Program-made: the position numbers and the translations under genes
In this document: positions 1 through 64,000 of the stretch, one piece after another
Numbering within the stretch: the first letter of the stretch is position 1
Layout of the letters: every line of letters begins with the position of its first letter
Assembly (NCBI GenBank): GCA_038747425.1
Contig: JBCDJV010000007.1
Span: 9,164-73,163, forward strand
Reading direction: 5' to 3'
Origin: Bacteroidota bacterium
GTDB lineage: Bacteria; Bacteroidota; Rhodothermia; Rhodothermales; JBCDJV01
Length of the DNA stretch: 64,000 nt
The notes under the pieces: generated by a model
What the model saw: only the letters and a program-made list of their open reading frames with translations
What the model was told of the DNA's origin: nothing
The model's database searches: none

Positions 1-593
1 AAAGCATGATGCCACGGGAGCACCGAAAGCAACCGGGCCTGCTCGTCTAGCGCCAGCGCGGGCTCGTGGCTGTGCAGCACCGACATCACGTTGGCGTCGG
101 ACAGGGCCACCCACCGGGGGGCCTTCGTCGTGCCCGAGGTGTGGAGCAGGAACCGGACGTCTGGCTCCGGCGCGTGCTGCATGGTCCGTACGGCGATCGG
201 CTCGGTGCGGGGCCCCGCGCTGCCTTCCGGCACCACCGTGTGCGCGCCCGCACTCAAGGCGATGGCGCACCGGGCATCCACGAGGGTCAGGACGTCCTCG
301 GCGTCAGCCCGTGGGCTGGCCAGCGCCACCGTCAAGCCTTCCCAGAGCGAAGCCAGGAGGACCTGCAAAAACGCCGCTGACGGCGGCAGGGCCACGACCA
401 CCCGATCTCCAGGCTGCAGCCCCATAGCCCGGAACGCCTGGGTCCACCGCCGCATGCCGGTCCACACCGAGGCGGCCGGGATGATCCCATCGGCAAACAG
501 GGACAGCGGATGGGGCTGCCCGTTGAACCGGGGATAGATCCAGGCGCGCCAGGCGTCGCGCGGGTGAGCGGGTGAAGACACAGGCGAAGTCAT
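1..593 (-). CDS. AMP-dependent acyl-CoA ligase, N-terminal part (gene runs off the left window edge); candidate p-coumarate:CoA ligase (pcl-like) for the PYP chromophore
   Basis: Absent from the ORF track because the window edge truncates it. My own minus-strand translation from the ATG at 593 reads MTSPVSSPAHPRDAWRAWIYPRFNGQPHPLSLFADGIIPAASVWTGMRRWTQAFRAMGLQPGDR...DVRFLLHTSGTTKAPRWVALSDANVMSVLHSHE with no in-frame stop. LLHTSGTTKAPR matches the AMP-binding (T/S)SG(T/S)TGxPK motif of adenylate-forming enzymes. It lies about 200 nt downstream of pyp on the same strand. The pcl role is inferred from that adjacency. Confidence 0.75.
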   Translation of the reverse strand, partial: MTSPVSSPAHPRDAWRAWIYPRFNGQPHPLSLFADGIIPAASVWTGMRRWTQAFRAMGLQPGDRVVVALPPSAAFLQVLLASLWEGLTVALASPRADAEDVLTLVDARCAIALSAGAHTVVPEGSAGPRTEPIAVRTMQHAPEPDVRFLLHTSGTTKAPRWVALSDANVMSVLHSHEPALALDEQARLLSVLPWHHA

Positions 594-796
594 AGGGCGT
601 GGCACAGGGAAAAGCAGCACAGACGCTACCCGCCTGTTCAGAGGCCGGTAGCGTCTGTGGAAGAAGACCGGGGCTTGGCGTAGCCCCGTGCGAATCAGAG
701 CAGGTAGCCACCGAGGCGGCCTGACCGCAGGGAGACGCAGCGAGCCCGTGGACGCACGATGAGCGTGCGGGCTCAAGATGCTCCACGGTGCCTCAT

Positions 797-1165
797 CTAC
801 GCCTTCTTGACGAGCACGTAGTTGGACTGCGTGGCCGGGTCCCGGTACAGGTGCACCTGTACGTTGGTCGGCTTCATCTTGTAGGTGAAGGTGTAGCGGA
901 ACTGGTCGTTCATCGAACCACCGCTCACCCCGTTCTTGAAGCGACCCAGGAAGAGGCGGTTGTTCGTGCACGGAGCCACGTCCGTGAAGAAGTTCTTGCC
1001 GACACACTCGGCCGGGGAAAAGCCCGACATGTTGGACTCGTAGTGGTTGTAGAACTGAACAACCCCGTTGTCGTCAACTTTGACGACGCCAAAGTCCAAG
1101 GTATTCAGCTGCATTTCGGGCATGCGGCTCAGCCCTTCAAGCGTTCCAGGGGGTACGAAGCTCAT
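797..1165 (-). CDS. pyp: photoactive yellow protein (PYP), PAS-fold blue-light photoreceptor
   Basis: The 122-aa ORF aligns along its length with Halorhodospira PYP as I recall it. GKNFFTDVAPCTNN corresponds to GKNFFKDVAPCTDS and contains the chromophore Cys69. YTFTYKMKPTNVQVHL corresponds to YTFDYQMTPTKVKVHM. The Tyr42 and Glu46 equivalents are present (FYNHYES). Confidence 0.93.
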   Translation of the reverse strand: MSFVPPGTLEGLSRMPEMQLNTLDFGVVKVDDNGVVQFYNHYESNMSGFSPAECVGKNFFTDVAPCTNNRLFLGRFKNGVSGGSMNDQFRYTFTYKMKPTNVQVHLYRDPATQSNYVLVKKA

Positions 1166-1261
1166 GATGATCTCCTTATGGGTTGGTTACTGGTTTAAGA
1201 GGTTGTGCGGAGCGTCCGCAGGTGATTGGCGGTCTGTAGGGTAAGGACAGAGCAGGGCGTG

Positions 1262-3046
1262 CTAGGCACGGCTGTAGAGGTCGCGGAGTTGAAGCTCCAT
1301 GTTTTGCATCATCTCGACGGCATCGTCGACGGTCACGGCGCCGACCGTGGCCAGCCGTTCGCGTTCCGCGTAGACACTCACCAATTGTTGTTCCATATTC
1401 TTCAGCAGGGCGATGGCATCGTCCGCTCCGGGGATGCCGTGGTCGGCCAGCTTGCGCTGTTCGGCGCGCAGCGTGCCCAGCTCCACCTCCATGCTGAACA
1501 CCTTCTCCAGCATCTCGGCGTTGGGGAGGGCCCCATCTCCGTGCGGCTGATCGAACTGGCGCTCGCGGTACAGGTCAACGAGCTGGGCTTCCATGCCTTG
1601 GATCATGTCCACCGCCTCGCCGGGCGTAGCCACACCGACCTGCTGGAGATGGCTGAGCTGCTCGTACAAGTCAACCAGCTGCTCCTCCATGTTCTTGAGT
1701 TGATCGGCGGCGGCCTGGACCGAGCTGAGTCCAAGGGTGCCCAGGTTTCCAACGTCTTCGTAGAGGGCCACGAGCTGCTGCTCCATGCTCTCGATCTGCA
1801 GTACCGCATCGGCTGGGGAGGCCAGGCCGCGTTCCATCAGGGGCTTCTGCTCCTCGTAGAGCGCGATGAGCTGCTCCTCCATGCTGTCGAGCTGGGCGGC
1901 CACCTCTTCGGGGTTGGACAGGCCGCGCACCGCTAGGGCCGTTTGGTCTTCGTAGAGCGCGATGAGCTGCTGCTCCATGCTCTGAATCTGGTCGGCCAGG
2001 ACCTCGGCCCCCGGAAGTCCTTGCTCGGTGATGGACTGTTGTTCCTGGTACAGGGTCACGAGCTGCTGCTCCATGCTCTCGAGCTGTGCAGCGGCTTCAC
2101 TCATGGACGTGAGCCCGCGGCCCGTCAGCGCTTGCTTCTCCTCATACAGGTCGGCCAGTTGGGCCTCCAAGCTTTGTAGCTGCTCCAAGGCCTCTTCGGC
2201 CGAGAACAGCCCGCGCGTTGAGAGCAGGGCCTGCTGGGCGTACAGGTCGGACAGTTGGGCCTCCATGCTCTCCATGGCCAGCGCCTGCTCGTTGCCGGAG
2301 CTCTGCTGCTGCTGGTACAGTTCGATGAGCTGGCCTTCCATGCTGCTGACCATCTCCACGGCTTCAGCTACGGTGGCCACTCCCACCGTTCGCAGCTGCT
2401 GCTGCTGCGCGTACAAGTCGGCCAGCTGCTCGGCCATGCTGTCTACCTGCGCTTGTAGTGCGGCCGCCCGGTCGGCATCGGAAGCTCCTTCACTACGCTC
2501 CTGGTAGAGGGCCACGAGCTGCTGCTCCATGTTGGCCAGCGAGGTGTCCAGGTTTCGGATGTGCTCAATGGCATCCTCAAACGAAGCCAGCCCGTACGTG
2601 GTCAGCTTTCCTTGCTGCTCGTACAGGTCCTTCAGCTGCTCCTCCATGTTGGTGAGCGCGTCCTGAAGGGCCGCCTCGGAGCCCGGGTTCGATGAACGCT
2701 CCTCGAGGCGAGTTATCCGGTCACCGAGTCCTTCGAGCGACCGCTGGAGCGTGCGGAGTGCTCCTTCGATGGTCGACAGCGAATCCTGCAGATCTGCCCG
2801 CGTCAGTGCGGGCGTGGGGTGCGCTTGAGCATAATCCGTCATGTCCCTTGATGGCGAAGCGGGTTGCTGTAGCTGAGCCTCTAAGTCACGCACCCTCTTG
2901 ATGATGGAGGATGCCGAGGCAACCCCCAGTTCTCGAGCCAGCAACTGCCGCTCGCGCTCGACGGCGCGAAGAATCTGCTGGACGCGGCCGGCCTCGTTGG
3001 GCGTGCCGAATTCCGTCTCAGAGGTCGTGACTGGCTGAGTCTGCAT
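1262..3046 (-). CDS. 594-aa repeat protein with about 15 tandem copies of a ~32-residue helical repeat (G[LV]xSxxEAxxQLxSMEQQLxxLYxxQ); function unknown
   Basis: Long ORF with GC-rich third codon positions. The motif [SN]ME[EQ]QLxxLY recurs 15 times, mostly at exactly 32-residue spacing. It is acidic and Q/E/L-rich with predicted helical character. It lies directly upstream of pyp on the same strand. Confidence 0.85.
   Translation of the reverse strand: MQTQPVTTSETEFGTPNEAGRVQQILRAVERERQLLARELGVASASSIIKRVRDLEAQLQQPASPSRDMTDYAQAHPTPALTRADLQDSLSTIEGALRTLQRSLEGLGDRITRLEERSSNPGSEAALQDALTNMEEQLKDLYEQQGKLTTYGLASFEDAIEHIRNLDTSLANMEQQLVALYQERSEGASDADRAAALQAQVDSMAEQLADLYAQQQQLRTVGVATVAEAVEMVSSMEGQLIELYQQQQSSGNEQALAMESMEAQLSDLYAQQALLSTRGLFSAEEALEQLQSLEAQLADLYEEKQALTGRGLTSMSEAAAQLESMEQQLVTLYQEQQSITEQGLPGAEVLADQIQSMEQQLIALYEDQTALAVRGLSNPEEVAAQLDSMEEQLIALYEEQKPLMERGLASPADAVLQIESMEQQLVALYEDVGNLGTLGLSSVQAAADQLKNMEEQLVDLYEQLSHLQQVGVATPGEAVDMIQGMEAQLVDLYRERQFDQPHGDGALPNAEMLEKVFSMEVELGTLRAEQRKLADHGIPGADDAIALLKNMEQQLVSVYAERERLATVGAVTVDDAVEMMQNMELQLRDLYSRA
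1265..2660. repeat. tandem 96-bp-period coding repeat array inside the 594-aa ORF
   Basis: On the plus strand the string CCATGC(T) within GAGCTGCTGCTCCATGCTCTC-like units starts at 1783, 1879, 1975 and 2071, which is exactly 96 bp apart. The same unit continues with divergence across the array. Confidence 0.85.
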
Positions 3047-3520
3047 GTATGGCTATCTGCTACGCAACGATGTGTGGTAGAGCGCTCGGCGGTGTCTCGA
3101 GGAGCCCTGAGGCCCCGGTATTCCTTTCCGCTCGCTGCATCTGTTTCCGGTAGTATTTTCCTGCTCGGTGTCGCTCTGGGAAGGGAGGGCGGCGGCCACG
3201 TGCCTCGTGTGCACTCGGCGCCTTCATCCCCTCTGATCGTTGTCCGTTGGGCCAAGTAGCCCCGCTCTCCTCACTTGAAGGGTGTAGCGGAGTGCCCAGC
3301 GCGTGCGGACAGCCCATACCCTACAAAGAATCATGCCAAACTGAGGGCCATGTATATAGGCCCAGCCCGCTCACCTACCGCCCCCTCCTATCACGACGAG
3401 GAAACGTCGACATACATTCTGCTCCTTTTTTTCCGTTGGCACTGTTTCGGCTTGGAATTTGCCTTGCGCTGAGCAACCTACCGTTGAATCGATCACCGCG
3501 ACACATAACGCAACCTTTAA

Positions 3521-3527
3521 AAGGAGG
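3521..3527 (+). promoter_or_regulatory. Shine-Dalgarno-like AAGGAGG upstream of the ATG at 3537
   Basis: The sequence aaaAGGAGGatatctcccATG places the motif 9 nt from the ATG. Confidence 0.4.
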
Positions 3528-3536
3528 ATATCTCCC

Positions 3537-3938
3537 ATGCTACAGCAACTTGAAGACGCCCTGGTCAACGGGGACCTCGACGACCGGTGGACTAGCTCCC
3601 TGGAGACCTGGGACACGACCCCTGTGGAGCGCGCCCAGGCGCTGGCGCTGGTGGCGCAGCTACGCGACCAGTTCATCGAAGCGGCCCGCGACATTGAGGA
3701 CGAGGATGAGCTGCCCACCACGGCGGCGTTGGAGTACATCCAGCTGAAGTCCCGGTGGTACCGTCTCAACACCCAGATGAACTACCAGCTGTTCAAACAG
3801 GGTGAAGCGTCTCCGGACGTCCAGTACCAGGGCACGCTGGTGAGCCAGCTCCTGGCAGAGATCGAGCCGTTCATCGATCCCCAGGATGTGAGCCGGATCA
3901 CGCAATTCCTGACGGATCCGATCATCGTGCCTGTCTGA
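3537..3938 (+). CDS. hypothetical acidic protein (133 aa), divergent from the repeat-protein/pyp unit and upstream of gvpA
   Basis: Internal ATG of track ORF 3459..3938, preceded by AAGGAGG. The sequence begins MLQQLEDALVNGDLDDRWTSSLETWD. I recognise no family. Confidence 0.55.
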   Translation: MLQQLEDALVNGDLDDRWTSSLETWDTTPVERAQALALVAQLRDQFIEAARDIEDEDELPTTAALEYIQLKSRWYRLNTQMNYQLFKQGEASPDVQYQGTLVSQLLAEIEPFIDPQDVSRITQFLTDPIIVPV

Positions 3939-4861
3939 GTTTGGTGCCGCGCCCTGACTGAGGGGTGATGCACACCGCTGGGTATCCCCGTTCGGACTCG
4001 GCCTTCAGCACAGCCAAGGCTGTCCTGTTTGGCCGGGCCATGCCACGGGGCGCATCGACCGCTCATGACGAGCTGGGCCCAACGACGGGGACCCTCTGGC
4101 GTGCTAGCCCGCCGGGCGACGGAGACGAGCGCTCTGCTCAGCCCGTCCCGGTTGACACCTAGCCCTGCTACGCTCCGAGACCCTCGCGCCATGCAGGCGA
4201 GGTGGCGGCTTGGCCGTAGCTGCGGCGCACGCCACCCGACAGACTCGGCCTCTCCTGACTTCGACCGGAGTCAGCCTCCTTTTGAAGGATCCTACCCCAA
4301 GCGGGGCCCGGCGCTCTCCATGCGTCCGGGCCCCGCACTGCGTTGGAGCTTGGCCCGCGAACGCATTCGTCCGTCGCCGCTCTGCTCCGGTGATCAGAGG
4401 TGGCCTCTAGCGCCGGACCTGGGCGCATGGAGCAGACGGAGGCGGCACGCTGCTGGGCGGCTCAGCGGCCCCCGACCGACCACCCCGCACCCCCCCATGG
4501 GGCCGACTTGTGCCGGGCGTTACCGCATCCCTCTCAGGGCCCCAGCGTCCGTGGGCCCATGCGGCAAACCTGGGCGCCTCTCCGGAAACTATTGCCCTCC
4601 ACGGACAACCTCTCCGCCCCTTCAGCCAGGCCCTCAGCGCAGCGTCTGCTTAAGAAAGGTCCAGTCATAGCCGATATAGGAGGCGAGCATGCATCTGTAG
4701 GTGCCTTCTAGCACGTCCCGACCACTCGTTCTGACACCGTCAAGGGCCTCGTGTAGGTTGGCATCATCATTGAATATGCTTGCGTAACGCCCCCAATGGC
4801 ATCGCGCCCACACTGGGTGTTTATCTGTTCAACCTGTTTACCTATCACAGAGAGGGTCATC

Positions 4862-5065
4862 ATGGCTATCGAAAAGTCAGTCGCTTCCAGCAGCCTTGCT
4901 GAGGTCGTCGACCGCATCCTGGACAAAGGCATCGTGGTCGATGCCTACGCTCGCGTCTCCCTCGTGGGGATCGAGCTCATCGCCATCGAGGCGCGTGTCG
5001 TCGTCTCGGGCGTCGAGACGTACCTCAAGTACGCTGAGGCCATCGGCCTGACGGCCACGGCCTAA
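4862..5065 (+). CDS. gvpA: gas vesicle structural protein GvpA
   Basis: [63 protein letters not shown] is a canonical 67-aa GvpA. The ATG at 4862 lies inside track ORF 4796..5065. Confidence 0.97.
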
Positions 5066-5094
5066 GGCCTCGCGCCTACGCCATGGCGGAGGGA

Positions 5095-5124
5095 AGGCGC
5101 CCCGACTATCCGGTCGGGGCGCCT
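5095..5124 (+). terminator. perfect 12-bp GC-rich stem-loop 30 nt after the gvpA stop; possible attenuator/partial terminator or mRNA-stabilising hairpin
   Basis: AGGCGCCCCGAC (5095-5106), loop TATCCG, GTCGGGGCGCCT (5113-5124), an exact reverse complement. No U-tract follows, so it is not a classical intrinsic terminator. Confidence 0.45.
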
Positions 5125-5173
5125 CCACCCCCCGCGTCGGCGGTTGCCGCTCACTTTTGTCCTTTCCGGTCCT

Positions 5174-5740
5174 ATGTCACGTCCTTCTACTTCCTATCGC
5201 GAAGCCCTGCGTGCCGATGTAGCACGTCTGCTTGAGGACGTGGCCACGACTCGTAAGGCCCAGGCTGAGGCGCTACGCGCAGAGCGTACCGCGTTCACCG
5301 AAGCCCTGCGCACCTCGGTGTCCAGCGACCTGTCCTCCGAGCGCAGCCGCGTCAAAGACGAGGTCCAGTCGCTCCTGGAGGACATCCGAGCCGAACATGC
5401 GACCCGCCGGGACACCCTGCGCACCGCTCTGCGCACCTTCCGTACGGCGCTCCGCAACGAGCGCGGCAGCGCGTCGGCCTCGGCGCTGGAAGTGGCCTCG
5501 GAGATCGGACAGGCCGCGCCTGCTCCGGCCCCGCCGAGTCCGCCCGTCGAGGAAAACCTGCTTCGCATCAAAGGGATCGGGCCCAACACCCTGGAGCGCC
5601 TGCGTCAAGCGGGCATCCACTCCTTTGCTGACCTGGCGGCCAGCACCCCAGCCGACCTTCATCAGGCGCTAGGCGGCTACGCCAAGCTGATCAACGTGGA
5701 GGAGTGGCTCTCCGAAGCCCGCAGATACGCCCAATCCTAG
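5174..5740 (+). CDS. hypothetical protein with an internally duplicated helical N-terminal region and a C-terminal helix-hairpin-helix motif; sits in the position often held by gvpC
   Basis: ATG at 5174 within track ORF 5144..5740. It contains repeated EALRA/EALRT/TALRT motifs. DVARLLEDV...EALRT parallels EVQSLLEDI...TALRN about 47 residues later. The C-terminus LLRIKGIGPNTLERLRQAGIHSFADLA is a typical HhH (GIGP) motif. Confidence 0.7.
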   Translation: MSRPSTSYREALRADVARLLEDVATTRKAQAEALRAERTAFTEALRTSVSSDLSSERSRVKDEVQSLLEDIRAEHATRRDTLRTALRTFRTALRNERGSASASALEVASEIGQAAPAPAPPSPPVEENLLRIKGIGPNTLERLRQAGIHSFADLAASTPADLHQALGGYAKLINVEEWLSEARRYAQS

Positions 5741-5870
5741 GTCCCTCTGCCGATTCAGTCCGGCCGAAAAACAGCGTGATGACCCTCTCTCTTTTTTTGG
5801 CCCCCTGTATCTGCTAGACGAACCGCTAGCCTTCACTCCGCTCTTCCCGCTACGCACCCCGCTCGCCTCT

Positions 5871-6581
5871 ATGCACCTTGGTCAACGCAAGATTCGCTCG
5901 GCTGGCCGCTCCAGCGGCAGCATCGAGATCACCCTGCCCGTGCCTCTACAGGCCCTGGAGGGGGTGCCTTGTCGGATCAACCTACGGGACGGCGTCCGGC
6001 CGGAGGTGGTCCTCCAACCGGACCTCTCTGAGGCTCAGACCCTGTTCCAGACGCTCTGGTCGCACCTCCGCACGGGGCTGCGCTCCGTAGACGACATCGG
6101 CGACTTCGCGCTGAGCCAGTTCACGGTGGCCCTGCTGCCGGTGCGCTTCTGGCAGGAACGGCCGCCCCTCTTCTACACGGACGCCTTGCTGACCCTGCAT
6201 GGCACCGGCGATGAGCGCGCCGACGCCCTCACGCGCCTGTTGGCCGGTCTCGGCGTAGGGGCCGCTCAGGCCCTTGGCTTCAGCGGAGCCCTCGGCCTAG
6301 GCCTGGGCGATGCCCTGAGCTTCGTGGCCACAGGCCGCTCCGCCGGATGGGGCGCTGAGTTCGAACGCGGGTTGGCGCACCGTTTGTACTGGGGTGAGAC
6401 CGCACCCGCCTACACGCCCCTGGACGAGGCCTTCTGGCAGGAGGCGGCTCCGCGCCTGGTCCACCTGACCGACGTGTTCTGGTCCTGGCACACCGACCCC
6501 GATCGCTACGACACCGACCGTGAACGCTGGTACCGCGCCCTGACCGCCGAGATGCGCTACGCGCCCCTGCCGATTTCCTAA
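5871..6581 (+). CDS. hypothetical protein (236 aa), possible N-terminal AbrB/SpoVT-like swapped-hairpin domain
   Basis: The ORF lies in the operon orientation between gvpA and gvpN. The N-terminus RKIRSAGRSSGSIEITLPVPLQALEGVPCRINLRDGVRPEVVLQP resembles the AbrB/MazE pattern; this is a weak judgement by eye. Confidence 0.55.
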   Translation: MHLGQRKIRSAGRSSGSIEITLPVPLQALEGVPCRINLRDGVRPEVVLQPDLSEAQTLFQTLWSHLRTGLRSVDDIGDFALSQFTVALLPVRFWQERPPLFYTDALLTLHGTGDERADALTRLLAGLGVGAAQALGFSGALGLGLGDALSFVATGRSAGWGAEFERGLAHRLYWGETAPAYTPLDEAFWQEAAPRLVHLTDVFWSWHTDPDRYDTDRERWYRALTAEMRYAPLPIS

Positions 6582-6629
6582 CCCACGCGCCGCCTCTCGC
6601 GATGCCTTCAATCCCGCTGCCGTAACCCT

Positions 6630-7604
6630 ATGGATGTGCTAGACCCCGAAGCCCCCACTGCCGTGGCCGCCGCCGCCCCCGGCGCCATCCACGTCCAGCC
6701 GCGTCCCGACTTCGTCGAGACCCCGGCCGTGCAGGCGCTCACCGAGCGGTCCCTGACCTACCTGTGGGCGGGCTTTCCCATTCATTTTCGCGGACCCGCC
6801 GGGACCGGCAAGACCACGCTGGCTCTCCACGTGGCCGCACACATCGGCCGGCCCGTCATGTTCATGACAGGCGACGAAGAGCTGTCCTCGGCGGACCTCA
6901 TCGGGTCGGAGAGCGGGTACCGCTTCAAGCGGGTCGTGGACCGGTTCATCCACACCGTCACCAAGTACGAAGAAGATGCGACCCAGCGCTGGGTGGACCA
7001 ACGCCTCACCATTGCTTGTCGCCAAGGCTACACGCTCGTCTACGACGAGTTCACCCGCTCTCGGCCTGAGGCCAACAACCCGCTGCTGACGGTCCTGGAG
7101 GAACGCGTGCTGATCCTCCCCAAGACGAACCGGGAGGAGGCCTACATTCGGGTCCATCCTGAATTCCGGGCCATCTTTACCAGCAACCCGGAGGAATATG
7201 CCGGGGTGCACCGCTCCCAGGATGCCCTGTGCGACCGGATGGTGACCATCGACCTCGACTTCAGCGACCCGGACACCGAACGCTCGATCACCGTCTCGCG
7301 CTCGGGCATTACCGCCGATCGGGCCGAGCGCATCGTGCAGCTCGTGCGCGCCTTCCGAGACCAAGGCACCCCGATGCAACTGCCCACCCTGCGGGCCTGC
7401 ATCATGATCGCCCGGGTGGCCCACATGCAACAGATCGAGCCCGCCAGCACCGATGAGCGCTTCGTCCAGCTGTGCTACGACGTGCTGGCCTCCAAGACGA
7501 CCTCCACCATGGTCTCCGTCCCGGAGCGCCAGAAGGTCTACGACCAACTCCATCGCCTCATCCATCTACACTGCGACGCCCAGACGGCGCCCTCTAGCCT
7601 ATGA
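6630..7604 (+). CDS. gvpN: gas vesicle AAA+ ATPase GvpN
   Basis: Walker A FRGPAGTGKTTLALHVA and Walker B-like TLVYDEFTRSRPE. The length (324 aa) and overall pattern fit GvpN (AAA_5 type). It lies within the gvp cluster. Confidence 0.9.
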   Translation: MDVLDPEAPTAVAAAAPGAIHVQPRPDFVETPAVQALTERSLTYLWAGFPIHFRGPAGTGKTTLALHVAAHIGRPVMFMTGDEELSSADLIGSESGYRFKRVVDRFIHTVTKYEEDATQRWVDQRLTIACRQGYTLVYDEFTRSRPEANNPLLTVLEERVLILPKTNREEAYIRVHPEFRAIFTSNPEEYAGVHRSQDALCDRMVTIDLDFSDPDTERSITVSRSGITADRAERIVQLVRAFRDQGTPMQLPTLRACIMIARVAHMQQIEPASTDERFVQLCYDVLASKTTSTMVSVPERQKVYDQLHRLIHLHCDAQTAPSSL

Positions 7605-7960
7605 AACGTCCCCGTCCCCGCGGCATGCGCGACATCCGCACGGCGCAGAACCTGCTGAACCGATCCAAGCCTAGCGGCCGTGCGCAAGCCGTCACGCAAC
7701 TGGCCCGCCTCGAGCACGAGCGCATGCGCCTCGAACGCGAGATGAAGCTCTGGGCCCAGAAATACACCCAGACCAAGAACCGGCTGCACGGCGTCCTCAA
7801 ACAGCTGTCCGACCTGGAAAACCTGTCGGACGAGCTGGCCGCCCGCGAGGGCCTCACCCCGACCAACAAACAGCTGCGCAAGCTCGCCCAGAGCGGCCTG
7901 CCGTCACGCAAGCGGGCCAGCCACGATCCGTCCCCGGCCGACTTCACGTTCGAATACTAA
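7601..7960 (+). CDS. basic coiled-coil protein (119 aa), translationally coupled to gvpN; possibly GvpV-like
   Basis: Its start ATG overlaps the gvpN stop (ATGA at 7601-7604). The segment ARLEHERMRLEREMKLWAQKYTQTKNRLHGVLKQLSDLENL is heptad-like. The GvpV assignment rests only on my memory of a similar coiled-coil pattern. Confidence 0.6.
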   Translation: MKRPRPRGMRDIRTAQNLLNRSKPSGRAQAVTQLARLEHERMRLEREMKLWAQKYTQTKNRLHGVLKQLSDLENLSDELAAREGLTPTNKQLRKLAQSGLPSRKRASHDPSPADFTFEY

Positions 7961-7993
7961 CCCGGCGCTCCCGCGCCGCTACCCCGCACATCC

Positions 7994-8566
7994 ATGGCAG
8001 ACTCTGATAAGCAGAAGGACCCCCGCGACGGGATCCACGTCAACCTCGACCTCGGCTTCGGTGGCCTCTTCAAAGGCCTCACGGACATGGTAAACAACCT
8101 GACCGAGCTCTCCGAAAAGGCCGAACACCTCCAGCAAGAAGCCGGGGCTGACGGCGAGCGCACGTTCCGCTTCGACGGCCTCAACATCAACGGCCTGGGC
8201 AAAGACGCCGAAGGGGTGGTGGGCATCCGCATCCGCACCCTGGACGGCGGCCAGCCGGTCGTCGAGCGCTTCGGCAACATCCGGCCCACCGACGAAGGCC
8301 CCGAGGTGGCCGACGTGCGCGAGCCCCTCGTGGATGTGTTCGATGAGCCCACCGAGCTGCTGCTTGTGGCCGAGCTCCCCGGCGTCAGCGAATCCGACAT
8401 CAGCCTGCGCGTGGAGGACGACATCCTGATCCTCGAAACCGAAGGCGACCGCCGCTACGCCAAAGAGGTCTTGCTCCCGGCGGCCGTGGACGCCACCACG
8501 CTGCAGCACACCTACACCAACGGCATCCTGGAAGTCCGTCTCCAAAAAGCTACGCCAGACGCATGA
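7994..8566 (+). CDS. Hsp20/alpha-crystallin family small heat-shock protein (GvpH-like position)
   Basis: The C-terminal alpha-crystallin domain reads LLLVAELPGVSESDISLRVEDDILILETEGDRRYAKEVLLPAAVDATTLQHTYTNGILEVRLQK. Confidence 0.85.
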   Translation: MADSDKQKDPRDGIHVNLDLGFGGLFKGLTDMVNNLTELSEKAEHLQQEAGADGERTFRFDGLNINGLGKDAEGVVGIRIRTLDGGQPVVERFGNIRPTDEGPEVADVREPLVDVFDEPTELLLVAELPGVSESDISLRVEDDILILETEGDRRYAKEVLLPAAVDATTLQHTYTNGILEVRLQKATPDA

Positions 8567-9345
8567 GCACCCTCCCAGACCCCATGGCGGCTCCGGCCGT
8601 TGACACCGCTGGGCAGTACGTGTACTGCTTCATCCGCTCCTCCGAGCCCGTCACGTTCTCGTCGACTGGGATCGGCGAGCTGAAAGGCACGGTCCGCGCC
8701 ATCCCGTACCGCGACATCGCCGTGGTGGTGAGCGAATCGCCGGTGATGATCTACCCGAGCCGCCGCCGCAATATGATGCCGCACACGCGGGTCCTGGAGG
8801 AGGTGATGGCCACGCACACCATCCTGCCGGCCCGCTTTAGCACGGTGGTCCCCCCCGAGGACGACCTCGGCGAGGACATCATTGCACCCCGCTACGAGCA
8901 GCTCGACGGCCTCTTGCACGAGATGGACGGCAAGGTGGAGCTCGGCCTACGGGTGATGTGGCATGACGGCCTCGTCTTTCAGGAGATCGTGGAGGAGCAG
9001 GATGCCATCCGCGCCCTCCGCGATCAGCTGGTGGGCCGCTCGCCCGAGGAAACGCACTATGACCGCATGCGGCTCGGAGAGATGATCGAGGCCGCCATCG
9101 AGGGCAAGCGTGCCGCCGAGGCCGCCGCCTTGCTGGACCGCCTCCGTCCCTTCGCCGCCGATGTCCGGGAGAACGACGTCCTAGGGGATCGCATGGTGCT
9201 GAACACCGCCTTCCTCGTGGATCAAGCCCAGGTGCCGGCCTTCGACGCCGCCCTGGAGGCCATCGACGCTGAGCAGAGCCACCGGATGAGCTTCACCTAC
9301 GTCGGTCCCGTGCCCCCTTACAATTTCGTCAGCATTGTGCTGTGA
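8563..9345 (+). CDS. gvpF: gas vesicle protein GvpF/GvpL family (paralogue 1)
   Basis: The start overlaps the Hsp20 stop (ATGA). Family hallmarks are present: YVYCFIRS, DIAVVVSE, HTRVLEEVMATHTILPARFSTVV and a C-terminal GPVPPYNF. Confidence 0.88.
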   Translation: MSTLPDPMAAPAVDTAGQYVYCFIRSSEPVTFSSTGIGELKGTVRAIPYRDIAVVVSESPVMIYPSRRRNMMPHTRVLEEVMATHTILPARFSTVVPPEDDLGEDIIAPRYEQLDGLLHEMDGKVELGLRVMWHDGLVFQEIVEEQDAIRALRDQLVGRSPEETHYDRMRLGEMIEAAIEGKRAAEAAALLDRLRPFAADVRENDVLGDRMVLNTAFLVDQAQVPAFDAALEAIDAEQSHRMSFTYVGPVPPYNFVSIVL

Positions 9346-9349
9346 TGAC

Positions 9350-9601
9350 ATGGGCTTCTTCACCACGCTCCTGACCTTTCCCGTCTCCGGGCCACTGCAC
9401 GGGGTGCGATGGATCGCACAGCACATGGCCGAGCAGGCGGAGCAGGAGTTTTACGACCCCGCTGTCATCAAAGAGCAGCTCCGCGCCCTTGAATACAGCT
9501 ATGAGCTCGGCGAAGTCGACGACGACACCTTCGACGCCCTCGAAGACGCCCTCATGGAACGCCTTGAAGCCAGCCGCGCGCAGCCCAAGCGTACCCCCTG
9601 A
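9350..9601 (+). CDS. gvpG: gas vesicle protein GvpG
   Basis: MGFFTTLLTFPVSGPLHGVRWIAQHMAEQAEQEFYDPAVIKEQLRALEYSYELGEVDDDTFDALEDALMERL matches the GvpG pattern. The start could alternatively be 9335. Confidence 0.85.
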   Translation: MGFFTTLLTFPVSGPLHGVRWIAQHMAEQAEQEFYDPAVIKEQLRALEYSYELGEVDDDTFDALEDALMERLEASRAQPKRTP

Positions 9602-9631
9602 TCCAACCTTCTCGACCCAACCTCTGACGCC

Positions 9632-9892
9632 ATGATGAACGGACCCCAGGCCGCCCAGGCGGCCAAGCAGCAACTGATGGACCTCACCGGCCACCCCGCC
9701 GACAGCGTGTCGGCCATGCGCCGCGATGACGACGGCTGGGCCATCACGGTCGAGCTGGTCGAGCTCAAGCGGATCCCGGAGTCGTCTGATCTCCTGGCCA
9801 CCTACGAGGCCAGTGTCAACGACGAGGGCATCCTGATGACCTACCAACGCACCCGCCGCTACCAACGCCATCAGGTGATGGAAGCCGGCTGA
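9632..9892 (+). CDS. gvpO: gas vesicle protein GvpO
   Basis: LTGHPADSVSAMRRDDDGWAITVELVELKRIPESSDLLATYEASVNDEGILMTYQRTRRYQR matches the conserved GvpO core as I recall it. Confidence 0.82.
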   Translation: MMNGPQAAQAAKQQLMDLTGHPADSVSAMRRDDDGWAITVELVELKRIPESSDLLATYEASVNDEGILMTYQRTRRYQRHQVMEAG

Positions 9893-9979
9893 TGAATGGA
9901 GAATGGGACCTGGTGAGGGGCACGCCCCCCTTCACCAACCACCATTCATCGTTCACCACTCACCACTCTTTCCTTCTCC

Positions 9980-10336
9980 ATGCAGCATACCATCCAAGGC
10001 TCTAGCCTAGGCGACATCCTGGAGCGCGTGCTCGATAAGGGCATCGTGATCGCCGGGGATATCAGCATCTCAATCGCCGAGATCGAGCTGCTGCGTATCC
10101 GCGTGCGGTTGCTCGTAGCTTCGGTGGACAAAGCCATGGAGATCGGCATCAACTGGTGGGAGAGCGACCCCTTCCTGGCTCGGCGCGCCCGCACCCTGGA
10201 AGAGGAGAACAAAGAACTGATCGACCGGCTCCGGCGCCTAGAGACGGTGCTGCGTGACCGCTATCCCGAGACGGCCTCCCTGCTGGCCGCCACCACGCCT
10301 AACCCCGGTGCTCCCCGTGTCCCTGACCGACCCTAA
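9980..10336 (+). CDS. gvpJ: gas vesicle protein GvpJ (GvpA/J/M family)
   Basis: SLGDILERVLDKGIVIAGDISISIAEIELLRIRVRLLVASVDKAMEIGINWWESDP is a GvpA-like core with the longer C-terminal tail typical of GvpJ. Confidence 0.88.
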   Translation: MQHTIQGSSLGDILERVLDKGIVIAGDISISIAEIELLRIRVRLLVASVDKAMEIGINWWESDPFLARRARTLEEENKELIDRLRRLETVLRDRYPETASLLAATTPNPGAPRVPDRP

Positions 10337-10340
10337 CCCT

Positions 10341-12524
10341 ATGGCACCCACTGCGGACCCAGCAGACCCCGCGCCCGCCGCCGCCCCCGGCCCCTTGTCT
10401 CTGCGCGTAGCCGAGGCGCGTGCCAAAGACGTGGGCCGCGGCCTCGTGCGGGTGGATCCCGATGACCTGGCCCGCCTGGACGCCGCCATCGGCGACGTGG
10501 TCGAGATCACCGGCCAGACCACCACGGTGGCCCGCCTCATGCCGGCCTTCGCGGCGGAGCGCGGCCAAGCACTCGTCCAGATGGACGGCATCCTGCGCGG
10601 CAACGCCGACACCGGACTGGGCGAGACCGTGACCCTGCGCCGTGTGGAGGCGCCCGTGGCCCGCACCGTCACGCTCCAGGGCCCCGGCGCCGTCCGACGC
10701 GGCCAAGGCCGTCACTTGGCTCGGCTGCTGGATGGCCTCCCGGTGTGCCCAGGCGACCAGGTTCGCGTAGACCTCATCGGCACCCGCGCCGAGACTTTCC
10801 GCGTGACGCAGACCGCCCCGAGCGGCGCCGTCCGCATCGGCCCGACCACCACCGTGCGCGTTGAAAAACCCGCTCAGAAGGGACGCAAGACCCCCTCGGC
10901 CCCGCCGCCCGAGGCCATCACCTACGAAGACATCGGCGGGCTCGGCTCCGCGCTCCAGCGGATCCGCGAGATGATCGAGCTGCCGCTGCGCTACCCCGAA
11001 GTGTTTGACCACCTGGGCATCGACGCCCCGAAAGGGGTGCTGCTCTACGGCCCCCCCGGCACCGGCAAGACGCTGATCGCCCGGGCCGTGGCCCACGAAA
11101 CCAACGCCCACTTCATCGTGGTCAACGGCCCCGAGGTCATCGACAAGATGTACGGGGCCAGCGAGGCTCAGCTCCGCAAGCTGTTCGAAGAGGCGAGCCG
11201 CAAGGCCCCCTCCATCCTCTTCATCGACGAGCTAGACGCCATCGCCCCCAAGCGCGACGACCTCAGCGGCGACCGCCAGGTGGAGCGGCGGGTGGTGGCT
11301 CAGCTCTTGGCCCTCATGGACGGCCTCCAGAGCCGCGGCCACGTCATCGTGGTGGCCGCCACCAACCTCCCTGACAGCCTCGATCCCGCCCTCCGGCGTC
11401 CCGGTCGCTTCGACCGCGAGATCTCGATCGGGGTGCCGGACCGCGAAGGCCGGGCCCACATCCTGGAGATCCACAGCCGCGGCATGCCCCTGGCGGACGA
11501 CATCGACCTCGATCATCTGGCCGGGCGCACGCATGGCTACGTGGGCGCCGACCTGGAGGCCCTTTGCCGCGAGGCCGCCATGCGCGCCCTGCGCCGCCTG
11601 CTGCCCGACCTCGACCTGGCCAGCGCCTCCATTCCCTACGATCAGCTGGCCCAGCTCACCGTCACCGCCGCTGACTTCGAGACGGCTCTGGCTGAGATCG
11701 AACCGTCGGCCATCCGCGAGATCTTTACCGAGATCCCTAACGTCACCTGGGCGGACGTAGGCGGGCTCGACGCCGTGAAGGAGGTGCTGCAGGAGACCGT
11801 GCAGTGGCCCCTTCAGCACCCCGACCTGTTCGAGCGCGTGGGCACCACGCCGCCCCGGGGCATCTTGCTCCACGGCCCGCCCGGCACCGGCAAAACCCTG
11901 CTGGCCAAGGCAGCGGCCCGCGAGAGCGAGGTCAACTTCATCTCCGTGAAGGGCCCTGAGCTGCTCTCGCAGTGGGTGGGCGCCTCCGAGAAAGGCGTAC
12001 GCGAGGTGTTTCGCAAAGCCCGTCAGGCGGCGCCCTGCCTCATCTTCCTGGACGAGGCCGACGCGCTGATCCCGCGCCGGACGGGGCAGCACAACCCCGT
12101 GACCGAGCGCGTTGTCAACCAGTTCCTGGCGGAGATGGACGGCATCGAGGCACTGAACGGCGTGCTGGTGCTGGCCGCTACCAACCGGCCGGACCTCATC
12201 GACCCTGCGTTGCTGCGCCCGGGCCGCTTCGAGCTTCAGATCGGCCTCGAGGCCCCCGATGCGGTGGGGCGGCGCGCCATCCTGGAGGTGCACACCCGCC
12301 GGCAACCGCTGGCGGCCGATGTGGACCTGGAGGCCCTGGCCACCCGCACGGAGGGGCTGACCGGCGCTGAGCTGGCGGGCCTCTGCCGCGAGGCCGCCAT
12401 GCGCGCCCTGCGCGCCCACGTACATCGGGAGGCTAGCGCCGATGAGCCGCTGGCGGTGAGTGGTATGGATTTTGACGCCGCACTCGACACGCTCCGTGCA
12501 TCCTCTACGCCTTCATCCTCCTGA
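10341..12524 (+). CDS. Cdc48/p97/VCP-type double-ring AAA+ ATPase embedded in the gvp operon
   Basis: ATG at 10341 within track ORF 10254..12524, 5 nt after the gvpJ stop. It has a Cdc48 N-domain-like region ([26 protein letters not shown]...VEITG). D1 has [17 protein letters not shown] and [10 protein letters not shown]2 has [17 protein letters not shown] and LIFLDEADA. The GRFD arginine-finger regions occur in both modules. Confidence 0.92.
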
Positions 12525-12528
12525 CCCC

Positions 12529-13581
12529 ATGCCGCTCTACCTGCATGGCCTGACCCCCGTGGGCGGGCCCGCGCTGTACCGCGTCCCCGACGCCGACGGC
12601 CCCGTCTACACCATCGAGCACCAGGGCATGGCCGCCGTGGTGCGCCCCACGGCCCAGCGCACGTACCAGCACCTCGAACGCCGCGAGGCGCTGCTTCACC
12701 TGGTGCTGCACCAGCGGGTGGCCGAGGCCATCCAGGCCGAGACCCCCCTCCTGCCCGTCCAGTTCGGCACCGTGCTGGACAACGAAGAGCAGGTGCGCAT
12801 GCTGCTGAGCCTGGGAGCCGATCGTTTTGCAGAAGCACTCCGGCAGTTGGACGGCCTCGTGCAGATGGAGATCACCGTGCTCTGGGATCTGGAGCACGTG
12901 TTTGCCGAGATCCGCCATGAGCCCGCAGTGGCGGCCCTCCAGCACAACCTCACGACGTGGCCAGCGGACGAGCAAGAGGCCGGTCGCGTCCAGCTCGGCC
13001 AGATTGTAAAAGAGCGCCTGGAGTACCGCCGCGCCCGCCTCAAAGCGCCCATCGACCAAGCTCTTCAGGCCGTAGCCACGGCGTCGGAGGCGCTACCGAT
13101 CCTGGACGATCGGATGGTCACGGGTCTGACGCTGCTGCTCAACGATCACCAGGAAGACGAGCTCGATGACGCGCTGACCACCCTCGACGCCGCCCATGGG
13201 GATCTGCTGACGTTCAAGTGCGTGGGACCCATGGCGCCGCACCGCTTTGCCCAGGTTCGGGTGGAGATGGTGGACGGGGCTATCCTCAACCAAGCCCGGG
13301 CCTTGCTGCGCCTGCCAGCGGGCCCGACCACGCTGGCCGACGTCAAGCGCGCCTACCGCCTCCGAGCCGGCGAGCTGCACCCAGACCATAATCCGTCCAC
13401 AGACGAAGCCACGATGCAGGCCCTGCATGATGCCTTCACGCTCATCACCACCTTCGTGGAAGGTCGGCTGGGCGCGCCCGCGCCTGGTGAGGCGCCGCAC
13501 TGCTCACTCGATCTGGCGGCTCAGCCTCACCTCCTGTACCATCTGGACCTGTCGGTACGCCGCTCAGCCTTGGCGGCCTAG
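12529..13581 (+). CDS. GvpF/GvpL family protein (paralogue 2) fused to a C-terminal DnaJ J-domain
   Basis: ATG at 12529, 5 nt after the Cdc48 stop. The N-terminal part carries the GvpF/L pattern (LYLHGL, GMAAVVRP, HQRVAEAIQAETPLLPVQFGTVL, GPMAPHRF). The C-terminal part LADVKRAYRLRAGELHPDHNPSTDEATMQALHDAFTLI is a J-domain, with the HPD tripeptide at nt 13378-13386. Confidence 0.88.
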   Translation: MPLYLHGLTPVGGPALYRVPDADGPVYTIEHQGMAAVVRPTAQRTYQHLERREALLHLVLHQRVAEAIQAETPLLPVQFGTVLDNEEQVRMLLSLGADRFAEALRQLDGLVQMEITVLWDLEHVFAEIRHEPAVAALQHNLTTWPADEQEAGRVQLGQIVKERLEYRRARLKAPIDQALQAVATASEALPILDDRMVTGLTLLLNDHQEDELDDALTTLDAAHGDLLTFKCVGPMAPHRFAQVRVEMVDGAILNQARALLRLPAGPTTLADVKRAYRLRAGELHPDHNPSTDEATMQALHDAFTLITTFVEGRLGAPAPGEAPHCSLDLAAQPHLLYHLDLSVRRSALAA

Positions 13582-13634
13582 CCCAGGTCCAACGCTGTCT
13601 TTCTCTTTCGCCTGCTAGCCATCCGTTTGCCTCC

Positions 13635-13841
13635 ATGGAGACCCAGATTCAACACCTCATGGCCCAGCTTCGGGATCAACTGGTCACGCTGTCTCAGGAT
13701 GAGGTCCAGCAGATCGTCCAGGAAGCCCGTACCGAGGCCATGGCCGAAGCCAGAGAGATGCTGAAAGAGCACCTCTTGAAGTCGATCCTCGAGCAGGCCG
13801 TGGAGGCCTCTCAGCCTGCGCTGCATAGCGCCACGTCCTGA
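13635..13841 (+). CDS. small helical hypothetical protein (68 aa) inside the gvp operon
   Basis: The ORF is in the operon orientation with plausible codon usage. Its segment QQIVQEARTEAMAEAREMLKEHLLKSILEQAVE resembles the N-terminus of the next ORF. Confidence 0.5.
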   Translation: METQIQHLMAQLRDQLVTLSQDEVQQIVQEARTEAMAEAREMLKEHLLKSILEQAVEASQPALHSATS

Positions 13842-13850
13842 CCGGAAGCC

Positions 13851-14747
13851 ATGAACCACGACGTACAACGTATTCTCGAGACCGTGCTGAGCCAGCATGG
13901 CGGCGATATCGATGCGTTCATCGAATCGTGCCGTCAGGAGGTCCTGCGTGACCTCAAGGAACGCCTGAAGGGCGAGATGCGCGCCTCGATCTTTGCTCAG
14001 ATCCGGGCGGGTCTGGACGAGGGGGGCACGCCCCCGCCCCCAACGCCGCCGCCGTCTACGCGGCCCATCGCCCTGCCGCCCCCGGCTCCGTCCGCCTCGT
14101 TCCGTACCGAGTCCATGCGGGCAGCTCTTTCCGAGACCCCGGAAGAATCGTCCGCGCCCCCGCCTCCACCCGAGGCGCACGCCGAGACAGAGCACACCCA
14201 GGAGACACCCGACCACGGGTCTCACGACCATGCGCCGCCCGGCCATGTGCCGCCCGACCATGGGGCGCACGCCGAGGAGACCGCTCCCCCAGAGGGACCC
14301 GGCGACCGCGAGCCGTCCGTTGAGGACGTCCGTGTTGAGGCCGTCCACGCCCAGGGGGCTCAGCCAGGCTTGCCCGACTCCGAGGAGCCGCCTGCGGAGC
14401 TGATGGCCGCCGGCGAGCCTTCCACGGAAGGCGTCTACACCCAGGAGGTGTACACCGCGCCAGACCCGGCCCCTGAGGGCGTCCCAGCGGACCTGGATGC
14501 CGAGATCAGCGACCTGTACGCCGCCGAAACTCGTCCGCCTGCACACCCGTGGGTCCATGCGGCCACGCAGACGCCGGCTCCGAGCGATCCGCAGGAAGAC
14601 GTACCCGCTCACCCCACGGCCGACGACGAGCTCGACGACGACATTCTGCGGGAGATTGCCGCCATCCGGCAGCAGATCTCGAAGAATGAGCAGCTCCTGA
14701 GTCAGCTCAAGCCTTTCTTCGCGGAGGAACATCCGCCGAACTCCTGA
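13851..14747 (+). CDS. hypothetical acidic Pro/His/Glu-rich, probably disordered protein (298 aa) inside the gvp operon
   Basis: It has a structured-looking N-terminus (ILETVLSQHGGDIDAFIESCRQEVLRDLKERLKGEM) and C-terminus (DDILREIAAIRQQISKNEQLLSQLKPFF). These flank a low-complexity stretch (PPPPTPPPS...HTQETPDHGSHDHAPPGHVPPDHGAHAEE). The stop lies 5 nt before the next gene. Confidence 0.6.
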   Translation: MNHDVQRILETVLSQHGGDIDAFIESCRQEVLRDLKERLKGEMRASIFAQIRAGLDEGGTPPPPTPPPSTRPIALPPPAPSASFRTESMRAALSETPEESSAPPPPPEAHAETEHTQETPDHGSHDHAPPGHVPPDHGAHAEETAPPEGPGDREPSVEDVRVEAVHAQGAQPGLPDSEEPPAELMAAGEPSTEGVYTQEVYTAPDPAPEGVPADLDAEISDLYAAETRPPAHPWVHAATQTPAPSDPQEDVPAHPTADDELDDDILREIAAIRQQISKNEQLLSQLKPFFAEEHPPNS

Positions 14748-14751
14748 ACGC

Positions 14752-15852
14752 ATGACGAGGCCTGTGCGGGTGGACCGCCTACCGGACATCGAACGCTCCC
14801 CCGCCACCCCGGCCTCTCGCCTGCACAGCCAAGCTCTAAGCGGCGTGGACATGTACCCTGATCGATCCATCGACCAAGCCGCGCTCGTAGACGACGTGCT
14901 GTCGTTGCTTCGGCATCGGCTGCAGCCGCTTCTGATGGAGGGCTTCCTGCAGGCCGCGCTGGCGCACGTCCAGGCCGAGGCCGTACCGCCCAGCTCCCCG
15001 AGCGAGGCACCCGCCCTCCAGGGCGACGGGGCCGCCGCCATGGGGCTCTATGTGCTCGGCTTGGTACCTCGCGGTGCTCATCTGGTGCTGCCGGCCTCGG
15101 GTATGGAGCCTGGCCACCCCGTGACCACCAAGGCTTACCGGGGGCTGGAGGCCGTGGTGTGCCCCGTGACGCTGGAGGCCTTCGGACCCGATGCACAGCC
15201 CGCCCAGACTAACGACCTGACGTGGCTGGAGGCCATGGCCCAGCGCCACCAGCGCTTGCAGGAAGAGGTGCGCCGCGAGGGCACCACGCTGCTGCCCATG
15301 CGGTTTGGCACCATCTGCCACGACGAGCCGGGCCTGCTCACCTTTCTGGAGGCCCACCACGACGACTTCTTGCACACCTTGAGTGCCCTGCGCGGCATGC
15401 AGGAGTGGGGGCTCAAGGTGTTCTGCGATGACACCCGCTTCAACGAGCACGTCGAGCTCGCGCCTGACGTCCCTTCGCCGGATGGAGCCTCCGAGGGTAC
15501 CGCCTACTTCCTGCGCAAGAAGCACGCACAGGCCCGGGCCCAGGCGTACGCCCAACGCTTGGCGCTCTGCCTGGATGAGATCGACCATACCCTGCAGGCC
15601 CATGCTCAGGAAGCCGTGCGCAACGAGCCGCAGGAACCACGGTGGTCCGGCCATACGCTCCCCAACGTGCTGAATGCAGCCTACCTGGTGGGACGGGACG
15701 ACGAGCCGGCGTTCCTGCAGGCCGTCGACCGCTTGGTGGCCACCTATGCCCCGCTCGGACTCGAGGTGGTGCGCACAGGGCCTTGGCCGCCCTACCACTT
15801 TGCCCGGCTCGATGCGGACTCTTCCACCGACATTGTGCCCCCTTCGGCCTGA
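14752..15852 (+). CDS. GvpF/GvpL family protein (paralogue 3)
   Basis: GLYVLGLVPRG, GLEAVVCPV, HQRLQEEVRREGTTLLPMRFGTI and a C-terminal GPWPPYHF are present. The true start may be the ATG at 14851. Confidence 0.82.
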   Translation: MTRPVRVDRLPDIERSPATPASRLHSQALSGVDMYPDRSIDQAALVDDVLSLLRHRLQPLLMEGFLQAALAHVQAEAVPPSSPSEAPALQGDGAAAMGLYVLGLVPRGAHLVLPASGMEPGHPVTTKAYRGLEAVVCPVTLEAFGPDAQPAQTNDLTWLEAMAQRHQRLQEEVRREGTTLLPMRFGTICHDEPGLLTFLEAHHDDFLHTLSALRGMQEWGLKVFCDDTRFNEHVELAPDVPSPDGASEGTAYFLRKKHAQARAQAYAQRLALCLDEIDHTLQAHAQEAVRNEPQEPRWSGHTLPNVLNAAYLVGRDDEPAFLQAVDRLVATYAPLGLEVVRTGPWPPYHFARLDADSSTDIVPPSA

Positions 15853-15864
15853 CCTCGCTGCCCC

Positions 15865-16119
15865 ATGCCTACGCGCCCCCCCTCTGCCTTTTCGCTTGAG
15901 CAGGAAGTCACTCTGCTGGACCTGCTGGACCGGATCCTGGACAAAGGCATCGTGATCCAGGGCGACGTGACCATCTCCGTGGCCGACGTCGACCTCGTGT
16001 ACCTGGGCCTCAAGGCTGTCCTGGCTTCCGTGGACACGGTGGACCGGATGCGGGCCGTGTACCTGCCGCCTGAGAGCGCTCTGGCGCTCAAGCCCGCCGC
16101 CCTGCTGGACCTCGTCTAG
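15865..16119 (+). CDS. small GvpA/J/M/S-family gas vesicle protein (GvpS-like by position before gvpL/gvpK)
   Basis: [43 protein letters not shown] is a GvpA-like core in an 84-aa protein. Confidence 0.85.
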   Translation: MPTRPPSAFSLEQEVTLLDLLDRILDKGIVIQGDVTISVADVDLVYLGLKAVLASVDTVDRMRAVYLPPESALALKPAALLDLV

Positions 16120-16167
16120 CGCAGCCCCGTTTTCGTGCCCGGCCCGTGGGCGGACCGCCCCCGACGC

Positions 16168-16854
16168 ATGCTATATCTCTACGCCTTCTGCCGTCCACCG
16201 CTGCCGCCTGACGTGCCCGGGCTGCACAAGACGATGCTACGCGCCATCCCCGTGGGGGCCCTGGTGGCCGCCGTCAGCGACCTGGACACCCCGCCCTCTG
16301 CCGGCGCCCCCCATCTCTGGGCCCACGAGCACGCGGTGGAGACGCTCATGCAGACACGCCCAGTCCTCCCGGTGCGGTTCGGCACCATGCTGCACGATGC
16401 CGAGCACCTCCAGGCCGTGACGGCCCCACAGGAGGCGGCCATGCACGAGGCGTTGGCGCGCGTGGATGGACACGTCGAGCTCAGCGTGCGCGCCCTGGCG
16501 GCCGAGCCCCCCTTGCCGCCGGCGGAAGCGCCCCCGCGCACAGGCACAGACTACCTGCGCCAGCGTCAGGCCCAACTCAGCGCCGAACAGGCCGATCATC
16601 AGCAGGCCCAACAGCGAGCGGCCGCGTTGCATGCCCAGCTGGCCCCCCTGGCGGCCGACAGCACCTACGAGGCGCGCCGTACGGCCCGCATGGTGCTCAC
16701 CGGGGCGTACCTGGTCCCCGCTGACCAACAAGACGCCTTCCAAGACGCCGTGGCGGCGCTGCAGACCCAGCACCCTGACCTGGCATTCCTCTGCACAGGC
16801 CCATGGCCTCCGTACCACTTCACTCGCCTCGCCCTGACCACCCCTACGCCATGA
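16168..16854 (+). CDS. GvpF/GvpL family protein (paralogue 4)
   Basis: ATG at 16168 (the track starts at GTG 16135). MLYLYAFCRPP, GALVAAVSDL, HEHAVETLMQTRPVLPVRFGTML and a C-terminal GPWPPYHF are present. Confidence 0.82.
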   Translation: MLYLYAFCRPPLPPDVPGLHKTMLRAIPVGALVAAVSDLDTPPSAGAPHLWAHEHAVETLMQTRPVLPVRFGTMLHDAEHLQAVTAPQEAAMHEALARVDGHVELSVRALAAEPPLPPAEAPPRTGTDYLRQRQAQLSAEQADHQQAQQRAAALHAQLAPLAADSTYEARRTARMVLTGAYLVPADQQDAFQDAVAALQTQHPDLAFLCTGPWPPYHFTRLALTTPTP

Positions 16855-17222
16855 CCTCGACGAACCCGCCCTCCGCAGCCTCGCCCAAGATCCTCAGCGA
16901 GCAGGCCGACCTCCAGGCCTTCGTGGCCGAACTGGACCCGGTGCGCCAGGGGATCCTGCCCCCGCGCGTGGCCCTGGACCCCGACTCCGCCGATCAGGGG
17001 TTGGCCAAGCTCGTCCTCACCCTGATCGAACTGCTGCGCCAGCTGATGGAGCGTCAAGCGGTGCGCCGCATGGATGCGGGCAGCCTGACCGATGACGAAG
17101 TGGAGCGCCTGGGGCTCACCCTCATGAAGCTGGAAGGCCGGATTAAAGAGCTGCAGGCCCTTTTTGGTCTGGAAGAGGAAGAACTGAACCTGAGCCTGGG
17201 CCCCCTCGGCCGCTTGCTCTGA
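16851..17222 (+). CDS. gvpK: gas vesicle protein GvpK
   Basis: The start overlaps the preceding stop (ATGA at 16851-16854). LAKLVLTLIELLRQLMERQAVRRMDAGSLTDDEVERLGLTLMKLEGRIKEL is the conserved GvpK core. Confidence 0.9.
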   Translation: MTSTNPPSAASPKILSEQADLQAFVAELDPVRQGILPPRVALDPDSADQGLAKLVLTLIELLRQLMERQAVRRMDAGSLTDDEVERLGLTLMKLEGRIKELQALFGLEEEELNLSLGPLGRLL

Positions 17223-17345
17223 AACAATGCCCCCGGTACGGACACCCACATTCATGAAGAGGCGGTGGGGCCCTGCGGCAGCTCGCAACCAACCGAGGGC
17301 TCCATCGTTACAAGTTTCCCGATCGATACACGGACTTGTTGGCGC

Positions 17346-19733
17346 ATGGACATGGCTACGACGTTCCCGTTCACCCATCGACTGAGCCTGACGCCACTAG
17401 CGGCGTTCTGGCGCAGCAAGGCGGCCGACAAGGCCGATCCGCTCCACCAGTTTGCCCGCCAGATCGCCCGTGACCTGGACCGGGCCCCCGTCTTGGAGGG
17501 CCCCCTCGACGAGGTGTCGGTCCTCGATCCGCACTGGCCGCTCCTGGAGCGCATGATGATGGCCATCACCCCGCCCTCCTCCAAAGAGATCGCGGCGGTG
17601 GCCGTGAGCCAGCCCTTCTCGATGCGGCCGTTCTACACGACGCCGGCCTTCGACCGGCTGGGCATGAACCACACGTCTGAGGACGAGGTCGCCGCCGCGC
17701 TCAGCATGAGCACGGAGGCCCTGATGAGCCTGAAGGCCCTGCAAGCCTACTTCTGGGTACTCATCGAATGCTACGGCCTCGACCTGGACTTCGACCAGCA
17801 GTTCCCGCTCGTCTTGCCCATCACCGACGAAGAGACGGGCCTGCCGCGCTACTACAAGATCCGCATCAACCCCAGCTTCTGCGCCCTGCGCCACGAGGGC
17901 GACCTTCCGCCGCTCTCCCCAGCCGATCTGAACCGGCTCCTCGAAGAGCCCACCAACCTCGACGTTTGGAAAACGCTCCTGCCCCCAGACCAGTTTGTCT
18001 TCGAGGGCATCGTCATCTACGAGGGCATCGACATCACGGAGCAGCACCTGCTGTCCAAGCTCAAGGACGACCTGCTGAAGAAGGGGTCGATGACCACGCC
18101 TGGGCAGGTGAGCCATCTGCAGGAGCGCCTCCGCTCGCTGCTCCGCAAGCCGGACCTGGAGCTCGGCTTCATGGCCCTCACCTTTGGCGACCTGGAGATG
18201 GTGAGCGGAGCCACACCCATCGGGCGCAGCCTGCTGCTAGCCGATGGGCAGATGCCTGCCTGCCCGCTTCGCCATCAGTCCACGTATGCCAAAGCCCTCA
18301 AGGAAAGCAGAACGCAGCTCTTCCACGACCTGCAGACCTACGAGACCCAGAGTGGATTTGAGACCCTCTTGATGGAGCAGGGCTTCCGCAACCTGCTCCT
18401 GGCCCCCCTCTTCGATGGCGAACAGGTGATCGGCTTCCTGGAGCTGGCCTCGCCGAACCGGGGCGATATCAACGCCTTCAACGCGCGGCTGCTGGACGAT
18501 GTAGCGTCCGTCTTTGCCACGGCCATGTCACGGACGTTGGAGGACCGAGAAGACCGGGTGCAGGCCATCATCAAGGAAGAATACACGGCGCTCCACCCGG
18601 TGGTGGAGTGGCGCTTCCGCGAGGCCGCCCTGGCCCGTCTGGAGCGCATGGAGCGCGGCCACCGGGGCGAAGCCGAGTCCATCGTCTTCGAAGGGGTGCA
18701 CCCCCTCTACGGGCTGGCCGACATCCGTGGCTCCTCCACACGGCGCAATGCGGCCATTCAGGCGGACCTGGTGGAACAGGTGGGCTTGGCGCTCCTCGTC
18801 ATCGTGGAGGCCAGCACCCATCGCCACCTCCCCATCTTGGACGCGCTGGGCTACCGCCTGGGCCAGTACATCAGCGACATCGGGACCGGCCTCAGCTCCG
18901 GCGATGACCAGAGCGCGCTCGCCGTGCTGCGTCAAGAGCTGGAGCCGCTGTTCGACCACCTGGCCACCTTCGACCCCAGCGTCGAAGCTCGCATCCGGGC
19001 CTACAAAGACGCGCTGGACCCGGAGCTGGGGGTGGTCTACCGCCAGCGTAAGGCCTTCGAGGACAGCGTCATGCTGATCAACGACACGATCGGGCAGTTT
19101 ATCGATCAGCAGGAGGCCACCGCCCAGGGCATGTTCCCCCACTACTACGAGCGGTACAAGACCGACGGGGTGGACTACAACATCTACATTGGGCAGTCGC
19201 TCCTGCAACGGGGAGACTTTGACCCGATCTACTTGCGTAATCTGCGCCTCTGGCAGCTGATGATGACGTGCGGCGTGGCCTGGGAGATGGAGACGCTCAA
19301 GCCCTCCCTCCCCATGGAGCTGGACGTGGCGCACCTCATCCTCGTGCAGGACATCCCGCTCTCCATCCGCTTCCGCATGGACGAGAAGCAGTTCGATGTG
19401 GATGGCGCCTACAACATCCGCTACGAGATCGTCAAGAAGCGTATCGACAAGGCGCGCATCAAGGGCACCGGAGAGCGGCTCACGCAGCCTGGCTACCTGG
19501 CCATCGTGTATTCTCAGCCCGAGGAAGCCCGCGAGTATCTTCAGTACCTGGACTACCTGTCGGCCGCCAGCTACACGGAAGGCGAGATCGAGCACCTGGT
19601 CCTCGAAGACCTGCAGGGGGTGCAGGGCCTCCGCGCCCTCCGCGTCGCGATCGCGTCCACGAGCCCCGACGACTACTCGTCAATCGGCGCCGACCGGACG
19701 ATGCACATCGTGCAAACGCTGACAAACGCGTGA
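17346..19733 (+). CDS. large GAF-domain-containing protein (about 795 aa), last gene of the plus-strand gvp block; candidate sensor/regulator
   Basis: ATG at 17346 within track ORF 17265..19733. The central segment GFRNLLLAPLFDGEQVIGFLELASPNRGDINAFNARLLDDVASVFATAMSRT is GAF-like. I do not recognise the flanking N- and C-terminal regions. Confidence 0.75.
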   Translation: MDMATTFPFTHRLSLTPLAAFWRSKAADKADPLHQFARQIARDLDRAPVLEGPLDEVSVLDPHWPLLERMMMAITPPSSKEIAAVAVSQPFSMRPFYTTPAFDRLGMNHTSEDEVAAALSMSTEALMSLKALQAYFWVLIECYGLDLDFDQQFPLVLPITDEETGLPRYYKIRINPSFCALRHEGDLPPLSPADLNRLLEEPTNLDVWKTLLPPDQFVFEGIVIYEGIDITEQHLLSKLKDDLLKKGSMTTPGQVSHLQERLRSLLRKPDLELGFMALTFGDLEMVSGATPIGRSLLLADGQMPACPLRHQSTYAKALKESRTQLFHDLQTYETQSGFETLLMEQGFRNLLLAPLFDGEQVIGFLELASPNRGDINAFNARLLDDVASVFATAMSRTLEDREDRVQAIIKEEYTALHPVVEWRFREAALARLERMERGHRGEAESIVFEGVHPLYGLADIRGSSTRRNAAIQADLVEQVGLALLVIVEASTHRHLPILDALGYRLGQYISDIGTGLSSGDDQSALAVLRQELEPLFDHLATFDPSVEARIRAYKDALDPELGVVYRQRKAFEDSVMLINDTIGQFIDQQEATAQGMFPHYYERYKTDGVDYNIYIGQSLLQRGDFDPIYLRNLRLWQLMMTCGVAWEMETLKPSLPMELDVAHLILVQDIPLSIRFRMDEKQFDVDGAYNIRYEIVKKRIDKARIKGTGERLTQPGYLAIVYSQPEEAREYLQYLDYLSAASYTEGEIEHLVLEDLQGVQGLRALRVAIASTSPDDYSSIGADRTMHIVQTLTNA

Positions 19734-19785
19734 GTGCAGGCCGCGGCCTGGATGAGGGCGGAGACCTGAGTCCCCCGTTCTCGCT

Positions 19786-20607
19786 CTACAGCTCGATCGC
19801 CAAGCCTTCGTAGGCGGCTGTGCACGCGATGCCGTGGGGCGCCAGGTAGGCCCGCACCTCGGCCTGCAGGGCGTCTAGCTCGTCGTCGGTGCGCTCCGGG
19901 GCGTGATGGATGAGGACCAGGTGCTTGGCCTGAGCGGCCCTGGCCAGGTCAGCGGCCCGGCGGATGCGCGTGTGTCCCCAGCCGGCCTTGCCGGGCAAGT
20001 CCGACGCCACCAGGTGGGCATCGTGGGTGAGCACGTCGGCCCCTTGGCAAAAGGCCACGAAGGTCTCAAACGGGGCGCCGTCTGCGGCATCCAGTTCGTT
20101 GTCTGTGAGGTGAACCCACGTCTTCTCTGCGCAGGTGATCCGGTACCCGTAGGCGCCGCCAGGGTGATTGAGCGGCATCGTGCGCACGTGGAACCCACGC
20201 GGTGCCAGAAAGGCGGGCCCGTCCGCCACGCGATGGCAGGTGGCGGCCACCATGGACGGCGTCATGGGGTAGAGCACGCCATCTAGGAGATCGAGCGGAG
20301 ACCACACCTCGCCTTCGTGGGTGTAGTCCACGAGGTGGAGCGTGCGGCCGGGTTGCCAGAGCGGCCAGAAGAACGGAAAGCTGCTCACATGGTCCAGGTG
20401 CCGATGGCTGAACATGAGCACAAGGTCCAGGCCCCGCGGGGCCTCACGGAGCGCCTGCCCGAGGCGAAAGAGGCCAGTCCCCGCATCCAGGATCAACAGC
20501 GTTCCTTCGTGCTCCACGGTCACGCAGGTGGTGTTCCCCCCGTACCGAACCGTCTGTGGTCCTGGCGACGGGATAGAGCCTCGAACCCCCCAGAAACGAA
20601 TGGTCAT
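19786..20607 (-). CDS. MBL-fold metallo-hydrolase (PhnP/class-II phosphodiesterase-like)
   Basis: MTIRFWGVRGSIPSPG...TCVTVEHEGTLLILDAGTG...SHRHLDHV is the HxHxDH metal motif of the metallo-beta-lactamase fold. The ATG is at 20607. Confidence 0.8.
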   Translation of the reverse strand: MTIRFWGVRGSIPSPGPQTVRYGGNTTCVTVEHEGTLLILDAGTGLFRLGQALREAPRGLDLVLMFSHRHLDHVSSFPFFWPLWQPGRTLHLVDYTHEGEVWSPLDLLDGVLYPMTPSMVAATCHRVADGPAFLAPRGFHVRTMPLNHPGGAYGYRITCAEKTWVHLTDNELDAADGAPFETFVAFCQGADVLTHDAHLVASDLPGKAGWGHTRIRRAADLARAAQAKHLVLIHHAPERTDDELDALQAEVRAYLAPHGIACTAAYEGLAIEL

Positions 20608-20662
20608 GATCCCAGCAGGCGGACCCGCAGACAAACGGAGAGGTGAACGGTGCCGCGCCAGC

Positions 20663-21376
20663 TCATGTGTTCAACTGGTACTGGACCACCGCCAGGATCA
20701 GAAACGTGGCCACGCTCAGCGTCAGCCCCCACATAAAGATGGTGTACGACACCCGGAGCAGCTTGAACTTCAGCTTCAGCACACGCCCCAGGCCATAGAT
20801 ATCGCGCGACATGTTGTGGTAGATGCGCTCCGGCTCCAGCATCAGCTCCGTCATCCCCTCCACGTAGTCGGCCTCGGTCATGTTCGTGAAGTTGCCGAAG
20901 AAGAGGATGTTGGCGCGGTTGCCGCGCACGTCGTCCAGCGTGACGATCCGGCTGAGCACGCGGGGCCGCGCGCAGAGCACGGCGAAGATCATCGAGCACA
21001 GGCCGGTGAGCAGCAGCATGGTGGCCGGGATCAGCAGCCAGACGTCGCTGACGATGCGCGGGGCCACGGAGGCGATCACCACCGTGAGGATGATGCCGTT
21101 GATGCTGATCATGATGTTGGCCTTGTTGTCCGCCAGGCCACTCAGATCAATGTGCGTGCGGTACGACGTCCGGTACATCGTCTCGATACCGCGCGAAGAG
21201 CCAATGCTCCCCGCTTTATCCTTCCCCTTTTTCTTTTTCTTCGCTTTCTTCTTACCCGTCGCCTTGGCCTTCGTCGGCGCCTGGAGGGGCACGGCCTCCA
21301 CCGGATTCGCCGCAGGCCCCTCGCTCGGCGCGGGGGGCGTCGGGGCTTCTTCAGACGCTGACGCTTTACTGACCAT
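20663..21376 (-). CDS. membrane protein resembling the PycTM/DUF5706 (Pycsar effector-type) transmembrane domain, with a Lys-rich N-terminal tail
   Basis: LSGLADNKANIMISINGIILTVVIASV is followed by two more TM helices and NILFFGNF...MTEADY...SRDIYGLGRVLKLKFKLLR...TM. This resembles my recollection of DUF5706; it is not verified by an HMM. Confidence 0.5.
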   Translation of the reverse strand: MVSKASASEEAPTPPAPSEGPAANPVEAVPLQAPTKAKATGKKKAKKKKKGKDKAGSIGSSRGIETMYRTSYRTHIDLSGLADNKANIMISINGIILTVVIASVAPRIVSDVWLLIPATMLLLTGLCSMIFAVLCARPRVLSRIVTLDDVRGNRANILFFGNFTNMTEADYVEGMTELMLEPERIYHNMSRDIYGLGRVLKLKFKLLRVSYTIFMWGLTLSVATFLILAVVQYQLNT

Positions 21377-21384
21377 ATTCCTGC

Positions 21385-22344
21385 GTGTCTCTACGCTTTC
21401 GTACCCCCCTTCCGAGTGTCCACGGCGACGTGCCGAGGCCCCCGCTCAGCCTGGCGGACTGGTTCCGGCTTGGTGGCCTTGTGCTGGTCCTGCATCTGCT
21501 GTGCCCGGGGCTTGAGCACGCCGTCTGGGCCCAGGCGGCGGACGTGCCAACTTACGAACTGGATCGGCCGGACGCTACGGTGTCCCTGCCCAACACGCTC
21601 CGCGAGGCCTCCGGCCTGATCGTCCTCACTGACGACCTGGTGGGAACTATCGAAGATGAACGCGGCCTCTTGTACCTGGTGGAGACGGCCACGGGTCGCA
21701 TCGGGAGCGCCAAGCGCTTTGGCCCAGACGGGGACTACGAAGGCCTCACACACGTCGGGCCGCGCGTCTTCGTCTTGCGGAGCGACGGCACCCTGTTCGA
21801 CATAGCCGACTGGCGGGCCGACTCGCTGGTGGTCCGCATCCACGCCTCGCCCCTGAGCCGCCGCCACGACACCGAGGGGGTGGCCTATGACCCCGACACG
21901 CACCAGCTGCTGGTGGCGTGCAAGGAATACGCTGGGCCCGGCCGGGCCCGCCAGAAGGCGATCTTCGCCTTCGACCTCGCGACCGAGACCTGGCGCCCCG
22001 ACCCGGTGGCCACCGTCTCGCTGTCGGCCTTCAACCGCCTCGCCGAAGACTCGCAGCTGGACCGCATGCTGCGCCGGTTCCTGACGCCCTTCCTCGACGT
22101 CAGCGGCTTCAAGCCCTCCGGCTTGGCGCTCCACCCCACCACGGGGCATCGGTACGTGCTGTCGTCCGGGCGGTCGTCGCTCGTCATCCTCGCCCCGGAC
22201 GGGACCCTGCTGGACGTGCAGGCCCTCCCGCAAGATCTCCTCCCCCAACCCGAGGGCATCGCCTTTACCCCCGATGGCGATCTTCTGATCGCCACGGAAG
22301 GGGTGCTGGCCCAGAGCCACCTGCTTCGCTTCGGCGCACGGTGA
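21385..22344 (+). CDS. secreted beta-propeller-like protein (SdiA-regulated/YjiK-like family)
   Basis: It has a signal-like N-terminus and recurring xEG[LIV] blades: EASGLIVL, DYEGLTHV, DTEGVAYDP, KPSGLALHP, QPEGIAFTPDGDLLIATEG. The start is a GTG. Confidence 0.5.
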   Translation: MSLRFRTPLPSVHGDVPRPPLSLADWFRLGGLVLVLHLLCPGLEHAVWAQAADVPTYELDRPDATVSLPNTLREASGLIVLTDDLVGTIEDERGLLYLVETATGRIGSAKRFGPDGDYEGLTHVGPRVFVLRSDGTLFDIADWRADSLVVRIHASPLSRRHDTEGVAYDPDTHQLLVACKEYAGPGRARQKAIFAFDLATETWRPDPVATVSLSAFNRLAEDSQLDRMLRRFLTPFLDVSGFKPSGLALHPTTGHRYVLSSGRSSLVILAPDGTLLDVQALPQDLLPQPEGIAFTPDGDLLIATEGVLAQSHLLRFGAR

Positions 22345-22509
22345 GGGCAACGTGAGCCCGTGCACCTCATCATCGGTCCCTTCAAGGGCTTGGGGCACCT
22401 CGGTGGCACGTTTGACGGCCCAGCGGACCTGACCACCCAGCTCAAGGCTAGGCAAGGTCTGGAAGGGTGGGTGTGCGGAAGTCGGCAGCTTGGGAGGCTC
22501 CTGTGTGTC

Positions 22510-24615
22510 TCACCCGCTCACCCGCTCGGCTAGCCACGCGTAGTGGGCCTGCTGAGCATCCAGGACCGGTGCCTGTGGGGGGCGGTGGTAGGCGTTGCGA
22601 AGGTCAGCGTCGAGGACCCGGGCCTTGACGGTGTCGTGCCACTGGAGGTCCAGGACGTGGGTCAGCTCCTGGTGCACAGCGGGGTCGTAGATGGGGAAGG
22701 CCACCTCCACGCGGCGGTCCATGTTGCGCGTCATCCAGTCTGCCGAGGCCAGGTACAGGCGCTCCGCCCCGCTGTGGTGGAACCAGTAGAGGCGAGCATG
22801 CTCCAGGAACCGCCCCACCAGGCTGCGCACCTCGATCCCTGTGCTGATTCCCTCCACCCCCGGCACCAGGCGGCAGATGCCGCGCACGAGGAGCCGGATG
22901 GGCACACCGGCCTGGCTGGCCCGGTAGAGGTGCTCGATCAAAGTGGGATCCTCCAAGTTGTTCACCTTGAGGGTGAGGCCGGCCGGGCGCCCCGCCTGAG
23001 CCTCGGCGATCTCATGGTCCAGCAGCGCCGCTACACGGGGCCGTAAGGCGTGCGGCGCCACCAGCAGGTGCGTGAACGAGGGGCCCTGCTGGGCGGCCTC
23101 GGTTGAGCCGGGAGCGACCGAGCGGCCGGTCCGCTTCCGCAGCGTCTCCAGGAGTTCAAAGACGCGGCCCACCTCCTCGGCCAATCGAGGGTCGGCGGTG
23201 AGCAGGCCAAAGTCGGTGTAGATGCGGGCCGTCTTCTCGTTGAAGTTGCCCGTGCCGAGGTAGGCGTAATGGCGGAGCATGCCGTCCTCGCGGCGCGTCA
23301 CGTGAGCCAGTTTGGTGTGCACCTTCAGGTGGGGCAGGCTGTAGAGCACGCGGACCCCAGCGTGCGTCATCTGCTCCGCCCAGTACAGGTTGCCGGCTTC
23401 GTCGAACCGAGCCTTGACCTCCACGAACGCCGTCACGGTCTTGCCCTGCCGGGCGGCCTCCATGAGCGCCCGCGTCACCCCGGAGTCCTTGGCCACCCGG
23501 TAGAGGGTCACGAAGATGGACTCTACCGCCGGGTCCGCCGCCGCCTCGTCGAAAAAGCGCAGCACCTCGTCGTAGCGCTGGTAGGGCAGGTGGAGCAGCT
23601 GATCCTGATCGCGGATGGCGTCGAAGAGCACCTCGGCCGACGCCAGAGCCGGGTGTGGCGTCGGCGGCAGGGGCGGGAAGCGGAGGCCAGGGGCGTCCAG
23701 TGCGGGAAAGCTGAACAGGTCCCGGAAGTTGTGGTAGCGTCCGCCCATCACCAGATCTTCGTGCTCCAGGTCGAAGCAGCGCTTGACGTGGTCCACGAGC
23801 AGGTAGGGCGTACGCTGGTCGTAGAGCAGCCGCGACGGTACGCCGGTGGATCGCTTGGCCAGGCTGGCGCGCACCTTGTCCACGAGGTCTCCCTGAAACT
23901 CGTCGTCCAGGTAGAGATCCGCATCGCGGGAGAGCTTGAAGGCATAGGCGGGCCCCAGATCTTCGCCGGGGAACACCCGCCCGAGGTTGTAGCGGATGAG
24001 GTCGTCCAGCGGGATGACCGCCTGCCGTCCCTCGGTGGCCGGGAGGGGCACGAAGCGCGGGCTCTGCTCGGTGGGCACGCGCAGCAGGGTGATGGCCGAA
24101 GCATCGGCCCCGAAGTCGACATCGCCAGCCCCTAGGCGTTCCAGCACCAGGTAGAGGGCGTGGTTGACCAGAAAGGGCGGCTCGGCGCCGGGCAGCAAGT
24201 CGCACGGCTCCAGGTGGGCGCGCACGTGCTCGTCGAAGTACCGCTCCAGGAACGGGCCATGGGCGGGCGCGACGGTCTGCTCGTTCACAAGCACCACGCC
24301 AGCCTCGGCCAGCGCAGGGAGCAGTTCCTCGCGAAACACCCGCCCGAAGCGCTCTTGCTGCTGGTCCACCGTGCGATGGATCTGCTTGAGCAGCTTGCCG
24401 GGGCGAACGCCCCGCTTCTTTCGCTTCTTGAGCCGCTTCAGGTGGCGCAGCCACGCCACGCGCACGCGGAAGAACTCGTCCAGATTCGACGAGAAGATAG
24501 CCAGGAAGGTGAGCCGCTCCAGCAGCGGCACGGCCGGGTCTTCGGCCTCTTGCAAGACGCGGGCGTTGAAGGAGAGCCAGCTGAGGTCACGGTCGAAGAA
24601 CGGTAGGGTAGCCAT
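22510..24615 (-). CDS. ppk: polyphosphate kinase 1
   Basis: FFDRDLSWLSFNARVLQEAEDPAVPLLERLTFLAIFSSNLDEFFRVRV and the C-terminal PLD-like HTKLAHV and GSADWMTRNMDRRVEV are present. The likely start is the ATG at 24615. Confidence 0.93.
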   Translation of the reverse strand: MATLPFFDRDLSWLSFNARVLQEAEDPAVPLLERLTFLAIFSSNLDEFFRVRVAWLRHLKRLKKRKKRGVRPGKLLKQIHRTVDQQQERFGRVFREELLPALAEAGVVLVNEQTVAPAHGPFLERYFDEHVRAHLEPCDLLPGAEPPFLVNHALYLVLERLGAGDVDFGADASAITLLRVPTEQSPRFVPLPATEGRQAVIPLDDLIRYNLGRVFPGEDLGPAYAFKLSRDADLYLDDEFQGDLVDKVRASLAKRSTGVPSRLLYDQRTPYLLVDHVKRCFDLEHEDLVMGGRYHNFRDLFSFPALDAPGLRFPPLPPTPHPALASAEVLFDAIRDQDQLLHLPYQRYDEVLRFFDEAAADPAVESIFVTLYRVAKDSGVTRALMEAARQGKTVTAFVEVKARFDEAGNLYWAEQMTHAGVRVLYSLPHLKVHTKLAHVTRREDGMLRHYAYLGTGNFNEKTARIYTDFGLLTADPRLAEEVGRVFELLETLRKRTGRSVAPGSTEAAQQGPSFTHLLVAPHALRPRVAALLDHEIAEAQAGRPAGLTLKVNNLEDPTLIEHLYRASQAGVPIRLLVRGICRLVPGVEGISTGIEVRSLVGRFLEHARLYWFHHSGAERLYLASADWMTRNMDRRVEVAFPIYDPAVHQELTHVLDLQWHDTVKARVLDADLRNAYHRPPQAPVLDAQQAHYAWLAERVSG

Positions 24616-24748
24616 GCGAAGGGGGAAGCGAACGTAGCGAAGCAGTCGGTGTAGTTCGTCATCAGCACCGGTAGGAGTCCAACGCCACACGCTAATGTTG
24701 TGTTAAATCCCGCCCCTCTCCCCCATCACCACGGGTACCCATCCAGGC

Positions 24749-24808
24749 TCGAGGACCCCGTGGGGGCTGAGGCCAGGCCTGGTGGCTCGTACAGATCCCT
24801 CGCCGACG
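24749..24808 (+). repeat. copy A of a ~60-nt dispersed intergenic repeat
   Basis: TCGAGGACCCCG...GGGCTGA...CAGGCC...CTCG.ACAGAT.CCTCG is shared with 44353..44412. Confidence 0.6.
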
Positions 24809-24903
24809 CTCGGGATGATAAGGAGGAACCGTTTCGACCTATCATCCTGACCACCGGTCTTTGGAGATGGGGCGACGATCTACCGCTTTGAGCACCGTGT
24901 CGT

Positions 24904-25809
24904 TCACCGTCCTTCCGGGACGGGCCAGCGCCCACTTACGATCCGGGGGTGCCCGGCCAGGTCCTCGTGGAGCACCACCCCCTGGTAGCCCTCGGCACCC
25001 AGGTGGTCCGCCACGGCCTCCGCGTAGTCCGCATGCCCCTCGAACACGAGCCAGCCGCCCGGCCGGAGGAGGACCTGGGCGTGGGCCGCGATGGCTCGGT
25101 AGAACCGCAGCGGATCATCTCCGCTGAAGAGGGCAAGGGCGGGCTCATGGTCGCGCACCTCCACCTGGAGTGTGTCTCGCTCGGCGTCGGGGATGTAGGG
25201 GGGGTTGGACACTACGAGGTCGAACGGCCCACCGCCTACGCGACCGGGAAAGCCTGGCGCCAGCGCATCCGCTTCCACAAACCGGACCGGCAGGTGATGG
25301 GCAGCGGCGTTGGCCTGGGCGATGGCCAAGGCGTCGGTGCTGACATCGCAGGCCACCACGTGGGCGTCGGGGCGGCGGTGCTGCAGGGCCAGCGCCAAGG
25401 CCCCGCTCCCTGTGCCGATGTCCAGCACCGTCGGCGTGAGGACCGTCTCCAGCACAGCCAGCGCGTGGACGGCCACCTCTTCGGTCTCGGGGCGCGGAAT
25501 GAGCACAGCGGGCGACACCTGGAGGCGTAGCCCCAGGAAGTCGGCGTGGCCCAGCAGGTATTGGAGCGGCTCACCCTGGAGGCGCCGCGTCACCCACGCG
25601 GCCACCTGCCGGGCCACTTCGGCAGGCACCGGGACGTCTGGGTAGGCCACGAGCTGGGCCTGGGTGCAGCCGAGGAGTTCCTCCAGCATCCAGGCCGCGT
25701 GGCGCTGGGGCGCCTCTACGCTGCCGGCGGCCAGGGCCTGGGCCGCAGCGCGGAGCAGCGGGCCGCGGGTGGCGGCTCGGTCGATGGCATCGGTGTTCAC
25801 CGTCCTCAC
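24904..25809 (-). CDS. prmC: peptide chain release factor N5-glutamine methyltransferase PrmC/HemK
   Basis: It has the LDIGTGSGALALAL SAM motif and the VSNPPYI catalytic NPPY motif. The start overlaps the glmS stop. Confidence 0.9.
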   Translation of the reverse strand: MRTVNTDAIDRAATRGPLLRAAAQALAAGSVEAPQRHAAWMLEELLGCTQAQLVAYPDVPVPAEVARQVAAWVTRRLQGEPLQYLLGHADFLGLRLQVSPAVLIPRPETEEVAVHALAVLETVLTPTVLDIGTGSGALALALQHRRPDAHVVACDVSTDALAIAQANAAAHHLPVRFVEADALAPGFPGRVGGGPFDLVVSNPPYIPDAERDTLQVEVRDHEPALALFSGDDPLRFYRAIAAHAQVLLRPGGWLVFEGHADYAEAVADHLGAEGYQGVVLHEDLAGHPRIVSGRWPVPEGR

Positions 25810-27638
25810 TCGACCGTCACGCTCTTGGCCAGGTTGCGCGGCTTGTCCACATCGTGGCCGCGGATCAGGGCCGCGTAGTAGGCAATGAGCTGGAGCGGGA
25901 TCGTGGTGAGGAACGGCGAGAGGAGCGGCAGCGTCCGCGGCACGGTCAGCACATCGTCCGCGATGGCCGCGATCTCGTGGTCGCCTTCGGTGGCAATGGC
26001 CACCACGCGGCCCCGGCGGCTACGGATCTCCTCTATGTTGGAGCGCACCTTGTCCGTCAGGTGGTCCTGCGGGGCCACCACCACCACCGGCATCCCGGCG
26101 TCGATGAGGGCGATGGGGCCGTGCTTCATCTCAGCGGCTGGCAGGCCCTCGGCGTGGATGTAGCTGATCTCCTTCAGCTTGAGGGCCCCCTCCAGCGCCA
26201 CCGGGTAGTTGACGCCCCGGCCCAGGTAGAGCCAGTTGTCGCGCTCGACGAGCTGTTCCACCAGCGCGCGGACCTGGTCCTTGAGCTGCAAGGCGACCTC
26301 CACCTGATCCGGGATGGCTCGGAGTGCGTCCAGCAACACGGCGGTGCGGGCGGGCGAGAGGTGGCGCCGCCGCCCCATGTCCACCGCCAGCAGCGTGAGC
26401 ACGGCCAGCTGCGCCGTGAACGCCTTCGTGCTGGCCACCCCGATCTCGGGGCCCACGCGGAGGTACACCCCGGCGTCGGTCTCCCGGGCGATGGTGGAGC
26501 CCACCACGTTGACGATGCCCAGGGCCGTGGCACCCTTGGTCTGGATTTCCTCCAGGGCCGCCAGCGTGTCGGCCGTCTCGCCGGACTGGCTGATGACGAG
26601 GCCGAGCGTGCCCTCCTCGATGATGGGGTTGCGATAGCGGAGCTCGCTCGCGTACTCGACCTCGGTGGGGACGCGGACCAGCTCCTCGAACAGGTACTCG
26701 CCCACGAGGGCCGCGTGCCAGGCGGTGCCGCAGCCGGTGAGCAGGAGACGGCGGCACCGCGCCAGCTCGGACTCCAGGCCGACCAGCCCGCCGAGGTGCA
26801 CCCGCCCTTTGCGCAGGTCGATCCGCCCGCGCAGCGTGGTGCGGAGTGCCTCCGGCTGCTCGTCGATCTCCTTGAGCATGTGATGCTCGTACCCCGCCAA
26901 CTCGATCTGCTCCAGCGTCGTCTCCAGCTCCTCCACGGCCGGGGCCACGGGCTCCGCATCGATCGTGGACAGCGTCATGCCGTCCGGCCCGAGGCGTACG
27001 ATCTCGTGGTCTTTGAGGTAGATCACCTGCCGGGTATGCTCCACCAGCGCGTTGCCGTCGGACGCGATCAGAAACTCGTCCTCGCCCAGCCCCACGATCA
27101 GGGGGCTGCCTCGACGAGCGGCCACGAGCGTGCCGGGCTCGTCGGCACTCACCACGGCCACGCCATAGGTGCCGACGACCTCGCGCAGGGCGTTACGGAC
27201 GGCCTCCAAGAGATCGCCCAGGTCGTGGTAGAGCAAGCCCACGAGGTGCACCAGCACCTCGGTGTCGGTCTCACTGTGGAACACGACGCCCTGCTCCTCT
27301 AGGTAGGTGCGCAGGGCCGCATGGTTCTCAATGATGCCGTTGTGCACGAGCGCAATCCGCCCGCTGGCGTCGAGGTGGGGGTGGGCGTTGCGCTCCGTGG
27401 GCGGCCCGTGGGTGGCCCACCGCGTGTGGGCGATGCCCGTGGCGCCGGGCGCCGGCTGGGCCTCCAGGGCGGCTTCCAGCTCCGCCACGCGGCCGGCTAC
27501 GCGGCGCGTCTGGAGCCCGTGGCCGTTGAGCACCGCCACCCCGGCGGAGTCGTAGCCCCGGTATTCGAGGCGCTTGAGGCCGTTGACCAAGATGTCAGCC
27601 GCCTGTTTGGCGCCCACGTAACCGATGATGCCACACAT
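25806..27638 (-). CDS. glmS: glutamine--fructose-6-phosphate aminotransferase
   Basis: It has the MCGIIGYVG N-terminal Cys nucleophile (ATG at 27638), two SIS domains, and the C-terminal DVDKPRNLAKSVTVE. Confidence 0.96.
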   Translation of the reverse strand: MCGIIGYVGAKQAADILVNGLKRLEYRGYDSAGVAVLNGHGLQTRRVAGRVAELEAALEAQPAPGATGIAHTRWATHGPPTERNAHPHLDASGRIALVHNGIIENHAALRTYLEEQGVVFHSETDTEVLVHLVGLLYHDLGDLLEAVRNALREVVGTYGVAVVSADEPGTLVAARRGSPLIVGLGEDEFLIASDGNALVEHTRQVIYLKDHEIVRLGPDGMTLSTIDAEPVAPAVEELETTLEQIELAGYEHHMLKEIDEQPEALRTTLRGRIDLRKGRVHLGGLVGLESELARCRRLLLTGCGTAWHAALVGEYLFEELVRVPTEVEYASELRYRNPIIEEGTLGLVISQSGETADTLAALEEIQTKGATALGIVNVVGSTIARETDAGVYLRVGPEIGVASTKAFTAQLAVLTLLAVDMGRRRHLSPARTAVLLDALRAIPDQVEVALQLKDQVRALVEQLVERDNWLYLGRGVNYPVALEGALKLKEISYIHAEGLPAAEMKHGPIALIDAGMPVVVVAPQDHLTDKVRSNIEEIRSRRGRVVAIATEGDHEIAAIADDVLTVPRTLPLLSPFLTTIPLQLIAYYAALIRGHDVDKPRNLAKSVTVE

Positions 27639-27916
27639 AGAGATGCAGAATGGGGAGAGGGAAGGTCTTCCACATACGCGGCCATCCGTCCTGGTTCCGG
27701 CGCGGTGGCGTGAAGCCAACGATTTCCTGGGTCCACCCACCGAAAGGGTGGTCTCGCTGGAGAAGAGCACAACGAGGCCCACGCAACAACGCCCTCACCG
27801 TAACCTAGCCAGAGATGGTCCGTCTGAGAAACCATCGTCTGCCAGCCACTCCCCGAGGCCGCACCGCCACGTAGGCCGCAGGCGTTCCCCTCCCCCTCAA
27901 CACCCTCGTTGACACC

Positions 27917-29761
27917 ATGACGCACTCCAGGCGCTGCACGTCCCTGCTCGTTCTCCTGAGCCTATGTTGCACGTCCACCGGCCTCAGCCAAGACCGATCG
28001 GAGGGGCTGATTCAGCGGCTTGAACAGTACCTCGATGATCATCAGATCCCAGGCCTCATGGTCAGTGTGGTCCAGGCCGACACCGTGGTGTATGCGGGCG
28101 GCGTCGGGTACGCCGACCTCGAGACCTGTGAGCGGGTTACCGCCCAGCACCTCTTCCGTCAGGGATCGATCTCGAAATCCTTCACCGCGCTGGGGCTGTA
28201 TGCCTTGCTCAAGGATACCCCGTACGGCTTGGACAGCCCCCTCAGCGAGATCGACCCAACCCTCCCCTTCACCAATGCCTGGGAGGACACGGATCCGGTC
28301 CGGGTGGTGCATCTCTTGGAACACACCTCAGGCTTCGAGGACTTCCACCTTCATGCCATGTACAACACCAGCGACAGCACGATGCCGCCCACCGCCCACA
28401 TGGTGGCCGACCACCGTCAGTCGCTGACGTCCCGGTGGCTGCCCGGTACGAGGAAGGCCTATTCGAACCCAAACTACGTGGTGGCCGGGCATGTGATCGA
28501 GCACCTGGCGGGCGCTCCTTTTCATCACGCGGTCAGCGCCTACGTCCTTGCGCCCTTGGGCATGGAGACCGCGGGCTTCTACTTCAAAGAACCGACGGAT
28601 CGGCCGTTCGCCACCGGGTATCAGCGTCGGGATGGGGCGCTGCACGCGATTCCGTTTGCGACGATCAACGGCAGTCCGGCCGGGGACTTCAGTGCCAATG
28701 CAAATGACATGGCCGCCTTCCTCCAGCGTATGTTGAGGAAAGACCACCCCCTGTTCGACGAGGCCGATTATGATCGAATTGAGACACCTCAGACCAGCCT
28801 AGCGGCCGCGCAGGGCCTGTCCTATGGATACGGGCTGGGCCTCTACGCCATCTGGAAGCAGGGCTACCTGTTCCATGGACACGGGGGCCAGATCGATGGG
28901 TTTGCCGCCCGGTACGTCTATTCGAGAGAAGCGGACCTGGGGATCGCCCTCGCGATGAACCGCAACGGGGATGCCAATGCCGTCCTCGACGAAATCCTGG
29001 ATCATCTGATCCCCTCCCCCATGCAAGCCAGCGGGGCGAGAGCCACCTTCCCCATTCCAGACGCTATCCAGGCCGCCTTCGCTGGCTTCTACGAGTTCAA
29101 AAGCCCCAAGAGCAATTTGCTGGCTTTCTCAGATCGGATGCTGGCTGGCCTGACGCTCGACTTTGCCGGTGACGCCGTGGTTACCCGCACCCTGCTGGGG
29201 AAGGCCAAAGACACCTTGCACTATGCTGGAGAGGGACAGTTTTACCTGAATAACGAGGGCGTGCCCTCGGTGGCCCTGATCGAATCGGTAACGGGTCCAC
29301 CGGTCCTCTGGATCAACGATCAGTACACCGAGCGGGCGTCGCGGGCGCGGCGCCTAGCCATCTTCTTTGGACTGCTCGGTTCGTTTCTGCTCTTGTTCTC
29401 GTTTGGTGTCTACAGCGTGGGGTGGCTGCTTGTCAATAGGGTGCGAGCTGCACAAACCAACCCCGTCAATCACCTGGTGCTGCTGGGCTTTGGTGTTTGC
29501 CTGGTCCTGATGTTCGTGGGGTTCGGGTTTACGATGAGTGCGCCGGCCACCTCAAAGGAGCTCACCCTCTCCGCTGGCGTCATGTACGGAAGCTCCTATG
29601 CGCTCATCGTACTGTCCCTGCTCTCCGTTCAGCGGTGGTTCAACCTCCCCGCTCGTCTTGGCTTCAGGGCCTTCTACGTGCTGACCTCAATGGGGACGCT
29701 GGCCATCACCGTGTACCTCTGGCAAATCGGGTTCATCGGCCTGAAGCTGTGGAGCTACTGA
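27917..29761 (+). CDS. serine hydrolase (beta-lactamase/PBP4-type family) with C-terminal multi-TM region
   Basis: It has a signal peptide, the SxxK motif (GSISKSF), a YxN motif (AYSNPNY), and four hydrophobic C-terminal helices. Confidence 0.8.
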   Translation: MTHSRRCTSLLVLLSLCCTSTGLSQDRSEGLIQRLEQYLDDHQIPGLMVSVVQADTVVYAGGVGYADLETCERVTAQHLFRQGSISKSFTALGLYALLKDTPYGLDSPLSEIDPTLPFTNAWEDTDPVRVVHLLEHTSGFEDFHLHAMYNTSDSTMPPTAHMVADHRQSLTSRWLPGTRKAYSNPNYVVAGHVIEHLAGAPFHHAVSAYVLAPLGMETAGFYFKEPTDRPFATGYQRRDGALHAIPFATINGSPAGDFSANANDMAAFLQRMLRKDHPLFDEADYDRIETPQTSLAAAQGLSYGYGLGLYAIWKQGYLFHGHGGQIDGFAARYVYSREADLGIALAMNRNGDANAVLDEILDHLIPSPMQASGARATFPIPDAIQAAFAGFYEFKSPKSNLLAFSDRMLAGLTLDFAGDAVVTRTLLGKAKDTLHYAGEGQFYLNNEGVPSVALIESVTGPPVLWINDQYTERASRARRLAIFFGLLGSFLLLFSFGVYSVGWLLVNRVRAAQTNPVNHLVLLGFGVCLVLMFVGFGFTMSAPATSKELTLSAGVMYGSSYALIVLSLLSVQRWFNLPARLGFRAFYVLTSMGTLAITVYLWQIGFIGLKLWSY

Positions 29762-29771
29762 GCATGCGGTC

Positions 29772-30488
29772 CTAGGGGCGGCAGGGGAGGTTGGGCTGCG
29801 GGCAGAACGTGCCCGTGGGGTCGATGCGTACGTCGAAGGCGTTGGACACCGCGAGCGAGTCCGGCAACCGGCAGTTGGCACTCCCCCGGCACTGCTGTAG
29901 CTCGAAGCGGATCTGCATGCGCCCCTCCCGCACGCCGAAGGCCTCGCCCGTCCGTCCGTCGAACGCGTTAGGACCCGAGAGGAGCATGGTATCGACCCGC
30001 GTGGCGCCAGGAGCTAGCGCTAGCTGCCGGTTGTGCCCCACGCAGGCCCAGCCCGGGTCGTAGGCGGCCCCCTCGGAGACCTCCGCGCCCTCCGAGGCCG
30101 AGACGAGCCGCACGGCGTAGATGGGGTGCCGGTTGTTCGGGCGGCAGTTGTCTAGGTACAGCGTGTCCGGGTACGGGTTGGTGAGCTGCGTGACGAGCTC
30201 GAAGGCATAGCCGCGCTCGTCTTGGCGGGTCCAGACCCAGTAGGCGTCGTACGCCGTCTCGTCCGTCTGGATCAGGGCCGACAGATCGCGCTCGGGCTCG
30301 CGGGGTTGCTCTTCAAAGTCGAAGAGGGCGCAGCCACTCAGCAGCGTCGGCCCCAGCAGGATAGTGGCCACCAAGGGACCCCAAAAGGCCCGGAACGTGC
30401 GGGGACCCGTCATCGAATCCAAGGGGAGGAGAAAGAGGAACATCGTAAGATACGGGCTGGCCATGACGGCTTCGAGGGCCTTCCGCAT
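29772..30488 (-). CDS. hypothetical lipoprotein
   Basis: The lipobox is LLSGC after a hydrophobic leader. The probable start is the ATG at 30488 or 30464 rather than the track start at 30647. Confidence 0.55.
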   Translation of the reverse strand: MRKALEAVMASPYLTMFLFLLPLDSMTGPRTFRAFWGPLVATILLGPTLLSGCALFDFEEQPREPERDLSALIQTDETAYDAYWVWTRQDERGYAFELVTQLTNPYPDTLYLDNCRPNNRHPIYAVRLVSASEGAEVSEGAAYDPGWACVGHNRQLALAPGATRVDTMLLSGPNAFDGRTGEAFGVREGRMQIRFELQQCRGSANCRLPDSLAVSNAFDVRIDPTGTFCPQPNLPCRP

Positions 30489-30630
30489 GGACCCGGACGT
30501 GGCACTCCCTCCCCGTGAAGCGCCTACATCTTCACACGTTCTCACAGAGATAGCATGCACCCTCAGGCCCGACTGCGCGTTGGTTGTCCGTTTGACCTCA
30601 TTGCTCCGCCTTCGATTCCCCGGTGCCTTC

Positions 30631-32286
30631 ATGCCCACCTCTTTCACAGCGCTCCCCCTTCACCCCGCCCTCCAGCAGGCCATCGCCGACCAGGGCTACA
30701 CGGCCCCGACCCCCATCCAGGAGGCCCTGATTCCGCTCTTGTTGGAAGGCCGCGACGTGGTAGGCCGGGCGCAGACCGGCACGGGGAAGACGGCAGCCTT
30801 TGCGTTGCCCCTCCTCCACCAGCTGAACGTGGGGGCCGGCGTGGTCCAAGGCCTCGTCCTCACCCCCACCCGTGAGCTGGCGCTCCAGGTGACCCGCGCC
30901 CTCCACACCTACGGCGCCCACCTGCGCGCCCGCACCGTGACGGTCTACGGCGGCCAGCCCTATGGCCCGCAGATCAAGCAGCTCCGGCGCGGCACGGACG
31001 TGGTCGTGGGCACCCCAGGCCGTCTCATCGACCTCATGGAGCGCGGCGTGCTGGACCTGGGCCATGTGCAGACGGTAGTGCTGGACGAGGCGGACGAGAT
31101 GCTCAGCATGGGCTTCGTGGACGACATCGAGACCCTCCTGCAAGCCACGCCTTCCACCCGCCAGACGGCCTTCCTCTCGGCCACGCTGCCCAAGGCCATC
31201 CGGCAGCTGTGCACCCGCTATCAGCAGGACCCCGTGGTGTGCGAAATGAAGCACGTGCAGGCCACCGCGGATCAGATCGAGCACCGGCACCACCTGGTCC
31301 ACCAGCACGACAAGATAGCGGCCCTGACGCGCCTCTTCGAGGCCGAGCCCATCGAGAGCGCCCTCGTCTTCGCCCACACACGGGACCGGACGGACGCCGT
31401 GGCCCTGGCCCTGACCGAGCGTGGCTACCCCGCCGAGTCCCTGCACGGCGGCATGAGCCAGCAGGCCCGCGAGCGCGTGCTCCGGCGCTTCCGCGACGGT
31501 CAGCTGTCCGTGCTGGTCGGCACCGATGTGGCCGCGCGGGGCCTGGACATCGACGACATCACGCACGTCTTCAACCACGACCTGCCGCGCGACCCCGAGG
31601 TGTACGTCCACCGCGTAGGCCGCACGGGCCGAGCCGGCCGTACGGGGACGGCCATCTCGCTGGTGGCCCCGCACGACAAAAGCCGCCTGCGCCGGATTGA
31701 GCGGTTCATCAAGCAATCCATCCCCGGGCGTCCGCTTCCTACGGCCGAAGACCTAGAGGCCCGCCGCACCCAGGCCCTCGTGGACCGCGTAGGCGTCTGG
31801 CTCCGTCGGGGCCGGTGTACCGCCGAGCGCACGCTGATCGATGGCCTGGTGGCCGAGGGTCATGACGTGGCCGCCGTCGCAGCGGCGGCGCTGAAGGTAG
31901 CCCGCGAGGCCACAGAGCCCAAGCAACCCGTGGCGCCTGTGCAACCCGTCGAGGCCCGCCCAGCCCGGGGCGGCGGCAAGCGCCCACCCGCTCGACGTGC
32001 GTCCGCGCCTGGACGCCCCGACCGCCGGGACCGGAATCACCGGGACCGGGATCACGACATGGTGACGCTGAAGCTGAACACGGGCCATGCCCACGGCATC
32101 CACCCCAAGCACATCGTGCGGAGCCTCGCCGAGAATGGCGGCATCCCGGGCCGCGTCATCGGCCGGATCGACATCCAGCAGCACCACACGCACGTGGACG
32201 TGCCCGCCTCGTACGTGGACCGGGTGCTCGCCCAGCCGAAGCCCTACCCGATGAACGCCCGCCAGGTGACGGTAGACCGCGCCTGA
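30631..32286 (+). CDS. DEAD-box ATP-dependent RNA helicase (DeaD/CsdA-like with DbpA-type C-terminal RNA-binding domain)
   Basis: It has the Q motif (GYTAPTPIQ), AQTGTGKT, DEAD (VLDEADEM), SAT and HRVGRTGRAG. The ATG is at 30631. Confidence 0.93.
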   Translation: MPTSFTALPLHPALQQAIADQGYTAPTPIQEALIPLLLEGRDVVGRAQTGTGKTAAFALPLLHQLNVGAGVVQGLVLTPTRELALQVTRALHTYGAHLRARTVTVYGGQPYGPQIKQLRRGTDVVVGTPGRLIDLMERGVLDLGHVQTVVLDEADEMLSMGFVDDIETLLQATPSTRQTAFLSATLPKAIRQLCTRYQQDPVVCEMKHVQATADQIEHRHHLVHQHDKIAALTRLFEAEPIESALVFAHTRDRTDAVALALTERGYPAESLHGGMSQQARERVLRRFRDGQLSVLVGTDVAARGLDIDDITHVFNHDLPRDPEVYVHRVGRTGRAGRTGTAISLVAPHDKSRLRRIERFIKQSIPGRPLPTAEDLEARRTQALVDRVGVWLRRGRCTAERTLIDGLVAEGHDVAAVAAAALKVAREATEPKQPVAPVQPVEARPARGGGKRPPARRASAPGRPDRRDRNHRDRDHDMVTLKLNTGHAHGIHPKHIVRSLAENGGIPGRVIGRIDIQQHHTHVDVPASYVDRVLAQPKPYPMNARQVTVDRA

Positions 32287-32347
32287 CGGACGGCCCGTCA
32301 GCCCACGGCCAGAGGCGCCCGTACGCGCCATGGCCCACCGTTCCTCG

Positions 32348-34996
32348 TCAATCTCGCCGCAGGACCTCCGCCGGATTCGTCCGTACGAGGTGACCCAGCT
32401 GCGTCGCTAACGTCAGCAGGGCGGTGATCAAGATGACACCGCAGGCCAGCAAGAAGGGTCCGACGCCCAGCGGCGGACGGTAGGCGTAGACCTCGTTCAG
32501 CAGCGTGTGGAGGGCTACGTATGCCAGTGGAAGCGCAAGACCGGCAGCCACCAAAAGGAGGATCAGGAACCCTCGGTTGACGCGGATGGCCACCTGCGGG
32601 ATCGAGGCGCCCAACACCTTGCGGATACCGATTTCCTGCATACGCTGAGCGATGTTCTGCGAGGCCAGGCCAAAGAGGCCCATGCACGAGATCAGAAGCG
32701 CCATCGCCGCGATGAAGGCAAAGAACGTGGCCATCCCTGCCATCTCCCGATCAACCTCGGCGAACACCTCGCGCTGCAGAAAGATATCGGACGGTAGCGC
32801 CGGGTGACGGTCTGCCCACAGCGCCTGGAACGCGTCTACGGTGGCCAGGTCCGTGCCGGGGTCAACGCGGGCGGTCAGGTACCGCGCTTGCTCGTCCTCG
32901 GCTTGCCGGAACAGGGTGGGCTCAATGGCGGATTCGAAATCTTCGTAGTGAAAGTCCGCCACCACGCCAATCACCGTGTAGGTGGTGCTGTCGTAGCGCA
33001 CCTGTTGGCCCAGCGCGCCCTCGGCCGTCCAGTCCTGCGCCCGGGCGAAGGTCTCGTTGACCAGGGCCGTTGCGGCCTCCCCACCACGCTCCGCCTCGAA
33101 CGCCCGCCCAGCCTGCAGGGGGATCCCGAGCACCGAGAAGAACCCCGTCCCCACCTCGAACAGGCTGGCCTCGACTTTAGCGCCAGCCACGTCGACGACC
33201 CCGAACCCATCGCGGCGGCCCGGATGATGCACGCCACCCGTCACCGCCTGCACCGACGGCATCTGGCGGATCTCTTGGGCGAGGGGGCCGAAGTGGCCGT
33301 CTTCCCGAAGCACCATCACGACCAGGTTCTCCCGTTCGTAGCCCCACGGCTGCGACGTCTGGTAGGACGCGTTCTGGAAGAACAGAAACCCGGCCACGGC
33401 GGTGATGAAGGTGAGGACAAACTGGAACGTCAGGAGCGAGCGGGTGAACCAACGTTTGCGGCCGCTGATCGGCTCGTGGCGGAGGATGGCCGTGGGCTGA
33501 AAGCGTGAAATGTACAGGGCCGGATACGCGCCAGAGAGCAGGCCAATCAGCGTGAGTAGCCCCGCCAGAAAGACCCACGAACGCACGTTCCCGCCCAGGT
33601 CTAGCGTCATGGGGGTGCCGCCGTCATTGAACAGCGCAAAGAAGCCGGGCAGAAACAAGGTGGCCGCCAGGCCAATCCCCAGCACGAGGGCCAACAGGCA
33701 TAGCAGGACGTTCTCACACAGAAACTGAAGCACCAGCTGCGAACGCTTGCCCCCCACGACCTTGCGCACGCCGATCTCCTTAAGCCGCCGCTGGACTGTA
33801 GCGATGGCGATGTTGATGTAGTTGGTACAGGCCAGCGCCAACAGAAAGGCCGCGATCAGGACGAGCAGGAGATAGCCCGTCAGGGACTCCCCTCCCGAAA
33901 TGTCCGCCCGCACGTTGGACGAGTTTCGTGACAGGCTGTAGAGGTCGTCGAATACAAACGCCTCGATCGCCCAGTCTTCGCTGGCCGCGTTCTGCAGGGT
34001 GCGGTACCGCTCCATGTTCTCGGCGATGGCCGGCAACGCCTCTGCGTCGCGCAGTTTGATGAACGTGGCCGTCGTGAATGCGCCCCAGTCATCGGGCTTG
34101 GGGCCAGGATGATCGTAGAGGTGCTCGTACGGGATGAGCAGGCGGAAGGCAAAGCTCGCTGCCTGCGGAAAGGGCTCGGCCACGCCCCGGACGGTGTAGA
34201 CCTCCTGCCGGTCGCCGAAGGTGAGCAGCACCGTGGCGCCCATCGGGTTCTCGTCCCCGAAGTACTTCCTGGCGATGCGATCGCTGAGGATCACGGCATC
34301 CGATTCCTGCAGGGCCGTGGTCTCGCCGTAGCGCAGCGGGAAGTGGAACACGTCCAGGAACGCCGGATCGGCGTACCGCACGTGCTCGAAGAACACCTTG
34401 CCGTTGGCCTGCATCGTGGTGCGCCCGGTTTCGACGCGCACGGCCTGCTCAATCTGCGGAAAGTCTGCGGCCAGCGCGGGGCCCAGGGGATAGGGGGACC
34501 GCCCCCACGTCTGCGACCGCCCCTCGCGGTCGATCACGTGCTCGACCAAGAAGATCCGCTCCCCATCGGGGTGAAACCGATCGCTCTGCAGGCCGAGATC
34601 GATGTACGTGTAGACGACCAGCGTACACCCCACGGCCATGGCCAGCCCCACGATGTTGATCACGGACGAGGCCTTGTTGCGGAGCAACGTGCGATAGGCG
34701 AGCCGCACATAGCTCGTGGCCATGGCCCGCCAGATGTCCAGTTCCTCCTTGATGGACCCGCGCTGCCGCACCTTCTGCCAGTGCACCTTCCCGTATTCGT
34801 GCTCCGCCTCAGCCAGGCCACCCATCTCGGCCGCGGCTTCTCGGAACGCCGCCTCCGGGGTGTGGCCCGCGGCCACCAGATCCTCCACCTGATCGCGTAG
34901 GTGGCGCTCCATCTCATCGAGATCGGCGTCAGAGAAGGTGCGGGTATGCGTGAACTGATGGCGCCACGTGGCCAGCGCTGTGTCGAGGTTGAACAT
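32348..34996 (-). CDS. duplicated FtsX/MacB-type ABC transporter permease with N-terminal 'permease prefix' helix
   Basis: This 882-aa protein has two MacB-like periplasmic regions, each followed by an FtsX 4-TM module (IGIRKVLGAS, IGVRKVVGGKR). Confidence 0.85.
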   Translation of the reverse strand: MFNLDTALATWRHQFTHTRTFSDADLDEMERHLRDQVEDLVAAGHTPEAAFREAAAEMGGLAEAEHEYGKVHWQKVRQRGSIKEELDIWRAMATSYVRLAYRTLLRNKASSVINIVGLAMAVGCTLVVYTYIDLGLQSDRFHPDGERIFLVEHVIDREGRSQTWGRSPYPLGPALAADFPQIEQAVRVETGRTTMQANGKVFFEHVRYADPAFLDVFHFPLRYGETTALQESDAVILSDRIARKYFGDENPMGATVLLTFGDRQEVYTVRGVAEPFPQAASFAFRLLIPYEHLYDHPGPKPDDWGAFTTATFIKLRDAEALPAIAENMERYRTLQNAASEDWAIEAFVFDDLYSLSRNSSNVRADISGGESLTGYLLLVLIAAFLLALACTNYINIAIATVQRRLKEIGVRKVVGGKRSQLVLQFLCENVLLCLLALVLGIGLAATLFLPGFFALFNDGGTPMTLDLGGNVRSWVFLAGLLTLIGLLSGAYPALYISRFQPTAILRHEPISGRKRWFTRSLLTFQFVLTFITAVAGFLFFQNASYQTSQPWGYERENLVVMVLREDGHFGPLAQEIRQMPSVQAVTGGVHHPGRRDGFGVVDVAGAKVEASLFEVGTGFFSVLGIPLQAGRAFEAERGGEAATALVNETFARAQDWTAEGALGQQVRYDSTTYTVIGVVADFHYEDFESAIEPTLFRQAEDEQARYLTARVDPGTDLATVDAFQALWADRHPALPSDIFLQREVFAEVDREMAGMATFFAFIAAMALLISCMGLFGLASQNIAQRMQEIGIRKVLGASIPQVAIRVNRGFLILLLVAAGLALPLAYVALHTLLNEVYAYRPPLGVGPFLLACGVILITALLTLATQLGHLVRTNPAEVLRRD

Positions 34997-35206
34997 GAAA
35001 TCCTGGTCTGGAGAGGGGCCTAGGTCTGATCCCGACCTAGTTGTAGGTCCAATTACGACATAGAGCGGAGATGGTTACGTATTCGTCGAAAAGAGTGGGC
35101 TCTCCGTGGGACCGTCCTCACGGGCCCTGGCGCCCTCCTTCAACAAAAAGAGGCCGCCCAAGCATTGGGCGGCCTCTCTCGTTGGTGCGCGGGACCCTCT
35201 ACGGGT

Positions 35207-37978
35207 TTACCGAGCCGGCAGGACCAGCGGCGCCTCCAGGGCCTGCGTGATGCGGGCGTGGGTGTCCAGCAAGTGGGCCTTGGTGTCCCGGTTGATGGAG
35301 CCGCTGTCCACCACCTGCTCGATGTTCGTCTGCAGCTCGGACAGCTCCAGGCGGGCCAGCGAGCGGGCCTGCTCCGGCGTGGGCGGGTTCATGCGGGCCC
35401 GCTCTGGGGCATTCCAGTACAACTCACCCAGAGCCAGGCCGATCAGCTGGTCGGCGTACATGGCCTGCAGGTTGCGGCGGAACGAGTTCACGTTGGTCCC
35501 AGCCTCCAGCTCGCTGAAGACGGCGCCCGTGAGCGTCTGCAGCATCTCGCTGATGGTGTAGGCCTCGCCCGTGACGCGCGCCTCGTTGTCGATCATGCGC
35601 TGCAAGCGGACCGGGTGGAGCAAGTCCGTCATGAGCATGCCTTGGCCTTGCTTGACCAGATTGTGGATCGGGAAGTCCACGGGGAGTGGCATGGACTGGC
35701 CCCAGTGGTTGTAGCGGTTCGGCGCCATCTTGTTGAGCATCTCCGCATCCACGTCGATGGCATCCTGTGCGAAGGCCTGGTCCACGATCAGCGCCACGGC
35801 CTCGCGCTGCTGCGCGGCGGCGACAGGCGTGAACGGCATCCGCTGGTTGGGATCGCCCTTGTGGTCACGGGCGAAGTAGAGCCCGCCCACGTAGCGCACA
35901 GCCGGGGCCAGAGAGGACATCCGGTTGTACAACAGCGAGGCGGTGGCGCCCCGAAGCTGCTGGTAACCTTCCCCCTCTTCGATCAGCCGCTCCTCGATGA
36001 CGGGCTCGACCCGCTTCATGAGAGCCGCCTGGTTGCGCGCGAAAGCCAGGGCGTCCGAGCCGAGATCCCAGGCGTTGGTCATGGGGTCGACGGCGTAGGG
36101 GCCGATCCAGTTGTCCTCGTCGGTGTTGTAGGCGAGAAGCGGGCTGGCCGCTTGGCTCGCCATCGCCTGCAAGGCCTCAAGCTCTTGCTCCGGCGTCGTG
36201 GCGAGCGCTGGCCGTTCGTCCTTGCCGCCTTCGCCCTCGATCAAGGCCATGCTGGGCTCGACGAAGACCGGCGTGTAGGCGTACTGCGTGGCCCACACAT
36301 CGTAGGCGCCCAGCTCCACATTGTAGTAGTGCCCCTGCTCATCGGGATCGACGGCTACGTTGACCGGGGCGTACTCCATCACGGAGAGGCTGACGCCGTT
36401 CTGGCGCGTGAAGGACTCGTCGTGCAGCTTGTCCGTGGGAATGGCGGCAGAGCCCTTGAAGTTGTGCCGCATGCCCAGCGTGTGCCCCACCTCGTGCATG
36501 ATGAGGTCGCGGATGGCATCGCCCAGGAACTCCTCCGTCATCTCGGCCGGCGCGGGGAGCGTGCCCAGGCCCATCATGTAGAGGTACTGGAGAGCCATCT
36601 GCTGCCCCTTGCCGGACTCGGCCAGGCACATCCGGTCCCGCATGTGGGCCGGTGCGTTCTCGTAGAGCTCCTGCATCCGCTGGTGCTCCACGAAGAGCGC
36701 GTTCGGATCCGCCGCGAGGCGCTGGAACGTGCTGCGCCAGCCCGTGACGAAGGTCGACGAGATGAGGATGTCTGCGTTCAGGATCTCACCGGTGCGCGGG
36801 TCGGTCTGGGACGGGCCGATGGCGTAGCCCATGCTCTGGGCAGCGGTCCAGCGGACGGTTGAGAAGCGGGCATCCTCGGCGCTCCAGGTGGAATCGTCCG
36901 GCGCCTCGAGGGCCACGATCGCGTTCTTGAAGCCGGCGGCCTCGAAGCCCTTGTTCCAGCCTTCGATGCCCTCCTTCACATACGGACGGTACTCATGGGG
37001 CACGCTGTGGTCGATGTAGAACACAATCGGCTCGACCGGCTCGGAGAGCTCGCCGCGCGCGATGGCCGCCGGGTCCTGGGGCTCCAGGCGCCAGCGCTCC
37101 ACATAGCGCAAGTAGGGCGTGTCCGCCTGGTCCCGCGAGAAGTCTCGGCGAGCCGTGATGAAGTTACCCACGCGGTCGTCCGCATAGCGCGGCATCATGG
37201 GATCATCCGGCAGCTTGACGAACGAGTAGCGCACCCCAATCGGGATGGAGCGGCCGTCCGTGACCGTGGGTCGGTAGACCGGACGAGACGGCGTGTAGGC
37301 CAGCGCGGCGTCGATCTCTACGTTCTCCGGGAAGCCCATCAGGTTTTCCACGTAGCTCTTCGACTTGTCGAAGCGCGGGGGCTGGTTGTTGAAGTAGAAG
37401 CGCAGCCCCTGGGCCACGTTGGCATAGTCCGAAACGATGAACGGCGTGACGTCGATCAGCAGATTGTTCGACTCTTTGTGCTGACTTTCGATCTTGAAGA
37501 CGCCCGCCACCGAGTGGCCCATGTTGTCCGCCAGCGAGTTGGCCATGGGGCTGCCTTCGTCGGCGATGAAGCGTGGGTTGCGGTGCACGAGGTGGATGTT
37601 ATCCCCCACGCGGGTCAGCCGCATCATCTGCATGTCCGTGAGCGGGAGCCCGTCGTGCAGGTTGAAGTCCCCTACGCCGCGGCTGTAGTGCATCACCAAG
37701 CCGAAGTCTTGATCAAGCTGGTCTTGCGCGACTTCGAGAAAAAGGGTGTTGTCCCGCTTCAGGTGGAAGGTGAATAGGCCCTCGATCGGCTTCGTGTCTT
37801 CGAGGGTTTTCGCCCAGGGCTTGAACGGATCCTTGGGGGCGGGGGGCGCAGCCGGGGTGGCGGCCGACGCGGTGGGTGTGGCCGGTTGCTCAGCGGTCGT
37901 CGGTGGATACACATGGGTCGTAGTGCACCCAGACACGGCGACTGCGGCCAGCAACAAGCTGGTCAACAGCGATCGCAT
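35207..37978 (-). CDS. secreted zinc-dependent metalloprotease (DUF5117/DUF4953-type)
   Basis: It has a lipoprotein-type leader (LLLAAVAVSGC) and the HEVGHTLGMRHNF zinc motif. The ATG is at 37978. Confidence 0.85.
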   Translation of the reverse strand: MRSLLTSLLLAAVAVSGCTTTHVYPPTTAEQPATPTASAATPAAPPAPKDPFKPWAKTLEDTKPIEGLFTFHLKRDNTLFLEVAQDQLDQDFGLVMHYSRGVGDFNLHDGLPLTDMQMMRLTRVGDNIHLVHRNPRFIADEGSPMANSLADNMGHSVAGVFKIESQHKESNNLLIDVTPFIVSDYANVAQGLRFYFNNQPPRFDKSKSYVENLMGFPENVEIDAALAYTPSRPVYRPTVTDGRSIPIGVRYSFVKLPDDPMMPRYADDRVGNFITARRDFSRDQADTPYLRYVERWRLEPQDPAAIARGELSEPVEPIVFYIDHSVPHEYRPYVKEGIEGWNKGFEAAGFKNAIVALEAPDDSTWSAEDARFSTVRWTAAQSMGYAIGPSQTDPRTGEILNADILISSTFVTGWRSTFQRLAADPNALFVEHQRMQELYENAPAHMRDRMCLAESGKGQQMALQYLYMMGLGTLPAPAEMTEEFLGDAIRDLIMHEVGHTLGMRHNFKGSAAIPTDKLHDESFTRQNGVSLSVMEYAPVNVAVDPDEQGHYYNVELGAYDVWATQYAYTPVFVEPSMALIEGEGGKDERPALATTPEQELEALQAMASQAASPLLAYNTDEDNWIGPYAVDPMTNAWDLGSDALAFARNQAALMKRVEPVIEERLIEEGEGYQQLRGATASLLYNRMSSLAPAVRYVGGLYFARDHKGDPNQRMPFTPVAAAQQREAVALIVDQAFAQDAIDVDAEMLNKMAPNRYNHWGQSMPLPVDFPIHNLVKQGQGMLMTDLLHPVRLQRMIDNEARVTGEAYTISEMLQTLTGAVFSELEAGTNVNSFRRNLQAMYADQLIGLALGELYWNAPERARMNPPTPEQARSLARLELSELQTNIEQVVDSGSINRDTKAHLLDTHARITQALEAPLVLPAR

Positions 37979-38136
37979 AAGACATAAAAACAGATGGGGA
38001 TAAGAATGGGCGAAAGGCGCACACGCGGTGTGCACCCCCGTGGAGGTGTTTCAAAAGTAGGCTGAGGCGCAGAGAGGCGGGAGGTAAAAAGGAAGGGCCC
38101 ATCCCCACCCTGCAGTAGAAATGAAACGGGGGCGCT

Positions 38137-38364
38137 CTATCCCCAGACAAGCGAGCCGGTGAACAGTACCGCAAAGCCCGACACAAAGACCAGGAACGGC
38201 TGCTTCGCGTCGTCCCAGTGCCGAAATGCAAACACGACGATCGCGAAGGGGAGCAGCAGGCCAGCAAGGCCCCACAACACATGTTCACGGAAGGCGGCCA
38301 CGAGCAACAGAACGGTGCCCATGAGAAGAAGCAGAACGCCAGCGCCCATGACGGCGATATCCAT
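38137..38364 (-). CDS. small membrane protein (75 aa)
   Basis: MDIAVMGAGVLLLLMGTVLLLVAAF...GLAGLLLPFAIVVFAF...FLVFVSGFAVLFTGSLVWG contains three hydrophobic helices. Confidence 0.5.
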   Translation of the reverse strand: MDIAVMGAGVLLLLMGTVLLLVAAFREHVLWGLAGLLLPFAIVVFAFRHWDDAKQPFLVFVSGFAVLFTGSLVWG

Positions 38365-38621
38365 GGCGATTATATGGATAGGTGGGTGATAACAGACTTC
38401 TTCAATTGGTTCAAGAACCATGCCTGCCTGGGTTAAGGACCTTCCCCTTCTGGAGCATGGCCCCGCTCACGCATCGGTCCGTCCCCCCCTGATCACAGGC
38501 GGTTTCAGCCGCGCATCGCCTGGAGGTGGCCCCTGGCCCGGACGCCGGGCCAGCACCCGGGTAACCGGGCTGTCTGTTTTGCGTAGCCCGGCCTTTCCCT
38601 CCCACCACAGCCTCCCTCGAC

Positions 38622-40043
38622 ATGCGTCACCCCCGCCGGGCCTGCCCGCTCCTCTTCTTCCTCATTCTGATCCTGAGCGGGTACCGCGTGGCCGCACAAA
38701 CACCCGCCCCGCTCCCTGATATCCCGCTCCCTGATATCAAGGAGCAGATCGAAACGATGATGAAGGCCTACGCCGTTGAAGGGCTCGCCGTGGTCGTGGT
38801 TCGGGATCAGGAGACCCTCCTGTCCAGTGGGTTGGGGGTCCAGGCAGACGGCACCCCTTACACCTCGGACACGCCCAATGGCGCGTATTCGGCCACGAAA
38901 GCGCTCTCCTCGTTCGTCTACGCCTCCCTCGTTGAAGAGGGCCTGCTCGACCTGGACGCCCCAATCGGCCAGCTCCTCGACGACGCACCAGCCGCTTGGG
39001 CCGACATTCCGTTCTGGCGCTTGCTCAACCACACGTCCGGGATCACGATGATCGTGAACCGGCCCGAGTTCGAGCACCTCGAGGCGGATCCAACCACTGG
39101 CAACGCAGAGATCTACCGGATCCTCCGCCCACATCCTCTCGACTATGCCCCCGGCAAGGCCTCGCGGTACCGGCAGAGCGGGTATGCCGTGGCTGAGATG
39201 ATCCTCGAACAGCAGCTCGGGCAGACGTGGCCAGCCTTGGTCGAGGACCACCTGACCGGTCCAGCTGGCGCAACGGCCACGGTCCATGCCCAGCTTGCCT
39301 CCGGAGCGCGCACCACACCGCTCATCGCATCAGCCGGCGGGTACCAGACCACCGCTGACGACATGGCCGCTCTCTTCCGCGCCCTGAACGCCGGACAGGT
39401 GGTGGCTCCGGCGTTCCTGGAAGACCTCCTCTACCGGGACGCGTACACCGTCAACGGCTACAGCCTGGGCAGCATCCTGGACGTCATCGACGGCGTTCGG
39501 ACCCTGGGCCACCAAGGCGGCGGCGCGCGGGCGACGGTCCGGTACGTGCCGAGCCGACGCGTCGGAGTGGCGGTGTTCACCCACGAGACGGCCAACTACG
39601 GCCTGGCCCTTCATGTGGCCGACCTGCTTGTCCGAGCCTTTGCGCTTGGTCAACAGCCCAAGCTCCCGATCTCGGCTCCCCTGCTGGAGATGCGGACCGC
39701 CCCGGCCAGCGACATCGTCGCGTTCTACGAGGCCGCCTCCGCCCAGCCGGACCCCGCGTATGACTTCACGCAGGCCGAGTGGATCCTCAACCAGCTCGGC
39801 TACCTGGCCCTGAGTGACGGTCGGATTGACGACGCCATCACGGTGTTCTCGTTGAACGTTCGCGCGCATCCTGGGTCGGCGAACGTACACGACAGCCTCG
39901 GCGAGGCTTATTTCGAACAGGGGGACCTGGACCGCGCCCATTCGAGCTACCGCCGCGCCCTCGAGCTGGACCCATCGAGCGTGCATGCCCAAACGATGAT
40001 CGAGCGCATCAACAAGCAGCGCCAAGAGGGCGGTGGACCGTGA
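38622..40043 (+). CDS. serine hydrolase (beta-lactamase family) with C-terminal TPR repeats
   Basis: It has a signal peptide, the SxxK motif (YSATKAL), and a TPR-like C-terminus (HDSLGEAYFEQGDLDRAHSSYRRALELDP). Confidence 0.8.
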   Translation: MRHPRRACPLLFFLILILSGYRVAAQTPAPLPDIPLPDIKEQIETMMKAYAVEGLAVVVVRDQETLLSSGLGVQADGTPYTSDTPNGAYSATKALSSFVYASLVEEGLLDLDAPIGQLLDDAPAAWADIPFWRLLNHTSGITMIVNRPEFEHLEADPTTGNAEIYRILRPHPLDYAPGKASRYRQSGYAVAEMILEQQLGQTWPALVEDHLTGPAGATATVHAQLASGARTTPLIASAGGYQTTADDMAALFRALNAGQVVAPAFLEDLLYRDAYTVNGYSLGSILDVIDGVRTLGHQGGGARATVRYVPSRRVGVAVFTHETANYGLALHVADLLVRAFALGQQPKLPISAPLLEMRTAPASDIVAFYEAASAQPDPAYDFTQAEWILNQLGYLALSDGRIDDAITVFSLNVRAHPGSANVHDSLGEAYFEQGDLDRAHSSYRRALELDPSSVHAQTMIERINKQRQEGGGP

Positions 40044-40109
40044 CGATGGACCCGTTCTGAGCCCGGGTGGGCGACGGGGCCGTGACAAGGTATGCCCAGA
40101 AGGCAGGCT

Positions 40110-40122
40110 GTACCGGGAGCGG
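40110..40122 (+). repeat. distal direct repeat (att-like) GTACCGGGAGCGG
   Basis: Exact 13-nt match to 41846-41858. Confidence 0.7.
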
Positions 40123-40717
40123 ATTCGGGGGCATCACGGCAGATCGGTACACCACCGCTCGGCATTGGCCGCATAGGTTGGCAGGGGGCGAGCACACACC
40201 ACGGCACACACTCACAAGCGAGACAAGACCATGACCATACCCGAGCTGATCGCCCACGCTGGCGACGACACCATCATGATCCAGAACCTTGACGAATCGG
40301 CATCCTCGATTCGCCTGTCTGGCGGAGTTGGCAAGATCACATTCAATACCGCGCCGTCGCATGTCTCAGAAAGAGCCATCGGTGAGGGGCAACCCTCGCA
40401 CATCGGGCTCCTGCTGTGGCTTCCGGCGCACCTCGTGCCAGATGTGACCACCTGACCCCACCCCTCCGCTCACCCTGGATACGCTGGTGCGATGACGCTG
40501 TCCTACCAATACTCCTGGTCGCCGCCTGGGCCTGCGGCGCCATGCTGGCGGTGTACGCGCTTCAGCTAGCGCTGCGCCTAGATGCTGCCAACCGGCGCGC
40601 TGACTGCCTAGCAGTCAAGCTTGACGAAGAGCGCCGTCACGCTGACGTGCAGCAGCCACTCATCGACTGGTACCGGCAGACGTACGAAGATGTGACGAGC
40701 GTGGATGGGAGGCGGAA

Positions 40718-40936
40718 CTAGGCGCTGAACCCCTCGCGCTCCGCTAGCACGTCCAGGAGCCGAGCCGTCGGCCCCGACACGCCCCCGGTGCCTCGCTCTA
40801 GCTGCGAGACCTTGACCTGAGCACCGGCCCCGTAGCCAAGCCAGCGCCCATAGTCGCTCTGTGTCATTTCCATGTGCTTCCTGAAGGCACGTATGCGCTC
40901 TTTCGGCCAATCGGTTGGGGGGTCTAGCTTGGGCAT
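40718..40936 (-). CDS. XRE-family helix-turn-helix transcriptional regulator (72 aa)
   Basis: IRAFRKHMEMTQSDYGRWLGYGAGAQVKVSQLERG is a typical Cro/C1-type HTH. Confidence 0.75.
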   Translation of the reverse strand: MPKLDPPTDWPKERIRAFRKHMEMTQSDYGRWLGYGAGAQVKVSQLERGTGGVSGPTARLLDVLAEREGFSA

Positions 40937-40987
40937 ATAAAGATACCAAAAAGATATAAAAGGTAGCTCTACCTACTTGGATAATAG

Positions 40988-41002
40988 ATACCTTTTGGGT
41001 AT
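40988..41002. promoter_or_regulatory. palindrome ATACC-N5-GGTAT in the AT-rich divergent intergenic region; candidate operator
   Basis: The sequence is ATACCttttgGGTAT. AGATACC also occurs at 40941-40947 and 40986-40992. Confidence 0.35.
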
Positions 41003-41050
41003 ATTTCAAGTGTTTGAGCAGCGCATCCAGACAGCCCGCCGAAGGTCACG

Positions 41051-41269
41051 ATGAAGCACCCCAGCAAAGAGATCCGCAAGGCGCTGAAGGAGGCCGAGGC
41101 GGCGGGCTGGACCGTGAAGAAGGCGTCAGCGCGCAGTCATGCTTGGGGGCGCATCTACTGCCCATACGGTCACAGCCAGTGCCAGATGAGCATATGGAGC
41201 ACGCCCCGCGTCCCCGAGCATCATGCACGCCTGATTCGGGCCTACATCAGGAAGTGCCCTGGCCCGTAG
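41051..41269 (+). CDS. small basic hypothetical protein (72 aa), loosely HicA-like
   Basis: EIRKALKEAEAAGWTVKKASARSHAWGRIYCP...STPRVPEHHARLIRAYIRK resembles the small mRNA-interferase-like pattern (xGW...GSH...P) only weakly. Confidence 0.45.
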   Translation: MKHPSKEIRKALKEAEAAGWTVKKASARSHAWGRIYCPYGHSQCQMSIWSTPRVPEHHARLIRAYIRKCPGP

Positions 41270-41356
41270 AGGCCTCGGTTGCGGGGCGTGCTGCTCAGCT
41301 AGCCCACGAACCCCACCCGGCCTGCTCACGTATAGATCCGCCATAGCTACGCTACC

Positions 41357-41674
41357 ATGTACGCCCCACACGCCATACACCCGGCCGAGACACCTGCCAT
41401 GCCTGCGTTCGAGTTTGACATCTTCGTGGGACGTGCACCGAGCACGCCTCATACCAGCGCCGATGCGTTTGCGGACCTTGTTGAGGGCCCGCTCTTTGAA
41501 GCGTTCCAGGGCGACGTGACGCCCGGAGCGCGAGGCGGCCGCCTGCTGATCTCCTGCCACCTGGAGGCGGGTACGCTCGGCGAGGCGATCGACAGCGTCT
41601 TAACCGTGATCACTCCGCTGGGCTTCTATGCAAGCGTAGTTGAGGTGGAGGACTCTGCTGAGGTGGCCGCCTGA
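41357..41674 (+). CDS. hypothetical protein (start may be ATG 41399)
   Basis: The ORF follows the 41051 gene on the same strand. I recognise no family. Confidence 0.4.
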   Translation: MYAPHAIHPAETPAMPAFEFDIFVGRAPSTPHTSADAFADLVEGPLFEAFQGDVTPGARGGRLLISCHLEAGTLGEAIDSVLTVITPLGFYASVVEVEDSAEVAA

Positions 41675-41846
41675 GTCCCCACCATGGCCGCCCCCATCGA
41701 GGCGGAGATGCTTGGAAGGCGCTGACCCATGTTTTCAGGCCTCGGTCTCTCATGCGAGTACACAATGCCCCAACCCGACAATACAACGAACTCCGCACCT
41801 CCTTGGGCTGCAACGGATTTGGGTAAGAGGTCTTGCCTAGGTCTAG

Positions 41847-41932
41847 TACCGGGAGCGGGGCTCGAACCCGCACGATCCTTGCGGATCAACGGATTTTAAG
41901 TCCGTTGTGTCTACCAATTCCACCATCCCGGC
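41847..41932 (-). tRNA. tRNA-Leu (anticodon UAA)
   Basis: The minus strand reads GCCGGGA-TG-GTGGAATTGGTAGACAC-A-ACGGA-CTTAAAA-TCCGT-TGATCCGCAAGGATCGT-GCGGG-TTCGAGC-CCCGC-TCCCGGT-A. This gives a cloverleaf with a long variable arm and anticodon TAA. It is 86 nt long and CCA is not encoded. Confidence 0.9.
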
Positions 41933-42062
41933 TGGGTAGCAAATGAAGGTAGTGGCGCCATAGGCCGTCTGCAACCCACCAGGCGGGGGCCGATAGCCCG
42001 CCTGCGCGCATGTTCTCTGACACCCGTCGCATGCTCTGTCGTATCTATGGACACCACCAGCC

Positions 42063-42284
42063 TTGTCCATGACCTCCTGGCCTATGCCCAGCCCGCCCCA
42101 CTCTGCTCCGCTCCCGGCCTGGGCTCAGAAGACCCTCCGGCGCACCTGGGGGGTACTCTTTGGCATCTTTGCCGCGGTGGGCCTGATCATTGGGGGCGGC
42201 GCCTGGCTGGCGCAGGCCTACCCGGCCGAGGGGTATGTTGTGATCGGGTTTGGAATCCTCCTGCCCGTGATAGCGCCCGTCTGA
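42063..42284 (+). CDS. possible small membrane protein (73 aa)
   Basis: It has two hydrophobic segments (VLFGIFAAVGLIIGGGAWLA; YVVIGFGILLPVIAPV). There is no other support. Confidence 0.3.
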   Translation: MSMTSWPMPSPPHSAPLPAWAQKTLRRTWGVLFGIFAAVGLIIGGGAWLAQAYPAEGYVVIGFGILLPVIAPV

Positions 42285-42452
42285 CCCGGTCTGGCGATCA
42301 ACGGGGATCACGAGCCCTCGATGCGCATCAGCATGTGAAGTTGCTGGCGCGATGGGCCGTCTGCAGCCCAGCACGCGGCTTGGAGGCGAACTTTGGAGGC
42401 GGACGGGCCGTACCGCTTGCGTCTTTTTCGTGGCCGCCCGTCTTCTGTACCC

Positions 42453-43247
42453 ATGCCCGCTCCGCCTGATCTCTATCAGCAGGCTGCCCTGGATGCCGCT
42501 GCCCGCGCCTATGCCCCCTACTCCGGACGGCAGGTGGGCACGGTGCTCGTCCTGGCCGATGGCACCTGGGTCCCCGGCGTGCGCGTAGAGAATGCGTCGT
42601 TCGGCCTCACCATCTCGGCCCTGCTCAACGCCTACACCACACTTCGCACCGCCCAGCGCAACGACCTGGTGGGCGTGGTCCACAGCCACCCGCTGCAGCC
42701 CGACGAGGAGGCCTTCCTCCAAGCCACCCCGCCGGGCTCCTGGACCGCAGACACGCTCCGTGCTTGGCGCAGCCGTGACCACCCGTGGCCGACCCCCACC
42801 AGCCCGTTAAACCCCTTTCTGCCAGGCCCCCTCCCCAAGGAGCCCGAGGCAGGCCTGGCCCGAGCCCGGCGCGTGGCCGAGGGCGCTTTCATCCCAGAGT
42901 CTGACTTTCCTGTCGGGTGCCTGATCGCGACCGACGAGGGGCCGCTCGTACCAGGCGTCAATGTGGAACACGCGGACTGGTCGCGGATTCTGTGCGCGGA
43001 GCGTACAGCACTCAGCACGGCCGTCACTTACGGCGTTACGCCGCGTACCGTCTACGTGTCTTGCCCCCTCGACCCCACCGGCTCACCTTGTGGAGCCTGC
43101 CGCCAGGTGCTGGTCGAGCAGGCCGCAGGGACGATCGTCTGGCAAGACCGCGGCCCCGCTCCAGCGCTTCGCACCTCGCCCGAGGCGTTACTGCCCCACT
43201 CCTTCCAAGGCCAGCCGCTGCGCACCCACCCCACGTCCACCCGCTGA
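42453..43247 (+). CDS. cdd: two-domain cytidine deaminase (degenerate N-terminal half, catalytic C-terminal half)
   Basis: The C-terminal half has the CAERTALS and PCGACRQVLVE zinc motifs. The N-terminal half (YAPYSGRQVGTVLVLADGTWVPGVRVENASF) is CDA-like but lacks CAE/PCxxC. The ATG is at 42453. Confidence 0.8.
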   Translation: MPAPPDLYQQAALDAAARAYAPYSGRQVGTVLVLADGTWVPGVRVENASFGLTISALLNAYTTLRTAQRNDLVGVVHSHPLQPDEEAFLQATPPGSWTADTLRAWRSRDHPWPTPTSPLNPFLPGPLPKEPEAGLARARRVAEGAFIPESDFPVGCLIATDEGPLVPGVNVEHADWSRILCAERTALSTAVTYGVTPRTVYVSCPLDPTGSPCGACRQVLVEQAAGTIVWQDRGPAPALRTSPEALLPHSFQGQPLRTHPTSTR

Positions 43248-43280
43248 CCCAACCAGGCCGCTCGTTCTGATTCTCCCCGT

Positions 43281-44297
43281 ATGCTGTTCGATCTGCTGAT
43301 CTTTCTGGCCGGCCTGGCCGTCCTCTATCTCGGGGCCGAATGGCTGGTCAAGGGCGCGGCCCTCCTGGCGCTCCAGTATGGCATCCGCCCCATCGTGGTC
43401 GGCCTCACCGTGGTGGCCCTCGGTACGTCGATGCCAGAGTTCATCCTCAACTTCATCGCGGCCTTCTCCGGCGAGGACAGCCTGGCGCTGGGCAATATCG
43501 TGGGCTCCAACATCTGCAACATCGCGCTCATCCTGGGCACCAGTGCGGTGGTCCTGCCCCTGGCCGTCAAGCCCGGCACCTTGCGCAAGGAGTACCCCAT
43601 CATGATGGCCGTCATGGTCCTGTTCTACGTCCTGGCCCTGGACGGCCTCATCAGCCAGACCGACGGCGTCATCCTGGTGGCAGGCCTGCTCGCGTTCATG
43701 GCCTTTGTGGTAATCGACAGCCGCCGCCAGACACGTCTGGAAGAGGAAGCCGCCGCCAACGCCCCGGCTCCACCGGCCGCACAGGGCGCCGCCACTGAGT
43801 CAGCCGGAGGGGGCCGCGATGCCCAGGAGGCCCCCGCTGAACTTCCTCGATGGAAAAAGATCGGGCTGCTGGCCGGCGGCATGGCCTTCCTGGGCGGCGG
43901 CGCCCAGCTCATGGTGTACGCTGCCGTCAACGTGGCCGAGTCCTTGGGCATCGACCCGATCATCGTGGGGCTGACCGTCCTGGCCATCGGCACGAGCCTG
44001 CCGGAGCTGGCCGCCTCGGTGGTGAGTGCGATGAAGCAGGAGGCCGACCTCTCGCTGGGGAATGTGCTGGGCAGCAATCTCCTCAACGTGCTCTTTGTGG
44101 TGGGTATGCTGTCTCTGTTTCGCCCATTGGCCGTGGACAGCGAGTCGATCGCGATCCATTTCCCGGTGATGCTGGCCTTTGCGGCCATCCTGCTGCCTGT
44201 AGCCTGGACCGGCTACCAGATCAGCCGCGTCGAGGGCGGCGTCCTCCTCGCCGGGTTCACCGGCTACCTCGTCTACTTGGTCCTGCCCTACATGTAA
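43281..44297 (+). CDS. calcium/sodium:cation antiporter (CaCA/YrbG family)
   Basis: It has two alpha-repeat motifs (GTSMPEF; GTSLPELAAS) in a multi-TM protein with a central acidic loop. Confidence 0.88.
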   Translation: MLFDLLIFLAGLAVLYLGAEWLVKGAALLALQYGIRPIVVGLTVVALGTSMPEFILNFIAAFSGEDSLALGNIVGSNICNIALILGTSAVVLPLAVKPGTLRKEYPIMMAVMVLFYVLALDGLISQTDGVILVAGLLAFMAFVVIDSRRQTRLEEEAAANAPAPPAAQGAATESAGGGRDAQEAPAELPRWKKIGLLAGGMAFLGGGAQLMVYAAVNVAESLGIDPIIVGLTVLAIGTSLPELAASVVSAMKQEADLSLGNVLGSNLLNVLFVVGMLSLFRPLAVDSESIAIHFPVMLAFAAILLPVAWTGYQISRVEGGVLLAGFTGYLVYLVLPYM

Positions 44298-44352
44298 ACC
44301 TGGGCCGGCCCCGCGCACCATTCATCCTTCACCCCTCATGCGAGTCAAGGGT

Positions 44353-44412
44353 TCGAGGACCCCGCCAGGGCTGATTTCAGGCCGGATGCCTCGCACAGAT
44401 TCCTCGACGGCC
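44353..44412 (+). repeat. copy B of the ~60-nt dispersed intergenic repeat
   Basis: See 24749..24808. The 12-nt core TCGAGGACCCCG is identical, and roughly three quarters of the following positions match by eye. Confidence 0.6.
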
Positions 44413-44578
44413 AACCGGTAGCCCTAGCACGACGAGTCACCGGGTACGTCAGCCTGGGGGACTGGGCTCAACCCTTGATGCACATCACTCACCAGGCCCC
44501 TAGGCCTCAGGGGAACCGAGCACCGTCTGCTGGCTACGACCTATTTCGTCCGCCGGACCCGCCTCGCCTCGCCTCTTC

Positions 44579-46729
44579 ATGTCCCTGTCGTTCGGGCTCA
44601 ACCCCTGGCTGCTCGCCCTCTGCGTCCTGCTGGCCGCCGGGCTGACAGCCTGGATGTACCGCACCACCGTCCCCCCGCTGCCGCTGGGCCGCCGCGCCCT
44701 GCTCATGGGGCTGCGCACGGCCGCCCTGACGCTGGTCCTCTTCCTGCTCTTTGAGCCCCTCCTGACCCGCATCACCACGCAAACCCAGCCCGCCGTGCTG
44801 GCCGTGCTGGTGGATGACAGCCAGAGCCTCACCCTCCGCACGGGCGACGACAGCCTGGCCACCGCCCACACAGAAACCGTACAGGCACTCCTGGCCGATG
44901 TGCAGCAGCGCCAGTCCCCAGAGGCTGTGCAGCTCTTCCGCTTCGGCGCAAACACAGCCCCCCTCCCCACTCCAGACTCGTTGGGGTTTGACGACGTCCG
45001 GACCGACATCGGGGCCGCCCTCGCCTTCGTGCAAGACGCCCTGCGCAACGACAACCTAGGCGGGGTCCTCCTGATTTCGGACGGACGCTACAACACGGGC
45101 CGCAACCCCCTGTACGTAGCCGAGCGCTTCCCCGTACCCATCTACACGGCCACCGTGGGCGACACCACCAGCCGCCGCGATCTGCTCATCCAACGCATCA
45201 CCTCAAACGATCTCGCCTACGTCAACACAGAGGTGCCGGTGGAAGTCACGCTCCGCGCGGTGGAGGGCGCCGGCGAATCCGTGACGCTCTCGCTCCTGGA
45301 CGAAGGCACCATCCTAGGCACTGCCAACGCCCAATTGCCCACCGGCACGGGCGAGGTGACCATCCCGCTCACGTTTGTCCCGGACGCCGAGGGCCTGCAA
45401 CGCCTCACCGTCAGCGCCACCCGCCTGGACGGCGAAGCCACCTACCGCAACAACGCCTCGGCCTTCACCGTCCGCGTGCTCGAGAGCAAGCGACGCCTGC
45501 TCCTGCTGGCCGCCGCTCCCAGCCCCGATGTAGCCGCCCTGCGGCGCCTCCTCCAAACCGACCCCAACACCGAGGTCACCGCCCGGGTGCAGCGCAGCAG
45601 CGGGCAGTTCTACGAGGGCACCTTCCCAGATCCGTCCACCTTCGACGCTATCATCCTGGCTGGCTACCCAGGGCGCACCGCCGAGGCCTCCCAGATCCGC
45701 CAGGTGGCGGAGGCCGCGGCCGAGGGGACCCCGCTCCTGTTTGTCCTCAACCAACAAACCGACCTCCGCCTCACGAGCGAGTACCTGGCCGACGTGCTGC
45801 CCGCCACCCCAGACCGCGTGCGATCTAGCTTCCTCGAAGCTTCGTTCGTGCCCACCAGCGCCGGGACCCGCCATCCCGTCTTGGACCTGCCAGACGTCCG
45901 CACCACCGACCTCCGGCGCCTGCCCCCGCTCCTCTACAATGAGAGCCGATGGATCGTCTCGCCCGATGCCCGGGTGCTCGCGCAGGTTCAGATCCGGGGC
46001 GTTCAGCTCGATGACCCCCTCCTGGTGATCCGCCGCCGAGGCACCGCTCGCTCGGCCGCCCTGCTCGGGGCGGGCACCTGGCGCTGGCAGAACCTGCCGG
46101 ACGACCTCTCCAGCGTCGGCTCGTTCTGGCCGGTCACACTGGCCAACATGGTGCAATGGATCACCACGCCCGAGGACACACGCCGCGTCCGCGTGGACCC
46201 CACCACCGACCTCTTCCCCGGAGGCACCCCCGTGGAACTGACCGGCCAGGTCTACGACGAGAGCCTCAACCCCATCTCGGACGCCGTGCTGGACGTCACC
46301 GTCACCGCCCCCGATGGCGCGCAGTACGCCTACCAGATGGACGGCCAGGGCACCGGCCGCTACCGCCTCGATGCCGGCGTTCTCCCTGAAGGCACCTACC
46401 AGTACCGCGCCCAGGCCCAACGCGATGGGGAATCTCTGGGCACTGACCAAGGCCGATTTGCGGTTGGCGCTCTCAACATCGAGTTTCGGGAGACCCGGGC
46501 GGATGCTGCTCTGATGCGGCAGATCGCTCAGCGGTCCGCCGGACAGCCAGTGGCCCTGACCGAGATCGCGACGCTCTCTGATGAACTGGCGAGCAGCGGG
46601 AACTTTGACCCCCTCGTGCTCGAAGACACCCGGGAGGTGCCCTTGTGGCACCGATACGGGTTTTTGATCGCTATCTTGGTGCTACTCACACTCGAGTGGT
46701 TCTTCCGCAAGCGCAGCGGGATGGCCTAG
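44579..46729 (+). CDS. membrane protein with BatA-like N-terminal double-TM domain and VWA/DUF-type extracytoplasmic region
   Basis: The N-terminus NPWLLALCVLLAAGLTAWMYRTT...RRALLMGLRTAALTLVLFLLFEP is followed by VLVDDSQS, and there is a C-terminal TM anchor. The family assignment is from memory. Confidence 0.55.
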   Translation: MSLSFGLNPWLLALCVLLAAGLTAWMYRTTVPPLPLGRRALLMGLRTAALTLVLFLLFEPLLTRITTQTQPAVLAVLVDDSQSLTLRTGDDSLATAHTETVQALLADVQQRQSPEAVQLFRFGANTAPLPTPDSLGFDDVRTDIGAALAFVQDALRNDNLGGVLLISDGRYNTGRNPLYVAERFPVPIYTATVGDTTSRRDLLIQRITSNDLAYVNTEVPVEVTLRAVEGAGESVTLSLLDEGTILGTANAQLPTGTGEVTIPLTFVPDAEGLQRLTVSATRLDGEATYRNNASAFTVRVLESKRRLLLLAAAPSPDVAALRRLLQTDPNTEVTARVQRSSGQFYEGTFPDPSTFDAIILAGYPGRTAEASQIRQVAEAAAEGTPLLFVLNQQTDLRLTSEYLADVLPATPDRVRSSFLEASFVPTSAGTRHPVLDLPDVRTTDLRRLPPLLYNESRWIVSPDARVLAQVQIRGVQLDDPLLVIRRRGTARSAALLGAGTWRWQNLPDDLSSVGSFWPVTLANMVQWITTPEDTRRVRVDPTTDLFPGGTPVELTGQVYDESLNPISDAVLDVTVTAPDGAQYAYQMDGQGTGRYRLDAGVLPEGTYQYRAQAQRDGESLGTDQGRFAVGALNIEFRETRADAALMRQIAQRSAGQPVALTEIATLSDELASSGNFDPLVLEDTREVPLWHRYGFLIAILVLLTLEWFFRKRSGMA

Positions 46730-46862
46730 CCCACGGCCCGGGAAGGCTCCGCTCCGTAGCCGCTCTGCCCAGCCGTACTCACCCGCATCTGTACCTCCCC
46801 GCATGCATGCTGTAGATCTCCTGGATCCACCCGACCCCGTGCGACTCAGCGACGCCCGGCCG

Positions 46863-48059
46863 ATGTCCGAGTCGTTCTCGCAGTACCTGGTCGCGCTGCG
46901 CCGCCATCTCCACCAACACCCCGAGCTCGGCATGGAGGAGCGCGAGACGTCCCGCCTCCTCACACAGATCCTCTCAGAAGCAGGCCTGACCGTTCAAGGA
47001 GGCCTCGCCGGTGGCACCGGCCTGTACGTGGACATCGAGGGCGATCCAGACGGCCCCCGGGTCGGCTACCGGGCCGACATCGATGCCCTGCCGATTCAGG
47101 ATGCCAAGACCGTCCCCTATGCGTCGCAGAACCCAGGGCGTGCCCACCTCTGTGGCCACGATGCGCACACCACCATCGCCGTGGGGATTGCCCTGGCCCT
47201 GCACCAGCAACGTGACCAGCTGGCGGGCACCGTGCGCGTCTTCTTCCAACCCAACGAGGAAGGCATCCCCAGTGGCGCCCCGCTCATGGTGCGGGATGGC
47301 GTCCTGGATGGACTCGATGCGGCCTATGCCATCCACGTAGACCCGACCCTGGAGGTCGGCCGCTTCGGCATTCACACCGGAGCCGCCACCGCCGCCGCCA
47401 CCCGCTTCAGCATTGCGGTGCATGGCCATGGCACCGGCCACTCCGCGCGGCCTCACGAGGCCGTGGACACGGTGTGGGTAGCCACGCAGTTGGCCCAAAC
47501 CCTCTATCAGATCACGGATCGCCTTACCGACGCACGCGAGCCCGCCGTCCTCACGCTCTGCCGGTTCCAAGCGGGCGAGGCGTTTAACGTGATCCCAGAG
47601 ACCGTCACGTTCGGCGGTACCCTGCGCACGGTCTCGCTGCGCGACATGGACCACCTCCTTGACCACATCCGGCGCCTCTGCACCCACTACGCCGCCGTCT
47701 ACGAAGCCCACGTGGTGCCGGACCTCGACCCTGGGGCCCCCCCTGTCCTCAACGATGGCCGCCTGGGCAGCCACCTCATGCACACCATCGAGACTACCTA
47801 CGGCCAAAAAGCCATCCATCTCATGCCTAAACCCAGCATGGGCACGGAGGACTTTGCGTTCTACCTCCAGCATGTCCCCGGCTTCCTCCTGCGGGTGGGC
47901 ACGGCCTCTGGACATGACACGGCTTATCCCCTCCACGACCACCGGTTCGACATCGACGAGCGGGCCCTGGCCCCCACCGTTCGGCTCATGGCCCAGACGC
48001 TGATGGATCACCTCAACCTGAACCCCCTGGGCCTCCCCCAGAGCTCAGCGCTGGCCTAG
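46863..48059 (+). CDS. M20-family amidohydrolase (N-acyl-amino-acid/hippurate hydrolase type)
   Basis: LRRHLHQHPELGMEERETS, HLCGHDAHT, FQPNEEG and HNHRFD-like (LHDHRFDIDE) motifs are present. Confidence 0.85.
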   Translation: MSESFSQYLVALRRHLHQHPELGMEERETSRLLTQILSEAGLTVQGGLAGGTGLYVDIEGDPDGPRVGYRADIDALPIQDAKTVPYASQNPGRAHLCGHDAHTTIAVGIALALHQQRDQLAGTVRVFFQPNEEGIPSGAPLMVRDGVLDGLDAAYAIHVDPTLEVGRFGIHTGAATAAATRFSIAVHGHGTGHSARPHEAVDTVWVATQLAQTLYQITDRLTDAREPAVLTLCRFQAGEAFNVIPETVTFGGTLRTVSLRDMDHLLDHIRRLCTHYAAVYEAHVVPDLDPGAPPVLNDGRLGSHLMHTIETTYGQKAIHLMPKPSMGTEDFAFYLQHVPGFLLRVGTASGHDTAYPLHDHRFDIDERALAPTVRLMAQTLMDHLNLNPLGLPQSSALA

Positions 48060-48130
48060 AGGCGTACGAGTTACGACGGCACGGGGGCGGGGTCTGGAGA
48101 GGCTCTCTCCACCTGCTTCTGTGCCACTCG

Positions 48131-49858
48131 ATGTACCCCTTCGCCTCACTCGGCCTCCTGTTCCTGGTGGCCAGTTCACCGCTTGCAGCCCCCCGCTCGG
48201 CAGATCCGGCGGTGGTGATCAATGAGATCCACTACGCTCCATCACCCGCCACCCTGGAGTTCGTTGAGCTCTACAACCGGGGGCCGGCCCCCGTGGACCT
48301 GGCCACGCTGACCCTGGCTGACCGCCGCGACGTGCCCGTTGCGCTCGCCCCCGGGCCCACCACCTTGGCGCCCGGTGGCTATGCCGTAGCCGTGCAGGAC
48401 CCCGCCGCCTTCGAGGCCGCCTTCGGGCCTCTGCCACCGGGCACCCTGGTCCTGACGCCAACCCCTTGGCCCACCCTCAACAACAGCGGCGATGTGGTGC
48501 ACCTGGCCGGTCCCAACGGCACCTGGGAAACCCTCACCTACGACGGCGACGACGCGCCTCGGGGCCGCTCCTTGGAACGACGCCACCCCGAGGTGCCGAC
48601 CTTGGCCCCCTCCAACTTCGTCCCCTCGACGGCTCCGCTGGGCGCTACACCTGGTGCCATCAACAGCCAGTACGCCCCAGACACGGAGCCGCCCGCTCTG
48701 CTCAACACCTGGCAGGACGGCGCCGAACGAGTGTGCGTGCGCTTCGATGAGGCCCTGCCTCCCGCCACGGTGCCACCCGCCGAATCCTGGCGCGTAGGTT
48801 CCCACGTGGCCCGGCACCGGACCGTGGACGAGGCCACGGTGTGCCTCGAGGTGGACGGCCTCCCACGCGGCACGGCCCTCCAGCTCCCCGCACTGCAAGA
48901 CTGGCTGGGGCAGGTGCGCCCCCCGTCCACCGCGCCCATCGCCTGGTGGCCACAGACCGGCGAGGTCGTCCTCAACGAGCTCCTGTTTGCCCCTCGCACA
49001 GACGCCTTCGACGAGCACCCAGACCAGGTAGAGTACATCGAAATCCACAACACCGCCCCGTTGGCCCTCTCGCTGCGCGGACTGGTGCTCGCAGGCCCCG
49101 TGCGCGACGATGGGCGCACAGACAGCCTCCACCTCACCCCTGACCCGCTGTTCGATGTGCTGGAGGCCGGATCCTACGCGCTCCTGATGGCCGCAGCCAG
49201 CCGCGCTGATGCCCTGTCGACCCTCACCGGCGCCTACCCGCAGATCCCAGCGGAGTCCGTGCCCGTGCTCCGGACGACCCAGGCCACGCTTGGCCTCCGC
49301 AACGACGGCGACACCGTGCGCCTCTTCTCGGCACAAGGGCTCCGGCTCGACGGCGTGGTCTACGAGGCCGCGTGGCACCACCCGGCTCTGCACGACCCCC
49401 GAGGCGTGGCCCTGGAGCGACGGCGCTCGGACCGGCCCACGCAGGATCCCCAGAACTGGTCGAGCGCTCTCCACCCCACTGGCGGGACGCCCGGTCTCGT
49501 CAACAGCCTGCCTATCCAAACGGCAGGGTCCACCCCCGTCTCCTCCCTGCGCGTTCACCCCTCCCCGTTCAGCCCCGATGGGGACGGCCTGGACGAAACC
49601 ACCGAGATTCGGTATCACCTGGCGCTCAGTACGGCCCTCGTCCGGGTCCGGCTCTACGACCGATGGGGGCGTCTGGTGCGGACGCTGACGCCGACGCACC
49701 TGACCGGGCCAGTTGGCCGGGTATGGTGGGATGGATTCGACGAGGCCGGTCGGCGGCTTCCGCTAGGCGTCTACGTGGTCCTCCTAGATGCCGAAGATGC
49801 CGCGACCGGGCAGCGCCAGGTCCTCCGAGGTACCGTGGTCGTGGCCGAGCCGCTGTGA
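48131..49858 (+). CDS. secreted lamin-tail-domain (LTD) protein with C-terminal FlgD-Ig/T9SS-like sorting domain
   Basis: It has a signal peptide and two LTD-like modules (VVINEIHYAPSP...EFVELYN; VVLNELLFAP...EYIEIHN). The C-terminus reads HPSPFSPDGDGLDETTEIRYHL...GVYVVLLDA. Confidence 0.7.
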   Translation: MYPFASLGLLFLVASSPLAAPRSADPAVVINEIHYAPSPATLEFVELYNRGPAPVDLATLTLADRRDVPVALAPGPTTLAPGGYAVAVQDPAAFEAAFGPLPPGTLVLTPTPWPTLNNSGDVVHLAGPNGTWETLTYDGDDAPRGRSLERRHPEVPTLAPSNFVPSTAPLGATPGAINSQYAPDTEPPALLNTWQDGAERVCVRFDEALPPATVPPAESWRVGSHVARHRTVDEATVCLEVDGLPRGTALQLPALQDWLGQVRPPSTAPIAWWPQTGEVVLNELLFAPRTDAFDEHPDQVEYIEIHNTAPLALSLRGLVLAGPVRDDGRTDSLHLTPDPLFDVLEAGSYALLMAAASRADALSTLTGAYPQIPAESVPVLRTTQATLGLRNDGDTVRLFSAQGLRLDGVVYEAAWHHPALHDPRGVALERRRSDRPTQDPQNWSSALHPTGGTPGLVNSLPIQTAGSTPVSSLRVHPSPFSPDGDGLDETTEIRYHLALSTALVRVRLYDRWGRLVRTLTPTHLTGPVGRVWWDGFDEAGRRLPLGVYVVLLDAEDAATGQRQVLRGTVVVAEPL

Positions 49859-50006
49859 GACCCGATCTGTCCTGCTCCCTGCGAAACCTCATCCGCCTGC
49901 CGTCGTTACGACCCACGTCCTACTGGCCGGCTGACTTCCCCTCAGTTCCGATGCAGCGGGGCCTTTTCTGCCGCCAGGCATTTTCCCTCCTTGCAGGTTA
50001 CCCACT

Positions 50007-50348
50007 ATGATTGCGACCCAGGCTCCGATCACGCTCAGCGACCGGGCAGGTGCCGAGATCCGCAAGATCATGCAAACCAAGAGCATTCCCGAAGGCTACG
50101 GACTCCGCATCGGCGTCCGCGGCGGTGGCTGCTCGGGCATGAGCTACATCCTCGGCTTCGACAAAAAGCGTGAGCACGACGTCGCCTTCGACATCGACCA
50201 AATCCCCGTCTACATCGACAAGCGCCACGGCTTGTACCTCATGGGTACCGTGGTGGACTACCACGACGGCCTCAATGCGCGCGGGTTCACGTTCGAGAAT
50301 CCTAACGCGACCCAAACGTGCGGCTGCGGAAGCAGCTTTGCGGCGTAG
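50007..50348 (+). CDS. iron-sulfur cluster insertion protein (IscA/ErpA/HesB family)
   Basis: LRIGVRGGGCSGMSY and the C-terminal CGCGSSF are present. Confidence 0.9.
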   Translation: MIATQAPITLSDRAGAEIRKIMQTKSIPEGYGLRIGVRGGGCSGMSYILGFDKKREHDVAFDIDQIPVYIDKRHGLYLMGTVVDYHDGLNARGFTFENPNATQTCGCGSSFAA

Positions 50349-50513
50349 CGCCGGAGGATCGGTGTGTCAGGAGCCGGCTTGACACATTCAGGTTACAGAG
50401 GAACTGAGTGTAGCGTGGCCCGGTACCAATTCAGAGAGTGATCCCACGGCGTGGTGGGCACGACCCTTTGTCCCCAGCGTCAGACCTCGGACCGAGTCTG
50501 GCACCTGGCAGGC

Positions 50514-50549
50514 AGGCCACGGGCGTAAGTGTACCGCTGGCCTTTTTTT
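50514..50549 (+). terminator. rho-independent terminator between the iscA-like gene and clpC
   Basis: AGGCCACGG...CCGcTGGCCT forms a stem (one bulge) followed by TTTTTTT. Confidence 0.6.
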
Positions 50550-50635
50550 GTTCGTCGACTTCCCAGGCTTGGGCACGGCCGATATTCCACCCGCGAACGC
50601 ATCCCGCCTTGCGCAGGGTGCTCAACAGAGAAGGT

Positions 50636-53245
50636 ATGGAAGGCAATTTTTCGAATCGAGTACGAGACGTCATTTCTTACAGCCGCGAAGAAGCGATTCG
50701 TCTTGGACATGACTACATCGGGACTGAGCACCTGCTCCTAGGCATCATCCGAGAGGGCGAAGGCATCGCGATCAAGATCCTACGCAACCTCGGCTGTGAC
50801 CTATTCAAGCTGAAGAAGGCCATCGAAGATACGGTCCGCTCCACCGGCGGCTCGCTGACGGTGGGCAACATTCCGCTGACCAAGCAGGCCGAAAAGGTGC
50901 TCAAGATCACGTACCTAGAAGCCAAGCTGTACAAGAGCGACGTCATCGGGACCGAGCACCTCTTGCTGAGCCTCCTGCGCGACGACGAGAATATTGCCGC
51001 GCAAATCTTGCAACAGGGGTTCTCCATCACCTATGATGCCGTTCGTACGGAGTTGGACTCCATCATCAGCGGCCGGGCATCCGCTTCGTCCTCGCGCAGT
51101 GGCGGGGGCGGTAGTACAGGCGGACGCTCTTCCTCGAGTTACGGAAAAGAGCGCAGCAAAATGGAAAAGAGCAAAACGCCTGTCCTGGACAACTTCGGCC
51201 GTGACCTGACCAAGCTCGCCGAAGAAAACAAGCTGGACCCCATCGTGGGCCGCGAGCGCGAGATCGAGCGCGTGGCGCAGGTGCTCTCGCGCCGCAAGAA
51301 GAACAACCCGGTCCTTATCGGCGAGCCGGGCGTCGGCAAGACGGCCATCGCCGAGGGCTTGGCCATGCGCATCATCTCGCGCAAGGTCAGCCGCGTCCTC
51401 TACGACAAGCGCATCGTCACGCTGGACCTGGCCGCCCTGGTGGCTGGCACCAAGTACCGTGGCCAGTTCGAGGAGCGCATGAAGGCTGTCATGAACGAGC
51501 TTGAGAAGAGCCCGGACGTGATCCTGTTCATCGACGAGCTCCACACGATCGTGGGCGCTGGCGGAGCCTCAGGCAGCCTGGACGCCTCCAACATGTTCAA
51601 GCCGGCGCTGGCCCGCGGCGAGATCCAGTGCATCGGCGCCACCACACTGGACGAATACCGCCAGTTCATCGAGAAGGACGGCGCCCTGGACCGACGCTTC
51701 CAGAAGATCATCGTGGACCCCTCCACCCCCGAGGAGACCGTCCAGATCCTGGTCAACATCAAGGACAAATATGAGGAGCACCACAACGTGCTCTACTCGG
51801 AGGAAGGCATCGAACTGGCCGTCCAGCTCTCGGACCGCTACATCACGGACCGCTTCCTCCCAGACAAGGCCATCGATGTGATGGACGAGGCCGGCGCACG
51901 CGTCCACCTCAACAACATCCGCGTGCCCAAGGAGATTGTGGACTTCGAAGAGCAAATCGAAGGCGTCCGCGAGGAGAAAAACCGCGTCGTCAAGAGCCAG
52001 CGCTTCGAGGAAGCCGCCCGCCTGCGCGACAAAGAGAAGAAGCTGCAGGAGCAGCTCGAGGAAGCCAAGAAGGACTGGGAGCGCAAAGCCGAGACCGAAA
52101 TCCACGATGTCACCGCCATCGACATCGCCGAGGTGGTGGCCATGATGACGGGCATCCCGGTCGACAAGATCTCGCAGCCTGAGCAGCGCAAGCTCCTCGA
52201 GATGGAGACGGCCCTCAAAGGCCGCGTCATCGGGCAGGACGATGCCATCGTCAAGCTCTCGAAGGCCATCCGCCGCACGCGGGCCGGTCTCAAAGACCCG
52301 AAGCGGCCCATCGGCTCCTTCATCTTCCTCGGCCCCACGGGCGTGGGCAAGACGGAGCTGGCCAAGGTGCTCACCGAGTACCTGTTCGACAACCAGGACT
52401 CGCTCATCCGCATCGACATGAGTGAGTACATGGAGAAATTCTCTGTGAGCCGCCTCGTGGGGGCCCCTCCTGGGTACGTCGGCTACGAGGAAGGCGGCCA
52501 GCTCACCGAGAAGGTGCGCCGCAAGCCCTACTCGGTGGTGCTCCTGGATGAGATCGAGAAGGCCCACCCGGATGTGTTCAACATCCTCCTGCAGGTGCTC
52601 GATGACGGGATCCTGACCGACGGCCTCGGCCGCCGCGTGGACTTCCGCAACACGATCATCATCATGACCTCGAACATCGGGGCGCGGGACATCAAGAACC
52701 TGGGCAAAGGCCTCGGCTTCAGCCAAGGCACGCAGGACTTCAACTACCAGAACATGAAGTCCACCGTGGAGGACGCCCTCAAGCGGGTGTTCAACCCGGA
52801 GTTCCTCAACCGTATCGACGACGTCATCGTCTTCCACCCGCTGGAGAAGAGCCACATCTTCGAGATCATCGAGATTATGGCCAAGGATCTCTTCCAGCGC
52901 GCCGAAGGCCTCGGCATCCAGGTGGAGCTGGTCAAGTCCGCCAAGGAGTTTCTCTCCGAGAAAGGCTACGACCCGCAGTTTGGCGCCCGCCCCTTGCGCC
53001 GCGCCATCCAGAAGTACATCGAGGACCCGATGGCCGAGGCTATCCTGGGCAACAGCCTGTCCGAAGGAGACAAGATCAAGATCTCGTTCGACCAGAAGAA
53101 GAACGAGAACGAACTCCAGTTCGACACCAAGAAAGCCAAGAAGACGAAGGCCAAAGCCAAAGCGGCCCCTCCCGAGGACGCGGCCGAGGACCAGTCCGAT
53201 GCCCCAGACGTGGAATCTCCCGCCGAAGAGGGCGCCAGCGACTAA
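50636..53245 (+). CDS. clpC: ATP-dependent Clp protease ATP-binding subunit ClpC
   Basis: ATG at 50636. It has Clp_N repeats (GTEHLLLGI; GTEHLLLSL), two AAA modules ([15 protein letters not shown]; [12 protein letters not shown]), and a UVR linker ([19 protein letters not shown]). Confidence 0.95.
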
Positions 53246-53271
53246 CACCGTCCACCGTCTTCCCTATCTTG

Positions 53272-53303
53272 AGCCCCGGTAGCATCTGCTGCCGGGGCTT
53301 TTT
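53272..53303 (+). terminator. rho-independent terminator downstream of clpC
   Basis: AGCCCCGG, a 12-nt loop, CCGGGGCT, then TTTTT. Confidence 0.75.
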
Positions 53304-53340
53304 GGTGTGGCCTCCCCCCTCTCTCTCTTGGTGCCCCCCC

Positions 53341-54642
53341 ATGCTTCGCTATCTACCCAGCCTCCTCTTGCTGGTGGCGATGAGCGCCCAGGCTCAACCT
53401 GCAGCCCCGCCTTCTCTGACTCCACGCGCCCATCCTGAGGCCCCCTCCACCGCCTATGTGAACGGGCGTTGGTTCAACGGCACCACGTTCGCCGCCGATA
53501 CGTTGTTCAGCGTGGAGGGCGTCTTCACCCGCACGCGCCCAGCCGAGGTGGCGCATACCATCGACCTCGCGGGGCGCTACCTCGTCCCGCCCTACGGTGA
53601 TGCCCACACCCACACCCTGTCCGATGCGTACTCCGTAGCTATGGCTGAGCCCTACCAGGAACAGGGCATCTTCTACGTGCTGGTACTCACCAACTCGCAC
53701 AGCGGCGCGGCAGAGGTGCACGCTCAGTTCGAGCCGCCCACCACCATCGATGTAGCGTACGTTCATGGCGGCCTCACCTCTACCCAGAGTCATCCTCACG
53801 GCATCTATGAACGCCTGGCCTTGGGCGTCTTCACCTCGGCCCAGCGGGAGGAGCGGCGGGATGAGATCCTAGCCAGCCGGCTGCGCCTGAACGATGCGTA
53901 CTGGTTCATCGACACCGAGGCTGATCTAGAGGCTGTCTGGCCCCAGTTTCTCGCCCAGGGGCCGGATGCCGTCAAGATCTACCTGCTCGATGCCGCCCGC
54001 GGTGCCGCCGAGGGCAACATGATGGGGCGGGGCCTGCATCCAGCCCTGATTGCCCCTATCGTGGAACAGGTTCATGCCGCTGGGCTGCGCGCCTTTGCCC
54101 ACGTGGAAACAGCGGACGACGTGCGGCTGGCCCTGGAGGCCGGCGTGGATGGTTTCGCGCACCTCCCCGGCTATGGCTACAAGGCCGACGACGTGACGAT
54201 CTACCACCTGAGTGACGAGATCATCCAGCTAGCCGGCGAACGGCAGACCATCTTCACCCCCACCATGGCCGTCACCACCCTCTTCCACGCCCCTGGAGCT
54301 GAGCGGTTGGAGGCCGCCCGCGCGTACCAGCGAGACGTGCTGCAACGGCTGCACGAGGCCGGCGCCCGCATCGCCCTGGGGGCTGACATGTGGGGCGAGA
54401 CCTCGACGCTGGAAGCACAGACTATGCAGGAGCACGAGGTGTTCGAGCCGGCCACCCTGCTGGACCTGTGGACGCGCACCACGCCGCAGGTCGTCTTCCC
54501 GGGGCGCGCCATCGGCCGGCTGGCGCCAGGCTACGAGGCCAGCTTCCTCGCCTTGGCCTGCAATCCGCTGGAGGACTTTTCGTGCACCGCGCAGATTGAG
54601 GTGGCCGTGAAGCAGGGAGCCGTGCTGCAACCCACACCTTGA
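53341..54642 (+). CDS. secreted amidohydrolase-family metallo-hydrolase
   Basis: It has a signal peptide (MLRYLPSLLLLVAMSAQAQ), a metal motif YGDAHTH, and a later AHV...GVDGFAHL. The ATG is at 53341. Confidence 0.75.
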   Translation: MLRYLPSLLLLVAMSAQAQPAAPPSLTPRAHPEAPSTAYVNGRWFNGTTFAADTLFSVEGVFTRTRPAEVAHTIDLAGRYLVPPYGDAHTHTLSDAYSVAMAEPYQEQGIFYVLVLTNSHSGAAEVHAQFEPPTTIDVAYVHGGLTSTQSHPHGIYERLALGVFTSAQREERRDEILASRLRLNDAYWFIDTEADLEAVWPQFLAQGPDAVKIYLLDAARGAAEGNMMGRGLHPALIAPIVEQVHAAGLRAFAHVETADDVRLALEAGVDGFAHLPGYGYKADDVTIYHLSDEIIQLAGERQTIFTPTMAVTTLFHAPGAERLEAARAYQRDVLQRLHEAGARIALGADMWGETSTLEAQTMQEHEVFEPATLLDLWTRTTPQVVFPGRAIGRLAPGYEASFLALACNPLEDFSCTAQIEVAVKQGAVLQPTP

Positions 54643-55018
54643 GGCGAAGCGCAGCCCTCCTTCCCAGGCTCGCGCGTCCTGGCTCGTGGTGTGGAGCTCC
54701 CTCGGCGGCCCTCCAAAGAGGGCACGGCGGGTCAGGCACAGACCCACCGAACGGGGATCCCGAGGCGAGCTTAAACGACCGAGCGCAGACCACTCGTTTC
54801 AAGGAATCGTATCAGCGCTTCTGAGAACCCGGCAGGGGGAGAAGCAGAAGCGGGGGCCTCAATCCAGACGCTGAAGCCCCCGCGAGGGTGGGGCTCGGGG
54901 GGCTTCGTCAGCGCAAAGGGCGACGCCGCGAAGGCAGACTCGATGGCCTGACGCTGATCGGCTGGTCCGGCCAGAGCTTGATCGGGGATCAGGCGCAGAT
55001 AAAGCGGCATGGCGCCCG

Positions 55019-58000
55019 TCAGTTCGGGCTGGTGGTGTCTTGCAGCAGTTCGAAGTAGCGCTTGATCAGCTCCTCGTAGTCGGGGGCGTAGCCGCTTTCG
55101 AGCGCACGGATGAGCGCGCGGCGCAGCTGCTCGGCCTCCTCGGAGGCGGGCAGGTCGGGGGGGCTATCCCGGTTGAACAGGTCGCGGAACTCGCGGCCTT
55201 CGCGTTGGCGCTCCTCGCCCCGCTGCTGGAGCGACTTTTGGGCGTCCAACATCCGCGTCAGGATCTGCTGCTGGCGCTGGAGGGTCTGGCGGTTGACCTG
55301 CCGCTGCTGGAGCTCGCGGATGGTCTCCTCCATCTGCTCAGCGATACGGTTGAGATCGCCCAGCATCTGGCCGCGAGCCTCGCGGTTGCGGCTCAGCTCG
55401 CGGATCTGGCGACGGATCTGCTCTTGCTGAGCGGCCATCTGCCGGAGGCGGGCCTCCATGTCGCCGGTGAGGCGATTGCCCTGCATGTCGTTGAGCATCT
55501 GCTGGATTTGTTGGTTCAGCATCTGCTGCTGCTGGCTCATCTGCTGCATCTGCTGCTGCATCTGCTGCATCGACATGCCGCCACCGCTCTGCCCATTGGA
55601 CATTTGGTCGAGCAGCTCGGAAAGCAACAGGGCCAGCTCGTTCATGTGCATCATCGAGCCCTTCTGGTACCCACTGGCCAGGCTCGCCGAGCGATCGGCC
55701 AGTGACGTGGTAGCGTTGCTCATCTCGCGCAGGGCATCGCCGGCCTGCTTCTGCACCTCAGACGACATCTGGGGGATGTCCCGCGCGAGCGTCTGCAGTG
55801 AATCCGTCACCACGGTCAGGTCCTCGCTCATCTCCACCTGCCGCTGGGCCATTTCGCGTAGCACCGGGCTGTCTGAGGCCAAGCCTCGGACCGTCTGCCG
55901 CAGGCCCTCTTGTTGCTGCGAGAGCGTCAGGATATCCTCCAGAACTCGGCGCAGGCCGGCCATATTGACCTGCTGCTGCTGGCCGGCCATGCTTTGCTGC
56001 ATCTCCTGGAGTTGCTGGCTCATCTGCTGCATCTGCTGTTGCATCTGCTGCTGGCCTTGCTGGGCCGGCTGAAACTGCTGATCGCGCAGCTGCTCCGAGT
56101 TCTGCTCCATCTGCTGCGGGAGCCGCTCCATCTGCTGTTGCAGGCCATCCATTTCGCGCTCGGGCGCCCGCTGCACCTCCTCCATCTGCTGACGCAGCTC
56201 CTGCGCCTGCTCCAAGAGCTGTTGCATCTCCTCTTGGTTCATCTCCTGCTCCCGCGCCAGGGCTTCAGCACCCTCTGGCGGCGACTCTCCGGAGGTCTGC
56301 TCGCCCTCTTGGCCCTCGCTGGCCTCTTGCTCTCCGGCCTGCTGTTCGCCCTCCTGCCCCTCGCCAGCCTGCGCTTCGCCCTCGCCTTCTTGCTGCTCGC
56401 TGGCTTCTTGGGCCCCCTCTCCTTCCTGGCCCTCGCCGGATTCCTGCTGGCCTTCCTGCTCCTCGCCGGACTGCGCTTCACCCTCGCCGTCCTGCTCTTC
56501 GCCGGCCTGCTCCTCCCCTTGGGGTGCGTCCTCGGCTTCCTGTTCTTCCTGGGCTGTTTTTTCGGCGAGTTGCTCTTGGCGCTGGGCCATATCGTCGAGG
56601 CGGCGGGCCAGGGCCTCCATTTCTTGCTGCACGCGAATCTGCTTGAACAGCTCCAGGGTGCGTTCCAGGCGCTGCTGATACTGCTCCTCGCTGAACTCAA
56701 AATCCTGGATGGCCTCCTGCATCTGCTGCAGGTCCATGTTCTGCATAGCGTCCTGGAGCTTCTGGAGCGCTTCTTGGAGTTCAGGGGTGGTGATCTCCTC
56801 CATCACCTTTTGCAATTCCTGGTACTTCTCCAGGGTCTCCTCGCTGACCAGATCGTTCTGCTGCATCTGCTGAGACAGCTCCTGCATCTGCTGCACCATC
56901 TCGTCGACGCGCTGCTCCATAGCCTCCTGACGCTCCTGGAGCTGCTCCAGCTGTCGCTCGTCCTCCCAGTCAGCCTCTTGCTTCCGTCGCAACTCATCGC
57001 GCAGCTCCTGGAACTGCTCCCGGGTGCGCTCGGTGTCTCGCAGCAGGTCCTCCAGGTCGTCTTTCGTCTCGTCCTGCTGGCGATCCATGGCCTCGTACTG
57101 CTCCGCGATGGAGGGCAGACGGAGCCGCTGCACCGCGCTTTGGCTGGTCTTGTAGCCAGACACACGGTCGTTGTCCCACACCTGGACGTAGTACTCGATC
57201 ACGTCGCCCGGGACGGGGTCCAGGGGGGTGGACTCGCGCAGGAGCCAGGCGTGCAGCACCTCCTGGTCCAGCTGGCGGGGGGCCTCCAAGGGCAGGCGGA
57301 TCTCGGTAAAGTCCGTCTGGGGCTCCCCGAAGCGGCTCTCCGCGAGGCGGTAGAACAGCGAGAGGCGCGCGAAGCCAAAGTCATCGTTGAGGCGCATCCG
57401 AAGGCCCGCCTGCAGCTGATCATCGAGATCGGCAGATGGCGCGGGGGCCAGCAGCACCACTGAGGGAGCCGCGTCTGAGAGGAGGCGCAGCGTGTAGTCG
57501 ATGGGCCGGGTGTTGCGGAGGCCGCCCTCGGTTTCGAGGCGGATCTGGTAGGTCCCCTCGCGGGTGAGGGTGAAGGTGCCCAGGGCTGTGCTGCCGTCTA
57601 CCGTCAGCGAGTCCGTCTGGCCGTTATCCTGCACCACCAGCGCCTGCGCCACCGCGGGCCCGCCGAGGCCGACCTGCACCGTCACCTGAGTGCCCGGCAG
57701 CGCGGTGACATCGCCCACATTGGGGGCCAAGCGCTGAGGCGGGATGCGGGTGTAGCTCGGGAACGCCAGGTCCACCCGCACCGCCTGCACGATGGGCTGC
57801 TCCACGACCTCTACCTGATACCAGGCCGTCGTCACCGGCCCAGCGGAGACCCGGTAGCGAAGCGACTGGCGCACGTTGATCAGTGCATGCGCAAACTGGC
57901 CGTCGGCCTCGGCCGGTACGGGAATGGTCTCAATGACCTCCTCGCCCTCGTTGTTGAGGGCCAGCGTTACCACGGGCGGGAGGTCCGTTCCCTCGGCGCG

Positions 58001-58669
58001 GACCGCAATGACCAGCGAGTCCCCCCGGACGAGGCTGGTTGAGCCGGGCTCCACAGACAGGCTGAATGGGGCGGGCCGCTCGAAGGTTACGCCGGGCGTG
58101 AACACCCGCTGGGCCGCGCCCAGAAACACCTGCGGCGCCGCCACCACGAAGACCAACAAGCCCACCAGCGGCAACGAGGCCAAACGCCCCACTCGCTTGG
58201 CCCGGTCGAAGTTCTCGACGCGCTCGAAGGGCACCTCGCGCACGGACTCGCCCAGCATGCGCACGGCCCCATCGAGCAAGGCGTCGGGCGCCTCCGTGCG
58301 GCGCCCCTCGGCCAGTTGCAAGAGGTTGACCAAGCGGTCAGAGACTTCTGGATAGGTGCGCCCGATGCGCCGAGCCGCTACCTCCTCGGTGACGCCCGGG
58401 AGCACCCCGAGCAGCTTCAAGGCGGGAATGAGCACCCAGTACCCGAGGGCCCCCACCGTCAGCGCCGTGAGGCCCCAGAAGAGCACCGTGCGCGGCGTGA
58501 CGTCTAACCATAGCCCCGCTTCCACCGCGATCACCACCAGCAGCAGGGCCCCGAGCCCTCCCAGCACCACCAGCGCACCCACCAGCAGATCAGCCAGGGT
58601 CATGCGGCGCGTGGTGGCCTGCAGCCGGGCGCGCAGGATCTGGAGCAGGGAGGCAGTCTGTTCACTCAT
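55019..58669 (-). CDS. 1216-aa membrane-anchored protein with Q/E-rich coiled-coil C-terminal half (DUF4175-like)
   Basis: It has N-terminal TM helices, beta-rich middle domains, then long QQMQ/EGEG low-complexity and coiled-coil stretches. The family name is from memory. Confidence 0.7.
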   Translation of the reverse strand: MSEQTASLLQILRARLQATTRRMTLADLLVGALVVLGGLGALLLVVIAVEAGLWLDVTPRTVLFWGLTALTVGALGYWVLIPALKLLGVLPGVTEEVAARRIGRTYPEVSDRLVNLLQLAEGRRTEAPDALLDGAVRMLGESVREVPFERVENFDRAKRVGRLASLPLVGLLVFVVAAPQVFLGAAQRVFTPGVTFERPAPFSLSVEPGSTSLVRGDSLVIAVRAEGTDLPPVVTLALNNEGEEVIETIPVPAEADGQFAHALINVRQSLRYRVSAGPVTTAWYQVEVVEQPIVQAVRVDLAFPSYTRIPPQRLAPNVGDVTALPGTQVTVQVGLGGPAVAQALVVQDNGQTDSLTVDGSTALGTFTLTREGTYQIRLETEGGLRNTRPIDYTLRLLSDAAPSVVLLAPAPSADLDDQLQAGLRMRLNDDFGFARLSLFYRLAESRFGEPQTDFTEIRLPLEAPRQLDQEVLHAWLLRESTPLDPVPGDVIEYYVQVWDNDRVSGYKTSQSAVQRLRLPSIAEQYEAMDRQQDETKDDLEDLLRDTERTREQFQELRDELRRKQEADWEDERQLEQLQERQEAMEQRVDEMVQQMQELSQQMQQNDLVSEETLEKYQELQKVMEEITTPELQEALQKLQDAMQNMDLQQMQEAIQDFEFSEEQYQQRLERTLELFKQIRVQQEMEALARRLDDMAQRQEQLAEKTAQEEQEAEDAPQGEEQAGEEQDGEGEAQSGEEQEGQQESGEGQEGEGAQEASEQQEGEGEAQAGEGQEGEQQAGEQEASEGQEGEQTSGESPPEGAEALAREQEMNQEEMQQLLEQAQELRQQMEEVQRAPEREMDGLQQQMERLPQQMEQNSEQLRDQQFQPAQQGQQQMQQQMQQMSQQLQEMQQSMAGQQQQVNMAGLRRVLEDILTLSQQQEGLRQTVRGLASDSPVLREMAQRQVEMSEDLTVVTDSLQTLARDIPQMSSEVQKQAGDALREMSNATTSLADRSASLASGYQKGSMMHMNELALLLSELLDQMSNGQSGGGMSMQQMQQQMQQMSQQQQMLNQQIQQMLNDMQGNRLTGDMEARLRQMAAQQEQIRRQIRELSRNREARGQMLGDLNRIAEQMEETIRELQQRQVNRQTLQRQQQILTRMLDAQKSLQQRGEERQREGREFRDLFNRDSPPDLPASEEAEQLRRALIRALESGYAPDYEELIKRYFELLQDTTSPN

Positions 58670-59065
58670 GGGAGGCAGCTAGGCTTTCAAACAGAACGGA
58701 GGAGCAAGCGGGGGTCGTATCCGGGCGGCGTTTCTTTCTCACGATATGGGTAGGTGCATGTTTCGCCGGCACCTCCACGTCGCTGGCCTCGCGCGATCCG
58801 TCCTACCCGGAGCGCCCGCCTCCCTGGCCGAGAGCGGACCAGCGCCGCGCGAGTGCAGAAGCCCTGAATAGGTCTGCAAAGCCCTTTTTTCCGGATTGTT
58901 AACACCATTTGCAGTCCTGGGTTTGTATGTTCACGGTGCTCTCTCTTGTCTGATGCGGGGCCGTTCAACGGCGAGGCCTGGCCAGATTCGATGGTCTCGA
59001 CGGGCTGACGAACTCATCGGCTCCCGCTCCCCACGTCTTCCCCCACTGTCTCCGACCCCTGCGTT

Positions 59066-60340
59066 ATGGGTATCGATCAAATGATTGCCGTCATCCTTGG
59101 CGGCGGCGCTGGTACACGGCTGTACCCTCTCACCTCTCATCGGTCCAAGCCTGCCGTGCCACTGGCGGGCAAATACCGGCTCATCGATGTACCCATCTCC
59201 AACTGCATCAACTCAGGCATCAACCGCATGTTTGTGCTGACGCAGTACAACTCCGCCAGCCTGAACAGGCATATTACGCGGACCTACCAGTTCGACCGGT
59301 TCCGGTCCGGCTTCGTCACCATCATCGCCGCCGAGCAGACCCCCTCCTCCACGGAGTGGTTTCAGGGCACGGCGGACGCGGTCCGGCGGAGCATGCCTCA
59401 CCTGCGGGTCTACCGCCACTCGCACGTGCTCATTCTGTCCGGGGACCAGCTCTACCAGATGAACTACCGCCGGATGCTGGCGCACCACAAAGAGAGCGGC
59501 GCCGACATCACGATTGGGACGGTGCCCGTCCATGCCATGCATGCCCCCGCCTTCGGCATCATGAAGACCGACGCCGACGGGGTGATCACCGAGTTCCACG
59601 AGAAGCCGAGCGAAGAGGAGCTGGCCGGCAAGGAGAGCGTCGTCAGCGACGAGATGTACCGGCAGGGCCGCGTGTACCTCGCCTCGATGGGGATCTACAT
59701 CTTCAACCAGGATCTGCTCAAGGGGATGCTGGACCGCAACCCGGATTACCACGACTTCGGGAAGCAGATCATCCCGGAAGCCATCGATGACTTCCACGTG
59801 GTCAGCTACCCGTACACCGACTACTGGAGTGACATCGGGACGATCAAGTCCTTCTTCGAGGCCAACCTGATGCTGGCCCAGCGCAATCCGCCGTTCGATA
59901 TGTACGATCCGAAGCGGATGCTCTACACCAACGCCCGCCTCCTGCCTCCGGCCAAAGTGCAAAGCTCCTACATCCAGGACTCGGTCATCGCGGAGGGGAG
60001 CCTGGTGGTCAACAGCCAGATCTCCAACTCGGTCATCGGCATCCGCTCGTTTGTGGGCAACAACACCACGATCAAGAACGCCGTCCTGATGGGGGCCGAT
60101 TATTACCCCTGGCAGGACGACGAAGACCGAGACCCGGTGGATGGCCCCGAGCGGCCTGGCGTGGGCGAGGAATCGTACATCGAGGGCGCCATCGTGGATA
60201 AGAATGTGAGCATTGGCAAGCGCTGCATCATCAAGAACCGGGACTCCATCGAAGAGGGTGAAGGCGAAAACTTCTACATCCGTGATCGTATCGTGGTCAT
60301 CCCGAAGAACGCCGTCATCCCCGACGACACGATCATCTAG
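59066..60340 (+). CDS. glgC: glucose-1-phosphate adenylyltransferase
   Basis: It has [42 protein letters not shown] and FHEKP, plus a left-handed beta-helix C-terminus. Confidence 0.93.
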
Positions 60341-60895
60341 CGGGCAGAACGCCCGCGCCCGGGCCCCCAGGGCCTGATCTGCCAGAGAGCCCTCCTCCGG
60401 GCGCCCCGATGCGTGGCACCCAGGCATCCAGTCTAGGCGTCCAGGCGTGCGGCTACACCGGCGCAGGGCCACCACCAGCCCGTCCCGCGTGGCGGCCCCC
60501 GATGATCTCTGGGCTCGGGCCCAGGGGCTCAGCATGCTGGGGGGGCATCCTCTCCCACCGTGCCAGGGCGGGTCTCGCCCGGAGGACCCCACACACGGAG
60601 ACGGCATGCCGTCGATATGGCGGCAGGACCAGCCCCCCGCTACACCACGCGAATCGGTTTTTGAGACCCAGCTACATCTTGTGTGAACCCTTAAATTTTC
60701 TTATTTTGGGGATTGTGCACCACGTAGTTTCGGTTCCGTTCTGATGCCGTACGCGGCCCCCTGTCCCCGTCCTGCACTGCGTTTGTTGCGGCTGCGTGCC
60801 TGCCCATCTCTGCCCGGCCCAGCGCCTATGATGCGCCCTGTGATGCTGGGTGAGGAATGCGTCCACCACCTCCATCCCTGACTCCCCTTACCTGT

Positions 60896-61663
60896 ATGGC
60901 AAGCGCTACAAGAATCCTGTTCCTGTCCGGCGATGTGGTCCCCTTCACGAAGGCCACGGACCTCGCGTCGCTCGTGCGCCGTCTCCCTGAGCAGATACAG
61001 GAAGCAGGCGACTACGAGACCCGTATCATGATGCCCCGCTACGGTACGGTCAGCGAACGCCGCAACCGCCTCCACGAGGTGATTCGGCTCTCCGGCTCCG
61101 ACATCCCCATGGGTGAGGACGTGGAAACGCTCAAGGTCAAGGTGGCGTCGATACCCGGCGTTCGGCTACAGGTCTACTTCATGGACAACCGGACGTACTT
61201 CAAGCGCAAAGGGCTCTGGAGCGACAAAAAAGGCGTTGTCTACGAGGACAACCCCGCCCGCGCCCTCTTCTTTGGCCGGGCCGTGATGGCCACCCTCTCC
61301 AAGCTTGGCTGGAGCCCAGACATCGTGCACACCTTTGGATGGGCCAGCGGCTTGGTGCCCGCCCTCCTGCGCACCGAGTTCAAAGCGGACCCGCTCTTTG
61401 CCAAAGCGAAGATCGTCCACACCCCGGACGGCATCCTCACCGACGCCTCCCCGCTCCCCGCGGAGCTGGTCGAGCGCCTGGGGCTCCCCGCTGACCTCAC
61501 CGGGCAGGCTCTCAACGAGGCCGCTCTGGCCTACGCCGATGCGGCCCTCTACCCGCCACACCTGGACGCACCGGACGGTCAAGCTGCCTTCTCCGGGGAC
61601 GCCGAGACGGCCCCTCAGGAAGCCATGGCGTTCTACGATCAACTCGTTGGCGTCCCCGCCTGA
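60896..61663 (+). CDS. short glycogen/starch synthase-like protein (GT5 N-terminal domain only)
   Basis: ILFLSGDVVPFTKATDLASLVRRLPEQIQEAGDYETRIMMPRYG is present. The short form followed by DUF4270 is the arrangement I recall from Bacteroidota. Confidence 0.7.
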   Translation: MASATRILFLSGDVVPFTKATDLASLVRRLPEQIQEAGDYETRIMMPRYGTVSERRNRLHEVIRLSGSDIPMGEDVETLKVKVASIPGVRLQVYFMDNRTYFKRKGLWSDKKGVVYEDNPARALFFGRAVMATLSKLGWSPDIVHTFGWASGLVPALLRTEFKADPLFAKAKIVHTPDGILTDASPLPAELVERLGLPADLTGQALNEAALAYADAALYPPHLDAPDGQAAFSGDAETAPQEAMAFYDQLVGVPA

Positions 61664-61804
61664 CCGGAAACTTACGCTTTGGCTCGGGCATTGGTACGCC
61701 CTCCCACACTAAAACCCCATCGGTGTTCGTCATCGGGTGGGGTTTTACGTTGACGGTGCCCCTCCCCGCCGTCGCTCAGCGCCACTGGCCGGGCCCACAG
61801 CTTT

Positions 61805-63046
61805 ATGGTCCGGGTGGCCTCCCGTATTCTTTTGCTCTCCGGTACGTGCTCTGTGGAATCTGTCCGCGCCCTGCGCCTCCCTCTGCTCTTCAGCCTGATG
61901 GCCACCTTGGTGCTGGCCGCCTGCGAAGACCCCTCCAACGTGGGTCTCGGCCTCGTCGATGAACAAGGCGGCACCCCCCTCGTCCGTACCGTGGCTCCCA
62001 CCGAGACCGCCGCCTCTGAACTGGGCGACCTCACGGGCAACGCCGAGCAGGTACTGGTCGGCACCGTCGAAGACCCCGTCACCGGCACCGTCACCACCGA
62101 AGCGTACATCGACTTCGTGGCTCCCGGCGGCCTGGACATCGAATTCCGTGAGTCGCCCATCCAGGACGTCTCTCTGATTCTCACCCGCAGCTACGTCTAC
62201 GGCGACACCACCGCCCAACTCAACCTGGCCGTCTATGACCTGCTGGAGAGTTGGAGCGGCCTCAACGCGCCCGCCGATACCACCATCGACTCGGCCGAGA
62301 CGCCCATCGTGGAGGCGCCATTCTCGGCTTCGGATAGTACGGTGACCGTGACAATGCCCGCCGACTGGATCGCGGCCAACGCGGACACGCTCCGCAGTGA
62401 GACCTTCGCGAGTGGCTTCCTGGGGCTGCGGCTCACCGCAACCGGTGGCAACGCCGTGGTTGGCTTCGCCGATGGCACCAACAGCCGCAGCGTCCTCCGC
62501 ATTGCCACCCAGTCCGACACGCTGGACTACGCCCTCTCCCAGAACATCACGCGCGTCGAACGCCTCGCCGACCCACAACCGCCTCCGGGCTACCTACTGT
62601 TGCAGGACGGCGCCGGCCCCGGCGTCCGGCTCAACTTCGACTTCGTGGGCTCCATCACGCCCAACGACGTGCTCAACCGGGGGGTGATCCGCATCAAAGC
62701 GGACACGCTAGCGTTCCCCGCGCCGCCCACCCCGACCTACGTGCGCCCTCCGCTGCGGTCGCTGGAGCTGCTGGTCGTGGATACGCTGGGCATCCGGGTG
62801 CCCCTGGCCGCCGCCACGCTGAACACGGAGGGCTTCTTTCAATTTGACACCATCCAGCTACGTACCATCCTGACCGAAATTCTGGATGGCGAGCGCACCA
62901 ACATCGATCACTTCCGGGTGGTCCCAACCATCCGTCCCGGCGAGAATGCGCCGCTCACCAACACCGTCAGCGCCCTCCTCTTCTTCGATGGCACCGACCT
63001 CGATGGCCCCGAAGCCATCCTCACGGTCACGCCCCTCGACGACTAA
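61805..63046 (+). CDS. DUF4270-like lipoprotein
   Basis: It has a lipobox (LVLAAC). Its position after the short glycogen-synthase-like gene fits that family. There is no motif-level confirmation. Confidence 0.55.
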   Translation: MVRVASRILLLSGTCSVESVRALRLPLLFSLMATLVLAACEDPSNVGLGLVDEQGGTPLVRTVAPTETAASELGDLTGNAEQVLVGTVEDPVTGTVTTEAYIDFVAPGGLDIEFRESPIQDVSLILTRSYVYGDTTAQLNLAVYDLLESWSGLNAPADTTIDSAETPIVEAPFSASDSTVTVTMPADWIAANADTLRSETFASGFLGLRLTATGGNAVVGFADGTNSRSVLRIATQSDTLDYALSQNITRVERLADPQPPPGYLLLQDGAGPGVRLNFDFVGSITPNDVLNRGVIRIKADTLAFPAPPTPTYVRPPLRSLELLVVDTLGIRVPLAAATLNTEGFFQFDTIQLRTILTEILDGERTNIDHFRVVPTIRPGENAPLTNTVSALLFFDGTDLDGPEAILTVTPLDD

Positions 63047-63089
63047 CGCCTCCCTCGCCGCTGTGCTCGCACTCGACTCCCATTCTGCT

Positions 63090-64000
63090 ATGCGCCTCTC
63101 CCGCTGCTTCTTGGTGTTCCTCCTGATGAGCCTCCCCGCAGGCCTCGCTCAGGCTCAAAACACCAACGATGGCTCCATCTACTCCCGCTTCGGGCTGGGC
63201 GACCTGCACACGCCGGGCACCTCGCAGGCCCAAGCCATGGGCCTGACCGGGACGGCCCTGTTCTCCTATAACTATGGCAGCCTGGCCAACCCAGCCCTGT
63301 GGAGCGACCAGGTGTTCACGCGGGCCTCCGTGGGCTTCGCGTACCGGGGCGTGGAGTCCACCGACGCCACCGACGCCACCAGCCGCCTCACCTCGGGCGC
63401 CTTGGGCGCTGTCCAGTTCAGCTTTCCCATCCTGGACCGGCGCCTGGGTGCCAGCTTCGGCTTCCGGCCCTACTCCCGCGTGAACTACCGCGTGCAGACC
63501 GCCGGCGACCTCAACGACCCCACGTTGTCTAATCCCATCCCCTTCACGGTCGACTACGAGGGCAGCGGTGGCCTCCAGGAGATCACCGGGGGCCTGGGCT
63601 ATCGGTTCAGCCCACGGCTGAGCGTGGGGCTCAGCGGAGCCTTCACGTTCGGCATCGTGGAGGACGTACAGCGTACACGTTTTGCTACAGCACTGTATGA
63701 TCCAGCCGTCGCTACCACGTCCACCCGCCTGTACGGCCTGACAGCCACCGGGGGCGCCATGCTGAGCTTCCCGAACCTGCTGAGCGAAGAGGATGTCCTC
63801 CATGTGGGCGCCACGCTGACCCTTCCCACCCTGCTGGACGGCGAGCGCCTCATCACCCGAGGCGAGAGCCTGGACCGCGACACCCTCTCCACGGTGGACA
63901 GCGGGAGCATGCGCCTGCCGCTACGCGCCAACCTGGGGCTCACCTACCGGCTCGACAACCGCTGGCAGATCGGGGTCGAGGGTCTTTTTGAGCCGTGGAG
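63090..64000 (+). CDS. outer-membrane beta-barrel protein, N-terminal part (runs off the right window edge)
   Basis: Absent from the track because it is truncated. My translation from ATG 63090 reads MRLSRCFLVFLLMSLPAGLAQAQNTNDGSIYSRFGLGDLHTPGTSQAQAMGLTGTALFSYNYGSLANPALW..., which shows a signal peptide and alternating aromatic/Gly beta-strand patterns. Confidence 0.6.
   Translation, partial: MRLSRCFLVFLLMSLPAGLAQAQNTNDGSIYSRFGLGDLHTPGTSQAQAMGLTGTALFSYNYGSLANPALWSDQVFTRASVGFAYRGVESTDATDATSRLTSGALGAVQFSFPILDRRLGASFGFRPYSRVNYRVQTAGDLNDPTLSNPIPFTVDYEGSGGLQEITGGLGYRFSPRLSVGLSGAFTFGIVEDVQRTRFATALYDPAVATTSTRLYGLTATGGAMLSFPNLLSEEDVLHVGATLTLPTLLDGERLITRGESLDRDTLSTVDSGSMRLPLRANLGLTYRLDNRWQIGVEGLFEPW

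Follow-up and report, generated by a model that had tools for sequence, protein, structure and literature searches.

A J-domain attached to a GvpF-type protein in a bacterial gas-vesicle gene cluster

The gas-vesicle cluster and the fusion gene

The stretch of DNA analysed here (hereafter the window, 64 kb) contains a gas-vesicle cluster at positions 4796-17222, the genes of which lie on one strand (+) and comprise gvpA, gvpN, gvpH, gvpF, gvpG, gvpO, a gvpJ-like gene and gvpK. The first of them, gvpA (4796..5065), encodes the major shell protein and was recognised by PRK09371 (120.7 bits for a cut-off of 100) and by phmmer. It is followed by gvpN (6630..7604), encoding an AAA+ ATPase (TIGR02640, 370.6 bits for a cut-off of 266.8), and by gvpH (7994..8566), encoding a small heat-shock protein of the Hsp20 type that matches PF05455 (GvpH), PF00011 (HSP20) and PF17886 (ArsA_HSP20). 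A canonical GvpF-type paralogue without J-domain comes next (8563..9345; PF06386, 230.6 bits), its best NCBIfam match being cyanobacterial GvpF, and then gvpG (9335-9601; PF05120), gvpO (9632-9892; PF05800) and the gvpJ-like gene, a member of the GvpA family (9980-10336; PF00741) with halo_gas_GvpJ as best NCBIfam match. In the distal part of the cluster, Pfam and NCBIfam identify a GvpL-like paralogue (14752-15852), a small GvpA-family protein (15865-16119), a fourth GvpF/L paralogue (16135-16854) and gvpK (16803-17222), all on the + strand; gene order in this part (14752..17222) matches that of most related loci. The window also holds a ClpC-like gene (50438-53245), which looks like a housekeeping gene.

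Downstream of the gvpJ-like gene lies a gene for a double AAA+ ATPase of the Cdc48 family (10341..12524, + strand), which scores 895.9 bits against the NCBIfam model TIGR01243 (CDC48; cut-off 802.65) and displays the Pfam domains CDC48_N and CDC48_2 and two copies each of AAA and AAA_lid_3. Its reading frame opens with a GTG at 10254, but the likely start is the ATG at 10341, 4 nucleotides after the stop of the gvpJ-like gene. Its own TGA (12522-12524) is followed, 4 nucleotides downstream, by the ATG of the gene under study, and we refer to the two genes as tightly, translationally coupled.

This gene, which we call GvpF-J for reasons given below, runs on the + strand from its ATG at 12529 to the end of its stop codon at 13581 and encodes one of the four GvpF/L-type proteins of the cluster, with 350 residues and a GvpF-fold domain fused to a J-domain. 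The protein is identical to NCBI MEM1125598.1 ('GvpL/GvpF family gas vesicle protein [Bacteroidota bacterium]'). The first-pass annotation had placed both domains in this one frame, and translation bears it out: the frame is continuous and free of internal stops. The same annotation had raised the prospect of a frameshift joining two separate genes. Such a frameshift, or a mis-assembly of the same effect, can be ruled out: there is a single open frame, starting 4 nucleotides past the upstream stop, and the fusion is kept in many phyla, where homologues of 340-370 residues, collinear with it as far as the C-terminus, were seen in 80 genomes and among protein-cluster representatives (about 140).

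A GvpF-type body followed by a J-domain

Most of the protein is a GvpL_GvpF domain (residues 3-241, positions 12535..13251 of the + strand), as had been proposed from its sequence hallmarks. It matches PF06386 over profile positions 2-244 of 245 with an E-value of 3.1e-46 and 158.8 bits, far above the cut-off of 23.6, and shares this domain with the GvpF and GvpL accessory proteins of haloarchaea and Bacillus. The AlphaFold2 model (pLDDT 94.4, pTM 0.85) was matched by Foldseek to the GvpF crystal structures of Microcystis aeruginosa (4QSG) and Anabaena PCC 7120 (6L5D) with E-values of 3e-14 to 4e-12 (about 1e-14 in the comparison giving target-normalised TM scores of 0.73-0.78); superposition yields an rmsd of 3.4-4.5 Å over about 245 columns, and residues 1-248 share the two-lobed alpha+beta fold. 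The solved GvpF chains, with 237-244 residues, lack the approximately 100 C-terminal residues of GvpF-J that form the J-domain and a strand. Like known GvpF and GvpL genes, the gene is located in a gvp operon, alongside gvpG, gvpO, gvpJ and gvpK. GvpF-J misses both relevant NCBIfam equivalog models, with 53.2 bits against GvpL (NF045778, cut-off 200) and 52.9 bits against cyanobacterial GvpF (NF052351, cut-off 350). It belongs to a separate paralogue clade, found together with canonical GvpF in one operon, and since it forms its own clade and falls below the equivalog cut-offs, we file it as neither GvpF nor GvpL proper.

The J-domain occupies residues 250-313 (13276..13467, + strand) and was delineated from the AlphaFold2 model, PF00226, a family profile searched against PDB, and Foldseek. 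In the model, helix I spans residues 250-259, helix II residues 269-283 and helix III residues 293-313, with a confidence of 96-98 over the domain. The HPD tripeptide (H284-P285-D286, codons cac cca gac) sits in the loop between helices II and III, exactly where the first reading of the sequence had put it, at 13378..13386 of the + strand.

The Pfam scan proposed at that stage gave a mixed answer for this part of the protein. PF00226 aligns to residues 267-298 of the full-length window protein with 21.2 bits (E=3.2e-4), and reaches 23.7 bits (E 5e-5) when the C-terminal 102 residues are scanned alone, both scores lying below the gathering cut-off of 27.8 bits. Two orthologues (P0002 and P0003; 32-36% identity, collinear across 87-89% of the query) pass this cut-off with 31.9 and 41.9 bits. 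When the C-terminal regions of 26 members of the family, one of them the window protein, were combined into a profile, it retrieved 67 PDB sequences at E<=1e-3, and all 60 matches listed are J-domains or J-domain-containing proteins, the best with an E-value of 5.5e-16 and the J-domain of Escherichia coli DnaJ (5NRO_B) with 1.4e-14. With the window C-terminus alone as query, J-domain chains account for 21 of 24 PDB matches (best E=0.012). The predicted structure of the C-terminal part resembles 6RZY_A (Foldseek probability 1.00, rmsd 2.8 Å over 63 columns), 3UCS_C (probability 0.98, rmsd 2.3 Å over 60 columns) and 2LGW (probability 0.95). Because orthologues, family profile and fold agree, we consider the J-domain secure despite the sub-threshold score of the window protein itself. 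A chance occurrence of the HPD tripeptide is ruled out by the profile, the fold and the conservation described below.

Canonical J-domains consist of four helices. The AlphaFold2 model shows none past residue 313, where a long helix III (21 residues) gives way to a linker and a strand; the Pfam DnaJ alignment ends at profile position 45-49 of 63. As helix IV is missing from the model, we describe the domain as a three-helix J-domain variant, taking the fourth helix to be non-essential to the core formed by helix II, HPD and helix III. The domain had been expected at the very C-terminus; its three-helix fold with HPD is present, but 37 residues follow it. Among these is a beta-strand (residues 334-341; 13528..13551, + strand; pLDDT above 84 in the AlphaFold2 model) carrying the family motif TLL[IV]x[IV]xRR, in which hydrophobic columns 335-339, as well as R345 beyond it, are conserved in the family. 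The same strand is found in a relative devoid of HPD (P0110). Neither Pfam nor NCBIfam reported a zinc finger or a DnaJ C-terminal domain for GvpF-J; full-length DnaJ models match the HPD region alone, with 12-15 bits, other matches being weak and at chance level. GvpF-J is thus a class-C J-protein by domain composition.

The J-domain of the window protein is among the more divergent of the family. It has YRLRA in place of the YRRLA of the family, its post-HPD loop is two residues shorter, and its lineage shows an inserted P263, a swap at L278/R279 and a four-residue insertion ahead of the terminal RR. Its Pfam DnaJ score is also the weakest among those tested (21-24 versus 32-42 bits). These features would suit a domain that is decaying and no longer working in this genome, the protein then being an ordinary GvpF/L paralogue. 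We give this reading very little credence: the HPD and the core residues A256, L260, Y276, A280, L299, A302 and I306 are intact, the model is of the high confidence noted above, and the frame stays open to the conserved C-terminal strand.

The J-bearing family and its genomic context

A search for the same architecture elsewhere, suggested with the original observation, disclosed a large family: the architecture is shared by 80 species genomes and, at 50% identity, by at least about 130 representative clusters. Relatives were gathered by an exhaustive HMMER protein search, a word-indexed search having returned 3-4 matches only, and genomes were scanned with 12 closer sequences as query. The family extends over Chloroflexota, Alphaproteobacteria, Planctomycetota and others, the alphaproteobacterial members including the cultured, gas-vacuolate Octadecabacter arcticus; in strain 238 of this species the fusion gene, encoding WP_015497776.1, is borne by plasmid pOA238_160.

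A J-domain HMM matches 82 proteins, all of the J-bearing class, whereas the other GvpF/L paralogues of the same loci, about 180 in number, yield no match. To judge from these matches, the fusion is restricted to one GvpF/L paralogue. When the J-domain is trimmed off, the J-bearing proteins still form one pure clade (79 of 79), and the neighbour-joining tree shows the fusion to be of single origin. This clade is sister to that of the canonical GvpF-type paralogue, represented in the window by the gene at 8563..9345, and not to the GvpL-type. The first-pass annotation had spoken of a GvpL-J fusion; in view of the sister relationship, 'GvpF-J' is the preferable name.

The HPD tripeptide is largely preserved: across 141 family representatives, H is kept in 125, P in 127 and D in 127 (about 90%), and in the species genomes 74 of 76 ORFs have it. 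Basic residues of helix II are frequent in the same 141 representatives, position 273 being K or R in 117 and position 277 being R in 87. Retention of the HPD at this level across many phyla speaks for selection acting on the interface with Hsp70. The HPD is gone from about 13 of 152 representatives in which the fold persists, and the domain must therefore have some HPD-independent role.

Does the window protein have an Hsp70 at hand? Pfam scans of the large ORFs of the 64 kb revealed no dnaK, grpE or dnaJ gene, and phmmer found no Hsp70 when all ORFs of the window were searched with a cluster-encoded Hsp70. The host Hsp70 for GvpF-J must be a DnaK encoded beyond the window. Elsewhere in the family, DnaK-family genes recur within gas-vesicle clusters: 11 related clusters have their own, on the same strand and either inside the cluster or at its end (loci L049, L051, L054, L058, L061, L072, L076, L084, L088, L093 and L090). 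The encoded proteins are divergent (614-864 bits against TIGR02350, cut-off 822), and no GrpE or DnaJ genes adjoin these DnaK-like genes. In the HPD-less subgroup, the gvp cluster has its own Hsp70 in all four informative contexts, with 522-594 residues where complete. That a J-domain here may engage DnaK/Hsp70, as had first been surmised from the HPD signature, is strengthened by the conservation of the HPD and by the DnaK genes of these 11 clusters.

HPD-less J-like proteins are known to pair with specialised or atypical Hsp70 systems, as in Pam16-Pam18 and in the Zuotin-Ssz1 pair of the ribosome-associated complex. The HPD-less relatives of GvpF-J likewise keep a J-like fold and appear to pair with a cluster Hsp70, a likeness that is drawn from gene neighbourhood and concerns these relatives, the window protein having kept its HPD.

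The Cdc48-like ATPase gene is a frequent companion of the J-fused gene: of 76 related loci, 64 contain it, and in 48 it lies directly upstream of the fusion. It is possible to read the J-like domain mainly as an adaptor or structural piece for this unfoldase, for instance for docking on its N-domain, in which case the HPD would be an ancestral leftover rather than an Hsp70 activator. The 4-nucleotide spacing of the two genes in the window and the persistence of the three-helix fold and C-terminal strand in the HPD-less subgroup would both fit such a role. The association is looser in other lineages, however: in alphaproteobacterial loci the Cdc48-like gene stands apart from the fusion gene, after gvpK, and none was found in the 19 kb examined of the Octadecabacter plasmid gvp cluster. 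An adaptor also accounts poorly for the high retention of the HPD in many phyla, and it is precisely in the subgroup without HPD that the cluster always encodes an Hsp70. We know, besides, of no J-domain that partners an ATPase other than Hsp70, and we regard the adaptor reading as quite improbable.

A possible Hsp70 route in gas-vesicle biogenesis

We come back to Hsp70 as the partner of the J-domain, and propose that GvpF-J is probably a co-chaperone of the class-C (type III) J-domain kind, with the biogenesis of gas vesicles as its dedicated task. Class-C J-proteins such as HscB/Jac1 (acting on IscU), auxilin (on the clathrin lattice), DjlA, Pam18 and Zuotin keep Hsp70 tethered to a single client or site. 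GvpF-J similarly combines an HPD-containing J-domain with a specialised targeting domain, and auxilin, which brings a J-domain to a self-assembling protein lattice, is its nearest analogue in logic. It differs from the J-proteins listed in that its J-domain is C-terminal and, according to the model, is devoid of helix IV and pinned to the body by a strand. In the literature searched, we found no report of a GvpF fold as partner domain of a J-protein.

The GvpF-fold body would serve as the module that binds the client or the site. GvpF is described in PMC7688916 as a direct partner of GvpA, and has been proposed as a chaperone of GvpA2 that prevents the formation of proteotoxic species (PMC11445434). 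According to the latter paper, the GvpF/L crystal structures left the function of the protein in assembly unexplained. By analogy with GvpF, the body of GvpF-J may grip the hydrophobic part of a shell protein, either GvpA or a GvpA-like minor one, or else dock on a complex of accessory Gvp proteins. A canonical GvpF is already present in the cluster, so the client of GvpF-J may be other than GvpA. The C-terminal strand would staple the J-domain to the body and leave the HPD loop on offer to ATP-bound DnaK/Hsp70; hydrolysis of ATP would then be set off and Hsp70 would clamp the Gvp client held nearby. As a result, an aggregation-prone shell protein might stay competent for assembly, or the energy of ATP might be spent on its insertion or extraction. 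Candidate partners in this process are the chaperone-type proteins of the same operon, namely the small heat-shock protein GvpH, GvpN and the Cdc48-like unfoldase.

The small heat-shock protein, Hsp70/J-protein and Hsp100 form an established disaggregation system, which the content of the operon mirrors. As in the IbpA/B-DnaKJ-ClpB system, the operon has a small heat-shock protein (GvpH), a J-protein and a double-ring AAA+ ATPase, to which some related gvp clusters add a DnaK-like gene, a likeness seen at the level of genes. It departs from that system in its AAA+ protein, which is of the Cdc48 family (TIGR01243) and not ClpB, and in its presumed clients, the gas-vesicle shell proteins in place of proteins denatured by stress. 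Hsp70 could then be recruited for quality control rather than construction, with GvpF-J, GvpH and the Cdc48-like protein as a triad that dissolves aggregates of misassembled GvpA or collapsed vesicles and recycles their subunits. Besides the presence of a small heat-shock protein, a J-domain and a double-ring unfoldase in one operon, this would agree with the finding that unchaperoned GvpA yields proteotoxic species (PMC11445434). The sequence does not tell assembly from disassembly. The GvpF-J gene stands among core assembly genes and is as conserved as they are. Cdc48-type ATPases also lack the M-domain through which ClpB is coupled to DnaK. A role confined to quality control or recycling seems to us rather unlikely, and a co-chaperone function in biogenesis is the reading that we favour.

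A bolder version of the co-chaperone proposal may be put forward tentatively. GvpF-J, the Cdc48-like unfoldase, GvpH and Hsp70 could possibly constitute a dedicated ATP-driven chaperone machine in which Hsp70, the host DnaK here and a cluster-encoded protein in some lineages, would be an obligatory supplier of energy for biogenesis, delivering, inserting or extracting subunits of the GvpA family. The HPD-less J-like domain would then have co-evolved with its own Hsp70 as a stable pair, that Hsp70 being short in the three complete cases.

The pairing of the two domains is not altogether new to databases. The first-pass annotation knew of no described fusion of this kind, and indeed we found no paper describing the family, but the architecture is not unique to this genome and the automatic annotation of JGI/IMG already names it 'GvpL/GvpF/DnaJ domain'. 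The literature searched yielded no relevant paper in which a J-domain, DnaJ, DnaK or Cdc48 is linked to gas vesicles; the mentions of DnaJ in PMC12848028 and PMC2270826 are irrelevant. The main text of a large survey of J-domain proteins (PMC10410713) does not mention Gvp, and the paper on the Octadecabacter genome gives the gvp genes but passes over the J-domain.

The J-domain family, as it appears from gene and protein sequences, points to a role of Hsp70 in the construction of gas vesicles. This bears on the question of how the extremely hydrophobic GvpA stays soluble and enters the growing vesicle, and of what supplies the energy. With a J-domain conserved on one of the GvpF-type paralogues, recruitment of Hsp70 to the complex that carries out assembly becomes a concrete and testable hypothesis, and it comes with accompanying observations: a Cdc48-like unfoldase next door, a small heat-shock protein in the operon and DnaK-like genes in some related clusters. 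Gas-vesicle clusters have been transplanted to E. coli and to mammalian cells, where they serve as acoustic reporters; clusters of the GvpF-J type might need a compatible Hsp70 when transplanted in this way.

A GvpF/L-type protein ending in a J-domain

The gene at 12529-13581 (+) encodes a 350-residue protein in which a GvpF-type body precedes a C-terminal J-domain, as the first-pass annotation had proposed from the sequence alone. Its coordinates hold: the frame runs from ATG 12529 to a stop codon ending at 13581, 350 codons with no internal stop, and cac-cca-gac at 13378-13386 encodes H284-P285-D286. Four nucleotides separate the TGA of the upstream gene (12522-12524) from this ATG; a longer GTG start at 12460 was rejected, as it overlaps that gene and does not match homologue N-termini (MxxxYLYG). 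Its sequence is that of NCBI MEM1125598.1, a Bacteroidota MAG protein named plainly as a GvpL/GvpF family gas vesicle protein.

In a Pfam scan, the proposed GvpF/L domain was readily recovered (GvpL_GvpF, PF06386, residues 3-241, 158.8 bits against a cut-off of 23.6). The NCBIfam GvpL and cyanobacterial GvpF equivalog models gave about 53 bits each against cut-offs of 200 and 350, so far under that the protein is strictly neither GvpF nor GvpL. The proposed J-domain was detected at residues 267-298 (PF00226, E=3.2e-4), but its 21.2 bits fall below the curated cut-off of 27.8, as do the 23.7 bits obtained when the scan was restricted to the last 102 residues; the call from the window sequence alone is thus suggestive and sub-threshold.

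The J-domain is real despite this score. With the window protein as sole query, phmmer found two orthologues, P0002 and P0003 (32-36% identity, collinear across 87-89% of the query), in which PF06386 and PF00226 both exceed their cut-offs, the latter with 31.9 and 41.9 bits respectively; aligning the three proteins shows no change in HPD or in the adjacent A-Y-R of helix II. A family profile of the C-terminal ~105 residues, built from 26 members with the window sequence first, matched 67 PDB sequences at E<=1e-3 and, among the matches listed (60 of 67), all are J-domains or J-domain-containing. The best match is DNAJA3 (5.5e-16), and the E. coli DnaJ J-domain in its DnaK complex (5NRO) scores 1.4e-14. 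Even the window C-terminus alone gave J-domain chains in 21 of 24 PDB matches (best E=0.012).

The AlphaFold2 model, computed from a 141-sequence alignment (pLDDT 94.4, pTM 0.85), has a GvpF fold at residues 1-248 and helices at 250-259, 269-283 and 293-313, the last two joined by a loop that holds HPD; a linker and a strand (334-341) follow. In a Foldseek search of the PDB, the top matches were two GvpF crystal structures, 4QSG and 6L5D (E about 1e-14), and the C-terminal part aligned with the J-domains 6RZY_A (probability 1.00, rmsd 2.8 A, 63 columns), CbpA 3UCS_C (0.98) and HSJ1a 2LGW (0.95). The model has no separate helix IV, which makes the window domain a three-helix J-domain variant.

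Could the J-domain have decayed in this genome? The window copy is among the more divergent, which counts against an Hsp70 role: it has YRLRA in place of the family YRRLA, the loop following HPD is two residues short of the family length, and extra residues occur at P263 and 340-343. With H284-P285-D286 intact, we regard decay as very improbable.

A single paralogue in distant phyla

An exhaustive HMMER search with a three-sequence profile against 1.84 billion representatives yielded 33,701 GvpF/L-family matches, 620 of them at E<=1e-30. The J-domain fusion is a family and no accident: a search for the same architecture, as suggested by the first-pass annotation, bears this out, the best 150 matches being nearly all 330-390 aa long and aligned through the J-domain region. 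Adding P0002 and P0003, HPD lies after residue 200 in 127 of 152 proteins; the others are mostly fragments or belong to an HPD-less subgroup. Across the alignment of 141 sequences, H is kept in 125 and P and D in 127 each; helix II has K/R at 273 in 117 and R at 277 in 87, and the helix III core (F/M296, L299, A302, L306) is kept. In the same alignment, cysteines recur directly past helix III (C310 in 47 sequences, C309 in 21) and, before the terminal strand, at C325 in 28; the window protein has V310 and C325.

Scanning one genome per GTDB species gave 343 relatives, and our locus counts come from the best 80. Chloroflexota provide 44 of these (Anaerolineae, Chloroflexia including Oscillochloris, Dehalococcoidia, Ktedonobacter), Alphaproteobacteria 10 (including Hyphomicrobium, Rhizomicrobium and Pseudovibrio) and Planctomycetota four, with single genomes from Nitrospirae, Nitrospinae, NC10, Ignavibacteria, Verrucomicrobiota, Desulfobacteraceae and several candidate phyla; the archaeon Candidatus Methanoperedens is also among them. 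The J-fused class was assigned to an ORF in 76 loci, 74 of them with HPD (one exception is truncated by a contig end, the other reads HKD), and in the other four the matched ORF also bears a J-domain. In Octadecabacter arcticus 238, a cultured gas-vacuolate bacterium, the gene lies on plasmid pOA238_160; the 360-aa product, WP_015497776.1, contains AYHRLARKSHPD and is labelled in RefSeq only as a GvpL/GvpF family gas vesicle protein. The window copy is one ordinary member of this family.

The window operon has genes for four proteins of the GvpF/L fold, as do its relatives. An HMM made from the family's J-domains matched 82 proteins, all of one class, and none of the ~180 proteins from the other three GvpF/L classes in the same loci. 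In a neighbour-joining tree of 247 GvpF-fold domains trimmed of the J-domain (no bootstrap, loci picked by similarity to the query), all 79 J-bearing sequences form one pure clade, whose sister is the canonical GvpF-type paralogue (8563-9345 in the window). The J-fused type is, as judged from these comparisons, one paralogue of one origin.

The operon and its chaperone genes

All window gvp genes, and the ORFs among them, lie on the + strand. Between gvpA (4796-5065) and gvpN (6630-7604) are two ORFs (5144-5740 and 5871-6581), one with a helix-hairpin-helix/DUF4332 C-terminus and the other, of 236 aa, without a family; ~2 kb of unassigned sequence separates gvpA and gvpN in related loci too. 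Then follow the Hsp20-type gvpH (7994-8566), gvpF (8563-9345), gvpG (9335-9601), gvpO (9632-9892), a gvpJ-like gene (9980-10336), a Cdc48-family double AAA+ ATPase (10254-12524, likely start ATG 10341; TIGR01243 895.9 bits vs 802.65) and the J-fused gene. Downstream of two further ORFs (13635-13841, 68 aa; 13851-14747, 298 aa) come a GvpL-like paralogue (14752-15852), a small GvpA-family gene (15865-16119), a fourth GvpF/L paralogue (16135-16854) and gvpK (16803-17222). The order N-H-F-G-O-J-Cdc48-FJ-FL-A'-FL-K is nearly unchanged in Chloroflexota and several Alphaproteobacteria.

Neither ORF downstream of the J-fused gene matches a Pfam or NCBIfam family; proline and acidic residues are abundant in the 298-aa product, and the 68-aa one has homologues at the equivalent position in two related loci (L014, L024). 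At this position, two Anaerolineae/Chloroflexia relatives (L005:11074-13035, L013:11097-13076) have instead an unrelated gene of ~655 aa with two Walker-A-type GGKGGVGKTT motifs within its first 400 residues, recognised by eye as ArsA/Get3-tandem-like. ArsA homologues and Hsp20 in gvp operons were noted in 2010 (PMC2963123). Ahead of its GvpL_GvpF domain (Pfam 98-351), the GvpL-like paralogue is extended N-terminally by ~95 residues that match no family.

Beyond the cluster, an 822-aa protein begins directly past gvpK on the same strand (17265-19733), with GAF as sole recognisable domain (residues about 331-423) and no homologue found in related loci; PAS/GAF histidine kinases flank the cluster in some relatives (L088, L092). 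A PycTM-type protein (Pycsar effector, 2TM; 20663-21376, -) adjoins a 354-aa ORF (21391-22455, -) without Pfam or PADLOC match, and the two may be a defence pair whose cyclase goes unrecognised. A ClpC-type Hsp100 (50438-53245; Clp_N, two AAA modules, UVR motif, ClpB_D2-small), 37 kb from the cluster, is probably housekeeping. A CHU_C type IX secretion domain (48131-49858) is consistent with the Bacteroidota label of the MAG.

The Cdc48-family ATPase gene is integral to the window operon and to most related ones, and is tightly coupled within them: of 76 loci, 64 contain it, and in 48 it immediately precedes the J-fused gene. This coupling would suit a J-domain acting chiefly as a Cdc48 adaptor, which we consider improbable. 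The 64-kb window holds no Hsp70 gene; related clusters do contain such genes. In the HPD-less subgroup, an HSP70-family gene follows the last small GvpA-like gene in all four contexts of sufficient extent (L084:5456-7024, L088:14866-16578 and L093:5997-7781, 522-594 aa; L090:9488-9733, a partial ORF at the context end, E=3e-24), and in L084 and L088 a Cdc48-like gene comes next. The model of an HPD-less relative, P0110, retains the three helices and terminal strand (pLDDT 91.7) and matches solved J-domains (2DN9, probability 1.00; 6IWS, 0.99). Among the best 80 loci, seven HPD-bearing ones (L049, L051, L054, L058, L061, L072, L076; Chloroflexota, Desulfobacteraceae, Planctomycetales) have a same-strand DnaK-like gene inside the cluster or at its edge. 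The cluster proteins score 614-864 bits on DnaK models, several of them short of the 822.55 bits that TIGR02350 requires. Their genes have neither GrpE nor DnaJ as a neighbour, and further gvp-type Hsp20 genes follow in L076 and L072. Candidate dedicated DnaK paralogues therefore fit better than a housekeeping operon neighbouring by chance.

A possible Hsp70 function

With their HPD loop and the basic face of helix II, J-domains stimulate Hsp70 to hydrolyse ATP, and in class-C J-proteins such as HscB, auxilin, DjlA and Pam18 a second domain brings Hsp70 to one client or place. The J-fused protein is a variant on both GvpF/L accessory proteins and class-C J-proteins, each of them a known kind, and is no new category; nor is the fusion a great surprise, given that gvp clusters were already known to contain chaperone-type genes. 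In the open-access literature searched, we found no mention of a J-domain, DnaJ, DnaK or Cdc48 as a gas-vesicle-cluster component, nor any description of Cdc48-like genes in these clusters; description elsewhere is possible. Automatic annotation has already flagged the domain pair, as some members bear the JGI/IMG name 'Gas vesicle synthesis protein GvpL/GvpF/DnaJ domain'.

A passage in PMC7688916 presents GvpF as the direct GvpA partner and GvpL as a hub for other accessory proteins, and GvpF has been proposed as a shell-protein chaperone preventing proteotoxic species (PMC11445434). From its domains and gene context, we think it somewhat probable that the J-fused protein acts through Hsp70 in gas-vesicle biogenesis. 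The GvpF-fold body would bind a client, either GvpA or a minor protein resembling it, or dock on the accessory complex, and the J-domain would then cause DnaK to clamp onto the bound client. Because a canonical GvpF coexists in the same operon, this client may not be GvpA. Candidate partners are the sHsp GvpH, GvpN and the coupled Cdc48-like unfoldase, and the outcome could be delivery, insertion, or disassembly and recycling of shell protein. With an unfoldase and an sHsp at hand, a recycling or quality-control version of the Hsp70 role is conceivable, if rather unlikely. The J-fused protein offers a direct and cheap experimental handle on shell-protein chaperoning and assembly energy, and the fusion may matter when gas-vesicle clusters are transferred to other hosts.
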